DNA of 64,000 nt, from assembly GCA_029569255.1 (NCBI GenBank), contig JAKQUO010000032.1, positions 11,160 through 75,159 of the forward strand, in the 5' to 3' direction. Below the pieces are notes generated by a model. That model ran no database searches. It had not been told where the DNA came from and saw only the letters and a program-made list of their open reading frames with translations. Of this stretch, positions 1 to 64,000 are shown one piece after another (the stretch's first letter is position 1; each line of letters opens with the position of its first letter). This DNA is from Acidobacteriota bacterium (GTDB lineage Bacteria > Acidobacteriota > Aminicenantia > Aminicenantales > Saccharicenantaceae). Position numbers and translations under genes: made by a program.

Positions 1-127
1 TTGGCGCGCATGAACGCCTCCCTCGGGACCATTCTAATCGGCTCGCCGGTCCGATGCAAAGAGATGAATTGATTTCCGCGGCCGTTTAGGGTACACAAAG
101 GGTAATTCATCGGGAAAGGAGAGGACC

Positions 128-592
128 ATGACAGAAGGACAAACCCCGGCCCCGGCCCCGGCTCCGGCGCCGGCCCCGATCAAGATCGACCAGGCCAACC
201 TGATCAAGGCCGGGAAGATCCCCGTCATCGCCGCGGCCATCGGCGGCGCGCTGTGGCTGCTGGGAGTCCTGGGCGGTCTCCTAGGGGTCCTGTTCTGGGC
301 CATCGCCCTCTTCGCCGGCTACTGGTATGTGAACCTGGTCCTCAAATCGGAGGCCAAGCCGCCCATCCTCGAGGTCATCGTCAACGCGGCCATCCTCGGC
401 GCGGTCGTCGGCCTGGTCTACGCCATCGTGACCTGGATCACGATCAGCATCCGCTTCTCCGGGATCCTCGGCTTCGCCTACCGCTGGGGATTCGGCTCCC
501 TCCTCTCGCGCGTCGTCGAGAGCGCGATCGGCGGCGCCGTCGGCGCGGCGGCCTGGTACGCCTACAAGACGGGGATGATCAAGACGAAGTAG
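128..592 (+). CDS. small integral membrane protein with N-terminal (Pro-Ala)n tract, unknown function
   Basis: 154-aa ORF with AAGGAGAGG just upstream of the ATG; about four hydrophobic helices; no family recognised. Confidence 0.55.
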   Translation: MTEGQTPAPAPAPAPAPIKIDQANLIKAGKIPVIAAAIGGALWLLGVLGGLLGVLFWAIALFAGYWYVNLVLKSEAKPPILEVIVNAAILGAVVGLVYAIVTWITISIRFSGILGFAYRWGFGSLLSRVVESAIGGAVGAAAWYAYKTGMIKTK

Positions 593-608
593 CCGGGCCC
601 GCCCGGGC

Positions 609-1037
609 TCAGCCGGGCAGCAGCCGGAAGGCCTTGCGGATGGGCGCGGCCGTCTTGAGCATGGCCCAGACGGGGCAATAGCGGTCCTCCGAAAGGTCCA
701 GGGCCTTCTCCACGGAGGCGGCGTCGAGCTGGCCGCCGCGGAACTCGAACTCCAGCTCGATCGCTTTGAAGACGGCCGGGTGGATCTCCTTCTTCGTCCC
801 GCGGGCGCGGACGGTCAGGTCCTTGACCTCCTGGCCCATGCGCTGGAGCAGTCCGACCGCGACCTGGCCGCTGCATCCGGCCAGGCTGGCGAGAACAAGC
901 TCCATGGGCGAGAAGCCGTCCATGGCCTCCCCTTCGCGGGCGAAGTCGAGGGCCACGGCGGCCCCGGCCCGGCCGGACTTGCCCTCGAACTTCATGCCGC
1001 CTTTGAAGACGACGTCCGTTCTTGATTCGATGGCCAT
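609..1037 (-). CDS. OsmC/Ohr family peroxiredoxin-like protein
   Basis: 142 aa; SPMELVLASLAGCSG and DRYCPVWAML motifs (the two conserved OsmC cysteines). Confidence 0.8.
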   Translation of the reverse strand: MAIESRTDVVFKGGMKFEGKSGRAGAAVALDFAREGEAMDGFSPMELVLASLAGCSGQVAVGLLQRMGQEVKDLTVRARGTKKEIHPAVFKAIELEFEFRGGQLDAASVEKALDLSEDRYCPVWAMLKTAAPIRKAFRLLPG

Positions 1038-1195
1038 GGCCAGGCTCCTTTCGCCGGGATCCGGAGAGAACGCCCGCCGTTAGTATCCAACAGGCCGCGG
1101 GCCGGCGTCAATACGGAAGGCCGAGCGTCCGGGGCGGAGATGAGGGATCGGCTCACTGGGGCGGGGCACGGCCCCGGTTCGAAGGGAAGCCCCCG

Positions 1196-2290
1196 TCAGG
1201 CGGCGGGCGCCGCTTCCGGCCCGCCCTCCGCGGCGGCCGGCAGGGCGACGAAGAACTCGATCCACTTCCCCGGCTCGCCCTCGGCCCAGATGCGGCCCTT
1301 GTGCTTGTCGACGACGGTCTTCGAGATGTAGAGCCCCAAGCCCGAGCCCTTGACCCCCTCGGTCCCCTTCTGCTTGATGCGCTCGAAGCGCTTGAAGAGC
1401 CGCGGCAGGTCCTCCTCGGGGATGCCGACGCCCTCGTTGCGGACCGAGAACACGAGCTCGCCGTCCTTCACGCCCAGCCGGACCCGGACCGGCGTCCCCT
1501 CGGCCCCGTACTTGACGGCGTTGTTGACGAGGTTCCCGACCAGGATCTTGAGCAGGTTGGGGTCGCCCTCGATGACCGGGTCGCCCTCGAACTCGGTCAC
1601 GACGGGCATCTTCCGGACGTTGTCCCGGATGCCGGGCATGTCCAGGGCCGGCTCGACCACGGCCGAGGCGAAGGGGACCCGCTCCTTGAACACGGTCAGC
1701 CCGTCGAGCTCCATCTTGGACAGGTCGATGTAGCAGCGGATGATGTCCTCGAGGTAGGAGCAGTTGCGGATGATGGTCTCGACGATCTTCCGCTGCTCGG
1801 GCTCGAGCCGGCCGAAGTAGCCGCGGTGGAGCGTCGCCGCCGTCGTCTGGACGGCGGCCAGGGGGCTCTTGAGCTCGTGGGAGACGATGGCCATGAGGTC
1901 GAGCATCTTGGCCCCGGCCGCGTTCTTCCGGGCCTCGAGGGCGTTGGCCACGACGCTCCGCAGCTCCTCCGGGGTGAAGGGCTTGGGGACGTAGTCGAAG
2001 GCCCCGTTCTTGAGGGCCTCGCGGGCCGTGTCCACGCTCGAGAAGCCGGTGAAGATGATGACGGTCGTCCGGGGCCGGTCCCGGCACAGGGCCTTGAGGA
2101 CCTCCATGCCGCCGAGCCCGGGCATCTTGAGGTCGGTGACGACGATGTCGTAGTCCTCGGCCATGGCCATGGCCAGGCCCTCGTCCCCCGAGGAGGCCGT
2201 GTCGATCTCGTAGCCCGAGCCGGCGAAGATGCGCTTCGAGCTCCGCAGGACGATGTCCTCGTCGTCGATGAACAGCAGCTTGACGCCCAT
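1196..2290 (-). CDS. hybrid response-regulator receiver / histidine kinase (REC-HisKA-HATPase)
   Basis: N-terminal REC (LLFIDDE...VVTDLKMPG), H-box SHELKSPLAAV, C-terminal G-box GSGLGLYISK. Confidence 0.85.
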   Translation of the reverse strand: MGVKLLFIDDEDIVLRSSKRIFAGSGYEIDTASSGDEGLAMAMAEDYDIVVTDLKMPGLGGMEVLKALCRDRPRTTVIIFTGFSSVDTAREALKNGAFDYVPKPFTPEELRSVVANALEARKNAAGAKMLDLMAIVSHELKSPLAAVQTTAATLHRGYFGRLEPEQRKIVETIIRNCSYLEDIIRCYIDLSKMELDGLTVFKERVPFASAVVEPALDMPGIRDNVRKMPVVTEFEGDPVIEGDPNLLKILVGNLVNNAVKYGAEGTPVRVRLGVKDGELVFSVRNEGVGIPEEDLPRLFKRFERIKQKGTEGVKGSGLGLYISKTVVDKHKGRIWAEGEPGKWIEFFVALPAAAEGGPEAAPAA

Positions 2291-2313
2291 GATGTCTCTC
2301 CCGCGCCGCCGGC

Positions 2314-4236
2314 TCAGCCGGCCGGCAGCTTGATCGTGAACTCCGTGCCCTCGCCGACCTTGCTCTGGACGTCGATCTGGCCGCCGTGGCGCTGGACGGC
2401 CCCGTAGACCATGGGCAGGCCCAGGCCGGTCCCCTGGCCCCGGTCCTTGGTCGTGAAGAAGGGCTCGAAGATCATGTTCAGGCTCTCCTCGCCGATGCCG
2501 ACGCCCGTGTCGGCCACCCGGATGACGGCCATGCCCGTCCCCGGCTCGACCGAGGTGGCGATGGTCAGGCGTCCGCCGGCGGGCATGGCGTCGGCCGCGT
2601 TGACGGCCAGGTTGTTGATGACGCCGCGGATCTCGGCGGCGTCGACGTTGACCCGGGGCAGGTCCGGGGCCAGGTCCCTGACGATCTTGATGTTCTGGAA
2701 GGAGACGTGCTTCTCCAGGATGCGCAGGGCGTCCTCGATGAGGGCGTTGAGATCGGCCGGGGCCCGCTCGCCCTTGGCGTCGCGGGCGAAGTCGAGGATG
2801 CCCCGGACGATGCCCCGGCAGCGCAGGGTCTCGTCCCGGATGACCTTGAGGTCCTCCTCGTAGGGCGTGCCCTTCATGTCCTCGAGCAGGAGGCTCGAGT
2901 AGGTCAGGACGCCCGTCAGGGGGTTGTTGATCTCGTGGGCGATGCCCGAGGCCATCCGGCCGATCGAGGCCAGCTTCTCGGACTTGAGGATGGTCCGGTC
3001 GGCCAGGTCCGTCAGCTGGCGGTCGCGCTCCTCGATGGCGTCGACCATGCCGTTGAAGGCCTGGGACAGCCGCCGGGCGTCCTGGTCGTCGTGGGGGTCG
3101 GTCTCGATGCGGTGGTAGAAGCCCAGGGCCATCTCGGTCGAGGCGTCGATGATGCGCTTGACCGGCTTGGTGTAGAGGTTGATGAGGTAGCCGGACAGGG
3201 ACAGGGCCAGGACCGTGGCCAGGAGGATGACCAGGAGGTAGGAGATGGTCGTGTTGCGGACGACGACGTCGAACTTCTTCTTCAGGACGCCGACGTAGAG
3301 CATGCCCAGGACCTTCCGGTCGAAGTCGTAGAGCGGCGTGTAGCCGGAGATGTACCAGTCGTCGACGACGAAGGCCTTGCCGACCCAGGTCTCTCCGCGC
3401 GCGAAGACCTTGCGGTAGACCTCCTCGGACACCTGGGTGCCGATGGCCCGCCGGCCCGAGGCGTCGAGGACGTTCGTGGCGATGCGGATGTCGCCGAGGA
3501 AGACGGTCGTCGTCCCGGCGTCCTTGCCGTCGATCTTCTCGTCCTTGAAGACCAACCGCTTGAAGCGGTCGACGAACTCGGCGTTGTTGTTGAGCAGGAC
3601 GGCGGCGTAGAGGATGCCCGCGAGGCGGTCCCGGTCGAGGATGGGCGCGGCGATCTTGATGACCAGGGCCCGTTCCTCGGCCGGCGCCGACCGGGGCCGG
3701 GCGTGCGACGTCGGCACGATCGGGATGACCGTCCGCGAGGCCAGGTCGGCGCCCTCCCGGGCGATGTCCTCGTAGACGAGCAGGCCCGTGCCGGCGACGG
3801 GCGTGTGGCTGCGCAGGACCTCCTGGATGGTCCGGTAGCCGGCCATGCCGTCGCCGAAGGCCCCGAAGTTGTTGGCCCGGACGAGCATCGTGCCGTCGGC
3901 GTTGACGACGTCCACGATGTCGAAGCCGAAATCCCGCTTGATCTGGTTGAGCTTGTCGAAGAGCGCGGGCCGGTCCCCGGCCACCGCGGCCCGGACGATC
4001 TCCGGCGTCCCGGCCAGGTGCTGGACGACCCTCGAGCGGTTCTCGATCTCCTCCTGGTAGAGCTCGCTCGTCGAGGCCAGGTTGGCCCGCACGGTGGCGT
4101 AGGCGTCGCGGACGAGGTTCGTGTTGAGCGCGCTCAGCCCGACGATGACCGACAGGACGCCGGCCAGGAAGACGATGGCCAGCAGGCTGACGACGAGCTT
4201 GAAGCGGATGCTCGAGCGCGCCAGCGGCTTGATCAT
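2314..4236 (-). CDS. membrane sensor histidine kinase (periplasmic Cache-like domain, HAMP, HisKA, HATPase)
   Basis: 640 aa; two TM segments flanking a ~300-aa extracytoplasmic domain; H-box [11 protein letters not shown]; GTGLGLPMV ATPase motif. Confidence 0.85.
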
Positions 4237-4637
4237 GCCAGGGCGCGGCCGACCTTGGCCAGCAGCTCGTCGAGGTCGACGGGCTTGGTCAGGAACTCGT
4301 TCCGCCCGGGGAGGAAGCTGTCGGACGGGTCCATGGAGAAGCGGGAGTTCGTGACCTGGTCGATGGCCGTCAGGATGACGATGGGCACGTCGCGGAAGGC
4401 CTTGTACTTCGAGGTCTCGCGGCGGCTGCGGACGGCCGCGGCGGCCTCGAACCCGGCCGTGTCCGTCTCCATCATGACGTCCAGGACGACGAGGTCGGGC
4501 CGCTCGGCCAGCAGGGCCTTGAGGCCGTCGGCCCCGCTGTGGGCGGCGGCGACCTCGTAGCCGTGGGCCTTGAGGACCTGGGCCAGGCTGGCCGTGAGGT
4601 CCCGGTCGTCGTCGACGATGAGGATCTTCTTGCTCAT
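4233..4637 (-). CDS. single-domain response regulator (CheY-like REC)
   Basis: MSKKILIVDDD...VVLDVMME...TKPV. Internal ATG at 4637 chosen: it forms an ATGA overlap with the stop of the upstream hydrogenase small-subunit gene, and its own stop overlaps the kinase start (ATGA at 4233-4236). Confidence 0.85.
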   Translation of the reverse strand: MSKKILIVDDDRDLTASLAQVLKAHGYEVAAAHSGADGLKALLAERPDLVVLDVMMETDTAGFEAAAAVRSRRETSKYKAFRDVPIVILTAIDQVTNSRFSMDPSDSFLPGRNEFLTKPVDLDELLAKVGRALA

Positions 4638-5164
4638 GAGTTCAGGACCTCGTAGATGACGTTGCGCTCCTCCCAGGCCTTGTTCCGTTCGTACATGTCG
4701 ATGGGGAACTCGACCTGCTTGAGCTCGACCGGGGCGGCCTTCTTGTCGACCAGGCCGAGGGCCAGGGCGACGCCGTAGACGATGGCCTCCGGACGCGGCG
4801 GGCAGCCGGGGATGTAGTAATTGACGGGCACGGCCGCGGCCCCGCCCCCGGTGACGTTGTAGGTGTCGAACCAGCAGCCGCCGCCCGTGGCGCAGGAGCC
4901 GATGCCGAAGACGAGCTTGGGCGCGGGCATGGCCGCCCAGGCCTTCTTGACGAGCGGCAGGGTCGGCCGGGTCACGGCCCCCGACAGGAGCATGACGTCG
5001 GCGTGCCGCGGCGAGCCGACGAGCCTGATGCCGAACCGCTCGACGTCGTAGTAGGGGGTCAGGATGTTGAGGATCTCGATGTCGCAGCCGTTGCAGGCCC
5101 CGCTGTTGCAGTGATAGACCCAGAGCGAGCGGGGGAAGCACTTCTTGGCCAGCTTGGCGAGCAT
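4634..5164 (-). CDS. hycG: group 4 [NiFe]-hydrogenase small subunit (HycG/NuoB-like)
   Basis: 176 aa; CNGCDIE...GSCATGGGCW...IPGCPPRPEA NuoB-type FeS motifs. Confidence 0.85.
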   Translation of the reverse strand: MLAKLAKKCFPRSLWVYHCNSGACNGCDIEILNILTPYYDVERFGIRLVGSPRHADVMLLSGAVTRPTLPLVKKAWAAMPAPKLVFGIGSCATGGGCWFDTYNVTGGGAAAVPVNYYIPGCPPRPEAIVYGVALALGLVDKKAAPVELKQVEFPIDMYERNKAWEERNVIYEVLNS

Positions 5165-5165
5165 G

Positions 5166-5711
5166 TCACTCTCCCGTCGAAGCCGGGCGCTCGTAGCGCT
5201 CGGTCTTCCCGAGCTCGGCCGGACGGAAGGTGTCCGTGGCCCGGCGGAGGACCGTCCGGGCCTCCAGGCTGTCGTAGCGGTAGCCGGTCAGTCCGAGCTT
5301 GTCGATGGCGTTCCTCGTCTCCATGTCGTAGCAGCGGCCGCAGCGCTGGCAGGTCAGCATGAACAGCTCCAGCGTCTCGGTGACGTCGTTCGGGTCGTCC
5401 GTGGCCTGCTCGAAGCGGCCGGTCATGGTGATGGCCTTCTCCGGGCAGACGTCGGCGCAGCGGCCGCAGTAGGTGCAGCGGGAGCCGTCGTAGAGGAGGA
5501 CCCGGATCTCCTGGCAGAGGTCGCGGACCATGATCGTCCGGGCCGGGCAGTGCTCGGCGCAGCCGGCGCAGCCGACGCACTTGGTGTGGTCCCAGTGCGG
5601 GGCGCCCCGGAAGTTCTCCGGGACCGGCCGCGGCTCGAAGGGGTACTTGAGGGTCACGACCCCCGGTTTGGCGGCCATCAGGAGCTGCTTGATCTTGCTT
5701 GTCAGCCACAT
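5166..5711 (-). CDS. hycF: 2x[4Fe-4S] ferredoxin-type subunit (HycF/NuoI-like)
   Basis: CVGCAGCAEHCP and CTYCGRCADVCP motifs; position between NuoH-like and NuoB-like genes. Confidence 0.8.
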   Translation of the reverse strand: MWLTSKIKQLLMAAKPGVVTLKYPFEPRPVPENFRGAPHWDHTKCVGCAGCAEHCPARTIMVRDLCQEIRVLLYDGSRCTYCGRCADVCPEKAITMTGRFEQATDDPNDVTETLELFMLTCQRCGRCYDMETRNAIDKLGLTGYRYDSLEARTVLRRATDTFRPAELGKTERYERPASTGE

Positions 5712-5730
5712 GGTGTCTCTCCCGCGCCTC

Positions 5731-6633
5731 TCACAGCCCCGCCACGGCCAGCCCGACCGCGGTCAGGGCGACGACGATGAGCCCGGCGTAGACCTTGACG
5801 GCCTGGTCGATCCTGAGCCGCGGGTTGGTCGAGCCGACCAGGGCGACGAGGGCGAAGACGGCCAGCGTCCCCAGCAGCTGGGTCAGGATGTCGCCGGCGT
5901 AGGTGCCCGTCCGCAGGAAGGGCAGGAAGACGGCGGCGAACAGCCAGGCGTAGACCATGCGCTTCATCATCACGTAGTAGCGGAACAGGGCGTAGTCCGG
6001 GCCGCTGTACTCGATGAACGCCCCCTCGAGGACCTCGATCTCGGCCTCGGGGATGTCGAACGGCTGCTTGGCCGCGAAGGCCTGCAGGGCGACGGCGTAG
6101 GCGGCCAGCATGACCGCGGTCGAGAGGCCGTATCCGGCCGCCGAGCCGCCGAAGACGGCCGCGCCGAGCCCCAGGCTGCGGCCGCGCGCGGCGCCGACGA
6201 GGAGGGTCATGGCCAGGACGGGCTCGACCATGACCATGGTCACCGTCTCCCGCGAGGCCCCGATGGCCGCGAAGGTGTTGCGGCTGGCCAAGGCGCCGAG
6301 GAGGACCGCGACGCCGCCGAGCGTCAGCAGGTAGACGATGGTGACGGCGTCGACCCGGGCGCCCAGGGCGTTGACCTTGGAGCCCAGGGGGACGAGGGCG
6401 GCCACGGCCAGGATCGAGGCGAAGGCGGCCGGCGGGGCCAGCCGGAAGGCCCAGTTCCGGGCCGAGTCGACGCGGTCCTTGCCGAGGAGCTTGAGCAGGT
6501 CGAAGTAGGGCTGGACGAGCGGCGGGCCCTGGCGCGACTGGACCCGGGCCGTGATCCTCCGCATGACGCCCTCGAAGAGCGGCGCGAGCAGGAGGAAGAG
6601 GAGGACGTTGACGAAGACGGCGGCGACGCTCAT
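5731..6633 (-). CDS. hycD: hydrogenase membrane subunit (HycD/NuoH-like)
   Basis: Internal ATG at 6633 (MSVAAVFVNVLLF...RITARVQSRQGPP). Polytopic membrane protein; the upstream part of the long ORF overlaps the large-subunit gene in another frame. Confidence 0.8.
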   Translation of the reverse strand: MSVAAVFVNVLLFLLLAPLFEGVMRRITARVQSRQGPPLVQPYFDLLKLLGKDRVDSARNWAFRLAPPAAFASILAVAALVPLGSKVNALGARVDAVTIVYLLTLGGVAVLLGALASRNTFAAIGASRETVTMVMVEPVLAMTLLVGAARGRSLGLGAAVFGGSAAGYGLSTAVMLAAYAVALQAFAAKQPFDIPEAEIEVLEGAFIEYSGPDYALFRYYVMMKRMVYAWLFAAVFLPFLRTGTYAGDILTQLLGTLAVFALVALVGSTNPRLRIDQAVKVYAGLIVVALTAVGLAVAGL

Positions 6634-6635
6634 GG

Positions 6636-8315
6636 TCACTCCTTCCCGCCCGCGCCCCGCGACATCCGCTCGAGCTCGGCCCGGCCGACGACGCGCCGGG
6701 CGCCCGAGCGGGCGTCGACGACGGCCACCCGGTCCGTGCAGGAGAAGCAGGGGTCGATCTGGCCGAGGATGATGGGGAAATCGGCGAACTGGTTGTCGAG
6801 GAGCATGGCCGGCACGGCCTGGAGGTTCGGGTAGGTCGGGGCCCGGACGCGCCAGCGCTCGGGCCGGTTCTCCTCGCCGGTGATGACGTAGTGGACCGAC
6901 TCGCCGCGCGGGGCCTCGACCATGGATATCGCGTGCCGCAGGGGCGGCGGGGCCTCGGGCATGTCGGCCATGAGCGGGCCCTCGGGCATCCGGGCCAGGG
7001 CCTGCCGGAGGATGGCGATGGCCTCGAAGACCTCCAGGACCCGGACGACGAGCGTCCCCCAGACGTCGCCGCTGTCGACGACAGGGACGTCGAAGGCCAT
7101 GTCGTCGTAGGCGGCGTAGGGGTGGTCCTTGCGGACGTCCAGCTTCAGGCCGCGGGCCCGGGCCACCGGGCCGACCAGGCTCCAGCGGGCCGTCTCTTCT
7201 TTCGAGAGATAGCCGACGCCCTTGGTCCGGCGGTGGATGGCCCCGTCGCCGACAACGGCCTTCTTGAGGGTCAGGACGTCTTTCTCCAGGCCCGCCAGCA
7301 TGCCCTCGATCTCGGCCCGGACCTCCGGCCCGATGTCGCGCCGGACGCCGCCGATGACGATCATGCCGTAGGTCTTGCGGTTCCCGGTGATGCGCTCCGC
7401 CAGCCACATGACCTTCTCGCGGACGCGCCAGGCGTGCATGAAGACCGTGTCGAAGCCGATGAGGTGGCCGGCGATGCCGAGCCAGAGGAGGTGCGAGTGG
7501 AGGCGCTCGATCTCGAGCATGACCGTCCGGATGTACTCGGCCCGCCGCGGCACGCGGATGCCGGCCGCGGCCTCGACGCCCTGGGCGTAGCAGCAGGCGT
7601 GGACCGAGCCGCAGATGCCGCAGATGCGCTCGGCGACGAAGGGCACCTCGTTGTAGCTGACCTGGGTCTGGCAGAGCTTCTCGATCCCCCGGTGGGTCAT
7701 GAAGCCGCGGTAGTCGCAGCCCTTGATGGTCTCGCCGTCGACGTAGACGGCGAAGTGCTCGGGCTCGTGGAGGCTGGCGTGGAACGGGCCGATGGGGACG
7801 ACCGTCGTCCCGGGCGGGGCCTCGTCGAGCCGGTAGGCGACGTCCTCGGCGGCCGGCGGCTCGAGGTCGTGCGGGACCTCCTTGCGCAGGGGATAGACGC
7901 CCTCCGGCCAGTCGTCGGCCACGACGAGGCGCTTGGGCTTGGGGTGGCCGGCGAAGCGCATCCCCAGGAGGTCCTGGTACTCGCGCTCGGACCAGCCGGC
8001 GCCCGGGAAGTCCGGGGTGATGGAGTCGAAGACCGGGTCGGCGGCGGGAGCCGAGGTCCTCAGGGCCACGGCGGCGTGGTCGGCGTCGAAGGCGAAGGCG
8101 TGGATCATCCCCAGAACGCCCTTGCGGGCGATCTCGTCGGTGCCGATGCCGACCATGTAGCGGCCGCCGAGCCCGGCCAGGGCGTTGGCGGCGGCCCTCA
8201 GGGCCGAGCGGTCGACGTCGACGAAGAGCCGGTCCGGGCGCGGCGATTCCGTTCTCTCGAGGCCGGCGCCGAGGCGGCCCCTGAGGTCTTTTTCTATCCT
8301 GTCCAGGACGTTCAT
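6636..8315 (-). CDS. hycE: group 4 [NiFe]-hydrogenase large subunit, NuoC-NuoD fusion (HycE-like)
   Basis: 559 aa; N-terminal NuoC-like domain; Ni-ligand pairs RICGICG and DPCFSCTDR, followed by a 31-aa C-terminal tail typical of protease-processed large subunits. Confidence 0.9.
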   Translation of the reverse strand: MNVLDRIEKDLRGRLGAGLERTESPRPDRLFVDVDRSALRAAANALAGLGGRYMVGIGTDEIARKGVLGMIHAFAFDADHAAVALRTSAPAADPVFDSITPDFPGAGWSEREYQDLLGMRFAGHPKPKRLVVADDWPEGVYPLRKEVPHDLEPPAAEDVAYRLDEAPPGTTVVPIGPFHASLHEPEHFAVYVDGETIKGCDYRGFMTHRGIEKLCQTQVSYNEVPFVAERICGICGSVHACCYAQGVEAAAGIRVPRRAEYIRTVMLEIERLHSHLLWLGIAGHLIGFDTVFMHAWRVREKVMWLAERITGNRKTYGMIVIGGVRRDIGPEVRAEIEGMLAGLEKDVLTLKKAVVGDGAIHRRTKGVGYLSKEETARWSLVGPVARARGLKLDVRKDHPYAAYDDMAFDVPVVDSGDVWGTLVVRVLEVFEAIAILRQALARMPEGPLMADMPEAPPPLRHAISMVEAPRGESVHYVITGEENRPERWRVRAPTYPNLQAVPAMLLDNQFADFPIILGQIDPCFSCTDRVAVVDARSGARRVVGRAELERMSRGAGGKE

Positions 8316-8325
8316 GTCGGTCTCC

Positions 8326-10188
8326 CTACTTGCCGCTCTTGCCCCCCGCGAACTTGAACAGGCCCCGCAGGGCCGCGAACATGCCCCGGTCGGCGTACCG
8401 GTTGGCCTCGTTGAGCTCCTGGTAGCCGCAGAGCCAGGTCGGGGCCTCGACCCGCTTGGCCCCGCCCGCCCGGCGCAGCAGGGCCCCCAAGGCCAGGGCC
8501 GAGCCGACGAGGAGCAGGACCACGAGGGGCGCCGCGGCCGCGCCGAAGGCCGGCAGGCCGACGCCGAGCGCCGAGGCCGCGAACGGCCCGGACGGGGCCG
8601 TCATCGCGCCGGCCAGGAGGAAGCCCTCCGACCGCCCCAGCGCGGCCAGGGCCAGGCCGACGGACAGGGCCGGGAAGAGGCCCTGCGCGAGGGCCACCGC
8701 CGCCAGGGCGATCTTGGGGGCCAGCATCGAGCCCGGGACCTCGCGGATGGGCCCGGGGGCGTGGCGCTCGGCGCCGGACGAGGTGAAGGCCATGCCGAAG
8801 AACTTGACGTAACAGGCCAGCGTCACGACGCTCGTGAACAGGGCCACGACGCCGAAGAGGACCAGGGCGACGGTCGCCTTGTGGGCGGCGAACGAGCCGC
8901 CGGCCAGGACGTTGCTGGCCACGATCGTCCACTTGCTCGAGAAGCCGCTGAAGGGCGGCATGCCCGAGATCGACAGCGAGGCGACGCCGGCGACGGCCGC
9001 GCTCACCGGCATCAGGCGGATGAGCCCGCCCAGCCTGTTGAGGTCCTTGGTGCCGGTGGCGTAGAGGATGCTGCCGCTCGTGAGGAACAGCAGGCCCTTG
9101 AAGACGGCGTGGTTGAGGAAGTGGAAGAGGGCGCCGACGGCGGCGGCCACGGCCAGGAGCCGCAGGGCCGGCGCGCCCGTCGTCCCCAGGTAAAGGGCGG
9201 CGCCCGTGGCCAGGACGATGTAGCCGACCTGGCCGATGGAGCTGTAGGCCAGCAGGCGCTTGGCGTCGCTCTGCTTCATCGATTGGACCGTCCCGACGAG
9301 AAGCGTGACCGCGCCGACCGCGGCGACGACGAGCCCCCAGGCCCGGCCGTCGAACGCGCCCTCTCCCGCCGGGGGCATGAACAGGAAGGTCCGCAGCAGC
9401 CCGTAGACGCCGGTCTTGATCATGACGCCGCTCAGCAGGGCGCTCACGGGCGACGGGGCGATGGAGTGGGCGTCGGGCAGCCAGAGCTGCCCGAGCGGCC
9501 AGACGCCGGCCTTCAGGCCGAAGCCGACGAGCAGCAGGCCGAAGAAGGCGGCCGACGGCAGCGCCCCGGTGGCGCGGAGTCCGGAGGCGATCTCCGCCAG
9601 GGGCTGGCCGAAGCGGTAGCCGTCGACGAGGAAGGCCGCGGCGACGACGAGGACCCAGGCGGCCTCCATGAGGACCAGGTACTTCGCGGCGCTGCGGCGG
9701 TTCTCCGCCTTCCGGCGCTCGAAGCGGACCAGGAAGAACGAGGCCACGGTCATGACCTGCCAGGCCAGGCTGAAGCCGAGGGCCAGGTCGTCGACCGTGA
9801 CCAGGGCGGCCATGCCCAGGACGAACAGCGGGTAGCACAGGTAATAGCCGCCCAGCCCGTACTCCGGGTAATGGTCCATGTAGCGGATGGAGTACAAGGC
9901 GCTGGCCACGGCCATGAGGGCGATGACGGCCAGGAAGACCGCCGAGACGCCGTCGACCAGGAAGGGGACGGCGACGGGGCCGAGGGCGACGGTCCGGAGG
10001 GCGGGCCCGGCGGGGCCGAAGAGGGCCTCGGCGCTCACGCTGAGCAGGAGGGCCGCCGCGCCGGAGACCAGGGCCAGGGCGACGGCCCCGGCCGCGCGCC
10101 GCTTCCGGGCGACGAGCGGCGCCGCCGCGGCCGCGGCGGCGAGCAGTCCGAAGGCGGCGAACAAGCGGGCGAAGAGGTCAGCGTTCAT
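8326..10188 (-). CDS. hycC: antiporter-like membrane subunit (HycC/HyfB/NuoL-like)
   Basis: 620 aa, ~15 TM helices; WLPDAHSIAPSPVSALLSG motif of NuoL/Mrp-type subunits. Confidence 0.85.
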   Translation of the reverse strand: MNADLFARLFAAFGLLAAAAAAAPLVARKRRAAGAVALALVSGAAALLLSVSAEALFGPAGPALRTVALGPVAVPFLVDGVSAVFLAVIALMAVASALYSIRYMDHYPEYGLGGYYLCYPLFVLGMAALVTVDDLALGFSLAWQVMTVASFFLVRFERRKAENRRSAAKYLVLMEAAWVLVVAAAFLVDGYRFGQPLAEIASGLRATGALPSAAFFGLLLVGFGLKAGVWPLGQLWLPDAHSIAPSPVSALLSGVMIKTGVYGLLRTFLFMPPAGEGAFDGRAWGLVVAAVGAVTLLVGTVQSMKQSDAKRLLAYSSIGQVGYIVLATGAALYLGTTGAPALRLLAVAAAVGALFHFLNHAVFKGLLFLTSGSILYATGTKDLNRLGGLIRLMPVSAAVAGVASLSISGMPPFSGFSSKWTIVASNVLAGGSFAAHKATVALVLFGVVALFTSVVTLACYVKFFGMAFTSSGAERHAPGPIREVPGSMLAPKIALAAVALAQGLFPALSVGLALAALGRSEGFLLAGAMTAPSGPFAASALGVGLPAFGAAAAPLVVLLLVGSALALGALLRRAGGAKRVEAPTWLCGYQELNEANRYADRGMFAALRGLFKFAGGKSGK

Positions 10189-10672
10189 GGCGGTTCTCCG
10201 GTCGGTCGGCGGCGCGGGCGCCGAGGACGGCGTCGCGGACGGCGGCGGCGGCCCGCTCGACCGCGGGGGTCAGGCCCTCGCCGAAATCCAGGTCGGCGGG
10301 CACGATGCCGAGCAGGAAGGCCTTCTTGCCCGCGGCCTCGAGGTACTTGCCGCAGAGAGAGAGGGCCATCTTGTGGGTCGAGAAGCTCCCGGCCTCGCCC
10401 ATCTCGTCGAGGGGGCCGAAGACGACGGTCCCGGGCCCGCCCGGGGCGGCCACGGCGTCGACGAAGACGACGCTCGAAGCGGCGCCGCGGGCCAGGGCGG
10501 GGACGACGTTCTCCGGCACGTCCTGGGCGTCGACGAGCTCGAGCCCGGGGACGGCCGGGGCGGCCCGCAGGGCGGCGACGATCCAGGGGCCGACGCCGTC
10601 GTCGCGGCGCAGGGGGTTGCCCACGCCGACGAGGCAGGCGCCTTGGCGGAGGACGTCGCTGAGCCCGTTCAT
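10178..10672 (-). CDS. hycI: hydrogenase maturation endopeptidase (HycI/HyaD family)
   Basis: 164 aa; VGVGNPLRRDDGVGPWIV N-terminal motif; overlaps the next gene by 11 nt. Confidence 0.75.
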   Translation of the reverse strand: MNGLSDVLRQGACLVGVGNPLRRDDGVGPWIVAALRAAPAVPGLELVDAQDVPENVVPALARGAASSVVFVDAVAAPGGPGTVVFGPLDEMGEAGSFSTHKMALSLCGKYLEAAGKKAFLLGIVPADLDFGEGLTPAVERAAAAVRDAVLGARAADRPENRHER

Positions 10673-10679
10673 GGCCGGC

Positions 10680-11522
10680 CTAGATATGCTCCCCGAGGGT
10701 CTTGATCTGCTTGTAGGTGTAGACCGGCCCGTCCGTGCAGACGAGGGTCCGGCCGATGGCGCAGTGCTGGCACTTGCCGATGCCGCACTTCATGTGCCGC
10801 TCCAGGGTCGAGACGATGTCCTCGTCCCGGAGCCCGGCGGCCAGGAGCTCCTTGATGACCGAGTTGAACATCAGCGGCGGGCCGCAGACGAAGGCCACGG
10901 TGTTCTCGACGGGGACCCGGGCCGGGGCGACCCGGGTGTGGACGAAGCCGACGGGGCCCGTCCAGCCCGGCTCGGGCCGGTCGATCGTGAAGTGGGTCTC
11001 GAAGCCCTCGGTGGCCTTCCACTTGTCGATCATGTCCCGGTACATCAGCTCCTTGGCCGAGCGGGAGCCGTAGATGAGGACGATGCGGCCGAAGTCCCGG
11101 CGGTGCTGGAGGACGTGGACGATGGACGAGCGCAGGGGGATGAGCCCGATGCCGCCGGCGACGTAGACGACGTTCTTGCCCTTGATGGACTCGAAGGGGA
11201 AGCCGTTGCCGAAGGGGCCGCGGAGGCCGATCTTGTCGCCGGGCCCGAGCTCATGGAGGGCCCGGGTGACCTTGCCGACCTGGCGGACCGACAGGTGAGG
11301 CCGGTCGTCCTCCGGGCTGAAGGGCAGGGACACGGCGAACTCGCCGGCGCCGAAGACCGTGCACATGACGAACTGGCCCGACTTGATGCGGAAGGCCCGG
11401 GCGGCCTCGGGCCGCTCGAACGAGAAGTAGAACGTGCGGACGTCCTCGATCTCGTCCCGGACCTCGTCGATGACGGCGACCTCCGGGACGGTGACGACGG
11501 CGCCGGGGTTCGGAGCGCTCAT
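10680..11522 (-). CDS. FAD/NAD(P)-binding oxidoreductase with C-terminal [2Fe-2S] (sulfhydrogenase gamma HydG / AsrB / PyrK-like)
   Basis: Internal ATG at 11522 (ATGA overlap with the upstream gene); ferredoxin-reductase fold motifs (VVYVAGGIGLIP) and MKCGIGKCQHCAIG cluster motif. Confidence 0.8.
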   Translation of the reverse strand: MSAPNPGAVVTVPEVAVIDEVRDEIEDVRTFYFSFERPEAARAFRIKSGQFVMCTVFGAGEFAVSLPFSPEDDRPHLSVRQVGKVTRALHELGPGDKIGLRGPFGNGFPFESIKGKNVVYVAGGIGLIPLRSSIVHVLQHRRDFGRIVLIYGSRSAKELMYRDMIDKWKATEGFETHFTIDRPEPGWTGPVGFVHTRVAPARVPVENTVAFVCGPPLMFNSVIKELLAAGLRDEDIVSTLERHMKCGIGKCQHCAIGRTLVCTDGPVYTYKQIKTLGEHI

Positions 11523-12586
11523 TTCGCACCTGCCTTGGTGATCTCGCGCCGGATGTAGGTGACGACGTTGGCGATGCCGATGTCGCCCGGGCAGACCCGG
11601 TTGCAGCGGCCGCAGCCGACGCAGCCGGGCCGGAGGTACTTCTTGGACTGGGAGTAGGACAGCTTGCAGAAGAAGCGCTTGTTGCGGCGGTCCTCGACGG
11701 GCTTGCGGGGGTTGTGGTCGCCGGCCATGCGGGTGTAGCCCTCGAAGGAGCAGGAGTCCCAGGACCTCGTCCGGTCGGCCCGGCCGCCGCCCGCGGGGAG
11801 GTCCTCGACGTTGAAGCAGGAGCAGGTCGGGCAGACGAAGGAGCAGGCCCCGCACTCGAAGCACTGGTCGCCGATGTACTCCCAGACGTCGTTCGAGATG
11901 AAGCCCATGGTGATGCGGTTCATGACCCGCGAGATCCAGGCCTTGTTCTCGGTGGCCTCGGCGTCGAAGCGGGCGATCGAGGCGTCGACGATCCTGGCCT
12001 TGAGGGCGGCGGCGTCCGGCCCGGCGTCCTCGAGCCCGAGCCGGCGGGCCAGGGCCTCGCCCTTGTCGCTGCCGGCCTCGTAGAGATAATGGCCGCCGGC
12101 CGACGTCAGGGCGGCGTCGAAGCCCTCCCGGGCGGCCGGCCCGCTGTCGGTGCAGACGCAGAAGCACTGGGGGAACGGCCGGACGCAGGTGTTGGCCAGG
12201 ATGAACATGCGCTTGCGGTGGTCGCGGTAGACCTCGTCGACGTACTCCTGGCCGAGGAAGAAGCGGTCCAGGCAGAGGAGCCCCGCCAGGTCGCAGGCCC
12301 GGAGGCCGACCAGGGCCTTGGGCCTGACGAGGTCCTCGCGGACGACGGCGGCCTCGCGGCTCTCCCGGTCGTAGCGGTAGGACATGATCCTCTCGGCCTG
12401 GGGGAAGACGGCGAACTTCGGCGGGTTGTAGGTGATGGGGGCGTCCAGCCGGAGGACGGCCGGGTCGTCGACCCGCTCGAACATCGGGTCGCCGCCGTCG
12501 GCCCGGACGACGGGGCCGTAGAGCTCGTAGTCGGCGGCGAGGGCGGCGAGGAGCGCCGGGACCTTGTCTCTGGGCAGAATGCGCAT
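11519..12586 (-). CDS. 4Fe-4S dicluster protein (sulfhydrogenase beta HydB / AsrA-like)
   Basis: Internal ATG at 12586 (MRILPRDKV...); CFECGACSFVCPTCSCF and CVGCGRCNRVCPGDI motifs. Confidence 0.75.
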   Translation of the reverse strand: MRILPRDKVPALLAALAADYELYGPVVRADGGDPMFERVDDPAVLRLDAPITYNPPKFAVFPQAERIMSYRYDRESREAAVVREDLVRPKALVGLRACDLAGLLCLDRFFLGQEYVDEVYRDHRKRMFILANTCVRPFPQCFCVCTDSGPAAREGFDAALTSAGGHYLYEAGSDKGEALARRLGLEDAGPDAAALKARIVDASIARFDAEATENKAWISRVMNRITMGFISNDVWEYIGDQCFECGACSFVCPTCSCFNVEDLPAGGGRADRTRSWDSCSFEGYTRMAGDHNPRKPVEDRRNKRFFCKLSYSQSKKYLRPGCVGCGRCNRVCPGDIGIANVVTYIRREITKAGAK

Positions 12587-12588
12587 GG

Positions 12589-14547
12589 TCACACCTTTTC
12601 GATCCGCACCGGGACGGCCGAATCCTGGTCCTCGTCGACGGCGGCCCCGGCGGCGTTGAGGAAGCCGGGGACCATGTCCTCGATGAAGTAGGGGACGTAG
12701 ACGGCCCCGGGCTGGATGTCCCCGGAGACGCGCACGTCCACGCGCATCGACCCGCCGGCGGCGACGACGTCGACCGGGGCCTTGTCCCGGAGCCCGAGGG
12801 CCTTGGCGTCGGCCGCGGCGACCTCGACGAAGCCGCGGGGATAGAGGAGTAGCAGGGCGTTGTACTCCCGCTTCGGGATCTGGGTCTTCTTCATGATGTT
12901 GTTGCGGTGCCAGAAGTAGTTGGCCTTGCCGGCCATGAGCAGGTAGGGGAACTCCGGCGTCGGCGCGGGGGCCGAGAGGGCGGGCGGGACGGCGACGAAG
13001 CGGAGCCGGCGCGGCGCGGCCGCCGCGTCGAGCCGGACCGTGCCCCCGGGGCGCGCGGCGTCCACGGGCCACTGCAGGCCGTGGGCCTTCCCGAGCCCGG
13101 CGTAGGTGACGCCGGCGTAGGCGGGCACGGCGGCGGCGATCCCGGCCATGATCCCCTCGGCCGATTCGACCGCCCAGTCGGCGCCGAGCTTCGCCGCCAG
13201 GTCGGCGTAGATGCGCCAGGCCGGGCGGACGCCGGAGGGCGGCTCGACCTTCTTGCGGTTGAGCTGGATGCGCCGCTCGGCGTTGGTATAGGTCCCGTCG
13301 GTCTCCGCGTAGGTGGCGGCGGGCAGGACGACGTGGGCGAGCCCGGCGAAGGGATTGGCGAAGGCGCCTATATAGAGGAGGAACTCGAGGCCCTTGATCC
13401 GGGCCGCGTGGCGGACGATCTCCTCGTCCCGGTCGGCCACGACCAGGGCCTTGAGCGGCGACGCGGGGTCGGCCAGCAGCTCGCGCGGCGTGCGGCCGGC
13501 GGCCGCGCCTTCGGTCCGGCGGTGGCCGGGGAGGAAGCGGTTCGTGGCGCCGACGTCGAAGCTGCCGACGATGTTGGCGATGCCGGGGACGGGGTTGACG
13601 CCGCAGCCTTCCCGGCCCGTCTTGCCCGCGGCCAGGAAGAGGCCGTGGAGGAAGGCGACCGTGTCGCGGTCGAGGCCGGCGATGCCGGTGGTGAAGAAGG
13701 CCATGGCCGTCGGCGACTGGGCCAGGCCGCGGGCCAGCTCCTCGATGTCGGGGACGGCCAGGCCCGAGGCCGCCGCCAGGGCGTTCAGGTCGAGCCCGGC
13801 CAGGGCGCGGGCGAAGCCGTCGAAGCCCTCGGTCCGGTCCCGGACGAAGGCCTCGTCGGCCCAGCCCTTCTCGACCAGGACCTTGGCCGCGGCGGCCAGG
13901 GCGTGCCGCAGCGCGCCGGGCCGCGTCCAGAGGTGGGCGCCGCTCAGGCGGGTCATCTGCGTCGCCCGCGGGCTCAGGGTGACCAGGCGCGCGCCGCCGC
14001 GGGCGGCCATGTGGATCTCGCTGCCGACGATGGGATTGAGCTTGGCGATGTCGGCCCCGACGACCAGGATGAACCGGGCCTGGCGGACCTCGGTGAGAGA
14101 GCCGGACATGGCCGGCCAGCCCGTGCCCTCGAGGAGGACCTCGGCGGCGTCGCCGTGGCCCTGGTCGGAGGCCAAGCCGATGTGGGGCGTGCGGCAGACC
14201 TCCCGGGCCAGCTTGGCCAGGAGGAAGTTGTCCTCGTTGGAGGCCCGGGGCGAGGCCAGGAAGGCGATCTCGTCGCCGGAGTAGCGGCCCAGCCTCCCGG
14301 CGGCGTGGGCCAGGGCCTCGTCGTAGGCGACGGGCTCGAGCCTTCCGCCGCGCCGGACGGCCGGCGAGACGATCCGGTCCCGCGCCGCCAGGAGCTCGTG
14401 GATGTGCCAGCCGCGGACGCACAGCCGTCCCCGGCTGACGGGATGACCGGGCGAGGCGAAGACGCCGCGGACGGCGGCGTCGCCGACGTCGAGGATATGG
14501 CCGCAGCCGGTGCCGCAGAAGTTGCAGACTCCCGAGTGAGTGCTCAT
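12589..14547 (-). CDS. molybdopterin-oxidoreductase family protein, FdhH-like (formate dehydrogenase alpha-like) but with non-canonical active-site positions
   Basis: 652 aa; N-terminal CNFCGTGCG...LCVRG [4Fe-4S] motif; collinear with E. coli FdhH from memory, see findings. Confidence 0.85.
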   Translation of the reverse strand: MSTHSGVCNFCGTGCGHILDVGDAAVRGVFASPGHPVSRGRLCVRGWHIHELLAARDRIVSPAVRRGGRLEPVAYDEALAHAAGRLGRYSGDEIAFLASPRASNEDNFLLAKLAREVCRTPHIGLASDQGHGDAAEVLLEGTGWPAMSGSLTEVRQARFILVVGADIAKLNPIVGSEIHMAARGGARLVTLSPRATQMTRLSGAHLWTRPGALRHALAAAAKVLVEKGWADEAFVRDRTEGFDGFARALAGLDLNALAAASGLAVPDIEELARGLAQSPTAMAFFTTGIAGLDRDTVAFLHGLFLAAGKTGREGCGVNPVPGIANIVGSFDVGATNRFLPGHRRTEGAAAGRTPRELLADPASPLKALVVADRDEEIVRHAARIKGLEFLLYIGAFANPFAGLAHVVLPAATYAETDGTYTNAERRIQLNRKKVEPPSGVRPAWRIYADLAAKLGADWAVESAEGIMAGIAAAVPAYAGVTYAGLGKAHGLQWPVDAARPGGTVRLDAAAAPRRLRFVAVPPALSAPAPTPEFPYLLMAGKANYFWHRNNIMKKTQIPKREYNALLLLYPRGFVEVAAADAKALGLRDKAPVDVVAAGGSMRVDVRVSGDIQPGAVYVPYFIEDMVPGFLNAAGAAVDEDQDSAVPVRIEKV

Positions 14548-14725
14548 GCCGTTGGCTCCTGAGACTTGGTGGCCCGGATCTTCCCGGCCGGCGGGCCTCG
14601 ACCGGACAGATGCGCGGCCGGCGGGATACAGCCCTCTCCCGGCGGTGATCAGGGGCTTCGACGGAGAGCTTAGCTCGTCAGCCGCGCAGGGAATTCTATA
14701 GAAAACAGGATACCAAAATCCCGGC

Positions 14726-15247
14726 CTAAAGTAAAGGCTCGCGCAACTTCAGGCCGAGGACGTATAAGATATTGTAGAAATTGGAGATGCCGCCGACGAA
14801 ACGCTCCTTGATCAGGCCCTTGGGGATGTCGTCGATGACGGCCTTCAGGCCGTCGAGCGCGGCCTTGAGGGCCGCCTGGTCGGCCAGGAGGACGGCCCGG
14901 CCGTGGGCCTCGAGCAGGGCCGCGACGACGGGGCCGGCCCGCGAGACGTCGTCGAGCACGGCCCGGTAGGCGTCGCGCCGCGGGGCGGGGACGGCCAGGA
15001 CGGCCTTCTCGGCCAGGGCGGCCCGGGTCACGGCGTACCCGATGAGGACCTCGGCCGTGTTGCGCTCCCGGAGCCGGTCGGGATAGCGCTCGAAGTAGGC
15101 CTCGCCGAGGGCGATCATGTCGGCGCTGCCGAGCGCGAAATCGCCGTCCAGGGCCCGGACGGCCGCGCGGAAGGACTCCGGGTCGGGCCGGCGGCGGAAG
15201 AGCTCGGCCAGGGTGGCGGTCATGGGCCTGTCGGAGGCGTCCGGCAA
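14726..15247 (-). CDS. hypothetical all-alpha protein
   Basis: 173-aa ORF with typical codon bias, 28 nt downstream of the response regulator gene; no motif recognised. Confidence 0.45.
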   Translation of the reverse strand: MPDASDRPMTATLAELFRRRPDPESFRAAVRALDGDFALGSADMIALGEAYFERYPDRLRERNTAEVLIGYAVTRAALAEKAVLAVPAPRRDAYRAVLDDVSRAGPVVAALLEAHGRAVLLADQAALKAALDGLKAVIDDIPKGLIKERFVGGISNFYNILYVLGLKLREPLL

Positions 15248-15275
15248 GACGGCGGCGGGAGGCTCGGCCCGGCCG

Positions 15276-15650
15276 CTAGGCCTTGGCGTAACGGCCGATG
15301 ACGGCCAGCAGCAGGTCGAAGTTGACGGGCTTCTGGAAGACGCCGCTGAAGCCGTACTCGGCCAGGCCGACGTTGGCGGCCGTGGCGTCGCCGATCGTGC
15401 TCAGGAGGAAGACGGGCGTCCCGGGGCGCTCGGTCTTCATGATCTTGGTCACCTGGCCGCCCGAATCGATGTCCTCCATCATCATGTCGCAGAGGACGAT
15501 GTCGGGGTTCGTCTTGCGGAAGGCCTCGAGGCCTTCCTTGCCGCTCAGGGCGAAGGACGCGTCGAAGCCGTTGGCGTCGAGGATGGCCTTGACCGACTCG
15601 CAGATGGCCGGGTCGTCGTCGATGATGAGCACCTTCTTCTTGTCGCTCAT
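15276..15650 (-). CDS. single-domain response regulator (CheY-like REC)
   Basis: Internal ATG at 15650 preceded by GGAGGACACC; MSDKKKVLIIDDD...VLCDMMME...QKPV. Confidence 0.8.
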   Translation of the reverse strand: MSDKKKVLIIDDDPAICESVKAILDANGFDASFALSGKEGLEAFRKTNPDIVLCDMMMEDIDSGGQVTKIMKTERPGTPVFLLSTIGDATAANVGLAEYGFSGVFQKPVNFDLLLAVIGRYAKA

Positions 15651-15992
15651 GGTGTCCTCCGGGCGTCGTTCGGGAAGGACATTTATACCACATTCCCCCC
15701 GGGGGTGTATAGGCCGGAAAATCACGAGGCTTTTGGCCCGCCGCCGCCGGTTTTCGGCCGGACAGGCGGGGAATGCGGCCAACCGAAACCGCACCCCTCC
15801 CCCGCCTCCGCATCGTCAGCTACTCGTACTCACCGCTCTCTTCGCCCGCCATAAGACAGGTGCCTTCTATGGTTACCTTTTTGGTGAGTGAACAATCCGG
15901 GCTGCGGCATGGAACCGCCGGCCTCGGGCTCGGAATCAACCCTCTCCCTCACAAAATGAGATTATCCCGGCCCCGGACAGGTGTCAAGAACG

Positions 15993-18356
15993 TCAGAGCT
16001 CCTGGTGCTCGGTCCGGCGGATGATTTCGTTCTGGAGCTCCGTCGAGCAGTCGACGAAGTAGTCGCTGTAGCCGGCCACCCGGACGATGAGGTCCCGGTG
16101 CTTCTCCGGCTCCGCCTGGGCCGTCCGCAGCAGGTCGGCCGTGACGACGTTGAACTGGAGGTGGTGGCCCATGAGCCGGAAGTAGGACCGGACGAGGTCC
16201 TTGAGTCCCCTCAGCCCCGTCTCGTCGGCCAGGAGCTGGGGCGTGAACTTCTGGTTGAGGAGCGTCCCGCCCGTCCGGACGTGGTCCATCTTGCCGAGCG
16301 ACTTGATGACCGCCGTCGGGCCCTTGCGGTCGGCGCCCTGGACCGGCGAGACGCCCTCGGAAACGGCGTCGCCCGCCAGCCGCCCGTCGGCCGTGGCCCC
16401 GGTCATCTTGCCGAAGTAGATGTGGGACGTCGTCGGCAGGAGATTGATCCGGTAGGCGCCGCCGCGCGGCGTCGGCCGGCCGTCCACGGCCTCGAAATAG
16501 GCCTCGAAGACGCGCTTCATCAGCGAGTCGGCGTAGTCGTCGTCGTTGCCGAACTTGGGCGTCCGGTTGAGGAGGCGCCGGCGGAGGGCCTCGTGGCCCT
16601 CGAAGTCGTCCTCGAGCGCGGCCAGGAGCTCGGCCATCGTGAAGTGCTTGTGGTCGTAGACGTTCCAGCGGACGGCGCTGAGGGCGTCGGTGATGGTGCC
16701 CATGCCGACGCCCTGGATGTAGTTGGTGTTATAGCGGGCCCCGCCGGCGTGGTAGTCCTTGCCGGCCTTGACGCAGTCGTCTATGAGGACCGACAGGAAC
16801 GGCGCCGGCAGGTACCTGGCGTAGAGGGCCTCGATGACGTTCGAGCCGCGGACCTTGATGTCGACGAAGTGGCGGACCTGCCGGCGGAAGGCCTCGAACA
16901 GCTCGTCGAAGGTCCCGAACGCCGTCGGGTCGCCGGTCTCGAGGCCGATCCTCTTCCCCGTGCGCGGGTCGACGCCGTTTCCCAGGGTGATCTCGAAGAC
17001 CTTGGGCAGGTTGAAGTAGCCGGTCAGGATGTAGGCCTCCTTCCCGAAGGCCCCGGTCTCGACGCAGCCGCTGGCCCCGCCGTTGCGGGCGTCGGCGACC
17101 GACTTGCCCTGGCGGACGAGCTCCTGGACGATGGCCTCGGTGTTGAAGATCGAGGGCTGGCCGAAGCCCGTCTTGACGATCTCGAGGGCGCGGAGGAGGA
17201 ACGCGTCCGGCCCCTTGGCGCTGATCTGGACCATCGAGCTCGGCTGGAGGATGCGCATCTCCTCGATGACGTCGAGGATGAGGTAGCTCAGCTCGTTGAC
17301 GCCGTCGGAGCCGTCCTCTTTGAGGCCGCCGACGTTGATCAGGGCGAAGTCGGTGTAGGTGCCGCTCTCCTCGGCCGTGACGCCGACCTTGGGCGGGGCG
17401 GGCTGGTTGTTGAACTTGATCCAGAAGGCCTGGAGGAGCTCCCGAGCCGACTCCTCGGTCAGCGAGCCGTCGGCCAGCCCCTTCCGGTAGAACGGCCAGA
17501 GGTGCTGGTCCAGGCGGCCGGGGTTGAACGAGTCCCAGGTGTTGTACTCGGTGATGACGCCGAGGTGGACGAACCAGTACATCTGGAGGGCTTCCCAGAA
17601 GTCGCGCGGGGCCTCGGCCGGGACCCGGTCGCAGACCTCGGCGACGCGCTCGAGCTCCTTACGGCGCGCGGGGTCCTTCTCGCCCGCGGCCAGCTCCCGG
17701 GCCTTGTCCGCGTGCCGCCGGCCGAAGGCGATGACGGCGTCGCAGGCGGCGGCCATGGCCTTGAGCTCCTCCTGCTTGTCGTAGGCCCCGGGGTCGGCCA
17801 TGAAGTCGAGGGCGGAGAGGGCCGCGGCGATGTCCTTCTTGAAGTCCTCGAGGCCCTTGGCGTAGATCTTGCCGTCGAGGACGGTGTGGCCGGGGGCGCG
17901 CTGCTCCATGAACTCGGTGAAGACGCCGGCCTCGTAGGCGTCGATCCACTCCCGGGTCATCTCGGCGAAGATGAGGTCCCGCTGCGAGCGGCCCTGCCAG
18001 AAGGGGATGATCTCCTCGGCATAGACGCGCCGGGTCGCCTCGTCGGAGGCGAAGGAGGTCTTCTTGCGGTCGTTGAGCCGCCGGAGGTCCTGGAGGGAGT
18101 GGCAGCAGACCTCGGGGTAGGTCGGCGTCGCCTTGGGGGCGGGGCCGCGCTCGCCGACGATGAGCTCCCCGTCGTTGATGCAGACCGCCTTGTTCTCCAT
18201 GACGTGCTTGAAGGCCAGGGCGCGCTGCATCGGGACCGAAAGCGCGCGCGTTCCCGGGCGCCTGTAGAACTCGGTCAGGAGCCGGGCCCGCTCGGCGCTG
18301 ATCGTCGGCTTGGCCTCGAGCGTCTGCCGTCTCAGCTTCCGGATCCGTTCGTTCAT
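15993..18356 (-). CDS. glycyl radical enzyme (PFL2/glycerol-dehydratase-like eliminase clade), substrate unknown
   Basis: C-terminal glycyl radical motif IVRVAGYSDYF; Cys loop GGASGCVETG; ~787 aa. Start at 18356 (GGAGG 6 nt upstream) preferred over 18362. Confidence 0.9.
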   Translation of the reverse strand: MNERIRKLRRQTLEAKPTISAERARLLTEFYRRPGTRALSVPMQRALAFKHVMENKAVCINDGELIVGERGPAPKATPTYPEVCCHSLQDLRRLNDRKKTSFASDEATRRVYAEEIIPFWQGRSQRDLIFAEMTREWIDAYEAGVFTEFMEQRAPGHTVLDGKIYAKGLEDFKKDIAAALSALDFMADPGAYDKQEELKAMAAACDAVIAFGRRHADKARELAAGEKDPARRKELERVAEVCDRVPAEAPRDFWEALQMYWFVHLGVITEYNTWDSFNPGRLDQHLWPFYRKGLADGSLTEESARELLQAFWIKFNNQPAPPKVGVTAEESGTYTDFALINVGGLKEDGSDGVNELSYLILDVIEEMRILQPSSMVQISAKGPDAFLLRALEIVKTGFGQPSIFNTEAIVQELVRQGKSVADARNGGASGCVETGAFGKEAYILTGYFNLPKVFEITLGNGVDPRTGKRIGLETGDPTAFGTFDELFEAFRRQVRHFVDIKVRGSNVIEALYARYLPAPFLSVLIDDCVKAGKDYHAGGARYNTNYIQGVGMGTITDALSAVRWNVYDHKHFTMAELLAALEDDFEGHEALRRRLLNRTPKFGNDDDYADSLMKRVFEAYFEAVDGRPTPRGGAYRINLLPTTSHIYFGKMTGATADGRLAGDAVSEGVSPVQGADRKGPTAVIKSLGKMDHVRTGGTLLNQKFTPQLLADETGLRGLKDLVRSYFRLMGHHLQFNVVTADLLRTAQAEPEKHRDLIVRVAGYSDYFVDCSTELQNEIIRRTEHQEL

Positions 18357-18358
18357 GG

Positions 18359-19291
18359 TCATCCTCCCCGCCGGACCTCGAAGCCCGCCGCGCGGAAGGC
18401 CGCTTCGATCGCGGCCAGCCTGTCCCCGGACGGGGCCTCGAACCTCCGGAAATCGGCCCCCCTGCCGATCCGGCCGGCCTTTTCCAGGCCTCCGGCGTGA
18501 TAGGGCAGAAGGCCGACCCGGCGGACCGTCCCGAGCCGTTCGAGAAAGGCGACGGTCCGCCGGACGTTGTCGTCGTCGTCGTTCACGCCGCGGACGAGCG
18601 GGATGCGGACCCAGATCTCGGGGCCGGCCGCGGCCAGTCGCTCCAGGTTGTCGAGGATCGGGGCGTTCGAGACCCCGGTGAACTCCCGGTGCCGGGCGTC
18701 GTCCATGAGCTTGAGGTCGAAGAGCAGGAGGTCGGTCTTGGCCGCCAGCCGGTCGAGCGCGCCGTTCCCGGCCAGGCCGGCCGTGTCCACGGCCGTCCCG
18801 AGGCCGCGCCCGCGGCAGGCGTCGAGCAAGGCCTCGGCGAAGGCGGCCTGGACGGCCGGGTCGCCGCCGGAGAGCGTCACCCCGCCGCCCGACTGCTCGT
18901 AGAAGATCCGGTCCTTCTCGACCTCGTCCATGACCTCGTCGACCGTCATCTCCCGGCCGACGACCTGCATGGCGTCGCAGAGGCAGGCCTCGGCGCACTT
19001 TCCGCAGACATCGCACGTCCCGCGGTCGATCGAGACCGCGCCGGCGGCGTCCTTGGCGATCGCGCCCTTCGGGCAGGCCGCGATGCAGGCGTGGCATCGG
19101 GCGCACCGCCCCGGCCAGTGCATGAGCTCGGGCCCGGCGGCGACGCTCTCGGGGTTGTGGCACCAGAGGCAGCCGAGAGAACAGCCCTTGAGGAAGACCG
19201 TCGTGCGGATGCCCGGCCCGTCGTGGATCGAGTAGCGCTTGATGTCGAAGACCCGGCCTGTCACGCCCGTTCCTTTCGATGCCTGCGCCAT
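18359..19291 (-). CDS. glycyl-radical enzyme activating protein (radical SAM with two auxiliary 4Fe-4S motifs)
   Basis: CSLGCLWCHNPES radical-SAM motif; CARCHACIAACP and CDVCGKCAEAC ferredoxin motifs; abuts the GRE gene. Confidence 0.9.
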   Translation of the reverse strand: MAQASKGTGVTGRVFDIKRYSIHDGPGIRTTVFLKGCSLGCLWCHNPESVAAGPELMHWPGRCARCHACIAACPKGAIAKDAAGAVSIDRGTCDVCGKCAEACLCDAMQVVGREMTVDEVMDEVEKDRIFYEQSGGGVTLSGGDPAVQAAFAEALLDACRGRGLGTAVDTAGLAGNGALDRLAAKTDLLLFDLKLMDDARHREFTGVSNAPILDNLERLAAAGPEIWVRIPLVRGVNDDDDNVRRTVAFLERLGTVRRVGLLPYHAGGLEKAGRIGRGADFRRFEAPSGDRLAAIEAAFRAAGFEVRRGG

Positions 19292-19414
19292 GACGATCCT
19301 GCCATATTTGAGTCGTAATATATCAGATATCAGGACGGGAAATCAAGCTTTTTTCGTCCGGGCCCTACCTTTTTCCCCTGATTTGTTGTAAATAGCCATG
19401 GTCCCCGAACACCC

Positions 19415-20140
19415 ATGGACGAACAGCATCGGCCGGGAACCCCGGCGGCCGACCCCCTGCCCGGCGTCTCCTCCCGGGCGCCGAGGCCCGGCTTCGTCAA
19501 GCGCCTCTACCTCGAGGAGCGGGACGCCTGGCGCCGGCGCTACCGGAAACACTTCAAGCACGCGGCCCGGGCGCTCGGGCTGGGCTTCGTCGCCGGGTTC
19601 TTATTCTTCCTGCTGCAGCCGGGCCGGGAGACGAAGGCCCTCGAGTTCGTGGCCAGGTCCCTCAAGGACATCCGCCTCGAAGGCCCGCCTCTGACGCTGG
19701 CCCTGACCCTGTTCTATCACAACGCCCGGGCCTCGGCCGTCGCGGTCGCCGCCGGGGCGGTCCCTTTCCTGTTCCTGCCCATCTTCGATCCCCTCCTCAA
19801 CGGCGGGGTCCTCGGCCTTCTGGCCTCGGTCGGCAAGCACCAGGGGCTCGACGTGCCCCGGCTCTTCCTGACCAAGGTCCTGCCCCACGGCGTCTTCGAG
19901 CTCACGGCCGTCCTTTACGCGACGAGCCTGGGCCTGCACCTATCGGCCGAGATGGGCAAGAAGGCCGTCGTCTCCTGGAGAAGAAGAAAGGGGACACACA
20001 CTCAATGTGTCCCCTTTCCGGAACCGGCGGGGCCGGCCGGCGTCGCCCGCGACATCGTCCGCTCGTTCGTCCTGGTGGTGCTGCCGCTCCTCCTCGTCGC
20101 CGCGGCGATCGAGGGCCTCATCACGCCTCTTCTCGACTGA
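19415..20140 (+). CDS. SpoIIM/DUF95-like membrane protein (start uncertain)
   Basis: FYHNARASAV...LPHGVFELTAVLYA motifs typical of the stage II sporulation protein M family; carries an internal 33-nt palindrome. Confidence 0.6.
   Translation: MDEQHRPGTPAADPLPGVSSRAPRPGFVKRLYLEERDAWRRRYRKHFKHAARALGLGFVAGFLFFLLQPGRETKALEFVARSLKDIRLEGPPLTLALTLFYHNARASAVAVAAGAVPFLFLPIFDPLLNGGVLGLLASVGKHQGLDVPRLFLTKVLPHGVFELTAVLYATSLGLHLSAEMGKKAVVSWRRRKGTHTQCVPFPEPAGPAGVARDIVRSFVLVVLPLLLVAAAIEGLITPLLD
19986..20018. repeat. perfect hairpin (13-bp arms GAAAGGGGACACA / TGTGTCCCCTTTC, 7-nt loop) inside a CDS
   Basis: read directly; 33 nt = 11 codons; shares the GGGGACA/TGTCCCC core with the intergenic palindromes. 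Confidence 0.85.
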
Positions 20141-20151
20141 ACGGAGGGAAC

Positions 20152-20535
20152 ATGAGATTCACGTTCGCCCACAACAACATCAACGTCCTCGATCTCGACC
20201 GCAGCCTCTCGTTCTATGAGGCAGCGCTCGGCCTGGAGGCCGTCAAGCGCCACGAGGCCAAGGACGGCAGCTTTGTCCTGATCTACCTCGGCGACGGGAA
20301 AACGCCGCACCGGCTCGAGCTGACCTGGCTTCGGGACCGGAAAGAGCCCTACGATCTGGGCGACAACGAGATCCACCTGGCCTTCACGGTCGACGATTAT
20401 CCCGGGGCCTGCGCCAAGCACAAGGCGATGGGCGTCGTCTGCTACGAGAACCCATCCATGGGCATCTACTTCATCGAGGACCCGGACGGATACTGGCTGG
20501 AGATCCTACCGGAAAAACGCCCGCAGCCCGCCTGA
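20152..20535 (+). CDS. VOC family protein / lactoylglutathione lyase-like (glyoxalase I)
   Basis: ATG at 20152 preceded by GGAGGG; HNNINVLDLDRSLSFY...HLAFTVDD...YFIEDPDGYWLEI. Confidence 0.8.
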   Translation: MRFTFAHNNINVLDLDRSLSFYEAALGLEAVKRHEAKDGSFVLIYLGDGKTPHRLELTWLRDRKEPYDLGDNEIHLAFTVDDYPGACAKHKAMGVVCYENPSMGIYFIEDPDGYWLEILPEKRPQPA

Positions 20536-20540
20536 GGACG

Positions 20541-20567
20541 GGGACATGTGCCCGGGGTACATGTCCC
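20541..20567. terminator. GGGACATGT-N9-ACATGTCCC hairpin between convergent genes
   Basis: 9-bp perfect stem between the VOC stop (20535) and the mutarotase stop (20576); member of the GGGGACA palindrome family. Confidence 0.5.
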
Positions 20568-20575
20568 GGGTCCGG

Positions 20576-21766
20576 TCACTTGACCATGAACTTGTGGACC
20601 GTCGTCGTCCTGTACATCCGCCCCGGTTCCAGGACGGTCGAGGGGAAATCCGGCCGGTTCGGCGAGTCGGGGAAGTGCTGGGTCTCGAGGCAGAAGCCGG
20701 CGTGCTTCCCGTAGGCCCGGCCGCCCTTGCCGACGACCGTGCCGTCGAGGAAGTTCCCGGTGTAGAGCTGGATCCCCGGCTGGTCCGTCCAGATCTCCAG
20801 GACCCGGCCGCTCTCCGGCTCCTCGACCCGCGCTGCCCGGGCCAGCCTGCCGCCGCCGCTCCTCAGGACGAAGTTGTGGTCGTAGCCGCCCTCGACCCGG
20901 GCGATCCGCTCCCCGATCGCGCGCGGCGCCGTGAAGTCGAAGGGCGTCCCGGCCACCGGCGCGAACGCGCCGGTCGGGATGAGGTTCGCCGGGGAATCGA
21001 CGGCCGTGACGGCGTCGGCCTCGAGCTGGAGGATATGGCCGAGGACGTCGCCGTCGCCCTCCCCCCTGAGGTTCCAGTAGGCGTGGTTGGTCAGGTTGAC
21101 CGGCGTCTTCTTGTCCGTCACGGCCTCGTAGTCGATCCGCAGCTCGTCGGCGTCGGTCAGCGCGTAGACGACCTTGACCGCCAGGTTCCCGGGGAAGCCC
21201 TCCTCCCCGTCCCGGCTGAGATAGGCCAGCCGCAGGCCGATGCCGTCGGCGACGGGGATGGCCTCGGCCGTCCAGACCACCTTGTCGAAGCCCTTGACCC
21301 CGCCGTGGAGGCTGTTCTCGCGGTCGTTGGCGGCCAGCCGGCATTCGACGCCGTCGATCGTGAACCGGGCCTTGGCGATGCGGTTGCCGTAGCGGCCGAT
21401 GACGGCCCCGAAATAGGGGTTCTCGCCGAGATAGCCGGCCAGCGCGTCGAAGCCGAGGGTGACGTCGGCGAGAACGCCGCGGCGGTCCGGGACCTTGAGG
21501 GAGACCAGGGTCCCGCCGTAGGTCATGACGCGGGCCTCGAGCCCGCGGGCGTTGGTCAGGGTGTAGATGTCGACGCGCGCGCCGCCGGGCAGACTCCCGA
21601 AGGACTCTCTCTTGATCGACATTCTCGGGCCTCCTGTCGCCGCGGCCGTCTCCCCGGGGGCGGCGGCCTCCTTCTTGCAGGCCGGGCCGGCCAGGCCGGC
21701 GACAAGCGCGAGGGCGAGCGCCGCGAGGGCCGCTTTCCGGGCCGGGTTTCTCATGACAGCCTCCAC
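20576..21766 (-). CDS. aldose 1-epimerase (galactose mutarotase) with lipoprotein-type signal
   Basis: 396 aa; GFDKVVW, NLTNHAYWNL, HAGFCLETQHFPDSPN motifs; N-terminal LAGPAC lipobox. Confidence 0.85.
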   Translation of the reverse strand: MEAVMRNPARKAALAALALALVAGLAGPACKKEAAAPGETAAATGGPRMSIKRESFGSLPGGARVDIYTLTNARGLEARVMTYGGTLVSLKVPDRRGVLADVTLGFDALAGYLGENPYFGAVIGRYGNRIAKARFTIDGVECRLAANDRENSLHGGVKGFDKVVWTAEAIPVADGIGLRLAYLSRDGEEGFPGNLAVKVVYALTDADELRIDYEAVTDKKTPVNLTNHAYWNLRGEGDGDVLGHILQLEADAVTAVDSPANLIPTGAFAPVAGTPFDFTAPRAIGERIARVEGGYDHNFVLRSGGGRLARAARVEEPESGRVLEIWTDQPGIQLYTGNFLDGTVVGKGGRAYGKHAGFCLETQHFPDSPNRPDFPSTVLEPGRMYRTTTVHKFMVK

Positions 21767-21934
21767 GAGGGGGGGAACCGAGCCATTGTTCTATAGCAAA
21801 ATCTGCCGTATTTCAACCTGGCGGCCCGCCGCGGCATTCCCAGCACCCACGCAAGGTCATGTCCCGGATCTTCCCGCTCGCTTCGCGCTTGGAACGTTGG
21901 AACGTTTGACCCCGGTCCCTCCGTATGGTATGAA

Positions 21935-23362
21935 ATGGTAAACCGCATGGTCGGGAAGACCCTCAAGCATTACCGGATCGAGTCTCGCCTGGGCAAGGGC
22001 GGCATGGGCGTCGTCTACCGGGCCCGCGACACCCGCCTCGACCGCCCGGTCGCCCTCAAGACCCTGCCGCCCGGCCTGATCGCCGACCCCGATCGCAAGA
22101 ACCGCCTTCTCCTCGAGGCCCGCTCGGCCGCGGCCGTCGCCCACCCGGCCATCGCCCAGGTCTACGACATCGACGAGGCCGACGGCGTCCTCTTCATCGC
22201 CATGGAGTGCGTCGACGGCCGGACCGTCACCGGGCTCATCGCCGACGGCGAGCTCGACCAGCTGGGCGCGATAGAGATCGCCATCCAGGTCGCCGAGGGC
22301 CTGGCCAAGGCCCACGAGGCCGGCGTCCTCCACCGCGACATCAAGTCGGACAACATCATGGTCACCCGGGACGGCCACGCCAAGCTCCTGGATTTCGGCC
22401 TGGCCAAGCTCGTCGAGCCGGGCCCCGCCGCCCCGGAGGGCCCCGGCGACGGCGAGCCCGGCGCCGCCCCCGTCCCCGGGCTCGACCGGACCCTGACCCA
22501 GGGCCGCGTCCGCACCATCCCCGGCGCGGTCCTGGGCACGCTGAGCTACATGAGCCCCGAGCAGGCCCGGGGCAAGGAGCTCGACCGCCGCAGCGACATC
22601 TTCTCGCTCGGCACGGTCCTCTACGAGATGGTCACCTCGGAGCTGCCGTTCAAGGGCGATACGCCCCTCGACACGATGCACGCCATCGCCTACGAGGAGG
22701 CCCGCCCGGTGACGGCCGTCCGGCGCGACCTGCCCGCCGGGCTCCACCGCGTCGTCTCCCGCTGCCTGCGCAAGAACCCCGACGACCGCTACCCCGACGC
22801 CAACGCCTTGGCCGCCGACCTGAAGCGGCTGAAGCGCGACATCGAGACCGGGACGGCGGCCCAAGTCCCCGCCGCCGAGCGCCTCCGCAGCTGGGCCGAG
22901 CGGCTCGAGCTCTCGTTCCCGGGCGGCGCCAAGGGCATGCTCGTCCTGGCCGGGGCGATCGCCCTGGCCGCGCTGCTCGTGGCCGTCAGGTTCAACTGGG
23001 GCGGCCTGATCGTCCCGGCCTTCATCGGCCTGTTCGTCTACCGCCACTTTCGCAACCGCAAGAAGCGGATGATCGCCGCCTTCGCCAAGAAGGCCGGCAG
23101 GTTCCCCCAGGTCCGCCTCATCCTCGCCCGGGAGGACCGCGTCACCGTCGTCCTGGACCAGGCCCCGGCCAAGGTCTACATCCGCATCACGGCCCTCGTC
23201 GACGAGCTCAACGCCCGCCTCTTCGTCGGCAAGGGCGTCACGGCCGACGTCAAATCGGACCTCTCCGAGGACGAGGTCCGGACGATGCAGAAGCAGGTCG
23301 GAGTCGTCTATGCCCGGGAGGGGGCCCTCCCGGCCGGCGCCGAGGGCGCCGCCGGGGATTAG
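21935..23362 (+). CDS. serine/threonine protein kinase with two C-terminal TM helices and an unknown C-terminal domain
   Basis: GKGGMGVVYRA...VALK, HRDIKSDNIM, DFGLAK, SYMSPEQ Hanks motifs. True start may be the second ATG at 21947. Confidence 0.85.
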   Translation: MVNRMVGKTLKHYRIESRLGKGGMGVVYRARDTRLDRPVALKTLPPGLIADPDRKNRLLLEARSAAAVAHPAIAQVYDIDEADGVLFIAMECVDGRTVTGLIADGELDQLGAIEIAIQVAEGLAKAHEAGVLHRDIKSDNIMVTRDGHAKLLDFGLAKLVEPGPAAPEGPGDGEPGAAPVPGLDRTLTQGRVRTIPGAVLGTLSYMSPEQARGKELDRRSDIFSLGTVLYEMVTSELPFKGDTPLDTMHAIAYEEARPVTAVRRDLPAGLHRVVSRCLRKNPDDRYPDANALAADLKRLKRDIETGTAAQVPAAERLRSWAERLELSFPGGAKGMLVLAGAIALAALLVAVRFNWGGLIVPAFIGLFVYRHFRNRKKRMIAAFAKKAGRFPQVRLILAREDRVTVVLDQAPAKVYIRITALVDELNARLFVGKGVTADVKSDLSEDEVRTMQKQVGVVYAREGALPAGAEGAAGD

Positions 23363-25452
23363 CCCGACCGCTTGGCCTTCAGCTCCTCGACCCTTTTCCG
23401 GACGGCCGGCTGGTCCGGGCTGAGCTCGAGAGAGCGCTGGAAGGCGGCCAACGCCTCCTTGGTCCTGCCCAGGCCCTGGTGGCACTCCCCGAGCGCGTTG
23501 AGCAGGGCGGCGTTGACGCCGTAGCGGGAGACGGCCCGGTCGAGGGCCTCGACGGCCCGCTCGAGCCGGCCCTCCCGCTTGAAGCCCTCGGCGGCCAGGA
23601 CGAAGGTCTCGTATTTCGCGGCCCTTTCGGCGCCGAGGAACGGCTCGAGGGTCCGCGCGGCCGCGGCCGCGTCGCCGAGGGCGAGATAGGCCCGGGCCAG
23701 GCTCCCGGCCGCGTCCTCGGAGTCCGGCTTTTTCTCGAAGGCCCGCTCCAGGAAGACCCGCGCCTCAGCGTAGCGGCCGAGGTTGAAGAGCTGGGCGCCC
23801 GTCATCTCCGCGTAGACCGGGTCGGAGGTGTCGGCCAGGATCCGCGACGAGGTCCACGGACGCGGGATGGCGTCGGCGAAGCTCAGGTCGAACTCCTCCT
23901 CGGCGGCCACGACCTCGGCGCCGCCGCTCGCGAAGGAGACCCGGACGGCGTAGTGGGCGGGCGCGAGCTCGGCCAGGGGGAACTCCTCGACGACGTCCGG
24001 CAGGTCGGGGCACTCGGACGGCTTGCGGCGGACCGAGCGGACGGCCTGCCCCTCCTTGAGGACGTCGACGCGGACCTCGCCGGCCGCGGCGGCCTCGCCG
24101 GTCAGGCCGCTGAGCTGGAAGGCGACGACGAGCGTCTCCTGCCGGGCGAACGTCCGGCCGGGCTGGCAATGGATCTGGTAGGGGCCGACGCGGAAGGCCT
24201 TCATCCGGCGCCGGTCCGGCTCGAGACGGACGGCCCGGTAGCCGAGAAGGGGCTGGGTCAGGGCCACGGCCCCGCCGGGAGGCACGCGCAGGCCCTGCTC
24301 GACCGAGGTGAACTCCTTGGAGGCCTCGTTCTTGACGAGCACCGACAAGTTGTAATCCCCGCCGACGAGGGGGAAGAGGTCCTGGAAGTCGAACGGGGCG
24401 TGGCTGGCCGCCCGCATCTCCTCCGCCGTCAGGCTCAGGGCCACGGTCTTGTCGAACTGATGGACGGGCCGGCCGTCCGGCGTGGTGACCCGCCCGTTGA
24501 CCTTCAGGGTCGTGTAGTACTTGCCCTCGTATTCGTTGACGGACAGGCGGCGGGGCTCGACCGCGTAATGGACGAAAGAGAGCCCCGAAGGGTCGCGGAA
24601 GACCCTGATGAGGCTGTCGCTCGCGAGGTAGTTGGCCGTGTACTCGACCTCGACGATGTCCTTGTACTCCAGGAACTTCCGGGCGTAGAGGGCCTCGACG
24701 GAACGGGCCGGCGCGGACTCGATGCGCTGGATGAGGAGGTCCGACGACAGCGACGGCCGGCCCCAGGCGCCGGAGGACTCGCCGGGGACGAGGTTGAGCG
24801 AGACGGAGGCCAGCGAGGGCTCGACCTCATTGAGCTTCTCGTAGGCCGCCCCGTAGTCGGCGCCGCCGAGCCAGCCGGGCAGCAGGGCCTGGGGGCCGTT
24901 GCCGATCGGGCTGTAGAGCTTGTATTCGCCGTGGCCGTTCTCGCGGAAGAAGACGACGTTGAAGCCGGCCGGCAGCCCGGCGTCCGTCTTGCCCTGGTAG
25001 AACCAGACCTCCGTGTCGTAGACCGACGACTTGCCCTCGAACCTCTGGATGTCGTTCGGCTCGCCCAGGATGATGTAGATGCGGCCGCGGTCGGTCTTGC
25101 GTCCGGGCCGCGGGGCGTCGCGCCCGAAGTAGCGGTCGGCGTGGGCGACGCGCCGGAAGTGCTCGGTCTTGAACTCGTTCTCCCCGCTCCCGGGCGACGG
25201 GTCGCGCTGTTTCCAGAAGGCCTCGATGAAGAGGTCCCGCTCCCGGTCCGTCCGGAGCTTCAGGAAGACGTCGCGTTCCGTCGGGGCGATGATGTAGGCG
25301 ACGTCGTCGTCGAGCCATTTCTTGTACGCGTCGGGGAGCTTGGCCGGGGCGGCTTTCTGGACGCGGGGCGGGACGGCCGCGGCCGGGGCCGCGAGGGCGA
25401 AGGCCGCCGCCAGCGGAAGAACGGCCGCGAGCCGCGTCTTGATCATGCCCAC
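23359..25452 (-). CDS. GWxTD-domain protein with C-terminal TPR repeats, secreted
   Basis: signal peptide; FWKQRDP...GRKTDRGRIYIILGEP (GWxTD-type motif); TPR-like C-terminus. Confidence 0.7.
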   Translation of the reverse strand: MGMIKTRLAAVLPLAAAFALAAPAAAVPPRVQKAAPAKLPDAYKKWLDDDVAYIIAPTERDVFLKLRTDRERDLFIEAFWKQRDPSPGSGENEFKTEHFRRVAHADRYFGRDAPRPGRKTDRGRIYIILGEPNDIQRFEGKSSVYDTEVWFYQGKTDAGLPAGFNVVFFRENGHGEYKLYSPIGNGPQALLPGWLGGADYGAAYEKLNEVEPSLASVSLNLVPGESSGAWGRPSLSSDLLIQRIESAPARSVEALYARKFLEYKDIVEVEYTANYLASDSLIRVFRDPSGLSFVHYAVEPRRLSVNEYEGKYYTTLKVNGRVTTPDGRPVHQFDKTVALSLTAEEMRAASHAPFDFQDLFPLVGGDYNLSVLVKNEASKEFTSVEQGLRVPPGGAVALTQPLLGYRAVRLEPDRRRMKAFRVGPYQIHCQPGRTFARQETLVVAFQLSGLTGEAAAAGEVRVDVLKEGQAVRSVRRKPSECPDLPDVVEEFPLAELAPAHYAVRVSFASGGAEVVAAEEEFDLSFADAIPRPWTSSRILADTSDPVYAEMTGAQLFNLGRYAEARVFLERAFEKKPDSEDAAGSLARAYLALGDAAAAARTLEPFLGAERAAKYETFVLAAEGFKREGRLERAVEALDRAVSRYGVNAALLNALGECHQGLGRTKEALAAFQRSLELSPDQPAVRKRVEELKAKRSG

Positions 25453-25690
25453 CTCGCGCGCAGCCGGGCCAGCTCGGCGCTCGCGGCGGCGTTGAGAACT
25501 TGGCGGAGGAAGGCGGGGGCGTCGCCGGTCTCGCAGGAGTGGACGACGCCGCCCTTCTGAAAAAACTTGGCCGATGCGGTCATGGGGACATTATATAACA
25601 AACGCGTCCGCTCCGCCCGGGGACACGGAGAAGAAGGCCGGGTCTCTCGCTCGAAGACGAAGCCGGCGAGACGCCGGTGACCGCTCGAGC

Positions 25691-26704
25691 TCATCCGGGT
25701 GAGGCTGTCCCGGGGACGATGACCCGGCAGCCCCGGCGGGCGGACTCGAAGCAGGCGTCGAGGGCCCGGGCGTTGCCGAGGGCGTCGGCGGGCGGGACGC
25801 GCAGGGGCTCCCGGCCGAGGACGGCGTCGGCGAAGTGCTCGGCCATGAGCCGGAACATGTCGGCCCTGGGGACGCGCACGGCCTCCCGCCGGTCGCCGCG
25901 GACGACGGCCAGGGCGACATCGAAGCCCTTGGCCGAGAAGGCCCGGTCGAGCTGGAGCGTCCCCTCGGTCCCGACGGCCAGGAGGCGGCTCTGGAAATGC
26001 TCCTCGAAGCTCGACTCGCAGTGGGCGAAGCGCCCGCCGGGGAACTCGAGGACGGCGGCCGCGGTCATGTCGATGCCGGTCGCCGGGTCGAGGCGGGCGG
26101 CGGCGAAGGCCGCGACGGGCTCGGCGCCGAAAACGAGGCGGGCGGCGCTGACCGTGTAGCAGCCGACGTCGTAGAGGGCCCCGCCGCCCATGGCCGGGGA
26201 CCAGCGGTAGTTCCCGCCGTCGCGCTCGAACCGGAAGGTGAAGGCGGAGTGGACGGCCCGGACGGCGCCAAGCCGGCCCTGGCCGACGATCTCGAGCGCC
26301 TTGGCGATCTGCGGATGGAACTTGTACATAAAGCCTTCCATGAGCAGGACGCGGTTTCTCCCGGCCGCGGCGATCATCGCCCCGGCCTCGGCGGCGTCCA
26401 GGGCCAGGGGCTTCTCGCAGAGGACGTGCTTGCCGGCGTCGAGGGCCCGGACGGCCCATTCGGCGTGGAGGTGGTTCGCGAGCGGGATGTAGACGGCGTC
26501 GACCGTCTGGTCGTCGACGACGTCCCGGTAGGTCCGGAGGGCGGCGCGGATGTCGTAGCGAACGGCCCAGGCCCGGGCCTTGGCCTCGTCGCGGGCCGCG
26601 ATGGCCGCGAGGAAGCCGTTCCGCGAAGCGTTGACGGCCGGGATGAAGGCCTTCTCGGCGATCCCGGCGCACCCGAGGACGCCCCAGCCGACCTTCTTGT
26701 CCAT
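25691..26704 (-). CDS. Gfo/Idh/MocA family oxidoreductase
   Basis: GWGVLGCAGIAEKAF Rossmann N-terminus; EKPLAL motif. Confidence 0.85.
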   Translation of the reverse strand: MDKKVGWGVLGCAGIAEKAFIPAVNASRNGFLAAIAARDEAKARAWAVRYDIRAALRTYRDVVDDQTVDAVYIPLANHLHAEWAVRALDAGKHVLCEKPLALDAAEAGAMIAAAGRNRVLLMEGFMYKFHPQIAKALEIVGQGRLGAVRAVHSAFTFRFERDGGNYRWSPAMGGGALYDVGCYTVSAARLVFGAEPVAAFAAARLDPATGIDMTAAAVLEFPGGRFAHCESSFEEHFQSRLLAVGTEGTLQLDRAFSAKGFDVALAVVRGDRREAVRVPRADMFRLMAEHFADAVLGREPLRVPPADALGNARALDACFESARRGCRVIVPGTASPG

Positions 26705-26737
26705 CGCGCGCCTCCCTGCTCCTTCCGCTCTCGGCGC

Positions 26738-28468
26738 TCAGCCGATGTCGCCGGAGTACTTGGTCAGGAGCTTCTTGCGGAGGTCACGGAAAAGCCGGAC
26801 GACCTCCTCCATCCGGGACACGGTTAGACCCGTCAGGTATTGGGCCGCCTCGGCCCGGGCCTCCGGCCGCCCCGACCCGAGGATCTCCAAGACCTCGGCG
26901 TCGACGGAGGCCTGGGCCTCGAAGAAGCCGTTCTCGAGCGGGTCGCGCGCCTCCCGCAGGTCTTTGACCGCGTCCTGCCAGCGGAGGAGCATGAGCTTCT
27001 CCACGAAGTCCACGGCCCAGCGGGCCGAGTCCTCGCTGTACTCCGCGAAATCGTAGGTCTTGTAGAACGGCGAGACGTCGGTCGCGCCGGCGTAGACCGG
27101 GACGTAGGCGCTGACGTAGGGGTTGTCCACGTAGAACCAGTAGACGCCGCCGACGGCGTCCGGGAGCCAGGACCGGAGCTGGGCGACCATGCCGTAGGAC
27201 GGCCCGGCGATCGTCCGGTGATGGCGGATGCGCAGGACCCGCTCCCACTCGCCGCCGATGAAGGGCGAGGCCAGCGGGCTCTTCACGGCCCGGCCGCCGG
27301 CCGGGACGAACCAGGCCGGGTCGAGCGTCATGTCGTAGACCGTGTCCTCGAAGGTCGAGCGCTGGAAGGCGACGATGTCGCGGACCGAGACCTTCTTTTC
27401 CGGCTTGACGGAGAAGGGATAGAAGGCCTCGCCTTCCATGCCCTGCGAGTAAAGGGTCCCGGGCCCGGCCGGCGCGGTCATGGCCCGGGCCGGCCAGGGC
27501 TTGAGCGACGGCGCCAACGCGCTGTAAATGAGCCACATCCGGCTGAGGCTGCCCTCCCGGACGGGCGGCGCATAGACCTCGGACCAGATGAACGGCCGGC
27601 CGCCCTTCGGGTCGTACCAGCCGCGGTCGACGGCCTCTTTCATGTAGTTCGACGAGGCCATCATGCCGGGGTCGCGGAGATCGACCTCGCGGATGCGGAA
27701 GTGATTGGCGATGACGACGACATGGTCGTCCGGGACGCGGCGGGCCGCCCAGACGGCGCCCGGCTTGCCGCTCTCCGGCGTCCAGTCCGGGCCGACGCCG
27801 CAGATCTCCATCTCCCAGAGCTCCTTCGGGTCGGCGATGCAGAGCGCCTCCGAACCGCCGCACGACGGCAGGAAGCCGTACTTTTCGACCAGGCCGCCGA
27901 TGAGCTTCACGGCCTCGCGGGCCGCGGAGCAGCGCTCCAAGGCGAAGACCTGGGCCTGCTCGACGGTCATGATCTGCCTGGTCAGCCCCTCGATGTAGGG
28001 GACGTCGAGCTCGGCCCGCTGGGAACAGGTGCTCTCGCCGATGGCCAGCTGGCGCTCGTTCATCTGCGAGTAGCCGGTGTGGAAATAGGTGAAGGTCCGC
28101 TCGGCCTGCGGGATCCGGCCGATGACCCGGCCGAAGTCGCCGAGCGGCAGGGCGCGCCGGTCGTCGCTCGCGCCGAAGTAGATCATGCCCCAATGGACCG
28201 GGGCCATGGCCCCCTTGGGGAAGGTCCGGCCGGGGACGACCTGGATGCGGCACTCGCTGCAGCAGTCGGTGTGGGAGGTCATGACCGAGCCGTCGGCGGA
28301 GGCCAGCCGCCCGACGCCGATGACCGTGCAGCCCTCGAACCCGGGGGCCTGTTCGGCCGCCCCGAGGGGGAGAGCGGCCAGGGCCAGCCCGCACAGGGCC
28401 AGCGCCCATTTCACGCTCCGGGGGATGGATACGGCCTTCTTGGCCTTGAAACGGGGGTCGTCGCTCAT
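26738..28468 (-). CDS. exported peptidase family C69 dipeptidase
   Basis: ATG at 28468 preceded by AGGAGGA; signal peptide, then the GCTVIGVG N-terminal Cys nucleophile context of C69 enzymes. Confidence 0.8.
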   Translation of the reverse strand: MSDDPRFKAKKAVSIPRSVKWALALCGLALAALPLGAAEQAPGFEGCTVIGVGRLASADGSVMTSHTDCCSECRIQVVPGRTFPKGAMAPVHWGMIYFGASDDRRALPLGDFGRVIGRIPQAERTFTYFHTGYSQMNERQLAIGESTCSQRAELDVPYIEGLTRQIMTVEQAQVFALERCSAAREAVKLIGGLVEKYGFLPSCGGSEALCIADPKELWEMEICGVGPDWTPESGKPGAVWAARRVPDDHVVVIANHFRIREVDLRDPGMMASSNYMKEAVDRGWYDPKGGRPFIWSEVYAPPVREGSLSRMWLIYSALAPSLKPWPARAMTAPAGPGTLYSQGMEGEAFYPFSVKPEKKVSVRDIVAFQRSTFEDTVYDMTLDPAWFVPAGGRAVKSPLASPFIGGEWERVLRIRHHRTIAGPSYGMVAQLRSWLPDAVGGVYWFYVDNPYVSAYVPVYAGATDVSPFYKTYDFAEYSEDSARWAVDFVEKLMLLRWQDAVKDLREARDPLENGFFEAQASVDAEVLEILGSGRPEARAEAAQYLTGLTVSRMEEVVRLFRDLRKKLLTKYSGDIG

Positions 28469-28653
28469 GATCGTCCTCCTTCGTCCCGGCCCCCCTGGCC
28501 CCGCGGAAGTATACGCCGATTCGCCTCGCGAAATCCATGCGCCGATCGACATCCGGTTTTGCCGATAGGGCGAGGGGTTCAAGGCCTTCTGCCGTTCAAG
28601 CTCGAACGGGCCGGTGGGCCGGCCACCCCCCCGAGGCGGGCCGGCTCTGTTCG

Positions 28654-28684
28654 GCGTTCCGGGGCCCCCGGCCCAACGGAACGC
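28654..28684 (-). terminator. GC-rich hairpin immediately after the epimerase stop
   Basis: GCGTTCCG...CGGAACGC arms enclosing a second GGGCC/GGCCC stem; no U-tract. Confidence 0.4.
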
Positions 28685-29896
28685 TCAGACCTTCTGCAGC
28701 TTCTTGACGAAGGCCGGGTCGATGTCGCAGCCGAGGCCGGGCGTCTCCGGGAGCGTCAGCGTCCCCGCCCTGACCGTCATCCCGCCGATGACCGGGTCCA
28801 CGGCGTGCTCCGAGTTCCCGTCGAGGTCGGCGTAGACGATGTTGGCCTGCGAGGCGACGACGTGGGCCGCCGCCGTCAGGGCCAGGTTCGACTCGAGCAT
28901 GCAGCCGACCATGCAGCGCATGTTGGCCGCGCCGGCGACGTGGGCGATGCGGATGGAGTTGAGTATCCCGCCGGACTTCATCAGCTTGATGTTGAAGGTG
29001 TCGCAGGCCTCGGCCCTGATGAGCGTGATCGCATCGGCCGGGCCGTAGAGGGACTCGTCGGCCATGATCGAAATGGGGCTCTGCGCCCGGACGGCCCGCA
29101 TCCCGGCGTGGTCCGAGGCGAGGACGGGCTGCTCGCAGAACTCGATCGCCAGGGGCTCCATCTTGCGCAGGGCGTAGACCGCCTGGGGCACGGTCCAGCC
29201 CTGGTTGGCGTCGACGCGGATGGCCGTCTTCGGGCCGACCGCCCGGCGGATGGCCTCGAGGCGGGCGAAGTCCTCGTCGGGGTCGAGCCCGACCTTGACC
29301 TTGAGGGTCTTGTAGCCCATGTCGGCGTATCTCTTGGACTCGGCGGCCATGGCTTCGAGTGTGTCGATGCCGGTCGTGATGTCGGTCTCGAAGACGCTCT
29401 TCGAGCCGCCGAGGAGGCGGAAGAGCGGCAGGCCGGCGGCCTTGCCCAGGATGTCGAAGAGGGCCATGTCGAAGGCGGCCACGGCGCTGGGGTTGGAGTG
29501 GACGAGGGGGCCGATCTTGCGGAGGAGGTCGTCGATGGCCAGCGGGTCCTGGCCGACGATCATGTCGCGGATGGCGCGGGCGGCGGCGGCGTTCGTGGCC
29601 TGGGTCTCGCCGGTGATGGGCGGGAAGGGGCAGGCCTCGCCGAGCCCGACCAGGCCTTGGTCGGTGCGGACGCGGACGAGGAGGTCGTTGGCCGCGTTCA
29701 TGACCCCGATGGCGATGCGGAAGGGCGAGGTGAGCGCGATGTCGAAAAGGTAGATCTCGACACCGGTGATCTTGAGCCGCTTCACGGCGGCGCGGGCGTC
29801 CTCCAGGGCTTCGGACGGCAGGCCCCAGGCGTTCGAGCCGGCGGCCAAGGCGCCGAGGCCCAGCGCTTTCAGGAATCCCTTGCGGGTCAGGCTCAT
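28685..29896 (-). CDS. enolase-superfamily dipeptide epimerase (L-Ala-D/L-Glu epimerase-like) with Tat-like signal
   Basis: ATG at 29896 preceded by AGGAGG; LKVKVG (KxK), DANQGW, CEQP, MADES, FNIKLMK catalytic motifs; N-terminal TRKGFLKALGLGALAAG. Confidence 0.8.
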   Translation of the reverse strand: MSLTRKGFLKALGLGALAAGSNAWGLPSEALEDARAAVKRLKITGVEIYLFDIALTSPFRIAIGVMNAANDLLVRVRTDQGLVGLGEACPFPPITGETQATNAAAARAIRDMIVGQDPLAIDDLLRKIGPLVHSNPSAVAAFDMALFDILGKAAGLPLFRLLGGSKSVFETDITTGIDTLEAMAAESKRYADMGYKTLKVKVGLDPDEDFARLEAIRRAVGPKTAIRVDANQGWTVPQAVYALRKMEPLAIEFCEQPVLASDHAGMRAVRAQSPISIMADESLYGPADAITLIRAEACDTFNIKLMKSGGILNSIRIAHVAGAANMRCMVGCMLESNLALTAAAHVVASQANIVYADLDGNSEHAVDPVIGGMTVRAGTLTLPETPGLGCDIDPAFVKKLQKV

Positions 29897-29977
29897 GGGA
29901 CCTCCTTGCGGGTCGCGGGCAGTCGAGGCCCTCATTCTATAGGGCGGCCGGCCCGTTGACAAGCGGCCGGACCTCGT

Positions 29978-31393
29978 TCAGCCGTCGCCGTTCGGGACGC
30001 GGTCGCCGCGGGCCAGCGAGGCGAAGACGCCGACGACGCAGATGACGGCGAAGAACGCGAACGCGATCCTGGCGCTGCGGACGAAGAGCGGATAGGCCGA
30101 GGGCTCGATCGGGGACCGGCCCATGACCAGGGCGAAGATCATCATGACCATGCCGGCGCTCATCATCTGGCCGGTCAGGCGCATGGTCCCCAGGGCGGCC
30201 GAGGCGACGCCGAGGTGCCGATTCCCGACCGAACCCATGATGGCGTTGGTGTTCGGCGAGGCGAAGAAGCCGAAGCCGAAGCCGAGCAGGACCAGGCCGG
30301 CGGAGATCGCCCCCAGTCCCGTCCCCGCCCCGAGGAAGGAGAAGAGGAAGAGCCCGGCCGCGGAGAGGGCCATGCCGAGCGAGGCGAGGATCCGCGGCTC
30401 GACGCGGTCCGAGAGCCGGCCGGCCAGGGGCGAGGTCGCGGCCATGACGACGGGCTGGGAGATGAGGACGAGGCCGGCCTTCTGGGGCGGCAGGCCCTTG
30501 AGCGATTGGAGGTAGAGGCTCAGGAGGAACGAGACGCCGGCCGTGGCGCTGTAATTCAGGAAGGCGGCCAGGTTGGAGAAGGCGAAGATCCGGCTGCGGC
30601 GGAACAGGCGGAGGTCGAAGAGCGGCGCCGGGACGCGCCCTTCGAGGACGACGAACCCGGTGAGGACGAGGACGCCGGCCAAGGTCAGCGCGGCGCCGGC
30701 CGGCGAGGGCAGCCGGGAGAAGCCGTACATCAGGGCCACCAGGCCCAGGCCGTAGGCGATCGAGCCCGGGACGTCGAAGCTCTCGCCCCGGGCCTCGGCC
30801 CACTCGCCCTCGAGGCGGAAGAGGGCCAGGCCGAGTCCGAGGGCCGCGATGGGGATGGTGGACAGGAAGACCGCCCGCCACCCGGCGGCGTGGACGATGA
30901 AGCCCCCCAGGACGGGTCCCAGCGACAGGCCCGTGTAAACAGCGGCCGTGTTCAGGCCGATGGCGTGGCCGCGCTCGCGGGGCGGATAGACGGAGGTGAG
31001 GATGGCGTAGCCCGTGCCGAAGATCATCGCCCCGCCCAGGCCCTGGATGCCGCGGGCCAGGATGAGGAGCGGGGCCGACGGGGCCAGGGCGCCGAGGGCG
31101 GCGCCGGCGATGTCCAGGCCGAGGCCCAGGGAGAAGACCCTCTTTCGCCCCCGGAGGTCGGCCAGGCGGCCGAGAGGGACGAGGAACATGGCCGCGGCCA
31201 GCGTGTAGGCGGTCAGGACCCAGCTCAGCCGGACGGCGCTCAGCCCGAACTCCCGGCCGATGAGAGGCATGGCCAGGTTCATGCTCGAGGCCATGAACGG
31301 GGTCAGGAACGAGGAGACCATGGACATGGCCAGGGCCGTCCGGCGGAGGGACCGCTCGGCGGCGGGGGCCAGGGCGGATTCGGGCGTCGCCAT
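29978..31393 (-). CDS. MFS transporter (14-TMS DHA2-like)
   Basis: polytopic; GRLADLRGRKRVF motif A. ATG at 31393 preferred because a TGcTATAAT box lies 10 nt upstream. Confidence 0.8.
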   Translation of the reverse strand: MATPESALAPAAERSLRRTALAMSMVSSFLTPFMASSMNLAMPLIGREFGLSAVRLSWVLTAYTLAAAMFLVPLGRLADLRGRKRVFSLGLGLDIAGAALGALAPSAPLLILARGIQGLGGAMIFGTGYAILTSVYPPRERGHAIGLNTAAVYTGLSLGPVLGGFIVHAAGWRAVFLSTIPIAALGLGLALFRLEGEWAEARGESFDVPGSIAYGLGLVALMYGFSRLPSPAGAALTLAGVLVLTGFVVLEGRVPAPLFDLRLFRRSRIFAFSNLAAFLNYSATAGVSFLLSLYLQSLKGLPPQKAGLVLISQPVVMAATSPLAGRLSDRVEPRILASLGMALSAAGLFLFSFLGAGTGLGAISAGLVLLGFGFGFFASPNTNAIMGSVGNRHLGVASAALGTMRLTGQMMSAGMVMMIFALVMGRSPIEPSAYPLFVRSARIAFAFFAVICVVGVFASLARGDRVPNGDG

Positions 31394-31415
31394 AACGCGG
31401 CAGATTATAGCAGAA

Positions 31416-31567
31416 GGGGTCAAACCTTTAATTGTTTAATTTTTACGTTTTGCATGCAGTCGGCCCCGATCCGAATATGCCCCGGATGGTCGGCAGGGAA
31501 AGGCGGCGGTGACCTCTACGCGCCGGCTTCTGTGCCAAAAAAATTAAAAAATTAAAGGTTTGACCCC
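31416..31567. repeat. 152-bp AT-rich MITE-like element with 29-bp terminal inverted repeats
   Basis: GGGGTCAAACCTTTAATTGTTTAATTTTT (31416-31444) versus the reverse complement of 31539-31567: 28/29 identical. Confidence 0.8.
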
Positions 31568-31570
31568 ATC

Positions 31571-33127
31571 TTATTTACGGAGGAAGCGGCGGAGGTAGTC
31601 GCGCGTTTCGGAGAGGCCGAGAAGGCGTGACACGGCGAAGAAGACGCCGAGGCCGGCGAGGCCCGCGACGACGAGGCTGGCCAGAGTGGCGGGGAGCGAC
31701 GCGCCGAGCTCGGCCGCGACGGACCGGTTCAGGAGCCAGGCGGCTCCCCCGCCCGCGACCGACGCGACGGCGAGCTTCCCGGCGTATCCCGCCAGCGGAC
31801 CGGGCCCCATCGCCCCGATCTTGCGCGGCAGCAGGGCGTAGAGGATGGCGACATTCAAGATCGCCGCGAGGGTCGTCGACAGCGGGAAGGCCAGGTAGCC
31901 GATCACCCACATCAACGAGACGTTCAGGACGATGTTGAGCGCGATCGAGGCGAAGCTCGCGTACATCGGCGTCCTGGCGTCCTTGTAGGCGTAGAAGACC
32001 GCCGCGACGTTCCTGAGCGCCGACGCGAACGGGATCCCGACGATGTAGAGCACGAGCGCCGCGGCCGTGGCCGCCGTGTCCGCCGCCGTGAAATGCCCCC
32101 GCTCGTAGACGGCCCGGGTGACGGGGATCGCGAGACACGCGATCAGGGCCGAGGTCGGGATGGTCAGGAACAGGACCATCTTCATCGAATCGGATAACGT
32201 CGATCTCACCGCCGCGACGTCGTTCTCGAGGACGAGCTTCGAGAGCGACGGCAGCGCGACCGTGCCCACGGCGATGCCGAACAGGCCGAGCGGCAGGTGC
32301 ATGATGCGGAAGGCGTAGCTGAGCCAGCTGACGCTGCCCTGGGCCAACGGCGTTACCAGGATGGTGTTGACCAGGACGTTGATGCGGGTCCCCGCGAGCC
32401 CGATGGCGACCGGGACGAACAGGGCCATGACCCGGCGGAACCCGGGGTCGCGGAAGCTCAGGACCGGCCTCCAGCGGAAGCCTTTGCGCCAGACCGACGG
32501 CGCCTGGACGAGGAATTGCATCAGCCCGCCGACGAGGACGCCGACCGTCAGGCCGAAGATCGGGTTCTTGCCGCGGGCCGCATACCAGCCGAAGGCCAGG
32601 ACCGGGAAGAGGATGGAGAAGAGGTTGAAGACGGCCGGGGCCGCGGACGGCACGAAGAACGACTTTTCCGTGTTGAGATAGCTCATGGCCCAGGCGGCCA
32701 GGCTGACGAACAGCAGGAACGGGAACAGGATGGCGGTCAGCTGGGTCGTCAGGTCGATCTTGCCCGGAACCTTGCCGAAGCCGAAGGCGATGACCCTGGC
32801 CAGGACGGGCGCCAGCAGCAGCCCGGCGAGCGACACGCCCCCGGCGACGACGAACAGGACGTTGAGGACGTTCGAGGCCAGGCGGTTCTGAGCCTCCCGG
32901 CTCTTGGATTTCTCCTCCGTGAGGACGGGCACGAAGGCCGCCGAAAGGGACGTCTCGGCGAAGAGGTCGCGGAGCAGGTTGGGGATGCGGAAGGCGACAT
33001 TGTAGGCATCCACGGCGAAGCCGGCGCCGAAGAGGTGGGCGATGACCATCTCCCGGACGAGGCCCATGACCCGGCTGATGGCCGTGCCGACGGTGAAGGA
33101 CCGGACGCCCCGCGAGATGTCTTCCAT
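31571..33127 (-). CDS. murJ: lipid II flippase MurJ
   Basis: 518 aa; N-terminal TAISRVMGLVREMVIAHLFGAG and 14-TM MOP-family pattern. Confidence 0.85.
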   Translation of the reverse strand: MEDISRGVRSFTVGTAISRVMGLVREMVIAHLFGAGFAVDAYNVAFRIPNLLRDLFAETSLSAAFVPVLTEEKSKSREAQNRLASNVLNVLFVVAGGVSLAGLLLAPVLARVIAFGFGKVPGKIDLTTQLTAILFPFLLFVSLAAWAMSYLNTEKSFFVPSAAPAVFNLFSILFPVLAFGWYAARGKNPIFGLTVGVLVGGLMQFLVQAPSVWRKGFRWRPVLSFRDPGFRRVMALFVPVAIGLAGTRINVLVNTILVTPLAQGSVSWLSYAFRIMHLPLGLFGIAVGTVALPSLSKLVLENDVAAVRSTLSDSMKMVLFLTIPTSALIACLAIPVTRAVYERGHFTAADTAATAAALVLYIVGIPFASALRNVAAVFYAYKDARTPMYASFASIALNIVLNVSLMWVIGYLAFPLSTTLAAILNVAILYALLPRKIGAMGPGPLAGYAGKLAVASVAGGGAAWLLNRSVAAELGASLPATLASLVVAGLAGLGVFFAVSRLLGLSETRDYLRRFLRK

Positions 33128-33135
33128 GGCCCCCG

Positions 33136-33164
33136 ATTATAGACCATCGGGGACCCTGTACCAA
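33136..33164 (-). promoter_or_regulatory. sigma70-like promoter TTGGTA-N17-TATAAT ending 8 nt before the murJ ATG (leaderless-type)
   Basis: read on the minus strand; no Shine-Dalgarno between the box and the ATG. Confidence 0.4.
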
Positions 33165-33240
33165 AGGACGGGTTGGCCGGCTCAGGCCATCCCGCCGCCA
33201 GCCGAGGCGGCATCAAGGACGCCGTACCGCCAAGAAGCGG

Positions 33241-34095
33241 TCATCCGGGCTTCGAGGCCCGGACGCTCAGGCTCACGACCGACGCGAGGTGCCTCGCCAG
33301 CTTCGCCCGCGTCATCCCGAGCTTCCCGGCGACGCCGGGCGCCGCTCGGTCGTCGAGGACGAGCTCGGCGGGATAATCCCGTTCGGTCACGACGGCGACC
33401 TCCCGGAATCCGGCTTTCCGGATGAGCACGAGATAGTCGTCTTTGAGCAAGGCCCCCCCGATGCAGGCCACATAGGCCTCGGCGGAATCCCGCAGGCCCC
33501 GGGGGATGGGCTTCTTCAGGGCCAGGTCGGACACCATCAGCCGCCCGCCGGGCCGGAGGACGCGGAAGGCCTCGCGGAACACCCTCGGCTTGTCGGTCGA
33601 GAGATTGATGACGCAGTTGGAGATGATGACGTCGACCGAGCCGTCCGCGACCGGCAGGTTCTCGATCTCGCCCAGGCGGAACTCGACGTTCGAGAGGCCG
33701 CTCGCCCTGGCGTTGGCGCGGGCCCGGTCGAGCATCTCGGGCGTCATGTCGACGCCGATGACACGGCCCCTCGGCCCTACCCGGCGCGCGGCCAGGAAGC
33801 AGTCGATACCGGCGCCCGCCCCCAGGTCGAGGGCCACCTCGCCGGGCCTCAAGCCGGCCAGCGCCGCCGGGTTCCCGCAGCCCAATCCCAAGTTGGCGTC
33901 CGGGGGGATGGCCGCCAGCTCCTCGGACGAATATCCGATCTTCCGGCTGGTCTCGTCCCGGACCCCGACGCTCTCGCCGCACCCGCACGCGCGCGGGGCC
34001 GGGCCGCAGCAGGGCGAGCCCGTTCGCGCCGCCCGGGCGTAACGGTCCCGGACCTCCTTCTTGACCCTGTCTCCCGTCGTCCGCTTGCTTCGCAT
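33241..34095 (-). CDS. arsM: arsenite S-adenosylmethionine methyltransferase
   Basis: ATG at 34095; [15 protein letters not shown] motif; conserved Cys contexts SNCVINL and VACIGGA; N-terminal Cys-rich segment. Confidence 0.8.
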
Positions 34096-34121
34096 TATTT
34101 CACTCCTTCGGAGGCGCGGCC

Positions 34122-35171
34122 TCAAGACGCCGCCGCGAAATACCGCCGCTTGAAAGAGAGCGCCACGTTGACCAGGCCGATCATGACCGGGACCTCGACC
34201 AGCGGGCCGATGACCGCGGCGAAGGCCTGGCCCGAATCGATGCCGAAGACGGCCACGGCCACGGCGATGGCCAGCTCGAAATTGTTGCTGGCCGCCGTGA
34301 ACGACAGCGTCGCCGCCTTGGGGTAATCGGCGCCGGCCTTCCGGCTCAGGAAGAACGAGACGAGGAACATGACCACAAAATAGATGAGGAGCGGAACGGC
34401 GATGCGCAGGACGTCGAGCGGGATCTTGACGATATATTCGCCCTTGAGCGAGAACATGACGACGATGGTGAAGAGGAGCGCGATCAGGGTGATCGGGCTG
34501 ATGCGCGGGATGAACTTCGTCTCGTACCAGGTCCGGCCCTTGAGCTTGAGCAGGCTGAACCGGGTGATGAGGCCGCCGAGGAACGGGATGCCGAGATAGA
34601 TGAAGACGCTTTCGGCGATCTGGCGCATGGTCACGTCGACGGCCGTGCCCTTGAGCCCCAGCCAGGTCGGGAAGACGGTGATGAAGATATAGGCATAGAC
34701 CGAGAAGAACAGGACCTGGAAGATCGAGTTGAAGGCCACCAGCCCGGCCGCGTACTCCCGGTCGCCCTGAGCCAGGTCGTTCCAGACGATGACCATGGCG
34801 ATGCAGCGGGCCAGCCCGATCATGATCAGGCCGTACATGTACTCCGGCTTGTCGCGCAGGAAGACGACGGCCAGGCCGAACATCAGGAGAGGCCCGATGA
34901 CCCAGTTCTGGACGAGCGACAAGCCGAGGACCTTGACGTTTTTGAAGACGTCCCCGAGCTCCTCGTAGCGGACCTTGGCCAAGGGCGGGTACATCATCAG
35001 GATGAGCCCGATGGCGATGGGGATGTTGGTCGTGCCCGACTGGAACCGGTTGATGACGCCGACGATAGCCGGCACGAAATAGCCGAGCCCGACGCCGACG
35101 GCCATGGCCAGGAAGATCCACAGGGTCAGGTAGCGGTCGAGGAATTTGAGCCGCGGGTTTCCGGGTGTCAT
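34122..35171 (-). CDS. acr3: arsenite efflux transporter, ACR3 family
   Basis: 349 aa; [13 protein letters not shown]-terminus, ARCIAMV motif, 10 TM helices. Confidence 0.9.
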
Positions 35172-35208
35172 TCGCTATTCCTTTCGCCGTGGACGAGCGC
35201 CGCCTTCC

Positions 35209-35601
35209 TCATCGCCTCTGCGTTGGGCCCTCCTTTCGTTCGGCCTCACAGACCCGGCCGCGGATGTTCTTTCGGACACAGGCCTCGAGCTTCCGGCGAT
35301 CCCCGGCCCGAAGGCCCGAATCCCGCCGGCGCAGCCGCTCGAGGCCGGCGAAGAGCCCGTCGACGAAGGCGCGCGAGCGCGCCGGGATGCGGTAGATCAT
35401 CCAGCGCCCGCGCCGGAGATCCTCGGCCAGACCGGCCTCGCGGAGGATCCGCATGTGGCGCGACACCCTCGATTGCCCCATCTTGAGGATATAAGTCAGC
35501 TCGCAGACGCAGAGCTCGCGCACGCCCAGGAGGAGCAGGACCCGCAGCCGGGTCGGGTCGGCCAGCGCCTTGAAGACCTTGACCGTATCGTTCATGGGCA
35601 T
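35209..35601 (-). CDS. arsR: ArsR family metalloregulator
   Basis: FKALADPTRLRVLLLL...ELCVCEL (As(III)-binding CVC motif). Confidence 0.85.
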   Translation of the reverse strand: MPMNDTVKVFKALADPTRLRVLLLLGVRELCVCELTYILKMGQSRVSRHMRILREAGLAEDLRRGRWMIYRIPARSRAFVDGLFAGLERLRRRDSGLRAGDRRKLEACVRKNIRGRVCEAERKEGPTQRR

Positions 35602-35627
35602 TGGACGATAGCGCTCATCGCATCAAC

Positions 35628-35647
35628 ATATGAAGATATATTCATAT
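35628..35647. promoter_or_regulatory. imperfect palindrome ATATGAA-N6-TTCATAT, candidate ArsR operator
   Basis: AT-rich dyad 27 nt upstream of the arsR ATG, preceded by TTGACG. Confidence 0.4.
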
Positions 35648-35753
35648 ATCATTCCGGCGCTCCCGTCAAGGCCGGGATGGGGTCCGGCCCGCTTTTTGTC
35701 CGGAATCGAGCAACCGCCCGCCTTCTGCCGCAAAAGGCGGGTTCGATCCCCTC

Positions 35754-37346
35754 TTATCCTTCGGCGAGGAGGCGCTTCTGGGCTTTTTTCTCGGCGTACG
35801 GCCGCGGGACATAGACGCTTTCCCCGGTGAAGGGGTCGAGGCCCGTGTGGTACATGCAGGTCGAGCGGGTCATGGGCGTCGGGGTGAAGATCTGGACGCC
35901 CTCGACCGGCTTCTCCCCGCTCCGCTCGAGGGCCCGGACGTAGCCGGCCAGCTCGCGCGCGTCCTTGTCCGTCGTGCCCGGGTGGGCGACCATGAAGTAG
36001 TACTTGAGGTGCTGGAGGCGCCCCCGTCGCCCGGACTCCGCCGCGCCCTTGCCCGGCCCTCCGGTCCTCTCCCCCGCCGCCTCGGCGAAGAGCCGGCGGA
36101 ACTCGTCGAGCGCCCTCCGGCCGCCGCCTTTGTTCATCAACCGCAGGACCTTGTCGGAGACGTGCTCGGGCGCGATCTTGAGCAGGCCGCTCACGTGATG
36201 ACGGACGAGCTCGCGGACGTAATCGGGGCATTCGACGGCCAGGTCGTAGCGGATGCCGCTGCGGACGAAGACCTTCTTGACCCCCGGCACCTTGCGCGCG
36301 GCCCGCATCAGGGCCAGGAGGCGGCGGTGGGCCCCCGCGACGTGCGCCCCGTCCAGCCCGTACATGTTGGCCGTCGGGCCGCCGAGGTCGTCGACGAAGC
36401 CCTTCCACTCGGGGTGCTTCGTCATCCGCCGGACCTCCTCGAGGATGGAGGCTTCGCTGCGCGAGACGATGCGCTCGCCCTGGTGGAGCGACAGGGCGCA
36501 GAACGAGCACCGGCCGACGCAGCCGCGGTGGGTCTGGACCGAGAAGCGGGCCATGCCCAGCTCGGGGAAGCCCTCGGGGATGCGCCGGGTGAAGGGCAGG
36601 CCGTAGACGCGGTCGAGGTCGGCCGGCGCGGTGTCGGGCGCGGGATACTGGACGACGAAGCGGTTGGCGTGCCTCTGGGCGATCGTCTTCCTCGTCGTCA
36701 GTTTCTTCTGGGCCGCGGCGAACCCGGCCTTATCGTCGCGGGCCTCCTCGTACGACGGGATGACGAGCGCCCCGGCCGGCGGCTCGGCCCGGATGACGGC
36801 CGTGCCGCGGATCCCGTCGAGCGGTTCGCCGCGCGCGAGGCGGCGGGCGATCCCGACGGCCTGGAGCTCGCCGGGGCCGTAGACCAGGATGTCGGCCCGG
36901 GCGTCGAGAAGGATGGAGCGGCGGACGTCGTCGCCCCAGTAGTCGTAGTGGGCGAAGCGGCGCAGCGAGGCCTCGATGCCGCCGAGGACGACGGGGACGC
37001 CCTTGTGGAGCTCGCGGAGGCGGTTGGCGTAGACGATGACGGCCCGGTCGGGCATCCGCGACTTGAAGGGGGCGTTGGGGTCGACGGCCCGCTCGCGCTT
37101 GAGCGGGGTGTAGTTGACGAGCATGGAGTCGATGGAGCCCGAGGTGACCCCGAAGAAGAGCCGCGGCCGCCCCAGCTTCAGGAAATCGTCCTTGCCCTTC
37201 CAGTCGGGACACTCGATGACGCCCACGGCCAGGCCCTCGGCGTCAAGGACCCGGGCGATCATGCCGACGGGCGAGAGGGGGTGGTCGGCGTAGGGCTCGC
37301 CGCTGACCAGGACGACGTCGAACCCCGAGCCCTCCAGCGCGATCAT
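35754..37346 (-). CDS. ygiQ: YgiQ family radical SAM protein (UPF0313)
   Basis: 530 aa; VVLVSGEPYADHP N-terminus; HRGCVGRCSFCAL radical-SAM motif. Confidence 0.85.
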   Translation of the reverse strand: MIALEGSGFDVVLVSGEPYADHPLSPVGMIARVLDAEGLAVGVIECPDWKGKDDFLKLGRPRLFFGVTSGSIDSMLVNYTPLKRERAVDPNAPFKSRMPDRAVIVYANRLRELHKGVPVVLGGIEASLRRFAHYDYWGDDVRRSILLDARADILVYGPGELQAVGIARRLARGEPLDGIRGTAVIRAEPPAGALVIPSYEEARDDKAGFAAAQKKLTTRKTIAQRHANRFVVQYPAPDTAPADLDRVYGLPFTRRIPEGFPELGMARFSVQTHRGCVGRCSFCALSLHQGERIVSRSEASILEEVRRMTKHPEWKGFVDDLGGPTANMYGLDGAHVAGAHRRLLALMRAARKVPGVKKVFVRSGIRYDLAVECPDYVRELVRHHVSGLLKIAPEHVSDKVLRLMNKGGGRRALDEFRRLFAEAAGERTGGPGKGAAESGRRGRLQHLKYYFMVAHPGTTDKDARELAGYVRALERSGEKPVEGVQIFTPTPMTRSTCMYHTGLDPFTGESVYVPRPYAEKKAQKRLLAEG

Positions 37347-37365
37347 CGCCTTATTCTACAAAATC

Positions 37366-37473
37366 GGGGACACAATACCTATTCGCCAATTTCGCTCGGA
37401 CCTCTCTCCGTCAGAGCCGGGCAACGGGAGAGAACGTGGGCCTGAAAAAATGGGGAATGAGTATTGTGCCCCC
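37366..37473. repeat. 108-bp palindromic element, long form of the GGGGACA family
   Basis: arms GGGGACACAATACCTATTC / GAATGAGTATTGTGCCCCC (16/19 complementary). Lies between the MFS stop and the ygiQ start; left arm is similar to the element at 47785. Confidence 0.75.
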
Positions 37474-37476
37474 GTA

Positions 37477-38595
37477 TTAATCGCGGGGCACGGCGTAGAG
37501 GCCGAAGGCGGCGTTGGCCAGGAGGATGGCCCCGGCGACGACCATGGGGACGTGGAGCCCGGCCCGGAAGCCGAGCGAGGCGAAGACGAGCGAGCCGGCC
37601 ATGTGGCCCGTCGTCTGGAGGGCCGTCAGGATGCCGGCGCTGCCGCCGACGGTCCGCTTCTCGAAGAGCTCGGAGATGGTCAGGACCGCGAACGCGCCCA
37701 TCAGCCCGTCGCCGCCCTCGTGGATGAAGCGGAACAGGAACGACAGCCGGACGTCGCCGACCGTCATCAGCGCGAGCCCGGCCCCGGACAGGACCATCCC
37801 CAGGAGGAACAGGCGGCGGTTGCGGACGGGGTCGTATCTCAGCCGCCCGACGAGGAAGGCGGCCCCGGCCAGCGCCATGTAGGCCCCGGCCATGTAGAGC
37901 GCGACGCCCGAGTCGCTCAACCCGAACCGGCCCCGGAGGAAGGGCCCGTAGACGGTCCCCTCCGTCCCCCAATGGAGGGCCAGCAGGACCAGGAAGGCCG
38001 AGAACAGGAGCGTCCGCCGGTTGAATATGCCGAACCTGTAATCGCGGAAGGAGACGGCCGCGAACTTTTCCTCCCCGAGGCCGGGCACGGCCAGGGCGGC
38101 CAGGGCCGTCAGCGCGGCCATGGCCCGGAGCAGGACGTCGAGGCCCGCGCTCCGCATCAGCAGGCTGCCCAGAACGAGGCCCGTCGGAGGGCCGAGCGAG
38201 AGCCAACCGACGAACCGGCCGTACTTCCGGTTCGGGTCGCCCGGCGCGTCGTGCTTGTAGTACAGGCTGCAGATGGAGACGTTGACGGCGCTGTTGGCCA
38301 CGCCGAGGAGGAGGAAGGCGGCGGCCATGGGCACGACGGTCCGGGCCGCGCTCACCGCGACCAGGAGCCCGGCCATCGCCAGCAGCCCCCCGACGATGAC
38401 GGTCTTCATCGAGAGGCGGTCGTTGGCCCAGCCGGTCGGGAAGGAGAAGACGATGGGCGCCGAGGCCAGGAGGGCGACGATGATCCCGATCCCGACGCCG
38501 TCGAAGCCGAGCTCGATGAACCGGAACGGGGCCAGGAAGACGACGGTCGTGACGGCCATCGTCCGGACGAAATTGACGGCGTGCACGCGGCGCAT
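37477..38595 (-). CDS. MFS transporter
   Basis: 372 aa, ~12 hydrophobic helices; WANDRLSMK motif-A-like loop. Confidence 0.75.
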   Translation of the reverse strand: MRRVHAVNFVRTMAVTTVVFLAPFRFIELGFDGVGIGIIVALLASAPIVFSFPTGWANDRLSMKTVIVGGLLAMAGLLVAVSAARTVVPMAAAFLLLGVANSAVNVSICSLYYKHDAPGDPNRKYGRFVGWLSLGPPTGLVLGSLLMRSAGLDVLLRAMAALTALAALAVPGLGEEKFAAVSFRDYRFGIFNRRTLLFSAFLVLLALHWGTEGTVYGPFLRGRFGLSDSGVALYMAGAYMALAGAAFLVGRLRYDPVRNRRLFLLGMVLSGAGLALMTVGDVRLSFLFRFIHEGGDGLMGAFAVLTISELFEKRTVGGSAGILTALQTTGHMAGSLVFASLGFRAGLHVPMVVAGAILLANAAFGLYAVPRD

Positions 38596-38663
38596 GAATT
38601 TTCCGTTCCAAACGTCAGCAGCGGGAAGGAAATGAGGAAACAGGTATCATGTCCCCCATTCAA

Positions 38664-39629
38664 CTATTTCTTCTTCAGGTCGACGTTGCCGCTGAAGCTC
38701 TTGAGGACGACCGTCGCGCCGCCCTTGCCGACCGTGCCGCGGATCTCCTTGCTCGAGAGCTTGCCGCCAGTCGTGATCTCGAAATCGGCGTCGATCGTTC
38801 CGCTGTAGGTGTTGGCCTCGAGATCGAACCCGGTCCCGGCCGGGATGGCCATACGGACGTCGCCGCTGTAGGTCTTGAACTCGTAGCGGCCGCCTGCCTC
38901 GAGGCTGCCGGCGTAGGTGACGTCGCCGCTGACGGTCTTGACGTCGACCGTCCGGGCCTCGGCGACGTCCAGGAGGCCGATGTCCCCGCTCACGGCGTCG
39001 GCCGCGATCGAGCCCCGGATCTTCCTGACGACGATGTCGCCGGACACGGCCTTGATGAACGCGTCGCCGGCGATGACCCCCGCCACGAGGTCGCCGCTGA
39101 CGAGCTTGATCTCGGCCCCGGCCGCTCCGCCGAGGGTGACGTCGCCGCTGACGCTGTCGATCTTGACCTTCCCGCCCAGGTCCGCGACGGCGACGTCGCC
39201 GCTCACCGACCTGACGTCGACGGCCGCCCGGTCCGGGACCCAGACCTTGTAGGCCACGGAGACGCTGATCCTGTCGCCGCCCCAGAAGCCGCCGCCGCCC
39301 TTGGGGTATTTCGTCTCGACGCGGACGGCGTCGCCGTCCTTGGTCACCTCGATGGCCACCTTGGCCGCGTTCTCCTTGGCCTTCTCGAGGCTGGCCGCTT
39401 TCGAGGTCTTGACGGCCTCGATCTTGACCTGGGCGTCCTTCCAGACCGCGATCTCGATGTCGCCCGCGACGTTGCTCAGGTAGAACGCGCCGGTCTTGGC
39501 CAGCGCCTCGGTCCTGGCGAACTTCTCCTGGTATCTCTCCTCGGCCGGGGCCGGCGCCGCGGCGAAGGCGGCGACGAAGGCCAGCCCGGCCAGGCCCGTC
39601 ATGCAGGCCCGCGCTCGCTTCGTTCTCAT
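38664..39629 (-). CDS. DUF4097 (LiaG-like putative adhesin / beta-helix) protein, secreted
   Basis: signal peptide; repeated (V/I)SGD(V/I) strands throughout. Confidence 0.7.
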   Translation of the reverse strand: MRTKRARACMTGLAGLAFVAAFAAAPAPAEERYQEKFARTEALAKTGAFYLSNVAGDIEIAVWKDAQVKIEAVKTSKAASLEKAKENAAKVAIEVTKDGDAVRVETKYPKGGGGFWGGDRISVSVAYKVWVPDRAAVDVRSVSGDVAVADLGGKVKIDSVSGDVTLGGAAGAEIKLVSGDLVAGVIAGDAFIKAVSGDIVVRKIRGSIAADAVSGDIGLLDVAEARTVDVKTVSGDVTYAGSLEAGGRYEFKTYSGDVRMAIPAGTGFDLEANTYSGTIDADFEITTGGKLSSKEIRGTVGKGGATVVLKSFSGNVDLKKK

Positions 39630-39660
39630 GAGGTTCCTCCTTGTCTCGCTTCTCGTCCCG

Positions 39661-40380
39661 TCAGATGACCGCCCCCGCGCCCGCCGGCCCCCGGTCCCTC
39701 CGCTGGAGGTCCAGGGCCGAATCGAGCAGGCCGACCTTCTTGGCGTAGGCGGCCATCAAATAATTCCGGGCCTCGAGGTCGTCCGGCCCGTCCAGGACGG
39801 CCGCCCGGCAGGCCTGGATCGTGGCGTCGATGACCGCGAGGTTCCGCTCGAAAAGCTCCGCGACCTCGGGGGGCAGCGCCCCCTTCCCGGCCGCGAACGC
39901 CTCGCCCAGCGATCTGATGGCCTGCTCGTAGTGTCCCTCCGCCTCGTCGAGCTTGGCCAGCGTGTACGCCTCCCGGGCCTCGGGCGTCATCCGTGCCTCT
40001 CGCGCGTCCCGGCGCCCCAGCCGGCCGCCGACGACGATCCCGGACGCGACGAGGGCCAGGGCCAGCGCAACCGCGCCCGCGTACCGGAGCGTCGCCGGGC
40101 CCGGCCCGAAGAGCGGTCTCCGGTCGATCCTGGCGCCTTCGGCCGACAGCCGCGGCCTCCCGGCCGCCTCGAGCCCGGCCCGGATGCCGCGCCAGACCCT
40201 GTCGGACGGCTCGGGCGCGGCCAGCCCCGGCGCCTCCCCGAGGATCTTCCGCATGTCCTCGGCGAAGGCCCGGCAGTCGTCGCATCCCGCGAAATGGCGC
40301 CCGAGACGGGCGGCCCGGCGCGCCTCGAGCTCGCCGTCGACCGACCGGCTGATCCATTCCCGGGCTTTGCGGCATCTCAT
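39661..40380 (-). CDS. anti-sigma factor (zf-HC2 type) with one TM helix
   Basis: MRCRKAREWISRSVDGEL...HFAGCDDCRAF zinc-finger motif; immediately downstream of the ECF sigma gene. Confidence 0.7.
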   Translation of the reverse strand: MRCRKAREWISRSVDGELEARRAARLGRHFAGCDDCRAFAEDMRKILGEAPGLAAPEPSDRVWRGIRAGLEAAGRPRLSAEGARIDRRPLFGPGPATLRYAGAVALALALVASGIVVGGRLGRRDAREARMTPEAREAYTLAKLDEAEGHYEQAIRSLGEAFAAGKGALPPEVAELFERNLAVIDATIQACRAAVLDGPDDLEARNYLMAAYAKKVGLLDSALDLQRRDRGPAGAGAVI

Positions 40381-40392
40381 CGTCGTTCTCCC

Positions 40393-41085
40393 TCAGACGG
40401 CCCCCTTGGCCCGCAGGAACGCCCGGACCCTGGTCCGGGCCTTGAACAGCTGCGATTTCGACGTCCCGACGGCGCAGCCGAGCGCCCGGGCGATTTCCTC
40501 GTGCTTGAAGCCCTGGACGTCGTGGAGCACGAAGACGCTCCTGAGGCGCGGGGCCAGGGCCTGGATGGCCTCCTCGAGCGGCCCCTGGAGGTCCCGTTCG
40601 ACCGGGGCGCTCGTCCGGTCCTCGATCCGCCCCTCGAGCTCTTCGAGCGGGACGCATCTCGCCGCCTGGGCCCGCTTCTGGCGCAGGTGGCTGTAGGCGG
40701 TGTTGACGGCGATCCGGAACACCCACCCCCGGAAGGTCGTCCCCCCGCGCACCCGGCTCATGTTCCCGAAGACCTTCAGGAAGACGTCCTGGAGGAGGTC
40801 CTCGGCGACGGCCCGATTCTGGGCGTATCTGTAGAGGAGGCCGAAGACCGGCCCCTTGAACATGCCGTAGATCGACTCCATGGCCGCGAGGTCGCCCTCC
40901 CGGCCGCGCCGGACGAGCTCCTCCAGGCGGGCTTCATCGTCAGTCCCCCGGACGGACCCCCTCCCCCGCTCGCGTTCCACGGCTAGGCCGGCCTCCGGAA
41001 AGCGCCCGAAATCGTCACGGAGGGTATTATCGCCGATTCGGCCGGGGACCGCCAGGAGGAGGCCGCAGGCGCTCATCTCGTTCAC
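40393..41085 (-). CDS. ECF (sigma-70 family group 4) RNA polymerase sigma factor; start uncertain
   Basis: region 2 AEDLLQDVFLKVF...WVFRIAVNTAYSHLR and region 4 FVLHDVQGFKHEEIARALGCAVGTSKSQL. Confidence 0.8.
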   Translation of the reverse strand: MNEMSACGLLLAVPGRIGDNTLRDDFGRFPEAGLAVERERGRGSVRGTDDEARLEELVRRGREGDLAAMESIYGMFKGPVFGLLYRYAQNRAVAEDLLQDVFLKVFGNMSRVRGGTTFRGWVFRIAVNTAYSHLRQKRAQAARCVPLEELEGRIEDRTSAPVERDLQGPLEEAIQALAPRLRSVFVLHDVQGFKHEEIARALGCAVGTSKSQLFKARTRVRAFLRAKGAV

Positions 41086-41140
41086 ACCGGTATAGATGGG
41101 ATCAGGGGGGCAAAGGTTGCCCGGCCAGGGACCCGAGTCC

Positions 41141-42355
41141 CTACTCCCCGTTGTCGGCCTCGACCGCGTCCCGAAGCCTGTCCAGGAAGCCCGGGACGGC
41201 CGAGGCGACCCGGTTCCAGCTCGGGATCAGGGGGGAATAGAGAGGGTCGTCCATGAACGCTTCGCCCGCGATCCGGAGGGCCCGGGTGAAGGCCTCGACC
41301 ATGACCGTCTCCTGGTGGTAGTCGAAGACCAGGCCGTTGAAGTCGGCGTCGTCGCGGTGGCGCTTGACGGCGTCCTTGGCCGTGCGCTGGAAGTTGATGA
41401 TCAAGGTCCGCAGGGCGCTGTCGCTGAGGACGACGCTCTCTATGGCCAGGTTGCGGAAGACCGACTTGGCGATGTCCACGGCCATCTTCATCAGGCCGGT
41501 CCGGGGGTCCTCGGCCGACAGGGGCTGGTGCTTGTGCTCGTAGGTCTCGCAGATCTCGGCCTGGCAGATCCGCCGCAGGGAATAGTTCCGGTAGACCTCG
41601 GCCAGGGTCTCGACCTCGAGGCCCCAGTCGCCGGGGATGCGGTTCATCCGGGCGAGATCGGTGATCATGGCGAACTCGCCGGCCAGGGCGTAGCGGAAGC
41701 TGTCGAGGTAAACGAGGAACGGCAGGTGCCCGAACAGCTTGATCAGGCTGCGGACGAGCGGGGTGACGAAGAGCCGGGTCACCCGGCCGTGCATCCGGTC
41801 CGTCACCCGGGCGTAGTAGCCCTTGCAGAAGGCGTAGTCGATGTGGGGCGAGGCCACGGGGTAGAAGAGCCGGCCGACCATCTCCCGCGAGTGGTTGACG
41901 ATGTCGCAGTCGTGGAGGCCGATGACCTTGCTCTGCTCGCGGGCCAGGATGTAGCCGTAGGCCGTCCAGGCCGAGCGGCCCTTGCCGTCCTCGCCGGCCG
42001 AGAGGGCGTTGGCCTCGAGAAGCCTGTAGAGCTCGAGGAAGCGCGGCCCGGAGGCCCAGATGACCCTGTGCCTCTGGGGCAGGACGGAGAAGAGCTTGCG
42101 CGCCTGGGCGAAGCGGGCCGGGTCGTCCGTCCGGCCCAAGGTGACGACGATCTCGTTGAGATAGGGGATGTCCTTGATGTTGTCCAGGATGCCCCGCAGG
42201 GCCGGCGCGTCGAGCTCCTTGGGCGTCGTGGGCAGGACCAGGGCGATGGGACGGTGCTTGTTGAACTTCGTGAGGTCGCCCTCCAGCCGCCCGATGTCCA
42301 GGCCGCCGAGCCGGTGGAAGGTCGCCAGCACGCCGGTCTGATAGAAATCGGCCAT
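41141..42355 (-). CDS. glucosyl-/mannosyl-3-phosphoglycerate synthase-like glycosyltransferase
   Basis: 404 aa; retaining GT-A features (ALVLPT..., LHDCDI); adjacent to an MpgP-like phosphatase. Family call from memory only. Confidence 0.55.
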   Translation of the reverse strand: MADFYQTGVLATFHRLGGLDIGRLEGDLTKFNKHRPIALVLPTTPKELDAPALRGILDNIKDIPYLNEIVVTLGRTDDPARFAQARKLFSVLPQRHRVIWASGPRFLELYRLLEANALSAGEDGKGRSAWTAYGYILAREQSKVIGLHDCDIVNHSREMVGRLFYPVASPHIDYAFCKGYYARVTDRMHGRVTRLFVTPLVRSLIKLFGHLPFLVYLDSFRYALAGEFAMITDLARMNRIPGDWGLEVETLAEVYRNYSLRRICQAEICETYEHKHQPLSAEDPRTGLMKMAVDIAKSVFRNLAIESVVLSDSALRTLIINFQRTAKDAVKRHRDDADFNGLVFDYHQETVMVEAFTRALRIAGEAFMDDPLYSPLIPSWNRVASAVPGFLDRLRDAVEADNGE

Positions 42356-42407
42356 CGTGCCCTCCTTGACCGTCGATGTCCGGCCGGGCCCGCTCCGCCC
42401 GCGCGGG

Positions 42408-43226
42408 TCAGGCCCGGCCCTGAAGGAGCCCGAGGACGGCCTCTCGCCAGCCCTCGGGCCCCGCGTAGGGGGCGATGACGAGCTCCGGGAGGCCGGCCAT
42501 GTCGGCGTGCCCGCCGTCGGGCTTGCGGACGAGGACGGGGACGTCGACCTCCCGGAGCATGGTCTCGTCGTTGAGGCTGTCGCCGAGGCCGGCCGTCCGG
42601 ACCGGGCCGCGGCTCCGGGAGTAGAGGTCCCGGAGGGCCCGGACGGCGCGCCCCTTGTCGCTCCCGCCGACGAGGTGATGGAAGCGGCCGCCGCTCGCGA
42701 CCGTCAGCCCGGCCTTCCGCGCGGCCCGTTCGACCTCGGCCAGCGCCGGCCCGTCCGCGCCGACGAAAGGCTCGTCGTATTCCCGCATGGCCGCCAGGGC
42801 GGCGTCCTCGCGCGTGAAGCCGCAGCGCGCGGCGATCTCCTCGACCGCCATGTCGCCGAAGCCCCGCAGCGGCAGCCCGGACGCGGCCCGGATCCTCTCG
42901 AGCGCCTGCCGGAGGTCGGCGTAAGGCCGGCCGAACTCCAGCACCCCGTAGCCGCCGTCCCGCTTGTCGAAGCGCGCCGCGGCGCCGAAATACCCCTCCG
43001 GGACGAAGGCGGCCCCGCCGTTCTCGACGATGAAGGGGTGGACGTTGGCCAGGGCCCGGCGCCAGCGCTCGGTCTCGAGGCGGGTCTTGCTGGTGCAGAA
43101 GATCAGGGGGATGCCGGCCTCGAGCAGCGCCTCGAGCGCCGGCCGGGCCGGCTCGAAGGAATACGTGGCGTGCTCGAGCAGGGTCCCGTCGAGGTCGGTG
43201 AAGACGACCAAGCGGGTCCTTTCCAT
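42408..43226 (-). CDS. HAD-IIB phosphatase, mannosyl-3-phosphoglycerate phosphatase (MpgP/YedP)-like
   Basis: ATG at 43226; VVFTDLDGTLL, FCTSKT, GLGDSLND HAD motifs. Confidence 0.7.
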   Translation of the reverse strand: MERTRLVVFTDLDGTLLEHATYSFEPARPALEALLEAGIPLIFCTSKTRLETERWRRALANVHPFIVENGGAAFVPEGYFGAAARFDKRDGGYGVLEFGRPYADLRQALERIRAASGLPLRGFGDMAVEEIAARCGFTREDAALAAMREYDEPFVGADGPALAEVERAARKAGLTVASGGRFHHLVGGSDKGRAVRALRDLYSRSRGPVRTAGLGDSLNDETMLREVDVPVLVRKPDGGHADMAGLPELVIAPYAGPEGWREAVLGLLQGRA

Positions 43227-43386
43227 GTCGTTCTCCCTGCGTTTATCCCTGAACCGCGGGCGAAGGCGCGAGAAGGCCTTGGCTTCATGATAGAAGGCCG
43301 GGCCGGACTTGTCAAAGAAAAACGGCGCCGCGTTGATAATCCCCCGCCCCCGGGTATAATGAAACACGGGCCGCGGATCCCGGAGA

Positions 43387-44694
43387 ATGAGGGGCAAGAA
43401 GACGGACCTTCCGGAAGGCGTTCGGGCCAGGATCGCCGACATCCGAGAGGCGGATATCCTCGTCGGCATCCCGAGTTTCAACAGCGCCAAGACGATCGCC
43501 CACGTCGTCCAGGCCGTCGAGGCGGGCCTGTCCAAGTATTTCCCCGACCGCCGCTCTCTGCTCGTGAACTCCGACGGGGGGTCGTCCGACGGGACGGCGG
43601 AGGCCGTGCGGCAGGCCGGCGTCGATTTCGCCGCCGTCCTGCTCGACCACAGGAACAGGAGCGGCGGCTTCCACAAGCTCGTCACCCCCTACGACGGCAT
43701 TCCCGGCAAAGGCAGCGCCTTCCGGACGATCTTCGAGATCGCCCGGGCGCTCGAGGTCAAGGCCTGCGCCGTCGTGGATTCCGATCTGAGGAGCATCACG
43801 CCGGAATGGATCGAGCTGCTGATCAAGCCGGTCCTGGACGAAGGCTACGACTACGTGGCCCCCTACTATATGAGGCACAAGTACGACGGGACCATCACCA
43901 ACACGATCGTCTATCCTCTGACGCGGGCCCTTTACGGGAAGAGGATCCGCCAGCCGATCGGCGGGGATTTCGGCTTCTCGGGGCGGCTCGCGTCCTTCTA
44001 CCTCGGCAAGGACGTCTGGGAGACCGACGTGGCCCGCTTCGGCATCGATATCTGGATGACGACGACGGCGGTCGCCAACGGCTTCGGGATCTGCCAGGCC
44101 TTCCTCGGGGCGAAGATCCACGACGCCAAGGACCCCGGGGCCGACCTCAGCGCCATGCTCCATCAGGTGGTCGGCACCGTCTTCGGCCTCATGGAGGACT
44201 ACGCGGAGGTTTGGCGGACGGTCCGGGGGTCGGAGCCCGTCCCGACCCTCGGCTTCGCCTACTCCGTCGGCCTGGAAGCCATCAACGTCAATCTGGCCAA
44301 GATGCTGGGGAAGTTCCAGACGGGGGTCCGGGAGCTCGCCCCGCTCTACCGGTCGTTCCTGCCGGAGGACCTCCTGTCTTTCCTGGGCGATCTCGCCGGC
44401 CGGCCCCGCCGGTCCTTCGTCTATCCGGACCGCGAATGGGTCCGGACCCTGTTCCATTTCGCCTTGGCCTGCCGCCGGAGGGTCATGAGCCGTGAGCACA
44501 TCATCAGGTCCCTCACGCCCCTCTACCTCGGCAAGGTCGCTTCGTTCGTCATCGAAACGCGGGACAGCACGGCGGCCGAGGTCGAAGGGCGGCTCGAGGA
44601 GCTCTGCCTTTCCTTCGAACGGGAAAAAGGCCACTTGATCGAGAGGTGGGACGGGACCGACGGGGACCCGGTCCCGCCGAGGAGGTCGCCATGA
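43387..44694 (+). CDS. GT-A fold glycosyltransferase, specificity unknown
   Basis: ILVGIPSFNSAKTI...NSDGGSSDGT...VDSDL motifs; divergent from the synthase/phosphatase pair. Confidence 0.6.
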   Translation: MRGKKTDLPEGVRARIADIREADILVGIPSFNSAKTIAHVVQAVEAGLSKYFPDRRSLLVNSDGGSSDGTAEAVRQAGVDFAAVLLDHRNRSGGFHKLVTPYDGIPGKGSAFRTIFEIARALEVKACAVVDSDLRSITPEWIELLIKPVLDEGYDYVAPYYMRHKYDGTITNTIVYPLTRALYGKRIRQPIGGDFGFSGRLASFYLGKDVWETDVARFGIDIWMTTTAVANGFGICQAFLGAKIHDAKDPGADLSAMLHQVVGTVFGLMEDYAEVWRTVRGSEPVPTLGFAYSVGLEAINVNLAKMLGKFQTGVRELAPLYRSFLPEDLLSFLGDLAGRPRRSFVYPDREWVRTLFHFALACRRRVMSREHIIRSLTPLYLGKVASFVIETRDSTAAEVEGRLEELCLSFEREKGHLIERWDGTDGDPVPPRRSP

Positions 44695-45395
44695 CGGATT
44701 TCTTAGACAAGGTCGTCGTCCAGCCGCTGCGGGACGTTTTGCAGAAGCTCTTGGCGTTCTTGCCGGACCTCCTCACCGGGATCCTCGTCTTCGCCATCGG
44801 CCTCGCCGTCGCCTGGCTCATCAAGATCCTGGCGGCCAGGATCGTCCGGCTCCTGAAGCTCGAGGCGGCGTTCGCGCGCTCGGGCCTGACCGAGGCCCTG
44901 CAGAGGATGGCCGTCAAGGACACGCCGGACAAACTGATCGGGCGGATGTTCTTCTGGCTCGTCGCCGTCCTCTTCTTCGTCCTGGCCCTGAGCGCGATGA
45001 GGGTCCCCGTGATCGACCAGCTCCTCGAAAAGTTCCTGCTCTACCTGCCCAACGTCCTCGTCGCCTTGATCATCATGATCTTCGGCTACTTCCTCGGCAA
45101 TTTCCTCGGACGGGCCGCCCTCATCGCCTTCGTTAACGCCGGCGTCCGGCCCGCCGGCCTGGCGAGCCGGGGCGTCAGGGCATTCATCATGCTCTTCGCC
45201 TTCGCCATGGCCCTCGAACAGCTCGGCATCGGCCGGAGCACGGTGATCGCCGCGTTCACGATCGTGCTCGGCGGGGCGGTCTTGGCGCTGGCCCTGGCCT
45301 TCGGCCTGGGGGGCCGGGACCTGGCCCGGAGGCTTTTGGAGAAGCGCCTCAAAAAGGACGGGGACGGGGAGGACGACGAGCTCAAGCACCTCTGA
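44691..45395 (+). CDS. membrane protein with conserved TM-helix repeats (mechanosensitive-channel N-terminal-like)
   Basis: ATG at 44691 (GGAGG 6 nt upstream; ATGA overlap with the preceding stop); repeated LP(D/N)(L/V)L...FG TM units; acidic C-tail. Confidence 0.5.
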   Translation: MTDFLDKVVVQPLRDVLQKLLAFLPDLLTGILVFAIGLAVAWLIKILAARIVRLLKLEAAFARSGLTEALQRMAVKDTPDKLIGRMFFWLVAVLFFVLALSAMRVPVIDQLLEKFLLYLPNVLVALIIMIFGYFLGNFLGRAALIAFVNAGVRPAGLASRGVRAFIMLFAFAMALEQLGIGRSTVIAAFTIVLGGAVLALALAFGLGGRDLARRLLEKRLKKDGDGEDDELKHL

Positions 45396-45408
45396 ACGGG
45401 CGCCGCCC

Positions 45409-46815
45409 TCAGGCCGGGCCCCACTTCGCCAGCACCGGCGGGATGAGGGCCAGGGCGGCGAAAAGGACCCAGAGGATGAGCAGCGGCGCCAGCCACTTGG
45501 CCCATTTCTCCCAGCGCAGCCCGGCCAGGCCCAGCACTCCCATGGTGACGCCCGAGGTCGGCAGGACCGGATTGATGTACTCGGCCAACTGAAAAGCGAA
45601 CACGGCCGTCTGGCGGGTGATGCCGACGAGGTCGCCGAGCGGGGCCATGATGGGGATCGTCAGGGCCGCCTGGGCCGTCCCCGAGTGGACGAAGAAGTTG
45701 ATGACGCACTGGGAGGCGAACATGATCTCGGCCGAGACGAGCGGATGGAAACGGGCGATGGCCCCGGCCATCCCGGCCAGGATGGTGTCGAGGATCCTGC
45801 CGTCCTGGGCCACGATGAGGATGGCCCGGGCGGTGCCGATGATCAGGGCCGCGTTGACCATGTCCTTGGCCCCCTCGACGAAGGCCTTGCCGATCTCGTC
45901 GCCGCCGAGCCGGCCGGCGATGCCGGCGAAGATGCCGATGGCCAGGAAGACGCCGGCGATCGGGCCGATCCCCCAGCGGTGCTTCAGGATGCCGAAGATC
46001 ATGACCGCGAATCCGGCCGCGAAGACGAACAGGACGCGCTTGTGGGCCCCGGTGACCGGGATCCTCTCGACCGCGGGCGTGTCCACCCGGAGCTTGCGCC
46101 GCTTCTCCCGGTCCTCCTCGTAGGTCGGGCTGGTCCCGGGGTCCTTGCGGACCCGGGCGGCGTAGCGCATGACCACGGCGACGGCGATGGCCGTGCCGCC
46201 GGCCCAGACGGCGAGCCGGTAGCCCAGGCCCGAGTAGAGCGGCAGCCCGGCGATGCCCTGGGCGATGCCGACGGTGAAGGGATTGAAGAAGGCCCCGGCG
46301 AAGCCCGCGGCCGCCCCGATGAACGGCAGGGCGACGCCGACGATCGTGTCGTAGCCGAGCGACAGGGCCAGCGGCACGAAGATGAGGATGAAGGGCATGG
46401 TCTCCTCGCACATGCCCCAGACGGCCCCGCCCAGGGAGAAGACGGTCATGGTCACCGGGATGAACAGGATGCGCAAGGCTTTCTTCCGCCCGAAGTCGAG
46501 CGACAGGTTGTGGATGACGGCCGTGACGGCCCCCGTCCTCTGGACGACGTTGAAGGCCCCGCCGCAGATGAAGACGATGGCGATGATCATGGCCGCGGCG
46601 ACGAAGCCCTTGGCCGGCGAGACGAACAGGCCGTCGAGCCCCTGCGGCCGGCTCTCGGCCCGGGCGTAGGACCCGGCCACGGGCACGGTCCGGCCGTCCT
46701 TCTCCACGCGCTGGTACTCGCCGCCGGGGATGAGCCAGGTGGCGACGACGGTCAGGACGACCATGGCGTAGATGAGGAGAAGCGTGTGCGGCAGGCGGAG
46801 CTTGGGCGTCTTCAT
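45409..46815 (-). CDS. YfcC family (DcuC/C4-dicarboxylate-carrier superfamily) transporter
   Basis: 468 aa polytopic; LRLPHTLLLIYAMVV N-terminus typical of YfcC-type permeases. Confidence 0.7.
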   Translation of the reverse strand: MKTPKLRLPHTLLLIYAMVVLTVVATWLIPGGEYQRVEKDGRTVPVAGSYARAESRPQGLDGLFVSPAKGFVAAAMIIAIVFICGGAFNVVQRTGAVTAVIHNLSLDFGRKKALRILFIPVTMTVFSLGGAVWGMCEETMPFILIFVPLALSLGYDTIVGVALPFIGAAAGFAGAFFNPFTVGIAQGIAGLPLYSGLGYRLAVWAGGTAIAVAVVMRYAARVRKDPGTSPTYEEDREKRRKLRVDTPAVERIPVTGAHKRVLFVFAAGFAVMIFGILKHRWGIGPIAGVFLAIGIFAGIAGRLGGDEIGKAFVEGAKDMVNAALIIGTARAILIVAQDGRILDTILAGMAGAIARFHPLVSAEIMFASQCVINFFVHSGTAQAALTIPIMAPLGDLVGITRQTAVFAFQLAEYINPVLPTSGVTMGVLGLAGLRWEKWAKWLAPLLILWVLFAALALIPPVLAKWGPA

Positions 46816-47732
46816 CTCGCCGCGGCCTCCACCCGCCCGGTCCCGAGGTCGTAGACGTCGCCGGCGAGGAGGACGTGCATCCGGAGGTCGCGGCCGCCGA
46901 GGCGGCCGTCGGGCGACCGGGCGGTGACGGCGCGCCGCGCGTCGTAGACGACGACCTGGCCCTCGCCGAGGACCTCGTATTTCCCGTCGGGGCGGACCAG
47001 GACGGCCGTCGATTCCTCGATGCCGACGCCGACGAGCGCCGGATACTGGAGGACGACGGCCATGAGGCGGTTGTGGCGCCGCCGGGTGACGAAGTGCTGG
47101 TCGATGACGGCGTCCTTGACGAACCCGAAGCCCCGGGAATGGAGGACGTCGTCGGCCCAGATGACCTCCCAGGTCCCTTCCTCGTTCCCTGTCCGGCGTT
47201 CGTCGCCGGTGATCATGAACTCGCTCATGACCGCCGCCCCGGCGCTGGTGCCGCCGACGAGGCCGCCCCCGTCGTAGAGCTCGAGCATGCGCCGGTGGAG
47301 CGGCGTGTCGAGGAGGACCGCGGTCAGCTTGGCCTGGTCGCCGCCGGAGAACCAGACCCCGGTCGCGCCGTCGAGGACCCCGAGGCTGGCCGGGTCCAGG
47401 GCCTCATCGCGGGTCAGGTGGAAGCAGGCGACGTCCTCGACGCCGTAGCCCTTGAACTCGGCCGCGATCTCCGGCCCGGTCTCGAGGGGGACGCCGCTGG
47501 CCATGGTGAAGACAACGATCTTGGCCGGGCCGCGGCGCCGGGCCAGCCCGACATACCGGCGCATCAGGGGCTCGTCGCGGTCGCCGCCGCCGACGATGAA
47601 GAGATGGCCCTTGGGCCGGACGGCGGCCGCCGGGGCCGGCGCCTTCGGGGCGCAGGCCGCGAGGAGGCCCGCGGCGGCCAGGGCGGCGGCGGCCGGAACG
47701 ACGATCGAGGCGACGACCCGCGTTTTGCTCAT
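46812..47732 (-). CDS. cphE: cyanophycinase (peptidase S51), lipoprotein
   Basis: ATG at 47732 preceded by GGAGG; LLAAC lipobox; FIVGGG..., GGTSAGAAVMS nucleophile motif. Confidence 0.8.
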   Translation of the reverse strand: MSKTRVVASIVVPAAAALAAAGLLAACAPKAPAPAAAVRPKGHLFIVGGGDRDEPLMRRYVGLARRRGPAKIVVFTMASGVPLETGPEIAAEFKGYGVEDVACFHLTRDEALDPASLGVLDGATGVWFSGGDQAKLTAVLLDTPLHRRMLELYDGGGLVGGTSAGAAVMSEFMITGDERRTGNEEGTWEVIWADDVLHSRGFGFVKDAVIDQHFVTRRRHNRLMAVVLQYPALVGVGIEESTAVLVRPDGKYEVLGEGQVVVYDARRAVTARSPDGRLGGRDLRMHVLLAGDVYDLGTGRVEAAAR

Positions 47733-47784
47733 GCCTGTCCTCCGCGCCGTAGGCATCCCGTGGGGGTCAATATTATCAGAAAAA

Positions 47785-47858
47785 CGGGGACATGATACCT
47801 ATTCACCTATTTTCGGCGAGGGCGCACGGGAATTCGGGGAATAGGTATCATGTCCCCG
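47785..47858. repeat. 74-bp palindromic element with perfect 20-bp arms (CGGGGACATGATACCTATTC / GAATAGGTATCATGTCCCCG)
   Basis: read directly; lies between the GH116 stop (47861) and the cyanophycinase start. Confidence 0.85.
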
Positions 47859-47860
47859 AT

Positions 47861-50503
47861 TTAAAACCGGAACGTTAGGGCCAGCGGCTTCCCGGGCTCG
47901 ACGCGGACGGGCCGCGGCCAGGTCAGGAGGACGGTGTTCTCCGTCTGGAGGAGGCCCGGCCTCGCCGCCTCGCCGCCGGCGGTCGCCTCGACCCCGCGGA
48001 CCCGCTTCCCGGCGAGCGCCGGCGGCAGGACGACGCTGACGTTCTTGAGCTCGACCGCCCCGCTCCGGGCCTCGATCGCGGCCGTGAACGGCCCTCCGGC
48101 GGCGGCCTTTTGCGAGTACACGCCCCAGCCCGGCCCGGCCGTCCAGATGGTCCTGAAATCCTCGGCGGCGAGCTTCGGGTCGAAGTCCATGCGCATCTCC
48201 GGGCCCGAATAGGAGTATCCGGCCAGGGCCGTGAGCACGCCCCACGAGGACATGGCCCGGGCGTAGTGGTGGCCGCACTCGACCTCGTCCCAGGGATTGC
48301 GGCGCAGCCCGTCGTAGCGGTCGCGGACGCCCTTGACGATGCTCAAGCCTTCCTCGACGAGGCCCTCGTAGATGAGGTGGGAGGCGACCTGGTATTCGAT
48401 GCCCGTCCAGACCTCGTCCGAGTAGGGAAAGGGCAGCGGCGGCCGGCCGCCCTTGGGCCAGGAGCAGAGCAGCAGCCCCTTCTCGTCGTTGAGAGCGTAG
48501 GTCCGCTGGACGTTGGAGAAGTCCCGGAAATCGGCCCGGAAATTGTGGTCGTAGATGGCCTTGAGCGACGACCGGACGCGCTCGGCCGGGAGATAGCGCC
48601 CGAGGCCGGCCACCATGCCCAGCCACTGGCCCAGGAGCATGTCGGACAGGCAGCCCTCGCCGTACTGATATTTCTTCTCCGCCGCCTGGGCGCGCTTCTG
48701 GACGTAGAACTCGCCGTTCCAGAGCGTCGCGTCGAAGGCCGCTTGGCCCTTCTTGTACATGGCCAGGTAGGCCTTGGCCGAGACGAGGTCGCCGACGACC
48801 GTGGCCATGGCCGCGCCGGCCTTGAGGGCGCCGAGATAGAAGGCGCCCGTCATGCTGTTCGGGCCGTAGAACTCGATGTCGTAGGTGTTGTGCTGCTCGC
48901 CCTCCATCAGGCCGTCGCGGTCGGCGTCCCACGACGTCCAGACGTAGTCGAGGGCCTTCTTGGCCTGGGGCCAGAGCTTCTTGAGCCACTCGGTGTCGCC
49001 CGAGATCTGCCAGTCGCGGTAGAGGCTGATGACGCGGCCCATCTGGCCGTCGGCGGCCGGCTTGAAGTCCCAGAGGACGCCTCTCCCGAGCGGGAGCGAG
49101 GTCCGGAACATCATCGCGCCGTCGGGCTTGACGTTGTTGAGGAAGTCGGTCTCGCGCATGGTCCGCTCGAGCGAGGGATAGAGGAAGGCCAGCGACTGGG
49201 CGTAGTTCCAGACGTGGGCGCAGTTGAGCGGGCAGCAGCCGGACTGGTCGCCGCAGCCCTCGAAGCCGAAGAAGTTCCCGCCCTCGAGCCACAGCCCGGT
49301 CGTCGTGCGGATGATGGACGCCTGGCTGGAGACGGCGTCGAGGACGCAGGGCGGCAGGGTCTGGGAGAAGAAGGCGTCGTGGAAGGCCCGGCTTTCGGCC
49401 TCGAGGCGCGGCAGGTTCGCCTGCAGGTATTCGGCCGCGGCCCAGGCGTCGGCGAAGCGCCCGGCGTAATGGTTCTTGAAGATCCGGCCGCGCTGCTCGG
49501 GGACGACGTCGAAATAATTGAGGAAATTGGGGAAGCACCAGGACAGGATGAACGGCAGGGTGACCTCCTGGCCGGGAGCGAGCGTGGCCATGAGGCCGAG
49601 CGTCCCGACGTCGGTCCGCTTGTCGGGCGAGGGCGAGACCTCGTCGAGGTCCTGGAGACGGCCGTCGTCTTCGAGATCGTCCCAGAAGATCTGGAGGTCG
49701 TCCCACCAGTCGCCCCGGACCCAGTGGGTGAGGTAGGTGACGTCGGGCCAGGGCGTCGTCAGGGCCAGGGTGCCGAAGGCCGGCGCCTCGGGCTTGACCT
49801 TGTGCGAGGACATGGCCAGGCCGCGGAGGGCGGCGGTCCGCTTGATCTCGTTGACGTTCTGGCCGAACTTGTCGCTGCCGAGGCCTTCGACATGGCCCTC
49901 GCCGTCGTAGCCGATCGGATTGACGACCGAGCCGGCCACGGTGACCTTGGCCGGGGCGGCGCCCGTGTTCTTGATCCGGTAGCGCAGGACGAAGGCGGGG
50001 ATGCCGGAGTCCTCGGGCTCGAGCGGGACCATCGGGTTGAAGGCCTCGAGGGTGATCTCGAGCGGGATGTCGCGGTCCGAGAGGGCGACCTCGGCGAAGG
50101 GGTACTCGCCCTTGAAGACGGCCTTCTCCATCCGCGGCAGGCCGGGGACGAAGACCCGGTTGTAGCCGAAGCCGGTCGTGAACGGCGGCTCGAGCGGGCC
50201 CTCGAGGACGCGGACGCGCTTCGCGCCGCCCGCCTCGACGAAGAGGGCGAAAAAGGTGAAGGGCATGTGGACGCCCTTGCCGGGGCGGTTGAAGACCTCC
50301 CAGTCGCGGAGGTTGCCGCGGCCGCCGAGGGAGACCGTGCCGGTGCCGATTCCGCCGAGCGGGAAGGCGACTTCCGAGAGGGCCCGCCCCTCGAAGGTCC
50401 GGACGGGGCCGGAGCGGAAGAGGCCGTCGTCGGCGCCGCCCGGCGGGACGAGGACCGCGGCGGCGAGCGCGGCGGCGAGGACGGAGCGGGCGGGAGCGTT
50501 CAT
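47861..50503 (-). CDS. GH116 family beta-glucosidase/glucosylceramidase-like glycoside hydrolase, secreted
   Basis: 880 aa; FPLGGIGTGTVSLGGRGNLRDWEVFN N-terminal motif of GBA2-type enzymes; signal peptide. Confidence 0.8.
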   Translation of the reverse strand: MNAPARSVLAAALAAAVLVPPGGADDGLFRSGPVRTFEGRALSEVAFPLGGIGTGTVSLGGRGNLRDWEVFNRPGKGVHMPFTFFALFVEAGGAKRVRVLEGPLEPPFTTGFGYNRVFVPGLPRMEKAVFKGEYPFAEVALSDRDIPLEITLEAFNPMVPLEPEDSGIPAFVLRYRIKNTGAAPAKVTVAGSVVNPIGYDGEGHVEGLGSDKFGQNVNEIKRTAALRGLAMSSHKVKPEAPAFGTLALTTPWPDVTYLTHWVRGDWWDDLQIFWDDLEDDGRLQDLDEVSPSPDKRTDVGTLGLMATLAPGQEVTLPFILSWCFPNFLNYFDVVPEQRGRIFKNHYAGRFADAWAAAEYLQANLPRLEAESRAFHDAFFSQTLPPCVLDAVSSQASIIRTTTGLWLEGGNFFGFEGCGDQSGCCPLNCAHVWNYAQSLAFLYPSLERTMRETDFLNNVKPDGAMMFRTSLPLGRGVLWDFKPAADGQMGRVISLYRDWQISGDTEWLKKLWPQAKKALDYVWTSWDADRDGLMEGEQHNTYDIEFYGPNSMTGAFYLGALKAGAAMATVVGDLVSAKAYLAMYKKGQAAFDATLWNGEFYVQKRAQAAEKKYQYGEGCLSDMLLGQWLGMVAGLGRYLPAERVRSSLKAIYDHNFRADFRDFSNVQRTYALNDEKGLLLCSWPKGGRPPLPFPYSDEVWTGIEYQVASHLIYEGLVEEGLSIVKGVRDRYDGLRRNPWDEVECGHHYARAMSSWGVLTALAGYSYSGPEMRMDFDPKLAAEDFRTIWTAGPGWGVYSQKAAAGGPFTAAIEARSGAVELKNVSVVLPPALAGKRVRGVEATAGGEAARPGLLQTENTVLLTWPRPVRVEPGKPLALTFRF

Positions 50504-50570
50504 GGACGGCCCTCCTGGACGGGGATGGCGTGACGCCTGTCCTCCTTTCTAAAAGAACGGGGGCCGGATG

Positions 50571-51053
50571 TCAATCGCCGGAAGGGAGCACGGGGCGCCG
50601 GGCCAGGAGCCGGGCGATCTTTTTTTCCATGTCGCCGTGGTGCGTCCCCTGCCAGAAGACGCGCTCGCAACCGGGGCAGATGGCGAACGAAGCGGCATGT
50701 TCGCCGACGTAGGGGGTGACGAGATTGCGGGCCCGCTCCCGGCTCAGCGCCTTGAGCGGGAGATTGCAGGCGATGCAGCGCGTGTTCGGCCGGACCTCGT
50801 CCCAGAGCCCCAGGTCGTCGAGCACCTGGACGACCTGGTCCTCCCAGTCGTCGCCGCGGACGAACAGGCGGTTCGGCCGCTTGGCCTCCTTCTCGATGAG
50901 CCCGGTGTCGCGGGTCAGGAGGACGCGGCCCTCGCGGCGGGCGATCGCGACGAGATCGGGGTCCTCGGCCTTGGAGAAATAGAGGACGTCGAAGCCGAGA
51001 ATCTTGAGCCACTTGGCCAGGCGGCCGAGCATGCAGTCGGCGACGAAGGTCAC
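50571..51053 (-). CDS. Mut7-C RNase domain (PIN-like + zinc ribbon) protein
   Basis: FVADCMLGRLAKWLKILGFD..., CIACN...CPGCERVFW. GTG at 51053 preferred because the upstream part of the ORF is made of the palindromic repeats. Confidence 0.7.
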   Translation of the reverse strand: MTFVADCMLGRLAKWLKILGFDVLYFSKAEDPDLVAIARREGRVLLTRDTGLIEKEAKRPNRLFVRGDDWEDQVVQVLDDLGLWDEVRPNTRCIACNLPLKALSRERARNLVTPYVGEHAASFAICPGCERVFWQGTHHGDMEKKIARLLARRPVLPSGD

Positions 51054-51093
51054 CGCGGACCCCCTAGAGGCCGAGCCCCGCCGCAACCCCGTC

Positions 51094-51161
51094 GGGGACA
51101 CGTACCGGGTACGTGTCCCCGTTCCGCCCGTTGGGGACATGTACCTCGGGTACGTGTCCCC
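51094..51161. repeat. two tandem palindromes GGGGACACGTACC-GG-GTACGTGTCCCC and GGGGACATGTACC-TCGG-GTACGTGTCCCC
   Basis: 51094-51120 and 51133-51161, just downstream of the tRNA 3' end. Confidence 0.85.
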
Positions 51162-51193
51162 GGTTCGCGGGCAGCCCGGGCCAGGGAAGAAAA

Positions 51194-51269
51194 TGGTGGA
51201 CGGTAGGAGATTCGAACTCCCGACCTCAGCGTTGCGAACGCCGCGCTCTCCCAGCTGAGCTAACCGCCC
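51194..51269 (-). tRNA. tRNA-Ala (anticodon CGC), CCA encoded
   Basis: 76-nt cloverleaf folded by hand: 7-bp acceptor stem with G3:U70, D stem GCUC/GAGC, anticodon loop UUCGCAA, T loop UUCGAAU, discriminator A + CCA. Confidence 0.93.
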
Positions 51270-51629
51270 ACGGTTCTCGCTCGTAATCTATTTATTATCC
51301 AACTTTTCCAAGGCCTGTGTTGAACCCATCGACCGTTCCCGGCCCTTGGAAAGCCTCCTCATGATAGCAGAACGGCCCCGGGCCTTCAACCGCCGATTGA
51401 CGGCCATCCAGGCATATGCGAACATGAGCCCAGTTCCCATGCGGACCGATAACAGAGATCCCGATATCGTCGACGAGGACATGGCCGCCGTGTTCAGGGA
51501 CAAGACGCCTCTCGAGCGGCTTCGCGCCGCCATCGGACGGTGGACCTCCACCAGGAACATGGTCGAGAGGCTCCTGCATGGAAGTTGTGGTTCTCTTCCA
51601 CGTTGTGTGTGTCAGATGGGCCGGCAAAT

Positions 51630-51698
51630 GGGGACATGTACTCCAGCACGTGTCCTCTTTCGGGCAAACGGGACACGTACCGGGGCGGTACATGTCCC
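51630..51698. repeat. two tandem palindromes of the same family (GGGGACATGTAC...CACGTGTCC; GGGACACGTACC...GGTACATGTCCC)
   Basis: 51630-51655 and 51670-51698, ~360-430 nt upstream of the tRNA 5' end. Confidence 0.8.
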
Positions 51699-51959
51699 GA
51701 CACGCGCCTCGAGCACCTGGCAACTGATCCCATAGCCGCCCACAGTGAATGGACCGGTAGTTTTCATGTCGCCTTTACAGACCTGCGCAGGCCCTTGACA
51801 CGCTCGGGGGGGGCGGGGATATCTTCCGAGGGGCAAGGTGGCTCGCCCTTCGGGAGAGGCGCGTGAAACGGCCGGTCACGGGCGGCTCGGATGAGCCGGG
51901 ATATCCGATCCCTTGTCTTGATCGGAGGCCCGGCCTAAAATGCTGGGAGGAGGGACGCC

Positions 51960-52304
51960 ATGCGCAGAGTCTTGATCGTCTTGATCCTCATCGGCGGGGC
52001 CGGGTATTACATCTACAACCGGTCCCAGGTGGGCCAGTCCGAAGAGGTCTTCCAGGTCAAGAACATCCAGCAGCGTTTCTCCCTGGCCCTCAACAAGTTC
52101 ACCGGCGCCGCCGGCCGCTCGGGCGCCATCGGCATGGACACGACCTTCGACACCGAAACGGCCGTCAGGCAGATCGAGGACATCCGCAAGGAGCTGGCCG
52201 AGCTCCGGAAGAGGCTGACCGAACCGGCGGCGATCACGAGGGCCGAGAAGCTCGCCGAGAAGATCGAATATTTCTGCAAGCTGAACGACATCATCCGGCC
52301 TTGA
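51960..52304 (+). CDS. small N-terminally anchored protein, unknown function
   Basis: 114 aa; GGAGGAGGG upstream of the ATG; one TM helix, then a helical/coiled region. Confidence 0.5.
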   Translation: MRRVLIVLILIGGAGYYIYNRSQVGQSEEVFQVKNIQQRFSLALNKFTGAAGRSGAIGMDTTFDTETAVRQIEDIRKELAELRKRLTEPAAITRAEKLAEKIEYFCKLNDIIRP

Positions 52305-52412
52305 CCGCCCGGCCTCTCGGGGAACCCGCCCGCGACGGCCGGGCCGGGCGCCGGGGGTTTGACCCTCTCTTTCTCCGGGTGTAACCTTTTTGACAAAGGG
52401 CGGTAGATACCC

Positions 52413-53006
52413 ATGGACGCCGAAGAGCCGAGACGAGGGAAGACCGGACACATGTCGCCGACGGACAACGAGCTCATGGAACAGGTCCGGGACGGCCGGG
52501 TCGAGAGGCTGGCCGTCCTCTTCGAGAGATATCAGACCATGCTCTACAACTTCTTCCTCCGCCTGACGGGCGACCGGGCCGCCAGCGAAGACCTCGTCCA
52601 GGAGGTCTTCATGCGCGTCCTGAAGTACCGGGCGGGGTACATGGGCGACAGCCGGTTCAACGTCTGGCTCTTCCAGATCGCCCGCAACGCGCACGTCGAC
52701 CACCTGAGGAAGCGGAAAGCGGCCCTCCCCCTCGACGAGCGGTTCGCCGAAACGCCGGGCCGGGAGCCGCGGCCCGAGACCGTCTACGAGGACGGCCGGG
52801 AGGCCGAACTCGTCCGCCGGGCCCTCGATCGCCTACCGGCCCCGAAACGGGAGATCCTGGTCCTCTTCCGCTTCCAGGACCTCAAGCTCCGGGAGATCGC
52901 CGAGATCACCGGCGTCCAGGTGGGCACGGTCAAGGCCCAGGTCCACCGGGCCCTCAAGGACCTCGGCCGGATCTACCTCGAGCTCCGGCAAGGGAGAGCG
53001 TCATGA
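52413..53006 (+). CDS. ECF RNA polymerase sigma factor (alternative start 52452)
   Basis: ASEDLVQEVFMRVL...WLFQIARNAHVDHLRK and FRFQDLKLREIAEITGVQVGTVKAQVHRAL. Confidence 0.85.
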   Translation: MDAEEPRRGKTGHMSPTDNELMEQVRDGRVERLAVLFERYQTMLYNFFLRLTGDRAASEDLVQEVFMRVLKYRAGYMGDSRFNVWLFQIARNAHVDHLRKRKAALPLDERFAETPGREPRPETVYEDGREAELVRRALDRLPAPKREILVLFRFQDLKLREIAEITGVQVGTVKAQVHRALKDLGRIYLELRQGRAS

Positions 53007-53812
53007 CCTGCGACAAGATCCAGGAAAAGTTCGCCGATTATTTGACCGGGGACCTCGACGAAACCGGCCGCCGTGACGTGCGGGAGCACATCCTCGGCTG
53101 CGCCGCCTGCCGCCAGGACCTCGAGGACCTGACCGTCATCTGGGCCAAGCTCGGCGTCCTGCCCGAGGAGCAGCCCGGCGGAGGCCTGCGCCACCGCTTC
53201 TACACCATGCTCGAGGAGTACAAGGACGGGCTCGTCGCGGAGCGGAAGGCCGCCCGGGCCGAGGCCGGGCGCGGCCGGCGGGCCTGGCTCACCTTCCAGC
53301 GCCCCGCGTTCGCCGCGTCGTTCTCGGCCGTCCTGCTCGTCGCCGGGGCCGCGGCCGGCTGGCTCGCCGGCGGCGGGAGCGCCCTGAAGCGGGCCACCCT
53401 CTCGCGCGAGCTCCAGGACATGCGCCAGCAGGTCGCCCTGTCGCTCCTGAGCCGGCCCTCGGCGACCGAGCGCATCCAGGGCGTCGGCTACAGCGCCGCC
53501 GTCAAGAACCCGAACGAGACGACCCTGGCCGCCCTCTTCAAGGCCGTCGACGGCGATCCCAATCCCAACGTCCGTCTGGCCGCCGTGGACGCCCTCTACC
53601 TCTTCCGCGACCGGCCCGGCGTGCGCGAGAGCCTGGTCAAGTCGCTGGCCGTCCAGACCTATCCCCTGGTCCAGGTGGCCCTGATCGACTTCCTGGTCGA
53701 GGTGCGCGAGGCCCGGGCGGCCGACGCCCTCAAGGCCCTCATCGAGGGCGGCGACCTCACGCCCGAGGTCAAGACGCGGGCCGAGCAGGGCCTGAAGCAG
53801 ATCGGCATTTGA
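53003..53812 (+). CDS. anti-sigma factor (zf-HC2) with TM helix and extracytoplasmic HEAT-repeat domain
   Basis: ATGA overlap with the sigma gene; HILGCAACRQDL; C-terminal NPNVRLAAVDALY HEAT-like repeats. Confidence 0.75.
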   Translation: MTCDKIQEKFADYLTGDLDETGRRDVREHILGCAACRQDLEDLTVIWAKLGVLPEEQPGGGLRHRFYTMLEEYKDGLVAERKAARAEAGRGRRAWLTFQRPAFAASFSAVLLVAGAAAGWLAGGGSALKRATLSRELQDMRQQVALSLLSRPSATERIQGVGYSAAVKNPNETTLAALFKAVDGDPNPNVRLAAVDALYLFRDRPGVRESLVKSLAVQTYPLVQVALIDFLVEVREARAADALKALIEGGDLTPEVKTRAEQGLKQIGI

Positions 53813-53845
53813 GATCGACGTCCCGACAAGGACAAGGAGGAACAT

Positions 53846-54967
53846 ATGAACCAGACGAAGAGAATGAGCGCGCGGATGGCCAGGATCGCGGTCTTGGCGC
53901 TCCTCGCGGCCGCGATGTGCGGCGGAGCCGCCGCCCAGGCCAGGGAGGAGCCCCCCGACCGGGCCGTCGTCCCGCTGTCGAAGCCCGGCCAGCCGGCCAA
54001 GATCGAGGTCTCGGTCATGCGCGGCAGCGTCACCGTCAAGGCCTACGAGGGCAAGGACATCATCGTCGAGGCCCGGACGCGGGAGAAGGCCCTGACCAAT
54101 TACTTGGCCCAGGTCTATGCCACCGGCGTTCCCTACCCCGCCGTCGCTCCGCCCGCCCCGCCCGCGCCGCCGGCCGCGCCGAAAGCCGCGGAACGCTTGG
54201 AAGAGATCCAGAAGAAAATCCAAGACATCCACAAAGAGAACGAGGCCCGGCTCATGGCCCAGCTGGCCGAGCAGGAGAGGCTGGCCAGGAGGATCGAACG
54301 CCAGCGCGACCGGGCCGTCGACGTCTACGGCCAGTACTTAACGGACGAAAAGAAGCGCCAGGAGGAGAAGCAGAAGAAGATCGCCGGCATGAAGCAGCTC
54401 TCCGGAACGTCCTCGGGCCTCGAGATCGAGGAGGAGGGCAATGTCGTCCAGGTCCGGACCGAGTCATGGAAGGCGGCGACCGACCTCGTGATCCAGGCGC
54501 CCGCCGCGACCTCGCTCGAGATCAGCTCGTCCATGGACGGCGTCATCGTCGTCGAGGGGATCGGCGGCGAGATCGACATCAACAACATGAACGGGCCGGT
54601 GACCCTGCGGAACGTCTCCGGCAACACGCTCGTCCACACGGTCAACGGCGATATCGACGTCGCCCTCGTCCGCATCGCCGGGGACAAGCCGCTGTCGTTC
54701 AGCTCGATGACCGGCGACATCGACGTCACCCTGCCGGCCGACGTCAAGGCCAACATCAAGATGAAGAGCTACCAGGGCGAGATCTACACCGACTTCGACA
54801 TGGACATGACCCGTCAGGCGTCGCGGACCGAGGGGACCGAAAAGACCGAGGCGGGCAAGTACCGCATCTCCTTCGACAAGTCCCTCGTGGGGCTCGTCAA
54901 CGGCGGCGGGCGGGAGATCTCCTTCAACACCTTCAGGGGCAACATCTACATCCGCAAGAAGAGGTAG
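53846..54967 (+). CDS. DUF4097 protein with inserted Pro-rich/coiled-coil segment, secreted
   Basis: signal peptide; GDIDV repeats (VNGDIDVAL, MTGDIDVTL); central APPAPPAPPAAP + charged heptad-like region. Confidence 0.7.
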   Translation: MNQTKRMSARMARIAVLALLAAAMCGGAAAQAREEPPDRAVVPLSKPGQPAKIEVSVMRGSVTVKAYEGKDIIVEARTREKALTNYLAQVYATGVPYPAVAPPAPPAPPAAPKAAERLEEIQKKIQDIHKENEARLMAQLAEQERLARRIERQRDRAVDVYGQYLTDEKKRQEEKQKKIAGMKQLSGTSSGLEIEEEGNVVQVRTESWKAATDLVIQAPAATSLEISSSMDGVIVVEGIGGEIDINNMNGPVTLRNVSGNTLVHTVNGDIDVALVRIAGDKPLSFSSMTGDIDVTLPADVKANIKMKSYQGEIYTDFDMDMTRQASRTEGTEKTEAGKYRISFDKSLVGLVNGGGREISFNTFRGNIYIRKKR

Positions 54968-54992
54968 GGCCGAAGCGCGGCGGGGCCGGGCC

Positions 54993-56381
54993 TCAGCCCG
55001 CCCGGCCGCGCTTCCGGTGCCAGTAGAGGTAGGCCGGGAGGCCCAGGGCGATGAAGGCCAGGACGGCGAAGGCGTTCCAGAAGCTCTTGACCAGCGTGTT
55101 GACCAGGATGAACAGGGCGGCCAAGACGAACAGCGCCGGCGTCACCGGATAGCCCCAGGTCCGGTACGGCCGGGGCATGTCGGGGCGCCTCTTGCGCAGG
55201 ATGAAGACGCCCAGCACGGCCAGGCCCAGGAAGATCCAGGCCCCGAAGACGGCGAACTTCAGCATCTCCTCGAACTTCCCGCTCGGGCCGAGGCTGAGGG
55301 CGACGCTCCAGACGCCGACGATGAGCAGGGCCACGTGCGGCGTCCGGAACCTCGGGTGGACCTCGGCCATCTTGCGGAAGAACAGCCCGTCCTTGGCCAT
55401 GGCGTAATAGACCCGCGGCCCGGTCAGGACGTGGCCGTTGGCCGCGCCCAGGATCGAGAACAGGATGATGAAGGCGACGATCGAGGCGCCGATGGGCCCG
55501 ACCGCCAGGTTCATCGCGTCGGCGGCGATCCGGTCGGAGGCGGCCATCGCGGGCGCGGGCACGGCGTAGAGGTAGGCGACGTTGGCCAGGATGTAGAGGA
55601 GCGTCACCAGCCCGCAGCCGGCGATGAGGCCGAGCGGGATCGTCCGGGCCGGTTCCTTGGTCTCGCCGGCGTTGAACGTCGAGATCTCGAACCCCTTGTA
55701 GGCCCACAGCGCGGCCACCAGGGCCAGCCCGAACTGCCCGACCAGGTCCCCGCCGAGGCCGGAGGGCTTGGGCGCCGCCAGGTTCCCCCAGCTTCCCTTG
55801 GCGAAAAGGAACACGGCGACGATGATGCCCGAGAGGGCCACGAACTTGACCGCCGTCAGGGCGTTCTGCAGGAACGCGCCCTGGCGGACGCCGAAGGTGT
55901 TGACGGCCACGAGAAAGGCGATGAACAGGGCCGCGGCCGCCTTCTGGCCGACCGGCGAGAGCGGGAGGAAGTACGGCAGGTACTTCGTCGAGAAGGCCAG
56001 GGCCAGCGTCGCGATCGTCCCCGAATCGATGACCAGCAGCAGCGCCCAGCCGAAGAGGAAGCCGACGGCGGGGCCGTAGACCTCGCGCAGGAAGACGTAG
56101 ATCCCGCCGGTCTCGGACGAGAAGGCCGCGGCCAGCTCGGCCAGCGACAGGGCCCCGAACATGCAGGCGACGCCGCCGGCGACCCAGACGGCCAGCATGA
56201 GGAGGGGCGACTTCACCCCCGCGGCCACGGTGGCCGGGACGATGAAGATGCCCGAGCCGATCATGGTACCGACGACGATGGCGGTGATGCTGCCGACGCC
56301 GAGACAGCGGACGAACCCGGGCTGGGCCTGTCCGCCGGCCGGGGCCGGAGCGGCGGGAGCGGGATTCTCGCGGTGAGTCAT
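54993..56381 (-). CDS. APC superfamily amino acid permease
   Basis: 462 aa, 12 TM; GSGIFIVP signature. Confidence 0.85.
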   Translation of the reverse strand: MTHRENPAPAAPAPAGGQAQPGFVRCLGVGSITAIVVGTMIGSGIFIVPATVAAGVKSPLLMLAVWVAGGVACMFGALSLAELAAAFSSETGGIYVFLREVYGPAVGFLFGWALLLVIDSGTIATLALAFSTKYLPYFLPLSPVGQKAAAALFIAFLVAVNTFGVRQGAFLQNALTAVKFVALSGIIVAVFLFAKGSWGNLAAPKPSGLGGDLVGQFGLALVAALWAYKGFEISTFNAGETKEPARTIPLGLIAGCGLVTLLYILANVAYLYAVPAPAMAASDRIAADAMNLAVGPIGASIVAFIILFSILGAANGHVLTGPRVYYAMAKDGLFFRKMAEVHPRFRTPHVALLIVGVWSVALSLGPSGKFEEMLKFAVFGAWIFLGLAVLGVFILRKRRPDMPRPYRTWGYPVTPALFVLAALFILVNTLVKSFWNAFAVLAFIALGLPAYLYWHRKRGRAG

Positions 56382-56516
56382 GCGCCTATCTTATGCGCGG
56401 AGGACGGGGATAGGCAATACCCGAGCGTTTTTTTGGCCGGGCCGATTGACAGCCCGGGGCCGGTGTTATATCGTCGGGGGGTCTTTCGGAAAGCCCCGTC
56501 GGGAGGGAGGCGCGTC

Positions 56517-58241
56517 ATGGCCCAAAAAAAACGCCGCCTCGGATTCGTGGCGGTCATCGTGGTGTTGTTCGCGGCCTTCTTCCTCGTCAACCGCCGCGCG
56601 CGCTGGACCGTCGAGCCAGCCGACCTCATCCTCATCAACGGCAAGATCGTCACCGTGGACGACGCGGCCCCCGCCGCCTCCTGGCTCGCCGCCCGGGGCG
56701 ACCGCATCGCCGCCCTCGGCTCCGGGCCGCGGGACTACACCCGTTACGTCGGCGAGACGACGGAGATCGTCGACCTCGGCGGCGCCCTGGCCGTCCCGGG
56801 CCTCATCGAGAGCCACGGCCACTTCACCGGCCTCGGCCAGTCCAAGACGGTCCTCGACCTGACCGCGGCCCGCTCCTGGGACGAGATAGTCGCCCTCGTC
56901 GCCGAGGCCGCCCGGACGGCCAAGCCGGGCGAATGGATCCGCGGCCGGGGCTGGCACCAGGACAAGTGGGACCGGGCGCCCGAGCCCAACGTCAACGGTC
57001 TGCCCTTCCATGACGCCTTGAGCAAGGCCACCCCGGACAACCCCGTCCTCCTGACCCACGCCAGCGGCCACTCGTCCCTGGCCAACGCCAGGGCCATGGA
57101 GCTGTCGAAGATCACGCCCGCGACGGCCGACCCGGACGGCGGCGAGATCGTGCGCGACGCCACGGGGGGCCCGATCGGCGCGTTCATCGAGACCGCCCAG
57201 GGCCTGGTCCGCTACGAGGCCGGCCACTACACCGCCGAGGAGGCCGCGGCCCAGACCCGCCGGCTGGTCGAGCTGGCCTCGCGGGAGTGCCTGGCCCACG
57301 GCGTCACGACCTTCCACGACGCCGGGTCCATGTTCGGCACGATCGACATCTACAGGAAGATGGCCGAAGAGGGGGCCCTGCCCGTCCGCCTCTACGTCAT
57401 GCTCAGCGCCGGGAGCCGGGCCCTGGCCGAGCGGGGCCTGTCCTACCGGATGGTCGGCGAGGCCGACAACCACCTGACCGTCCGGGCCATCAAGCGGCTC
57501 ATCGACGGCGCGCTCGGGGCCCACGGCGCCTGGCTCCTTGAGCCCTACGCCGACCTGCCGTCGTCTATCGGCCTCAACACGGAGTCCCTCGACGAGATGC
57601 GGGCCACGGCCGAGTTCGCCATCGAGAACGGCTTTCAGCTCTCGACGCACGCCATCGGCGACCGCGGCAACCGCGTGACGCTCGACATCTACGAGGAGGC
57701 CTTCAAGGCCCACCCGGACAAGGCCGACCTGCGCTGGCGGATCGAGCACGCCCAGCACCTCAGCCCCGACGACATCCCCCGCTTCGGAAAGCTCGGCGTC
57801 ATCCCGTCCATGCAGGCCATCCACTGCGCCTCCGACGGGCCCTGGGTCCTGAAGCGGCTCGGCGAGAAGCGGGCCGAAGAGGGGGCCTACGTCTGGCGCA
57901 AGCTCATGGACGCGGGGGCCGTCATCCCCAACGGGACCGACGTCCCGGTCGAGCCCATAGACCCGATGGCATGCTTCCACGCGGCGGTGACCCGCAAGCT
58001 CAAGGACGGGACGGCGTTCTTCCCGGGCCAGAGGATGACCCGCGAGGAGGCCCTTCGCTCCTACACCATCAACGGCGCCTACGCCGGCTTCGAGGAGAAG
58101 CTCAAGGGCTCGCTGACGCCGGGCAAGCTGGCCGACGTCACCGTTCTCGACCGGGACATCCTGGCCTGCCCCGAGGACGACATCCCCGGGACCCGGGTCG
58201 TCTACACCATCATCGGCGGAAAGGTGGTCTACCATCACTAA
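56517..58241 (+). CDS. amidohydrolase family (YtcJ-like, Amidohydro_3) metal-dependent hydrolase, membrane anchored
   Basis: ATG at 56517 after GGGAGGGAGG; LINGKIVTVDD..., ESHGHF metal-binding His pair. Confidence 0.8.
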   Translation: MAQKKRRLGFVAVIVVLFAAFFLVNRRARWTVEPADLILINGKIVTVDDAAPAASWLAARGDRIAALGSGPRDYTRYVGETTEIVDLGGALAVPGLIESHGHFTGLGQSKTVLDLTAARSWDEIVALVAEAARTAKPGEWIRGRGWHQDKWDRAPEPNVNGLPFHDALSKATPDNPVLLTHASGHSSLANARAMELSKITPATADPDGGEIVRDATGGPIGAFIETAQGLVRYEAGHYTAEEAAAQTRRLVELASRECLAHGVTTFHDAGSMFGTIDIYRKMAEEGALPVRLYVMLSAGSRALAERGLSYRMVGEADNHLTVRAIKRLIDGALGAHGAWLLEPYADLPSSIGLNTESLDEMRATAEFAIENGFQLSTHAIGDRGNRVTLDIYEEAFKAHPDKADLRWRIEHAQHLSPDDIPRFGKLGVIPSMQAIHCASDGPWVLKRLGEKRAEEGAYVWRKLMDAGAVIPNGTDVPVEPIDPMACFHAAVTRKLKDGTAFFPGQRMTREEALRSYTINGAYAGFEEKLKGSLTPGKLADVTVLDRDILACPEDDIPGTRVVYTIIGGKVVYHH

Positions 58242-58302
58242 GAAAAAGGGATATCGGGGGAACGGGCGCGGGGCGGGCGCGGCGCTGGGCGCGGCCGCCA
58301 TC

Positions 58303-58761
58303 GTGTGCCTCCTGGCGTCGGGGGTTTCGGCCGGATCTCCAGGCGCAGACCCGCCGCCGAAGCGGGTCCCGCGCTGGGAATCCACCTTGTCCATGGGCCC
58401 GGTCAGCACCGGCCGCATAGGGGCCGTCAAGTCGTTCTGGTGGTCGGCGGTGCCGAAAGCGATCGCCCTCGGAATGTCCTTCGATTGGATCTCCGACAAC
58501 ATCCCGTTCTCGCTCGCTGTCGCCATGAGCGCGCCCGTCCCCGTCGCGGTCCCGTTCGCCTGCGCCGGGGCCGGGAGCGGGCTGAACGGCTGCGGGCTCA
58601 ATTATTACGGGGGCGGCCTCAAGGTCTTCCTGGCCCGGAGATTCGGGATCGTCGCCGAGTACCGGAGCTACCGCTTCACCACCATCACCTCCACATTCCC
58701 CACGCGCCGGGAGAAAGGCAGCGCCGAATTCTTCGGCGCCGGGATCGTCTGGTTCTACTGA
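58303..58761 (+). CDS. small outer-membrane beta-barrel protein (start probably upstream of the first canonical start codon)
   Basis: alternating beta pattern; C-terminal ...FFGAGIVWFY aromatic terminus typical of OMPs. Confidence 0.5.
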   Translation: MCLLASGVSAGSPGADPPPKRVPRWESTLSMGPVSTGRIGAVKSFWWSAVPKAIALGMSFDWISDNIPFSLAVAMSAPVPVAVPFACAGAGSGLNGCGLNYYGGGLKVFLARRFGIVAEYRSYRFTTITSTFPTRREKGSAEFFGAGIVWFY

Positions 58762-58859
58762 CCTGCCGGAGCACGTCGACCCGGCGAGCCCCCCCCGGAA
58801 CGGGTCCCCGCCTCTTCCTCGATCCCGAGGCCGCGGCCCGGCCCGGGGCCCGCGCGGGG

Positions 58860-60275
58860 TCAGAGCGCTTCGAGCGCTTTGAGGGCCAGAGAATAGAGCC
58901 AGCGGTGGGCCTTGTTGCCGTTGGTCAGGATGGCGACGCCGGTCCTGCGCTGGAGGTTCCCGGCCAGGAAGGCCGTGTAGCCGTTGACGCTGCCGCTGTG
59001 GGCGATGATCGTCTCCCCGCCGAGGGTCGAGACCCACCAGGCCAGGCCGTAGCCGGAGGTCTCGTTGAGCCAGCCGCCGTTGATCGGCCCGGCGAAGCGG
59101 TCGTACTGCCGGCGCGCCATCTCCCGGAGCGTCGCCTCGCCGATGACGCGCCGGCCCTTGTAGACGCCGCCGTTGAGGTTGGCCATGAGCCAGCGGGCCT
59201 GGTCGACGGCCGTGCCGTAGACGACCCCGGCCGGCCAGGCGTCCGCCTTGACCCAGTCCACGGGGCGGTAGACGCCCGTCCGGCGGCGCACGGGCATGTA
59301 GGGGATGGCCAGGCGCTCGGCCATGTCGGCCCTCGGCTCGAAGGCCGTGTCGCGCATCTCGACCGGGGCGAAGACGTTCTTGCGCATGTATTCCTTGAAC
59401 GGCGTCCCGGAGAACTTCTCGACGAGATGGGCGATCAGGGTGAAGGCGATGTTGGAGTAGATGACGCGCGTCCCGGGGCGGCGCCAGAGCCTGAGCCGGC
59501 CCTGGAGATAATCGGCGAGCGACGGCGGCGCGGCGTCCTCCCAGACGGCGTGGCGGCCGAAATCGGTCGGCAGGCCCGAGGTGTGCGTCAGGAGGCGGCG
59601 GAAGGTCACGGGATAGCGCCTGTCCTCGCCCTCGATCTTGAGGTCTCCGAGGAAGTCGCTGACCCGGTCGTCGAGCTTGAACTTGCCCTGCTCCATCTGC
59701 TGGAGGAGGGCCGTCGCCGACATCGTCTTGAAGGTCGAGGCGATGAGGTAGACCGTGTCGCAGGCGGCCGGCGTCTTGACCCGGATGTTGGCCAGGCCGG
59801 CCGAGCGCGTCCAGACGACGCGGTCGCCGGAGACGCAGACGACGGCCAGGGAGGGGATGCGGCCGGCCTTGAGCGAGCGCTCGATCTCGGGGTCGAGCAG
59901 CGCCGAAAGGCGGGGGTCGTCGACGGGGGAGAACGGGCGGGCCGCAGACGGGTCGGAGACGATGGCCGGGCCCGGGAGGGGCTCGTCGTCGCCGTTCCCC
60001 TCGAACTCGTCGGGGCCGGGCTCGAGGTCGGCGAACTCGCCGGCGGGGAAGGACGCGCCCTCCGGGCCGACCGACGAGGACGCGGCCGCGGGGCCAGCGC
60101 CGTTCGCGGCCTGGCCGCCGCCGGGCCGGCCGCCGATGAACTTGACGGCCACGAAAAGCCCCACGGCCGCGAGGGCCAGGACGGCGAGGGCGATGTCGGC
60201 GGCCCGGCGGAGGCGCGCGGCCGGCGGGCCGGTCCGCCGCGTCCTCTTCTTCGCCGGCCGGGCCATGGCGCTCAT
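58860..60275 (-). CDS. beta-lactamase-family serine hydrolase (class C/PBP-like), N-terminally anchored
   Basis: S-x-x-K motif ASTFKTM; YSNIAF (Y-x-N); TM anchor plus low-complexity linker. Confidence 0.8.
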   Translation of the reverse strand: MSAMARPAKKRTRRTGPPAARLRRAADIALAVLALAAVGLFVAVKFIGGRPGGGQAANGAGPAAASSSVGPEGASFPAGEFADLEPGPDEFEGNGDDEPLPGPAIVSDPSAARPFSPVDDPRLSALLDPEIERSLKAGRIPSLAVVCVSGDRVVWTRSAGLANIRVKTPAACDTVYLIASTFKTMSATALLQQMEQGKFKLDDRVSDFLGDLKIEGEDRRYPVTFRRLLTHTSGLPTDFGRHAVWEDAAPPSLADYLQGRLRLWRRPGTRVIYSNIAFTLIAHLVEKFSGTPFKEYMRKNVFAPVEMRDTAFEPRADMAERLAIPYMPVRRRTGVYRPVDWVKADAWPAGVVYGTAVDQARWLMANLNGGVYKGRRVIGEATLREMARRQYDRFAGPINGGWLNETSGYGLAWWVSTLGGETIIAHSGSVNGYTAFLAGNLQRRTGVAILTNGNKAHRWLYSLALKALEAL

Positions 60276-60345
60276 CGTGTCTCCCGTTCGGCTCGGGATT
60301 ATACCACGCCTGCCGGGCCCGGGACACGGACGGTGTTAGCAACTT

Positions 60346-61691
60346 TTGAAAAGTGAACTGTTATCTGATTCAAAAGTGAACTCTTGGGAACTGGGAGAGG
60401 GGGTAGACGAGAGAGTGGACCATTCGGTTGTCCCACCAGAAGCGGAGCTGGAGAGAACCGCGCACGAGGTTTGGGACCAAGTGGATCTCGACCTCCTGGC
60501 CGATGGGGACTTTGGGCATGGGGATCACGGTGTTGTAGAACTCGATCCGGCGATAGGCATTCACGGTCCTTTTTTCTCGGAGACAGAAGACATCTTTGGG
60601 GGATGCATAGGGAGCGGGGAGGGCGAAGGGACGGAAAAAGCTGTGGCCGGTCGAGAGGGCCCGCTGGAAGCGCACGTGGGGGATTTCGCCGGTCGTCGAG
60701 TGGATGCGCTGATGGTTGTGCCGAAAGACCTCTTGCTGGAGGACGGGACGGAGTTGGTCCAGGGTGGTGAGCTTCTCGCGGGCGGCCGTGCGGACGATTC
60801 GGTCCTGCATCCAGCGGTAAGATCGTTCGACCTTGCCCTTGGCCTGGGGAGAGAGGGCATAGATGACATCGACCCCGAGCGACGAGATGGCCTGCTTCCA
60901 CTGCGGGTCGACCTCATCGGTCTTGAGGACGGTCTTGTACCAGAAGCTGTCCCGGCTGCGGACAAAACGGAAGACCCGCAGGGAATCGACATAGTACTGC
61001 AAAGGCAGGCCATAACGTTGCATCAGGACCTGGGAGGCCTGGAGATGAGACCAGGTCGTTTCCTGCTCAAAGAAGTCGGCAAAGAGGATCTTGCGGCTGT
61101 AATCGTCGAGCGACGAGATGAGGGTCCACTTGGCCGGGGCGTAGGGCGACCAGCGGTGGAGGGAAGCATCGTGTTGGATGAGGGCGCCAACGGCCGTGGT
61201 GATGACCTCGCGGCTATGACTCTTGCCCTTGGGACGCGGTCGGTGGCAGCCCATGGCCTTGGCTCGTTCAATGATCGTGGACAGGGAGACCTTGAGGCCC
61301 TGTTCGAGCAACCGTTCCCTGGCGGCGGAGTAGTTGTAGGTCGAGATCGGAAGGTCGGGATCCTCGATCAAGGCCCGTTCTTCCAGAAGGGTCTTCTGGA
61401 TCAGACGTTCGGCCTTATCGGAGAGCCGAGATGGGGAGCTCCGGTGGTAAGCCATGGAAAAGGACCGGACATCTTTCCGGTAGAGCTTGAGGAGAGCGAA
61501 GAAACGCGTTTTTCCAATCTGGAGCGTCTCCTCGACCTGGGCTCGGCTCATCTGGCCTTCCTCATAGGAACGGATCAGCAGTTTCACCTGCTCGTCGGAA
61601 AAACGGCTGTGAATGTGTGTCATGGGGTCCTCCTGGCGGAGGACTATAGCTCAGGTGTTCACTTTTCAACCCTAAAGAGTTCACTTTTCAA
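60346..61691 (-). mobile_element. ~1.35-kb insertion sequence with 14-bp terminal inverted repeats TTGAAAAGTGAACT and a second internal copy of the motif at each end
   Basis: IRs at 60346-60359 and 61678-61691; inner copies at 60371-60381 and 61657-61669; visibly lower GC than the flanks; single transposase ORF. Confidence 0.8.
60370..61623 (-). CDS. DDE transposase with integrase-core (rve) domain, IS481/ISNCY-like
   Basis: N-terminal HTH; IQHDAS..., SLDDYSRK..., SPQAKGKVERSY catalytic-region motifs. Confidence 0.85.
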   Translation of the reverse strand: MTHIHSRFSDEQVKLLIRSYEEGQMSRAQVEETLQIGKTRFFALLKLYRKDVRSFSMAYHRSSPSRLSDKAERLIQKTLLEERALIEDPDLPISTYNYSAARERLLEQGLKVSLSTIIERAKAMGCHRPRPKGKSHSREVITTAVGALIQHDASLHRWSPYAPAKWTLISSLDDYSRKILFADFFEQETTWSHLQASQVLMQRYGLPLQYYVDSLRVFRFVRSRDSFWYKTVLKTDEVDPQWKQAISSLGVDVIYALSPQAKGKVERSYRWMQDRIVRTAAREKLTTLDQLRPVLQQEVFRHNHQRIHSTTGEIPHVRFQRALSTGHSFFRPFALPAPYASPKDVFCLREKRTVNAYRRIEFYNTVIPMPKVPIGQEVEIHLVPNLVRGSLQLRFWWDNRMVHSLVYPLSQFPRVHF

Positions 61692-61719
61692 TCGTAGACA
61701 ACAGGCGCCGGCCGACGCC

Positions 61720-61748
61720 TTGACACCCCCGGCCCCAGCATGTATCCT
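61720..61748 (+). promoter_or_regulatory. sigma70-like promoter TTGACA-N17-TATCCT upstream of iorA
   Basis: read directly, 35 nt upstream of the iorA ATG and 29 nt downstream of the IS end. Confidence 0.4.
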
Positions 61749-61782
61749 ACCCCTCCCGAATACCTCGAACAAAGGAACGCCC

Positions 61783-63372
61783 ATGTCACGTCAGATCCTT
61801 CTCGGCGACGAGGCCGTCGCCCTGGGGGCCGTCCACGCCGGCCTCTCGGCGGCCTATTCCTACCCCGGCACGCCTGCCTCGGAGATCCTCGAGCACCTCG
61901 TCCGCAGGTCGGCCGAGACCAAGGACTTCACGGCCGTGTGGTCGGTCAACGAGAAGACGGCCTACGAGGAGGCCCTCGGCGCCTCTTTCGCCGGGAAAAG
62001 GGCCCTCGTCTCCTTCAAGCACGTCGGCCTCAACGTCGCCGCCGACCCGTTCATGAATTCGGCCATCACGGGCGCCAACGGCGGCCTGGTCGTCGTCAGC
62101 GCCGACGACCCCGGCATGCACAGCTCGCAGAACGAGCAGGACAGCCGATTCTACGCCCAGTTCGCCCACATCTTCGCCTACGAGCCCTCCGACCACCAGG
62201 AGGCCTACGACATGACCCGGGAGGCCTACGACCTGTCCGAGCGCCTCGAGGTCCCCGTTCTCCTCCGCATGGTCACCCGGCTTTCCCACAGCCGCTCGGC
62301 CGTCGCGGTCGGCCCGCCCCGGCCCCAGAACCCGCTCCGGAAGGGCGACCCCCGGGACTGGATCCTGCTTCCGGTCAACGCCCGGCGGCGCTTCACCCGT
62401 CTCCTCGGCCTGCAGGCGGAGATGGTCCGGCTCTCGGACGGCTCCCGCTTCAACGTCCTGGAGCTCGGCGGCGACCGCTCGCTCGGCGTCATCGCCTCGG
62501 GCGTCGCCTACAACTACTTCCGCGAGGCCGTGGCCGCCGAGGCCGCCCCGCCGTCCTTCCTCAAGGTCTCGACCTACCCGGTCCCCGAGGGGCTCATCAG
62601 GAAGCTCGTCGCGGCGGTCGACTCCGTCCTCGTCCTGGAGGACGGCTACCCCTTCATCGAGCGTCAGATCAAGGGCCTCTTCGGCGTCGCCGGCAAGACC
62701 GTCCGGGGCAAGACCGACGGCGCCCTGCCGGCCTCCGGCGAGCTGACGCCCGACATCGTCCGGGCGGCCCTCGGCCGGACGCCCCTGCCGGCCCTCGCGG
62801 CGAGCGGGCTGCCGCTCGCCGGGCGCCCGCCCCAGCTCTGCGCCGGCTGCCCTCACGCCGACACTCTGAAGGCCCTCAACAAGGCCCTCGAGGACGCCGC
62901 CGGGGCCAACGTCTTCAGCGACATCGGCTGCTACACCCTCGGCGCCCTGCCGCCCTACAGCGCCGTCCACACCTGCGTCTGCATGGGCGCCAGCATCGGC
63001 ATGGCCCGGGGCGCGGCCGACGTCGGCCTCCACCCGGCCGTGGCGGTCATCGGCGACTCGACCTTCGCCCACTCCGGCATCACCCCGCTCCTCGGGGCGG
63101 CCGTCGCCGACACGGACATGACCGTCGTCATCCTCGACAACGCGACGACGGCCATGACCGGCGGCCAGCCGACCTACGGCTCGGGCGAGCGCCTGCTCCG
63201 GCTGATCGAGGGCCTGGGGGTCCCCAAGGAGCGCATCCGGACGATCGTGCCCCTCCCGAAGCACCACGACCTGAACGTCCGGATCCTGCGGGAGGAGATC
63301 GCCCACCGCGGCCTGTCCGTCGTCGTCGCCGTCCGGGAGTGCGTCCAGGAACAGCGGAAGAAAAGGAGCTAG
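61783..63372 (+). CDS. iorA: indolepyruvate:ferredoxin oxidoreductase alpha subunit
   Basis: ATG at 61783; LLGDEAVALGAVHAGLSAAYSYPGTPASEI, SSQNEQDSR, LCAGCPH, GDSTFAHSG TPP motifs. Confidence 0.85.
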   Translation: MSRQILLGDEAVALGAVHAGLSAAYSYPGTPASEILEHLVRRSAETKDFTAVWSVNEKTAYEEALGASFAGKRALVSFKHVGLNVAADPFMNSAITGANGGLVVVSADDPGMHSSQNEQDSRFYAQFAHIFAYEPSDHQEAYDMTREAYDLSERLEVPVLLRMVTRLSHSRSAVAVGPPRPQNPLRKGDPRDWILLPVNARRRFTRLLGLQAEMVRLSDGSRFNVLELGGDRSLGVIASGVAYNYFREAVAAEAAPPSFLKVSTYPVPEGLIRKLVAAVDSVLVLEDGYPFIERQIKGLFGVAGKTVRGKTDGALPASGELTPDIVRAALGRTPLPALAASGLPLAGRPPQLCAGCPHADTLKALNKALEDAAGANVFSDIGCYTLGALPPYSAVHTCVCMGASIGMARGAADVGLHPAVAVIGDSTFAHSGITPLLGAAVADTDMTVVILDNATTAMTGGQPTYGSGERLLRLIEGLGVPKERIRTIVPLPKHHDLNVRILREEIAHRGLSVVVAVRECVQEQRKKRS

Positions 63373-63375
63373 GCC

Positions 63376-63954
63376 ATGAAGCAGGACATCATCCTCGCGG
63401 GCGTCGGGGGGCAGGGCATCCTGTCGATCGCCTACGTCATCGACAACGCCGCGCTCGCCGACGGCCTGGTCTTCAAGCAGGCCGAGGTCCACGGCATGGC
63501 CCAGCGCGGCGGGGCCGTCCAGTCCCACATGCGGCTCTCGGACGGCTCCATCTGGAGCGACCTCATCCCCAAGGGCGAGGCCGACATGGTCCTCAGCGTC
63601 GAGCCGCTCGAGGCCCTGCGCTACCTGGACTACCTCCGGCCCGACGGCGTCGTCGTCACCGGCCTGACGCCCTACCGCAACATCCCCGACTATCCGGAGA
63701 TCGACCGGGTCCTCGAGGCCGTGCGCCGGGCGCCGCGGGCGGTCGTCATCGACTCGGAGCGCCTGGCCAAGGAGGCCGGCACGGTCAAGGCCCAGAACGT
63801 CGTCCTCCTCGGCGCCGCCTCGCCGTTCCTCATCCTCAAGGAGGACAGCCTGCTCGCGACGGTCGGCGCCCTGTTCCGGCCCCGCGGCCCGGCCGTCCTG
63901 GAGGCCAACCTCAAGGCCTTCGCGCTGGGCCGGAGCGCTGCCCTGGGCTTATGA
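63376..63954 (+). CDS. iorB: indolepyruvate oxidoreductase beta subunit
   Basis: ILAGVGGQGILS...AEVHGMAQRGGAV motif; 3 nt after iorA. Confidence 0.85.
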   Translation: MKQDIILAGVGGQGILSIAYVIDNAALADGLVFKQAEVHGMAQRGGAVQSHMRLSDGSIWSDLIPKGEADMVLSVEPLEALRYLDYLRPDGVVVTGLTPYRNIPDYPEIDRVLEAVRRAPRAVVIDSERLAKEAGTVKAQNVVLLGAASPFLILKEDSLLATVGALFRPRGPAVLEANLKAFALGRSAALGL

Positions 63955-64000
63955 GCGCGCCCTGGCGCCGGACGGTCCGCGTCCTCGAGCGGGCCGAGAG
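63951..64000 (+). CDS. 5' end of an unidentified CDS (truncated by the window)
   Basis: ATG overlapping the iorB stop (ATGA); only 16 codons visible. Confidence 0.3.
   Translation, partial: MSAPWRRTVRVLERAE

What the first reader, a model, noticed from the sequence alone, without database searches (positions are those of the whole stretch)
4634..14547. FHL-like group 4 [NiFe]-hydrogenase wired to an AsrA/AsrB-type FeS/flavin module instead of HycB
Seen: nine minus-strand genes with gaps of 0-19 nt or overlaps. In order they are:
- an FdhH-like molybdopterin protein;
- a 4Fe-4S protein (CFECGACSFVCPTCSC, CVGCGRCNRVCP);
- a ferredoxin-reductase-fold protein ending in a CGIGKCQHC [2Fe-2S] motif;
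- a HycI-like endopeptidase;
- a NuoL-like subunit;
- a NuoCD-type large subunit with both Ni-ligand CxxC pairs and a 31-aa cleavable tail;
- NuoH-, NuoI- and NuoB-like subunits.
Established: E. coli FHL-1 links FdhH to HycE/F/G through the ferredoxin-like HycB. AsrAB/HydBG-type pairs are NAD(P)H-linked electron modules of sulfhydrogenases and anaerobic sulfite reductase.
Inference: this is a membrane-bound, possibly ion-translocating hydrogenase whose input branch is NAD(P)(H)-linked and/or uses an unknown substrate of the FdhH-like subunit. I do not recognise this combination as a characterised complex. No hyp maturation genes lie in the window.
Basis: partly seen in the sequence, partly recalled or inferred. 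Interest (0 to 1): 0.72.

Follow-up and report, generated by a model that had tools for sequence, protein, structure and literature searches.

The report
Membrane hydrogenase with NAD(P)H module
This is a widespread but never characterised membrane-bound nickel-iron hydrogenase operon that probably exchanges electrons with NAD(P)H, because its 'formate dehydrogenase' subunit has lost the catalytic residues in the same way as the NuoG relic of respiratory complex I.

Summary
The nine minus-strand genes exist as described, with gaps of -11 to +19 nt. The core is HycC/D/E/F/G-like plus HycI. The large subunit is 41% identical to E. coli HycE and keeps both Ni-binding CxxC motifs and a 30-aa tail.

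- The 'AsrA/AsrB' pair is closest to the beta and gamma (NADPH diaphorase) subunits of Pyrococcus sulfhydrogenase I.
- The FdhH-like subunit keeps its [4Fe-4S] cysteines but lacks the formate dehydrogenase catalytic set: Sec/Cys140 is Gly, Arg333 is Pro and Lys44 is Arg. E. coli NuoG shows the same pattern. These positions vary between branches of the family.
- The unit continues downstream into a translationally coupled receiver-only response regulator, found in 74 of 74 related loci, and a sensor kinase.
- The neighbouring 'PFL-like' gene is hydroxyproline dehydratase, so nothing in the window links the operon to formate.

The same operon occurs in Aminicenantes, Spirochaetota, Proteobacteria and other phyla, including cultured strains. 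A similar module was noted, uncharacterised, in Saganbacteria (2019).

Best reading: an NAD(P)H-linked, possibly ion-translocating hydrogenase. This is inference only. It is a new variant of a known kind and of moderate to high interest.

The parts
12589..14547 (-). g1: FdhF/FdhH-like molybdopterin-family subunit (652 aa). It has a conserved N-terminal [4Fe-4S] site but lacks the formate dehydrogenase catalytic residues. I read it as a NuoG-like relic or scaffold.
   Evidence: - Domains: Pfam Molybdop_Fe4S4, Molybdopterin and Molydop_binding. TIGR01591 scores 367 bits, below its cut-off of 666.
- Alignments to F420-FDH 9t1s_L and to E. coli FdhF show C8/C11/C15/C42 kept, K44 to R, U140 to G132, H141 kept and R333 to P321.
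- The same holds in about 70 orthologues.
- E. coli NuoG shows the same K44R / U140G / R333-lost pattern.
11519..12586 (-). g2: HydB/AsrA-like poly-FeS subunit (355 aa)
   Evidence: - Pfam Fer4_22.
- The best solved relative is P. furiosus sulfhydrogenase I beta, 9nez_B, at 135 bits, with every Cys motif aligned.
- The Cys motifs are conserved in 73 sequences.
- The AsrA model TIGR02910 scores 131 bits, below its cut-off of 323.
10680..11522 (-). g3: HydG/AsrB-like flavoprotein (280 aa) with an FAD site, an NAD(P)-binding GGxGxxP loop and a C-terminal [2Fe-2S] site
   Evidence: - Pfam FAD_binding_6, NAD_binding_1 and DHODB_Fe-S_bind.
- The best solved relative is sulfhydrogenase I gamma, 9nez_C, at 189 bits.
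- Across the 73 aligned sequences the motif AGGIGxIPLRS is kept with only the x position varying, LVCTDGP is invariant, and in KCGIGKCQHCAIG all the Cys residues are invariant.
10178..10672 (-). g4: HycI-type maturation endopeptidase (164 aa)
   Evidence: Pfam HycI. TIGR00072 scores 102.6 bits, above its cut-off of 47. The gene is absent from 6 Aminicenantes loci.
8326..10188 (-). g5: the single antiporter-like membrane subunit (HyfB/HycC/NuoL-like, 620 aa)
   Evidence: Pfam Proton_antipo_M and Proton_antipo_N. It is 36% identical to HyfB and 28% to HycC. Charged residues K226, K258, H356, H360, K364 and K419 are conserved in 69 sequences and align with Lys/His/Glu residues of the Hyc/Hyf subunits.
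6636..8315 (-). g6: [NiFe] large subunit, a NuoC-NuoD fusion like HycE (559 aa), with a 30-aa C-terminal extension
   Evidence: - Pfam Complex1_30kDa, NiFeSe_Hases and Complex1_49kDa.
- The best solved relative is HycE, 7z0s_E, at 415 bits; MbhL scores 257 bits.
- It is 41% identical to both HycE and HyfG.
- Over 81 sequences, L1 RICGICGSVH is found in 77 (the other 4 have G-T-V-H) and L2 DPCFSCTDR in 78 (the other 3 are conservative variants); all four Ni-ligand Cys are invariant.
5731..6633 (-). g7: NuoH/HycD-like membrane subunit (300 aa)
   Evidence: Pfam NADHdh. It is 33% identical to HycD.
5166..5711 (-). g8: NuoI/HycF-like 2x[4Fe-4S] subunit (181 aa)
   Evidence: Pfam Fer4 families. It matches NF009053, the FHL iron-sulfur subunit model, at 109 bits. 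It is 32% identical to HycF.
4634..5164 (-). g9: NuoB/HycG-like small subunit (176 aa)
   Evidence: Pfam Oxidored_q6. It is 51% identical to HycG. It is the most conserved subunit of the family, with a median identity of 82%.
4233..4637 (-). Tenth conserved gene: a receiver-only response regulator (134 aa), translationally coupled to g9 through an ATGA overlap
   Evidence: The sequence shows the overlap. Pfam Response_reg is the only domain. A homologue lies directly after the NuoB-like gene in 74 of 74 loci that extend far enough, across phyla. The acidic pocket, the phospho-acceptor Asp, the Thr and the Lys are conserved, together with family-specific motifs.
2314..4236 (-). sCache-type sensor histidine kinase (640 aa) that overlaps the regulator gene by 4 nt. 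It is probably part of the same transcription unit.
   Evidence: Pfam sCache_3_3, HisKA and HATPase_c. A long homologue lies downstream in 44 loci from Aminicenantes and Spirochaetota.
14556..14735 (-). Upstream control region. It holds a conserved sigma-70-like promoter: -35 TTTACT at 14735-14730, then 17 nt, then an extended -10 TGgTATCCT at 14715-14707. A leader of about 140 nt follows.
   Evidence: These elements are conserved in alignments of the upstream regions of related Aminicenantes loci. A covariance model finds the leader only in close Aminicenantes relatives. There is no Rfam match. Assigning a function to these elements is inference.

Best explanation

Shown by sequence:
- The core consists of a HycE-like catalytic subunit, a HycG-like and a HycF-like FeS subunit, a HycD-like and a single HycC/HyfB-like membrane subunit, and a HycI protease.
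- Its peripheral electron-input (or output) module is not HycB plus an active formate dehydrogenase.
- Instead there is a HydB/HydG-type pair: a poly-FeS protein plus an FAD/[2Fe-2S] flavoprotein with an NAD(P)(H) site. This pair is homologous to the beta-gamma diaphorase of cytoplasmic group 3b sulfhydrogenases.
- There is also an FdhF-like protein that keeps its [4Fe-4S] cluster but has lost the Mo ligand and the formate-binding residues.

Inferred:
- Electrons pass NAD(P)H -> FAD -> [2Fe-2S] (g3) -> FeS clusters of g2 -> g8 -> g9 -> [NiFe] (g6), or in the opposite direction.
- The FdhF-like subunit serves as a scaffold or cluster carrier, as the FDH-like domain of NuoG does in complex I.
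- The membrane subunits couple the small free-energy difference between NAD(P)H and H2 to ion movement. Either the ion gradient helps drive H2 evolution from NAD(P)H in fermenters, or H2-dependent NAD(P)+ reduction conserves energy.
- Expression is probably controlled by the co-transcribed receiver protein and Cache-domain kinase.
For: - Architecture and motifs. Both Ni-ligand motifs keep all four Cys in 81 sequences, and a HycI gene and a cleavable tail are present, so this is a real hydrogenase and not an Ehr-type relic.
- g2 and g3 are closest to sulfhydrogenase I beta and gamma (9nez_B and 9nez_C). All Cys, FAD, NAD(P) and [2Fe-2S] motifs are kept in 73 orthologues.
- The operon has no HycB/HyfA/HycH homologue.
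- g1 has K44R, U140G and R333P, and lacks the 'DPR', 'GxTQ' and 'GxN..HP' motifs. This holds family-wide.
- In more distant branches that sit in the same operon type, positions 140/141 read Y-R, A-S or Q-R.
- The Oligoflexia locus has a 392-aa g1 without domain IV.
- Of the 73 columns conserved in 56 canonical FDH representatives, the 11 that are lost include the catalytic and formate-binding positions K44, C140, R333 and V338.
- E. coli NuoG has the same K44R / U140G / R333-lost pattern with the cluster cysteines retained.
- g1 is one of the two least conserved subunits, at a median 46% identity (only the HycI protease is lower, at 41%), against 68-82% for the hydrogenase subunits.
- The 9-gene order is conserved across phyla.
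- Nothing formate-related is in the window. The neighbouring glycyl-radical enzyme is hydroxyproline dehydratase.
Against: - There are no biochemical, transcript or metal data. NAD(P)H binding and the electron path are inferred from homology alone.
- g1 is less degenerate than NuoG: it keeps 49 of 73 canonical columns against 33 for NuoG. It also has a strongly conserved family-specific motif in domain IV (FWHxNNxMKK...) and keeps the 'GTYTNxERRxQ' segment. Pterin binding, or a catalytic role with a non-canonical ligand such as the conserved [DE]-x-G-H, is therefore not excluded.
- NAD(P)H -> H2 is endergonic under standard conditions, so the physiological direction is uncertain.
- Proton or sodium pumping is still debated even for E. 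coli FHL-1 (own knowledge).
Confidence: 0.5

Rival explanations
1. The complex is a true formate hydrogenlyase. g1 oxidises formate with a non-canonical active site, and g2 and g3 replace HycB as the wire to the hydrogenase. They could also add NAD(P)+ as a second acceptor.
For: g1 is closer to formate dehydrogenases than to any other molybdoenzyme: TIGR01591 is its best NCBIfam hit, and F420-FDH and HDCR FdhF are its best solved relatives. His141 is kept in this clade. The hydrogenase core is nearest to HycE/HyfG. Metagenome papers routinely label such clusters FHL.
Against: - The Sec/Cys ligand, Arg333, Lys44 and Val338 are all replaced, family-wide.
- The site is not conserved between branches of the same operon family.
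- g1 is truncated in one lineage.
- The score is far below the FDH model cut-off.
- The window has no formate channel or PFL. The 'PFL-like' neighbour is hydroxyproline dehydratase.
Confidence: 0.1
2. g1 is an active Mo/W-bisPGD enzyme for an unknown substrate. Its metal would either lack a protein ligand, as in arsenite oxidase, or be held by a nearby Asp/Glu/Ser. The complex would then couple oxidation of that substrate to H2 evolution, with NAD(P)H as a side branch.
For: All three molybdopterin-family domains are present. 43 of the 73 canonical conserved columns are kept in at least 7 of 9 family representatives. A family-specific conserved motif lies in domain IV, and the [SA]-[DE]-x-G-H motif is conserved within the main clade.
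Against: The [DE]-x-G-H motif is not kept in more distant members of the same operon type. The 'DPR' and 'GxTQ' cofactor-associated motifs are variable. The Oligoflexia copy lacks domain IV. The substitution pattern is the one seen in cofactor-less NuoG.
Confidence: 0.12
3. The complex is a ferredoxin-dependent (Ech-like) hydrogenase. The g1-g2-g3 module would let NAD(P)H and reduced ferredoxin be used together (electron confurcation), making NAD(P)H-dependent H2 evolution feasible.
For: Confurcation is the usual way anaerobes make H2 from NADH (own knowledge). g3 is homologous to the NfnA/PyrK-type subunits found in a bifurcating enzyme (NCBIfam hits to sulfide/dihydroorotate dehydrogenase-like proteins). 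A pyruvate:ferredoxin oxidoreductase is encoded at the far end of the window.
Against: The operon has no second flavoprotein of the GltD/NfnB or NuoF/HydB type that could carry a bifurcating flavin. It also has no recognisable ferredoxin-docking subunit beyond those of any group 4 enzyme.
Confidence: 0.1

Closest known systems
E. coli formate hydrogenlyase-1 (HycBCDEFG + FdhF; HydDB group 4a; structure 7Z0S)
   Same: It shares the five core subunit types with one antiporter-like subunit, the NuoC-NuoD fused large subunit with group 4 L1/L2 motifs, a C-terminal extension removed by a HycI-type protease, and an FdhF-family protein with an N-terminal [4Fe-4S] cluster.
   Different: - The large subunit is only 41% identical, whereas members of this family share 65-93% identity.
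- There is no HycB, HycH or HycA.
- The FdhF-like gene lies inside the operon and lacks Sec/Cys140, Arg333 and Lys44.
- A HydB/HydG-type flavin/FeS pair and a receiver protein are added.
Beta and gamma subunits of Pyrococcus furiosus sulfhydrogenase I (group 3b; 9NEZ)
   Same: These are the best solved relatives of g2 and g3. All Cys motifs, the FAD and NAD(P) motifs and the [2Fe-2S] motif are shared. In that enzyme the pair links the hydrogenase to NADP(H) (own knowledge).
   Different: Here the pair is encoded with a membrane-bound group 4 enzyme, not with cytoplasmic group 3b alpha and delta subunits. The scores are far below the equivalog cut-offs.
Complex I N-module, in particular the FDH-like C-terminal domain of NuoG/Nqo3 with cluster N7
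   Same: An FDH-fold subunit keeps the four cluster cysteines and carries the substitutions K44R, Sec140G and loss of R333. It sits beside an NAD(P)H-oxidising flavoprotein on a NuoB/C/D/H/I/L-type core.
   Different: - The flavoprotein belongs to the FNR/PyrK family and is not NuoF/NuoE.
- g1 has no [FeFe]-hydrogenase-like N-terminal domain.
- g1 is less degenerate than NuoG (49 against 33 of 73 columns kept).
- The catalytic subunit still has a [NiFe] site instead of a quinone pocket.
'Mbh-Mrp-oxidoreductase type' group 4 hydrogenases noted in Saganbacteria and Elusimicrobia (PMC6349859 with its Supplementary Note 5; bioRxiv 10.1101/765248)
   Same: A fdhH-like molybdopterin protein that could not be classified as an FDH, together with asrA-like and asrB-like genes, lies next to a group 4 hydrogenase. 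[quoted passage not shown] The function is unknown.
   Different: Those clusters carry Mrp antiporter subunits and a CooF-like protein. Here the core is Hyc-like with a single antiporter-like subunit and no CooF. I did not compare the sequences directly.
Anaerobic sulfite reductase AsrABC
   Same: g2 and g3 are homologous to AsrA and AsrB.
   Different: There is no AsrC (sirohaem) gene. TIGR02910 and TIGR02911 score below their cut-offs (131 < 323 and 177 < 289). The sulfhydrogenase subunits score higher.

Membership tests
Group 4 membrane-bound [NiFe]-hydrogenase | The large subunit carries the group 4 Ni-binding motifs: L1 C[GS][ILV]C[AGNS]xxH and L2 [DE][PL]Cx[AGST]Cx[DE][RL] | tested here: met
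   The window protein has CGICGSVH and DPCFSCTDR. All four Cys are invariant in 81 sequences. The motif definitions are from my own knowledge (Vignais & Billoud).
Group 4 membrane-bound [NiFe]-hydrogenase | NuoB-, NuoC/D-, NuoH-, NuoI- and NuoL-like subunits are encoded together | tested here: met
   Pfam and NCBIfam assignments. The order is conserved in 60 of 80 loci.
Formate hydrogenlyase (HydDB group 4a, Hyc/Hyf type) | The large subunit is nearest to HycE/HyfG among characterised enzymes | tested here: met
   HycE scores 415 bits against 257 for MbhL. Identity to HycE/HyfG is 41%. I could not run HydDB or build a phylogeny labelled with groups 4a-4i.
Formate hydrogenlyase (HydDB group 4a, Hyc/Hyf type) | A HycB/HyfA-type ferredoxin subunit links the FDH to the hydrogenase | tested here: not met
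   No operon protein matches HycB or HyfA, apart from a weak 50-residue hit of g8. The intergenic gaps are too short to hide a gene.
Formate hydrogenlyase (HydDB group 4a, Hyc/Hyf type) | A catalytically competent formate dehydrogenase partner is present | tested here: not met
   See the FDH rows below. U140 is Gly and R333 is Pro.
Metal-dependent formate dehydrogenase (FdhF/FdhA, TIGR01591) | A Sec or Cys ligand to Mo/W (E. coli FdhF U140) | tested here: not met
   The residue is Gly132 in the window protein. Gly occupies this position in every aligned orthologue (2 of the 71 sequences are gapped there), and no conserved Cys lies nearby.
Metal-dependent formate dehydrogenase (FdhF/FdhA, TIGR01591) | Catalytic His141 and Arg333, and Lys44 between the pterin and the cluster | tested here: not met
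   His is kept in this clade but is Q/Y/R/S/A in other branches. Arg333 becomes P/T/A/V/I. Lys44 becomes Arg or Gln.
Metal-dependent formate dehydrogenase (FdhF/FdhA, TIGR01591) | The score reaches the curated family cut-off | tested here: not met
   367 bits against a cut-off of 666.
Metal-dependent formate dehydrogenase (FdhF/FdhA, TIGR01591) | N-terminal CxxCxxxC...C [4Fe-4S] site | tested here: met
   C8, C11, C15 and C42 are conserved in all full-length family members.
Metal-dependent formate dehydrogenase (FdhF/FdhA, TIGR01591) | Binds Mo/W-bis-PGD | not testable with these tools
   Motif evidence is mixed: 'DPR' and 'GxTQ' are lost, while 'GTYTNxERRxQ' is kept. The single-sequence AlphaFold model was unusable, with a mean pLDDT of 34.5.
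Sulfhydrogenase (group 3b) beta-gamma diaphorase pair | The beta subunit has the conserved Cys clusters. The gamma subunit has FAD, an NAD(P) GGxGxxP loop and a C-terminal [2Fe-2S] motif. | tested here: met
   Alignments to 9nez_B and 9nez_C. The motifs are conserved in 73 sequences.
Sulfhydrogenase (group 3b) beta-gamma diaphorase pair | Encoded with group 3b alpha and delta hydrogenase subunits, and scores above the equivalog cut-offs | tested here: not met
   The partners here are group 4 subunits. NF040833 and NF040835 score 140 and 192 bits against cut-offs of 750 and 650.
Sulfhydrogenase (group 3b) beta-gamma diaphorase pair | NAD(P)H oxidation or reduction activity, and the nucleotide preference | not testable with these tools
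   The G-[AS]-R-[ST] segment after the second strand is conserved but does not discriminate NADH from NADPH (own knowledge).
Anaerobic sulfite reductase AsrABC | The AsrC sirohaem subunit is present and AsrA/AsrB score above cut-off | tested here: not met
   There is no AsrC-like gene in the operon. The scores are 131 < 323 and 177 < 289.
Ehr (hydrogenase-related complexes without a [NiFe] site) | The Ni-ligand cysteines are lost | tested here: not met
   All four Cys are present and invariant, and a HycI protease gene is present.

The most novel reading that the evidence does not exclude
This operon family could encode a previously unrecognised respiratory or fermentative enzyme class: an NAD(P)H:H+ oxidoreductase that is membrane-bound and ion-coupled. 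It would be built from an FHL-type hydrogenase, a borrowed sulfhydrogenase diaphorase and a formate dehydrogenase relic. That would make it an independent, living parallel to (or snapshot of) the step in which a hydrogenase acquired an NADH-oxidising module and an inactivated FDH domain on the way to complex I. The universally linked receiver protein could be a dedicated regulatory subunit.
Probability: 0.4. Interest if true: 0.78.

Novelty: new variant of a known kind. Interest (0 to 1): 0.58.

Why it matters
- **A different way to make H2 from NAD(P)H.** If the enzyme links NAD(P)H directly to H2 at the membrane, it would give fermenters in digesters and sediments (Aminicenantes, Spirochaetota) a route for disposing of NAD(P)H as H2, or for gaining NAD(P)H from H2. 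These clusters are currently labelled 'formate hydrogenlyase' or 'NADH-quinone oxidoreductase subunit C'.
- **Complex I evolution.** The FDH relic has the same substitutions as NuoG. This makes the family a tractable model for how complex I acquired its N-module.
- **It can be tested now.** Cultured carriers exist: Chitinibacter, Chitiniphilus, Chitinilyticum, Rhodocyclus purpureus and Lamprocystis purpurea.

Tried and rejected
- **A formate link through the neighbouring 'PFL-like' gene (15993-18398).** Rejected. NCBIfam identifies it as trans-4-hydroxy-L-proline dehydratase (1294 bits, cut-off 1100) with its activase. It is adjacent only in the closest Aminicenantes.
- **HydDB group 4f ('formate-coupled, putative').** Rejected. 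Published 4f clusters (Methylocystis, Desulfitobacterium) are 6-7-gene Ech-like units without this module, and the '4f' of Margulisbacteria lack the Ni ligands.
- **Single-sequence AlphaFold2 of g1.** The mean pLDDT was 34.5, so the model was unusable and no fold search was run.
- **Rfam search of the conserved leader.** Only sub-threshold hits appeared, all on the wrong strand and inside coding sequence.
- **Covariance model of the leader.** It is found only in close Aminicenantes relatives, so it says nothing about the family as a whole.
- **Generic promoter and terminator scan.** It found nothing significant inside the operon. The terminator-like hairpin at 14706-14723 overlaps what I now read as the -10 region.
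- **Literature.** All ten allowed full-text searches turned up no biochemical or genetic study of this operon type. The Staphylothermus, Elusimicrobia, ruminant and Nobu 2020 papers were checked and are not about it. The Greening 2016 ISME J paper could not be opened.
- **HydDB itself and AlphaFold-Multimer** were not available.

Full report
**1. Observation**

The window has about 70% G+C, so many spurious ORFs overlap the real ones. The intergenic distances are 2, -4, 7, -11, 10, 2, 19 and 1 nt.

Pfam and NCBIfam give these assignments:

| Gene | Assignment |
|---|---|
| g1 | Molybdop_Fe4S4 + Molybdopterin + Molydop_binding |
| g2 | Fer4_22 |
| g3 | FAD_binding_6 + NAD_binding_1 + DHODB_Fe-S_bind |
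| g4 | HycI |
| g5 | Proton_antipo_N/M |
| g6 | Complex1_30kDa + NiFeSe_Hases + Complex1_49kDa |
| g7 | NADHdh |
| g8 | 2x Fer4 |
| g9 | Oxidored_q6 |

The quoted cysteine motifs are all present. By alignment with HycE, the C-terminal extension after DPCFSCTDR is 30 residues; HycE has 32.

**2. The unit is longer than reported**

- The stop codon of g9 overlaps (ATGA) the start of a 134-aa receiver-only response regulator at 4233-4637.
- That gene in turn overlaps by 4 nt a Cache-domain histidine kinase at 2314-4236.
- A hybrid receiver-kinase follows at 1196-2290.
- Upstream of g1 is a 178-nt spacer. In the Aminicenantes relatives it holds a conserved -35 TTTACT / 17 nt / TGgTATCCT promoter-like element and a conserved leader of about 140 nt. 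The leader has no Rfam match.

**3. Distribution**

- The large subunit has thousands of relatives (6920 with E <= 1e-30). The best 120 are 66-100% identical.
- A scan of one genome per GTDB species gave 412 confirmed stretches. I examined the best 80.
- The closest locus is a Candidatus Aminicenantes MAG (93% identity), so the window most likely comes from that lineage of Acidobacteriota.
- tblastn of all nine proteins shows the identical order in 60 of 80 loci. Six more have the same order but no HycI hit. Of the other 14, 10 are cut by a contig or locus end; the rest are L004 (fragmented hits), L070 and L071 (rearranged order) and L072 (truncated g1).
- Carriers include Aminicenantes, many Spirochaetota/Leptospirales MAGs, Vicinamibacterales, Thermodesulfobacteriota (rearranged order), Oligoflexia, and cultured Proteobacteria: Rhodocyclus purpureus DSM 168, Chitiniphilus shinanonensis and C. 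eburneus, three Chitinilyticum species, Chitinibacter tainanensis and Lamprocystis purpurea.
- The receiver gene follows the NuoB-like gene in 74 of 74 loci that extend far enough. Its phosphorylation residues are conserved.
- The Cache kinase follows in 44 loci.
- In Chitinibacter and Chitiniphilus a divergent CbiM-PDGLE (nickel/cobalt uptake type) gene lies upstream. In Chitiniphilus an AIRS-domain protein of HypE size, followed by ORFs of HypD and HypF size, lies downstream.
- The window itself has no Hyp domains.

**4. The hydrogenase core**

- The best solved relative of g6 is E. coli HycE (7z0s_E, 415 bits), ahead of P. furiosus MbhL (257 bits) and complex I NuoCD/NuoD.
- Identities to the E. 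coli reference proteins (fetched; compared):

| Window gene | E. coli relative | Identity |
|---|---|---|
| g6 | HycE, HyfG | 41% each |
| g9 | HycG | 51% |
| g5 | HyfB | 36% |
| g7 | HycD | 33% |
| g8 | HycF | 32% |
| g4 | HycI | 28% |

- No operon protein resembles HycB, HyfA or HycH.
- Over 81 sequences, both Ni-binding motifs keep all four Cys (L1 is identical in 77, L2 in 78; the rest are conservative variants). This is a real hydrogenase, not an Ehr-type relic.
- The antiporter-like subunit keeps the conserved Lys/His/Lys set that aligns with the Hyc/Hyf subunits. Ion translocation is therefore possible but unproven.
- The family forms a discrete clade: at least 65% identity among the 80 loci, 53% to a more distant operon of the same type (L085), and 38-41% to HycE/HyfG.
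- I could not run HydDB. By nearest characterised neighbour the family would sit with or beside group 4a. It is not group 4f as that group appears in published clusters.

**5. The flavin/FeS pair**

- g2 and g3 match the beta and gamma subunits of P. furiosus sulfhydrogenase I (9nez_B at 135 bits, 9nez_C at 189 bits). They match these better than the Asr models, which score below their cut-offs.
- Every Cys motif of beta is aligned. So are the FAD segment, the GGxGxxP NAD(P) loop and the C-x4-C-x2-C...C [2Fe-2S] motif of gamma. All are conserved in 73 orthologues.
- In sulfhydrogenase this pair carries electrons between the hydrogenase and NADP(H) (own knowledge).
- The nucleotide preference cannot be read from the sequence.

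**6. The FdhH-like subunit is not a canonical formate dehydrogenase**

- In the HMMER alignment to the F420-dependent FDH (9t1s_L) and in a MAFFT alignment with E. coli FdhF:
  - the four cluster cysteines are kept;
  - Lys44 is Arg;
  - the Sec/Cys140 Mo ligand is Gly132;
  - His141 is kept;
  - Arg333 is Pro321;
  - the 'GxN..HP', 'DPR' and 'GxTQ' segments are altered.
- The same is true of about 70 orthologues.
- A search of 1.84 billion cluster representatives found 11411 relatives. Among the best 150, only 56-58 have the canonical K44/C140/R333 set.
- Four non-canonical representatives at 33-34% identity were traced to contigs:
  - P0130 lies in the same nine-gene operon.
  - P0141 lies behind hypB/hypA-type genes and is followed by the FeS and flavin genes, HycI and two antiporter-like genes.
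  - P0133 is followed by the FeS gene and a further gene for which no Pfam hit is on record.
  - P0134's contig is too short to tell.
- Their residues at positions 140/141 are Y-R, A-S, G-A and Q-R. The 'active site' is therefore not conserved within the wider operon family.
- The Oligoflexia locus carries a 392-aa version without domain IV.
- Of 73 columns at least 90% conserved in canonical sequences, 43 are kept in at least 7 of 9 family representatives. The 11 that are lost include K44, C140, R333 and the formate-binding V338.
- The FDH-like domain of E. coli NuoG, fetched as a control, shows the same picture: cluster cysteines kept (N7), K44 to R, U140 to G, R333 to A, V338 to S. NuoG keeps 33 of 73 columns and the window protein keeps 49.
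- g1 is also one of the two least conserved subunits, at a median 46% identity; only the HycI protease is lower, at 41%.
- I therefore read g1 as an FDH relic of intermediate degeneracy that is retained for its cluster and as a scaffold.
- Caveats: a strongly conserved family-specific motif in domain IV, and the retained 'GTYTNxERRxQ' segment, leave room for pterin binding or another role.

**7. Context gives no formate link**

- The large gene upstream, which is PFL-like in Pfam, is trans-4-hydroxy-L-proline dehydratase with its activase.
- It is adjacent only in the nearest Aminicenantes, together with a second receiver gene and a 173-aa protein without Pfam or NCBIfam matches.

**8. Mechanism**

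Shown: the subunit set, the cofactor motifs, the absence of a HycB-type subunit from the operon, the loss of the FDH catalytic residues, and the conservation of the operon.

Inferred:
- NAD(P)H is the soluble redox partner, acting through g3 and g2.
- g1 is a NuoG-like accessory subunit.
- The membrane subunits couple the reaction to an ion gradient.
- The direction depends on the H2 partial pressure. H2 evolution is plausible in fermenters such as Aminicenantes and Spirochaetota. NAD(P)+ reduction is plausible in phototrophs such as Rhodocyclus and Lamprocystis.

The rivals are a true FHL with an unusual active site, an unknown molybdoenzyme substrate, and ferredoxin/NAD(P)H confurcation. All are less well supported but not excluded.

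**9. Prior knowledge and novelty**

- Matheus Carnevali et al. 2019 (PMC6349859, main text and Supplementary Note 5) described Saganbacteria regions with a fdhH-like gene that could not be classified as an FDH. These regions also held asrA-like, asrB-like and cooF-like genes and an Mrp-Mbh-type group 4 hydrogenase. They called it enigmatic and compared the module with nuoE/nuoF.
- Meheust et al. (bioRxiv 10.1101/765248) call this the 'Mbh-Mrp-oxidoreductase type' of unknown function.
- Metagenome papers label the Aminicenantes group 4 enzyme simply as formate hydrogenlyase. Some public records name the large subunit 'NADH-quinone oxidoreductase subunit C'.
- None of my ten full-text searches found a biochemical or genetic characterisation.
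- The finding is therefore a Hyc-core variant of a module combination that has been seen before but never explained.
- What is new here:
  - the family-wide loss of the FDH catalytic set and its identity with the NuoG pattern;
  - the closer affiliation of the pair with sulfhydrogenase beta and gamma;
  - the universally linked receiver gene;
  - the list of cultured carriers.

**10. Verdict**

- Novelty: new variant of a known kind.
- Interest is about 0.58. The family is widespread and experimentally tractable, and it is relevant to anaerobic H2/NAD(P)H metabolism and to complex I evolution. However, every functional statement rests on sequence inference.

Noticed in passing
window 4233-4637 (-); homologues at about 13700-14100 in L001-L080: A receiver-only response regulator is translationally coupled to the last hydrogenase gene. 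It follows the NuoB-like gene in 74 of 74 related loci across phyla. It has intact phosphorylation residues and family-specific conserved segments (DVMMETDTAGFE, TAIxQVTNSRFS...DSFLPG). Such a universal link between a stand-alone receiver and a hydrogenase operon is unusual.
   Followed up: partly
window 1196-4236 (-): An sCache_3 histidine kinase (2314-4236) and a hybrid receiver-kinase (1196-2290) lie directly downstream. The Cache kinase is conserved in 44 Aminicenantes and Spirochaetota loci. The signal it senses is unknown.
   Followed up: partly
window 14556-14735 (-): A promoter-like element (TTTACT, 17 nt, TGgTATCCT) and a G+C-rich leader of about 140 nt are conserved upstream of the operon. 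The leader has two predicted stem regions, little covariation and no Rfam match. A covariance model finds it only in close Aminicenantes relatives (L001, L002, L005, L006, L007, L009, L010, L012, L013).
   Followed up: partly
window 15993-19291 (-): The glycyl-radical enzyme that looks like pyruvate formate-lyase in Pfam is trans-4-hydroxy-L-proline dehydratase (NF043068, 1294 bits). Its radical-SAM activase lies upstream. The pair suggests anaerobic hydroxyproline catabolism in this Aminicenantes lineage.
   Followed up: yes
window 14726-15794 (-): A 173-aa protein with no Pfam or NCBIfam match and a second receiver-only regulator sit between the hydroxyproline dehydratase and the hydrogenase operon. 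Both are conserved in this position in Aminicenantes loci only.
   Followed up: partly
L072 4656-5834; L070 and L071; L012, L055, L058, L064, L066, L067: Variants of the operon exist. In an Oligoflexia MAG the FdhH-like gene is shortened to 392 aa and lacks domain IV. In two Thermodesulfobacteriota MAGs the NuoL- and NuoH-like genes have moved upstream of the FdhH-like gene. Six Aminicenantes or Acidobacteriota loci have no HycI gene in the operon.
   Followed up: partly
L080 2214-3176 (-); L062 2155-3057 (-) and 15746-20620 (-): In Chitinibacter and Chitiniphilus a CbiM-PDGLE fusion (a nickel/cobalt ECF transporter component) is divergently placed upstream of the operon. In Chitiniphilus an AIRS/AIRS_C protein of HypE size and ORFs of HypD and HypF size lie downstream.
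   Followed up: partly
proteins P0121-P0270: Only 56-58 of the 150 closest 50%-identity cluster representatives of this FdhF-like protein have the canonical K44/C140/R333 set. A large and diverse population of FDH-like proteins without the catalytic residues exists in public data. The ones I traced sit next to HydB/HydG-like genes.
   Followed up: partly
window 38664-41226 (-) and 52407-54967 (+): There are two separate ECF sigma factor modules, each with a DUF4097 'toastrack' protein; the first also encodes a zf-HC2 anti-sigma protein between the two.
   Followed up: no
window 60400-63954 (+): Pyruvate/2-oxoacid:ferredoxin oxidoreductase domains (POR_N, TPP_enzyme_C, POR) lie at the far end of the window. 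They mark a possible source of reduced ferredoxin in this organism.
   Followed up: no
P0030, P0032, P0050, P0070: Public records name the [NiFe] large subunit of this family 'NADH-quinone oxidoreductase subunit C' or 'Fe-S-binding domain-containing protein'. Automated annotation therefore hides these hydrogenases.
   Followed up: no

Follow-up and report, generated by a model that had tools for sequence, protein, structure and literature searches.

A nine-gene operon headed by an FdhH-like gene

The window, that is the whole 64-kb stretch of DNA analyzed here, carries on its minus strand an operon of nine genes. The first of them, an ORF at 12589-14547, encodes an FdhH-like protein for which we use our own label FdhX; it is followed by the genes of a beta-like subunit, a gamma-like subunit, a HycI protease and HyfB/HycC-, HycE-, HycD-, HycF- and HycG-like subunits. 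The genes are tightly packed, being either overlapping or at most 19 nt apart, and the start of the beta-like subunit overlaps the FdhX stop by 4 nt. The features of the locus are the following:

15276-15650, minus strand: upstream receiver-only response regulator, part of a conserved pair (14726-15650)
14726-15247, minus strand: upstream protein of 173 aa, part of the same conserved pair
12589-14547, minus strand: FdhX, FdhH-like MopB protein, 652 aa (Pfam, TIGR01591, AF2, Foldseek)
14419-14526, minus strand: codons of the [4Fe-4S] ligands Cys8, Cys11, Cys15 and Cys43, invariant in 81/81 sequences
14413-14415, minus strand: Arg45 codon, replacing FdhH Lys44 directly after the Cys43 site, invariant in 81/81
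14155-14160, minus strand: Gly130 and His131 codons, at the positions of FdhH Sec140 and His141 (phmmer, MAFFT; family G77/W4 and H57/Q14/L6/Y4)
13585-13587, minus strand: Pro321 codon, at the position of FdhH Arg333 (phmmer, MAFFT; family T56/A18/V3/P2/S2)
11519-12586, minus strand: beta-like Fe-S subunit (AsrA/HydB/ShyB-like), 355 aa (Pfam Fer4_22)
10680-11522, minus strand: gamma-like flavoprotein (AsrB/HydG/ShyC-like), 280 aa (Pfam FAD_binding_6, NAD_binding_1, DHODB_Fe-S_bind)
10178-10672, minus strand: HycI-type hydrogenase maturation protease (Pfam HycI; TIGR00072, 102.6 bits, above the 47.45 cut-off)
8326-10188, minus strand: HyfB/HycC/NuoL-like antiporter-type membrane subunit, 620 aa (Pfam Proton_antipo_M, Proton_antipo_N)
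6636-8315, minus strand: HycE-like [NiFe] large subunit, 559 aa, with a NuoC-like part fused at its N-terminus (top PDB match 7z0s_E)
5731-6633, minus strand: HycD/NuoH-like membrane subunit, 300 aa (Pfam NADHdh, 2.9e-51)
5166-5711, minus strand: HycF/NuoI-like 2x[4Fe-4S] subunit, 181 aa (Pfam Fer4 families)
4634-5164, minus strand: HycG/NuoB-like small subunit, 176 aa (Pfam Oxidored_q6; NF005012, 126 bits, above the 116 cut-off)
4233-4637, minus strand: receiver-only response regulator, downstream of the operon
2314-4236, minus strand: sensor histidine kinase, after the response regulator

The fdhX frame runs unbroken from ATG to stop over 652 codons and, as an earlier sequence-only reading had stated, holds no in-frame TGA. 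The protein has the Pfam domains Molybdop_Fe4S4, Molybdopterin and Molydop_binding, and by Pfam and Foldseek it has the complete four-domain fold of FdhH and other Fdh proteins. It scores 367.4 bits with the Fdh-alpha model TIGR01591, under the 666.25-bit cut-off, and 111 bits with the NuoG model TIGR01973, under the 470-bit cut-off. The AF2 model (pLDDT 88, pTM 0.91) matches FdhH, FdsA and NapA with a TM-score of 0.85-0.89 and NuoG with 0.66-0.67. FdhX begins directly at the MopB [4Fe-4S] motif, and a fused N-terminal [2Fe-2S]/[4Fe-4S] domain is absent.

The beta-like and gamma-like subunits have as top PDB matches the corresponding subunits of P. furiosus sulfhydrogenase I: 9nez_B (4.9e-38, Cys motifs aligned) and 9nez_C (6.5e-55, C-x4-C-x2-C...C kept). 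The beta-like subunit is recognized by the NCBIfam models ShyB, HydB and AsrA with E-values of 1e-38 to 1e-41, all far below cut-off (142, 140 and 131 bits, the equivalog cut-offs being 690, 750 and 323); the gamma-like subunit, for which the cut-offs are 650, 600 and 289, likewise falls far short with 192, 189 and 177 bits, and Pfam and alignment predict in it FAD, NAD(P)H and [2Fe-2S] sites.

The remaining genes make up a complete FHL-type set, composed of HycE with its Cys pairs, HycG, HycF, HycD, HycC and HycI. The HycE-like subunit matches E. coli HycE (7z0s_E) at 4e-123, and its RICGICG and DPCFSCTDR segments align to the Ni-Fe cysteine motifs of HycE, both Cys pairs being there. The HyfB-like subunit matches the NCBIfam model of hydrogenase 4 subunit B at 2.6e-109, and the HycF-like subunit gives 2.9e-31, short of the cut-off, with that of the FHL iron-sulfur subunit. 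HycB is absent: the sole ferredoxin-like genes of the operon encode the HycF-like and beta-like subunits, and there is no space for hycB. The operon holds neither a NuoF-type nor another flavin subunit of a known bifurcating kind; NuoE and NuoF partners are absent from it, the partners being the FNR-type gamma and the beta subunit. Among the called genes of the window there are no formate-producing, formate-transporting or Moco-related genes, and no PFL, FocA or FdhD genes lie nearby. The glycyl-radical enzyme adjoining the operon is a hydroxyproline dehydratase, not PFL.

Regulators flank the operon. A response regulator follows hycG in most loci of the family, and a regulator/kinase pair follows the operon in most of them, with a Cache-domain kinase in L004, L005 and L012. 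On the upstream side, the 173-aa protein, for which Pfam and NCBIfam give no family match, was detected in 53 of 80 loci on the strand of fdhX and no more than 16 kb away from it; for a receiver-domain match in such a place the count is 65 of 80, though the query used for it also matches the downstream regulator. A Rex-like regulator adjoins one related locus.

Loss of the catalytic residues

The sequence-only reading had aligned FdhX to FdhH in a gapless register, and had proposed that Sec140 is replaced by Gly, with His141 and Gly142 kept, and Arg333 by Pro. Two independent alignments reproduce this register and all of these pairs, and both set Arg45 against Lys44. In the phmmer alignment to PDB 9t1s_L, CARLXHS pairs with ASDQGHG of FdhX (residues 125-134 being LASDQGHGDA) and GVNPLRGQNNVQG pairs with GVNPVPGIANIVG (residues 317-328 being VNPVPGIANIVG). 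In the MAFFT alignment, for which the E. coli FdhF reference was drawn from NC_000913, the stretch from N114 to S158 is gap-free, and the FdhF/FdhX pairs are U140-G130, H141-H131, G142-G132, R333-P321, K44-R45 and Q335-I323.

These columns were followed in two homologue sets: 69 database homologues of 46-100% identity, and 81 species-level sequences composed of 80 genome loci and the window. The ligand column reads G64/W4/R1 in the first set and G77/W4 in the second, and the Arg333 column T51/A12/P4/V2 and T56/A18/V3/P2/S2, respectively. The pattern that would have pointed to a shifted register, a Cys, Sec, Asp or Ser ligand together with Arg at the 333 position, was looked for in the alignments: none of these residues stands at the ligand column, and no Arg at the 333-equivalent column, in either set. 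Of the two substitutions seen in the window, Gly is found in 77 of the 81 sequences and Pro in 2, Thr being the most frequent residue at the latter column. Loss of the ligand and of Arg333 is a family trait and not a private mutation. At the His141 column 57 of the 81 sequences have His, H131 of the window among them; the Lys44 column holds Arg in all 81 FdhX-type sequences and Lys in 14 of 14 canonical Fdh. The N-terminal [4Fe-4S] motif, already described as intact, is complete, Cys8, Cys11, Cys15 and Cys43 all being found and invariant (81/81).

Distribution and evolution of the family

At least 214 species-level genomes carry the operon, most of them from Aminicenantes/Ca. Saccharicenans and Spirochaetota, and more distant versions are present on metagenomic contigs. 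Gene order is identical in 62 of the 63 loci that have at least 9.8 kb of downstream sequence, and the same operon is also found with relatives of merely 34-40% identity (P0129, P0161, P0125). Two loci (L002, L082) keep fdhX-beta-gamma-hycI and miss hycEDFG, so that the FdhX-beta-gamma trio may also work without the hydrogenase.

In the tree, the ligand loss of FdhX sits inside the cytoplasmic Fdh clade and is phylogenetically independent of NuoG. The core family is recovered in 100/100 bootstraps and the wider ligand-less clade is monophyletic in 93/100, which points to one ancient loss and to an old, maintained state. Near FdhX are placed FdhA proteins which are encoded in FdhA-beta-gamma trios and have Cys, His, Arg and Lys44 intact (Nitrospirota, Thermodesulfovibrio; L105, L107-L109, L115, L118; P0148); at one of these loci the ligand is possibly Sec and not Cys. 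No hydrogenase genes lie within 10 kb of the intact trios, and a MobA-like gene adjoins P0148. The motif C-x-[KR]-G-W-x-x-H-E beside the cluster is common to FdhX and the beta/gamma-linked FdhA only, which fits a retained interface with the beta subunit. The intact proteins are presumably real formate:NAD(P)+ oxidoreductases.

The gene fdhX is under purifying selection. It has no internal stops and is full length throughout the 80 species-level loci, and 65 columns of the protein are invariant among homologues that are 46-100% identical. Its dN/dS is 0.35-0.42, resembling those of HyfB, HycD and HycI, within a range of 0.10-0.54 for the other operon subunits, all ratios being inflated by extreme GC3 bias. 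That FdhX is a decaying, functionless relic carried in the operon is the least credible of the readings considered, because this moderately high ratio and its place as the least conserved soluble subunit (identities of 74-87%, where HycE reaches 81-93% between the same genomes) are set against an invariant Fe-S site, stop-free full-length frames, ratios near those of its GC3-inflated neighbors, and a first position in the operon held since before the split from the 34%-identity relatives. The conclusion that FdhX is not a canonical formate dehydrogenase is supported, Sec/Cys and Arg being gone family-wide from a gene under purifying selection.

Comparison with known systems

The hydrogenase part of the operon is like that of E. 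coli FHL-1 (FdhF-HycBCDEFG; PDB 7Z0S/7Z0T), with which it has in common HycE-, HycG-, HycF-, HycD- and HycC/HyfB-like subunits, HycI, and a MopB subunit of FdhF size that is alike in fold (TM 0.85-0.87) and in its [4Fe-4S] site. Unlike FHL-1, the FdhF homologue is without Sec/Cys, Arg333 and Lys44, HycB is missing, two subunits of sulfhydrogenase beta/gamma type with a predicted FAD/NAD(P)H site are added, and all genes are in a single operon with those of the input module first.

A second parallel is the C-terminal domain of NuoG/Nqo3 (NDUFS1), which also has a MopB fold and an FS0/N7-type [4Fe-4S] cluster, has lost the Mo ligand, and works in a complex-I-superfamily setting (here suggested by the genes) beside an NAD(P)H-oxidizing flavoprotein module. 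NuoG and FdhX have in common SPRAS, G-x-D-[VI]-[TA] (N176D) and C-x-R-G, and the residues of the Arg-Glu salt bridge are apparently kept, if NarG R108/E794 (PMC5123574) is mapped, as we do here, to FdhX R58/E415. FdhX differs from NuoG in lacking the N-terminal [FeFe]-hydrogenase-like domain and NuoE/NuoF, and it is much nearer to Fdh alpha (367 bits, TM 0.87) than to NuoG (111 bits, TM 0.67).

Among solved proteins, the beta and gamma subunits of P. furiosus sulfhydrogenase I (PDB 9NEZ) are nearest to the products of the two genes that follow fdhX, which also resemble AsrA/AsrB. No Fe-S cysteine motif is missing from them, and they retain the domains that bind FAD and NAD(P)H. Sulfhydrogenase beta and gamma and AsrAB serve a group 3b hydrogenase, which is soluble, or a sirohaem sulfite reductase, whereas the present genes stand beside those of a membrane hydrogenase of group 4 and of an Fdh-like protein. 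The intact beta/gamma-linked FdhA loci have the same FdhA-, AsrA- and AsrB-like module, the same motif beside the cluster and a near position in the tree, but they keep Cys/His/Arg/Lys44 and are without a hydrogenase in their 10-kb surroundings.

A locus that is similar in its published description is the "enigmatic group 4 hydrogenase" of Saganbacteria RX5A, whose function was left undetermined (Matheus Carnevali et al. 2019, PMC6349859, Supplementary Note 5). In the parts of this work available to us, it combines a group 4 [NiFe] hydrogenase, an FdhH-like molybdopterin protein unclassifiable as Fdh, and asrA-like and asrB-like genes, and differs from the operon here by an added cooF-like gene; missing nitrate-binding residues are noted in the RX5A protein, and within those parts we found no description of the loss of the Mo ligand or catalytic Arg, of a cross-genome family survey, or of a proposal of NAD(P)H-linked H2 metabolism.

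Arsenite oxidase AioA is a further MopB protein without an amino-acid metal ligand, with a weak Foldseek match to FdhX (TM 0.72-0.76). Its cofactor is Mo-bisPGD, its cluster is of the [3Fe-4S] type and its partner is a Rieske protein. FdhX has lost many of the polar residues that are otherwise conserved in the cofactor-binding segments.

Proposed role of FdhX and alternative explanations

We propose, with a probability of roughly 0.6, that FdhX has no catalytic role and probably no Moco, and that it works in the manner of NuoG, as an Fe-S relay or scaffold within an energy-converting [NiFe] hydrogenase linked to NAD(P)H. Its ancestor would have been the alpha subunit of a cytoplasmic beta/gamma-linked Fdh. 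The Mo/W active site would have been lost (Sec/Cys and Arg333 gone, Lys44 changed to Arg), and formate oxidation with it, while the fold and the [4Fe-4S] cluster were kept; FdhX would now be a relay or docking subunit, like the MopB-like C-terminal domain of NuoG. Together with the beta-like poly-ferredoxin and the gamma-like FAD/[2Fe-2S] NAD(P)H-binding protein it would form one module, which would stand in for FdhF and HycB as the electron input of an FHL-type membrane-bound group 4 hydrogenase. Electrons would pass from NAD(P)H to the FAD and [2Fe-2S] of gamma, then to the [4Fe-4S] clusters of beta and, possibly via the [4Fe-4S] of FdhX, to HycF, HycG and the Ni-Fe site of HycE, in a reaction coupled to ion movement through the HycD-like and HyfB-like subunits. 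NAD(P)H is the probable redox partner; the assembly of FdhX-beta-gamma onto the hydrogenase is suggested by synteny only, the FdhX cluster may be on or off the electron path, and the direction and coupling of the reaction are likewise putative. Under standard conditions the transfer from NAD(P)H to H2 is uphill; it would have to be driven by an ion gradient or take place where the partial pressure of H2 is low. On this view the complex would not be a formate hydrogenlyase but an NAD(P)H:H+ oxidoreductase of the energy-converting kind, able to run in both directions. We put forward more tentatively, at a little under even odds, the broader claim that the operon encodes a previously uncharacterized reversible ion-translocating enzyme of this kind, made of an FHL-type module and an input derived from a Mo-less beta/gamma-linked Fdh.

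The main alternative is that FdhX still binds Mo/W-bisPGD, ligand-free or via an unusual ligand such as Ser127 or Asp/Glu128, two to three residues upstream of the former one, and catalyzes another redox reaction on some other substrate, exchanging electrons with NAD(P)H and/or the hydrogenase. Arsenite oxidase holds Mo-bisPGD without a protein ligand, so that a missing ligand alone does not exclude the cofactor. The four-domain fold is complete; near the former ligand the core family conserves Ser127, Asp/Glu128, Gly130 and His131, and of these Ser127, Asp/Glu128 and His131 could serve a modified site. Several motifs of the cofactor region remain (S-x-R-x-x-N-E, G-x-N-P-V, E-x-D-G-T-x-T-N-x-E-R-R-x-Q), and a very strongly conserved segment of domain IV, F-W-H-x-N-x-x-M-K-K-T-x-I-P-[KR]-R-E-Y-N, could mark a new site and not an interface. 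Moco-binding MopB proteins have 74 conserved columns, of which FdhX retains 58-62%; this value is inside the 44-76% of genuine molybdoenzymes (leave-one-out), and the global count therefore fails to separate the two. Single positions argue the other way. Near-invariant polar positions of Moco-binding MopB proteins are changed in FdhX (N176D, the same change as in NuoG, H181N, Q335I, D429G, T433N, R581K, R644D/E, N662G, K679S/A), and V427Y, T435F and H655F bring in bulky hydrophobic residues which are themselves conserved in the family; N176, H181, Q335, D429, T433, R644, N662 and K679 are conserved across Fdh, Nap, Dms and YdeP, and some of the replacements are Tyr, Phe or Ile. The wider ligand-less clade, with the same type of operon, has no common Ser, Asp or Cys near the ligand position (DHGMGAYRAT in P0129, DTSARFYQAP in P0161, DTAARLEALP in P0180), and Moco genes are absent near the operon, whereas a MobA-like gene adjoins the intact P0148. 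Judged from sequence, Mo-bisPGD is probably absent from FdhX, and we regard its retention as unlikely. The earlier proposal of either a cofactor-less relay or scaffold, or a protein with another ligand or substrate, survives as an either-or.

It is still less probable that FdhX docks a second redox partner such as ferredoxin, and that the complex confurcates or bifurcates electrons, making H2 from NAD(P)H and reduced ferredoxin together. Bfu-type hydrogenases, whose NuoG-like subunits have a MopB-like domain free of cofactor, are the model for this reading. NAD(P)H by itself is a poor donor for H2 evolution, the [4Fe-4S] cluster of FdhX is invariant, and subunit A of the bifurcating NiFe-HydABCSL (7t2r_A) has a cofactor-less MopB-like domain, with a weak match of 1.2e-10. 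The operon is, however, without a flavin subunit of the known bifurcating kinds; beta and gamma are of the type of sulfhydrogenase I, which is not known to bifurcate; and the membrane ion-translocating module could already drive the uphill step.

A genuine formate hydrogenlyase, with an Fdh subunit that oxidizes formate by a non-canonical mechanism, is very improbable. The nearest characterized relatives are indeed Fdh alpha subunits for FdhX and E. coli HycE for the large subunit, and MAG studies have called the group 4 hydrogenases of Aminicenantes formate hydrogenlyases (PMC5459899). Sec/Cys140 and Arg333 are nevertheless missing in every member, Lys44 and Gln335 are replaced, the Fdh-alpha HMM score is below cut-off, HycB is missing, and the neighborhood lacks PFL, FocA and FdhD, its glycyl-radical enzyme being of another kind. 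With an NAD(P)H module of sulfhydrogenase beta/gamma type in the place of HycB and no formate genes in the window, the rejection of a plain "formate hydrogenlyase" label by the sequence-only reading is supported.

Implications

The pipeline annotation of fdhX, to judge from the source names of its database matches, is formate dehydrogenase, and the published label of the Aminicenantes hydrogenase agrees with it. If FdhX cannot oxidize formate, it would be wrong to infer from these labels that formate drives the production of H2 in anoxic sediments, digesters and aquifers. No characterized group 4 hydrogenase is known to use NAD(P)H as electron donor. A membrane hydrogenase fed in this way could vent the NAD(P)H of a fermenter as H2 by spending an ion gradient; alternatively, it could conserve energy from H2-dependent reduction of NAD(P)+.

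NuoG has been called the unique case of a MopB member that has lost Moco (Arias-Cartin et al. 2016, PMC5123574), and the FHL structure paper debates whether an FHL-type complex predated complex I (PMC9474812). If the proposed role is true, FdhX would join NuoG as another, independently derived example of how a molybdoenzyme subunit became an Fe-S subunit without cofactor in the complex-I superfamily, and the operon would be a living analogue of a hydrogenlyase-like ancestor gaining a nicotinamide-linked input module. The FdhX family offers a testable parallel to NuoG in which a catalytically intact sister form is still extant.

Reading frame and active-site residues

The G+C content of the window is about 70%, so that long spurious open reading frames arise on both strands and in every region; real frames were told from them by a third-position G+C of about 0.97. 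The minus-strand frame at 12589-14547 is a clean run of 652 codons from ATG to stop and encodes FdhX, as we call this FdhH-like MopB protein. Because of the same base composition, very long frames overlap the genes of the region: only the last 355 codons of the 967-aa frame at 11519-14422 (-) are real and form a beta-like gene, and further spurious frames, as long as 1117 aa, lie across real genes in a different frame or on the opposite strand, for example 12907-14562 (+).

By Pfam, FdhX has the three-domain make-up of a MopB enzyme (Molybdop_Fe4S4, Molybdopterin and Molydop_binding), and its top NCBIfam model is that of the formate dehydrogenase (Fdh) alpha subunit, TIGR01591, at 367 bits, below the cut-off of 666. 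The sequence-only reading had held that this subunit lacks both the Sec140 ligand and the catalytic Arg333 of FdhH, and the strings it quoted are present in the 12589-14547 (-) frame, where residues 125-134 are LASDQGHGDA and residues 317-328 are VNPVPGIANIVG. A phmmer search against PDB sequences gave a full-length alignment of FdhX to 9t1s_L, an F420-dependent formate dehydrogenase (2e-84), setting C-A-R-L-X-H-S opposite A-S-D-Q-G-H-G and G-V-N-P-L-R-G-Q-N-N-V-Q-G opposite G-V-N-P-V-P-G-I-A-N-I-V-G. With E. coli fdhF (from NC_000913) included in a MAFFT alignment of 69 homologues, the FdhH/FdhX pairs were U140/G130, H141/H131, G142/G132, R333/P321, K44/R45 and Q335/I323, and the stretch from N114 to S158 is ungapped. 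The two methods independently bear out the proposed register, in which Sec140 is replaced by Gly and His141-Gly142 are kept, and both place P321 in the Arg333 column, as had been claimed. The N-terminal [4Fe-4S] cysteines (Cys8, Cys11, Cys15 and Cys43) are indeed intact, and all four, together with Arg45, are invariant across the 69 homologues.

An AlphaFold2 model built from the family alignment has a mean pLDDT of 88.4 and a pTM of 0.91. In a Foldseek comparison with the PDB its top matches are Fdh alpha subunits, FdhH (1fdi, 1aa6, 7z0t_A) and NapA, at query TM-scores of 0.85-0.89, while NuoG reaches only 0.66-0.67. As modelled, FdhX is a complete Fdh-type MopB protein and not a truncated one.

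Conservation and selection across the family

The homologue search (E <= 1e-20) returned 326 proteins; the best 120 are 46-100% identical, nearly all have about 650-670 aa, and they come from MAGs of Acidobacteriota/Aminicenantes, Spirochaetota and Chrysiogenales. Among 69 of these best 120, the ligand column holds Gly in 64, Trp in four and Arg in one, and the Arg column Thr in 51, Ala in 12, Pro in four and Val in two. Among species-representative genomes, 214 relatives were identified; in the best 80 of them plus the window the ligand column is G77/W4 and the Arg column T56/A18/V3/P2/S2. The lack of both residues is a family trait rather than a private mutation, and none of these 81 sequences has Arg in the Arg333 column. 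No internal stop was found in fdhX among the same best 80 relatives and the window, so no hidden Sec is present.

The dN/dS of fdhX against four close relatives is 0.35-0.42 and that of the other eight operon genes 0.10-0.54, all these values being inflated because GC3 bias restricts synonymous change. The gene is maintained by selection; a pseudogene reading is rejected on the missing internal stops, the family conservation and the dN/dS. The family-wide lack of a ligand Cys or Sec and of the Arg, with a TIGR01591 score below cut-off, supports the view that FdhX is not a canonical formate dehydrogenase, and the sequence-only interpretation is supported. The ligand-less FdhX family is real, conserved and widespread.

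Operon structure and gene neighbourhood

The fdhX gene is the first of a tightly packed minus-strand operon, whose genes overlap by 4-11 nt or are separated by gaps of at most 19 nt.

Table. Genes of the fdhX operon and its surroundings (window coordinates, strand, description)
14547-12589 (-): FdhX; Fdh alpha, FdhH
12586-11519 (-): beta-like Fe-S protein; P. furiosus sulfhydrogenase I beta, 9nez_B, 4.9e-38
11522-10680 (-): gamma-like FAD/NAD(P)H/[2Fe-2S] protein; sulfhydrogenase I gamma, 9nez_C, 6.5e-55
10672-10178 (-): HycI protease; hydrogenase maturation protease TIGR00072, above cut-off
10188-8326 (-): HyfB/HycC/NuoL-like subunit; hydrogenase 4 subunit B
8315-6636 (-): HycE-like large subunit; E. 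coli HycE 7z0s_E, 4e-123; both Ni-Fe Cys pairs
6633-5731 (-): HycD-like; NuoH family
5711-5166 (-): HycF-like; formate hydrogenlyase (FHL) iron-sulfur subunit
5164-4634 (-): HycG-like; NuoB family
4233-4637 (-): receiver-only response regulator, after hycG
2314-4236 (-): sensor kinase, 640 aa, downstream of the operon
1196-2290 (-): hybrid receiver/kinase, downstream of the operon
14726-15247 (-): 173-aa protein upstream of fdhX; no Pfam or NCBIfam match
15276-15650 (-): receiver-only response regulator upstream of fdhX
15993-18362 (-): trans-4-hydroxy-L-proline dehydratase, glycyl-radical; NF043068, 1294 bits, above the cut-off of 1100
18359-19291 (-): radical-SAM activase adjoining the dehydratase

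The operon has neither a HycB gene nor room for one. The C-terminal extension of the HycF-like protein (5166-5711 (-)) contains the motif C-Q-R-C-G-R-C, but of the four-Cys metal site that in E. coli HycF lies near the FdhF interface (PMC9474812) the second Cys pair is absent.

Of the 63 genome loci whose downstream sequence extends for 9.8 kb or more, 62 have the same gene order, which also recurs in individually inspected contigs; the same type of operon surrounds relatives with only 34-40% identity to FdhX (P0125, P0129 and P0161). Exceptions are the loci L002 (14362-17043) and L082 (14417-15592), from GCA_041304185.1 and Aminicenantes UBA6228, which keep fdhX-beta-gamma-hycI, have a truncated or altered hyfB, and show no hycE, hycD, hycF or hycG within 10 kb downstream. 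They could represent genuine operon decay, a hydrogenase-independent module or misassembly.

In most related loci the operon is followed by a regulator, and in the loci inspected also by a Cache-domain kinase, which suggests control by a dedicated two-component system that senses a ligand. For the upstream pair, tblastn against 80 related loci, limited to the fdhX strand and to 16 kb around the gene, detected the 173-aa protein in 53 and a receiver domain in 65, the latter with a query that also matches the downstream regulator.

The PFL-like gene upstream was ruled out as a local source of formate, being a trans-4-hydroxy-L-proline dehydratase and not pyruvate formate-lyase; the dehydratase and activase pair is also upstream of the operon in L002. 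Among the other called genes scanned in the 64-kb window none is related to formate or to the molybdenum cofactor. A gamma domain of pyruvate:ferredoxin oxidoreductase at the edge of the window (63376-63954 (+)), a DcuC-type C4-dicarboxylate carrier (45409-46815 (-)), a GH116 glycosidase (47861-50503 (-)) and a galactose mutarotase (20576-21766 (-)) fit a fermentative, saccharolytic anaerobe.

Probable loss of Mo-bisPGD

Judged from its substitutions, FdhX has likely lost the cofactor, with a probability of about two in three. The reference for changed positions consisted of E. coli FdhH, NapA, FdnG, YdeP, DmsA and F420-Fdh, and of 13 further Cys-containing Fdh alpha proteins. The FdhX family has N176D, the same change as NuoG (G-E-D-V versus G-x-D-I), and is altered at other near-invariant positions (H181N, Q335I, G402D, D429G, T433N, D478A/G, T579A, R581K, R644D/E, N662G and K679S/A), with conserved bulky replacements at three more (V427Y, T435F and H655F). 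We take the changed positions, N176 among them, to be contacts to the two guanine dinucleotides in MopB structures.

Alternatively, FdhX may still bind Mo-bisPGD despite the missing protein ligand. Motifs of the cofactor region are retained: the family keeps S-x-R-x-x-N-E and the segment E-x-D-G-T-x-T-N-x-E-R-R-x-Q, and also R58 and E415, at the positions mapped to a conserved Arg-Glu salt bridge (PMC5123574). Canonical Fdh alpha has 108 conserved columns, of which 56 are kept by the core family (the close FdhX homologues) and 40 by NuoG; of 74 pan-MopB columns, taken from FdhH, NapA, FdnG, YdeP, DmsA and F420-FdhA, FdhX keeps 58-62% and NuoG 46%, where real molybdoenzymes keep 44-76% in a leave-one-out comparison. 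Since FdhX falls inside this last range, the global count does not discriminate and was dropped as a test of the cofactor, the specific positions being retained. Arsenite oxidase binds Mo-bisPGD without a protein ligand, a precedent that keeps the alternative open; against it stand the changes at near-invariant MopB positions, three of them to bulky residues, and loss of the cofactor is the reading we prefer.

Origin of the family

Representatives at 50% identity were searched exhaustively with HMMER, which gave 663 proteins below 1e-30. Beside the core family there are FdhH-sized proteins of about 30-36% identity without the Cys and the Arg, and these distant ligand-less proteins are intermixed with ordinary Cys/Sec enzymes. 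In a neighbour-joining distance tree (37 sequences, 100 bootstraps), which is indicative only, the core family was monophyletic in 100 of 100 replicates, and together with the distant ligand-less proteins in 93 of 100, which points to a single ancient loss of the ligand.

The gene of a canonical FdhA, P0148, is followed by a beta-like gene and has gamma-like and MobA-like genes nearby. Six loci from Nitrospirota and Thermodesulfovibrio (L105, L107-L109, L115 and L118) encode FdhA-beta-gamma with Cys, His, Arg and Lys44 intact (motifs NIDHCARLCH, GINPLRGQNN and CVKG), with no hydrogenase genes within 10 kb. The L118 FdhA has one in-frame stop, which may encode Sec; in L097, a further locus of this kind, the cluster also includes a MobA-like gene and a transposase. 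The intact FdhA-beta-gamma looks like the architecture of an uncharacterised formate:NAD(P)+ oxidoreductase. Moreover, C-x-[KR]-G-W-x-x-H-E directly after the fourth cluster Cys occurs in FdhX, in its ligand-less relatives and in the beta/gamma-linked FdhAs, and was not found in FdhAs of other architectures; it may be a contact with the beta subunit. The ancestor of FdhX-beta-gamma was therefore probably a formate:NAD(P)+ oxidoreductase.

Among the distant ligand-less relatives, P0164 reads A-I-N-G-W where the others have C-x-[KR]-G-W, and may have lost the fourth cluster Cys too. In the locus L098 (644-3175) a second beta-like/gamma-like pair adjoins such a gene, P0178, and a Rex-type regulator (Put_DNA-bind_N and CoA_binding) beside this pair would fit NADH/NAD+ sensing.

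Relation to described systems and proposed function

An 'enigmatic group 4 hydrogenase' of Saganbacteria RX5A has been reported, with a locus that comprises an FdhH-like protein unclassifiable by phylogeny and asrA-, asrB- and cooF-like genes; where the paper treats this hydrogenase, its function is left open by the authors (Matheus Carnevali et al. 2019, PMC6349859). The Aminicenantes group 4 enzyme was named a formate hydrogenlyase complex in a hot-spring mat study (PMC5459899), and the HydDB entry for group 4f is 'formate-coupled (putative), undetermined role'. NuoG has been described as a unique case of Moco loss among MopB proteins (Arias-Cartin et al. 2016, PMC5123574). The literature on group 4f, Ehf, sulfhydrogenase cryo-EM and Saccharicenans yielded no functional data, and we found no paper that describes the loss of ligand and Arg, the breadth of the family, the sister form that stayed intact or a link to NAD(P)H, most subscription journals being outside the search. 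The operon belongs to the FHL/complex I superfamily as a variant and is not a new type of system.

On the basis of homology and synteny only, the following mechanism can be proposed. In the intact trio, electrons leaving Mo would reach NAD(P)+ by way of the cluster in FdhA, those in beta, and then the [2Fe-2S] and FAD of gamma. The hydrogenase-linked clade would have lost the Mo end and kept an NAD(P)H-FAD-Fe-S wire, attached to an FHL-type hydrogenase that is missing its usual connector, HycB. The NAD-binding domain of gamma has a G-S-R-S-A-K stretch after its second strand, which we take, as a weak sign, to resemble NADPH-specific FNR-type enzymes. FdhX could either carry electrons from beta to HycF through its invariant cluster or be structural, with the cluster off the path like N7 of NuoG; a bridging position is plausible because E. 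coli FdhF contacts both HycB and HycF (PMC9474812). The simplest function would be NAD(P)H:H+ oxidoreduction coupled to ion movement via the HycD- and HyfB-like subunits, in which the ion gradient could pull the uphill direction from NAD(P)H to H2 or, alternatively, H2-driven reduction of NAD(P)+ could build the gradient.
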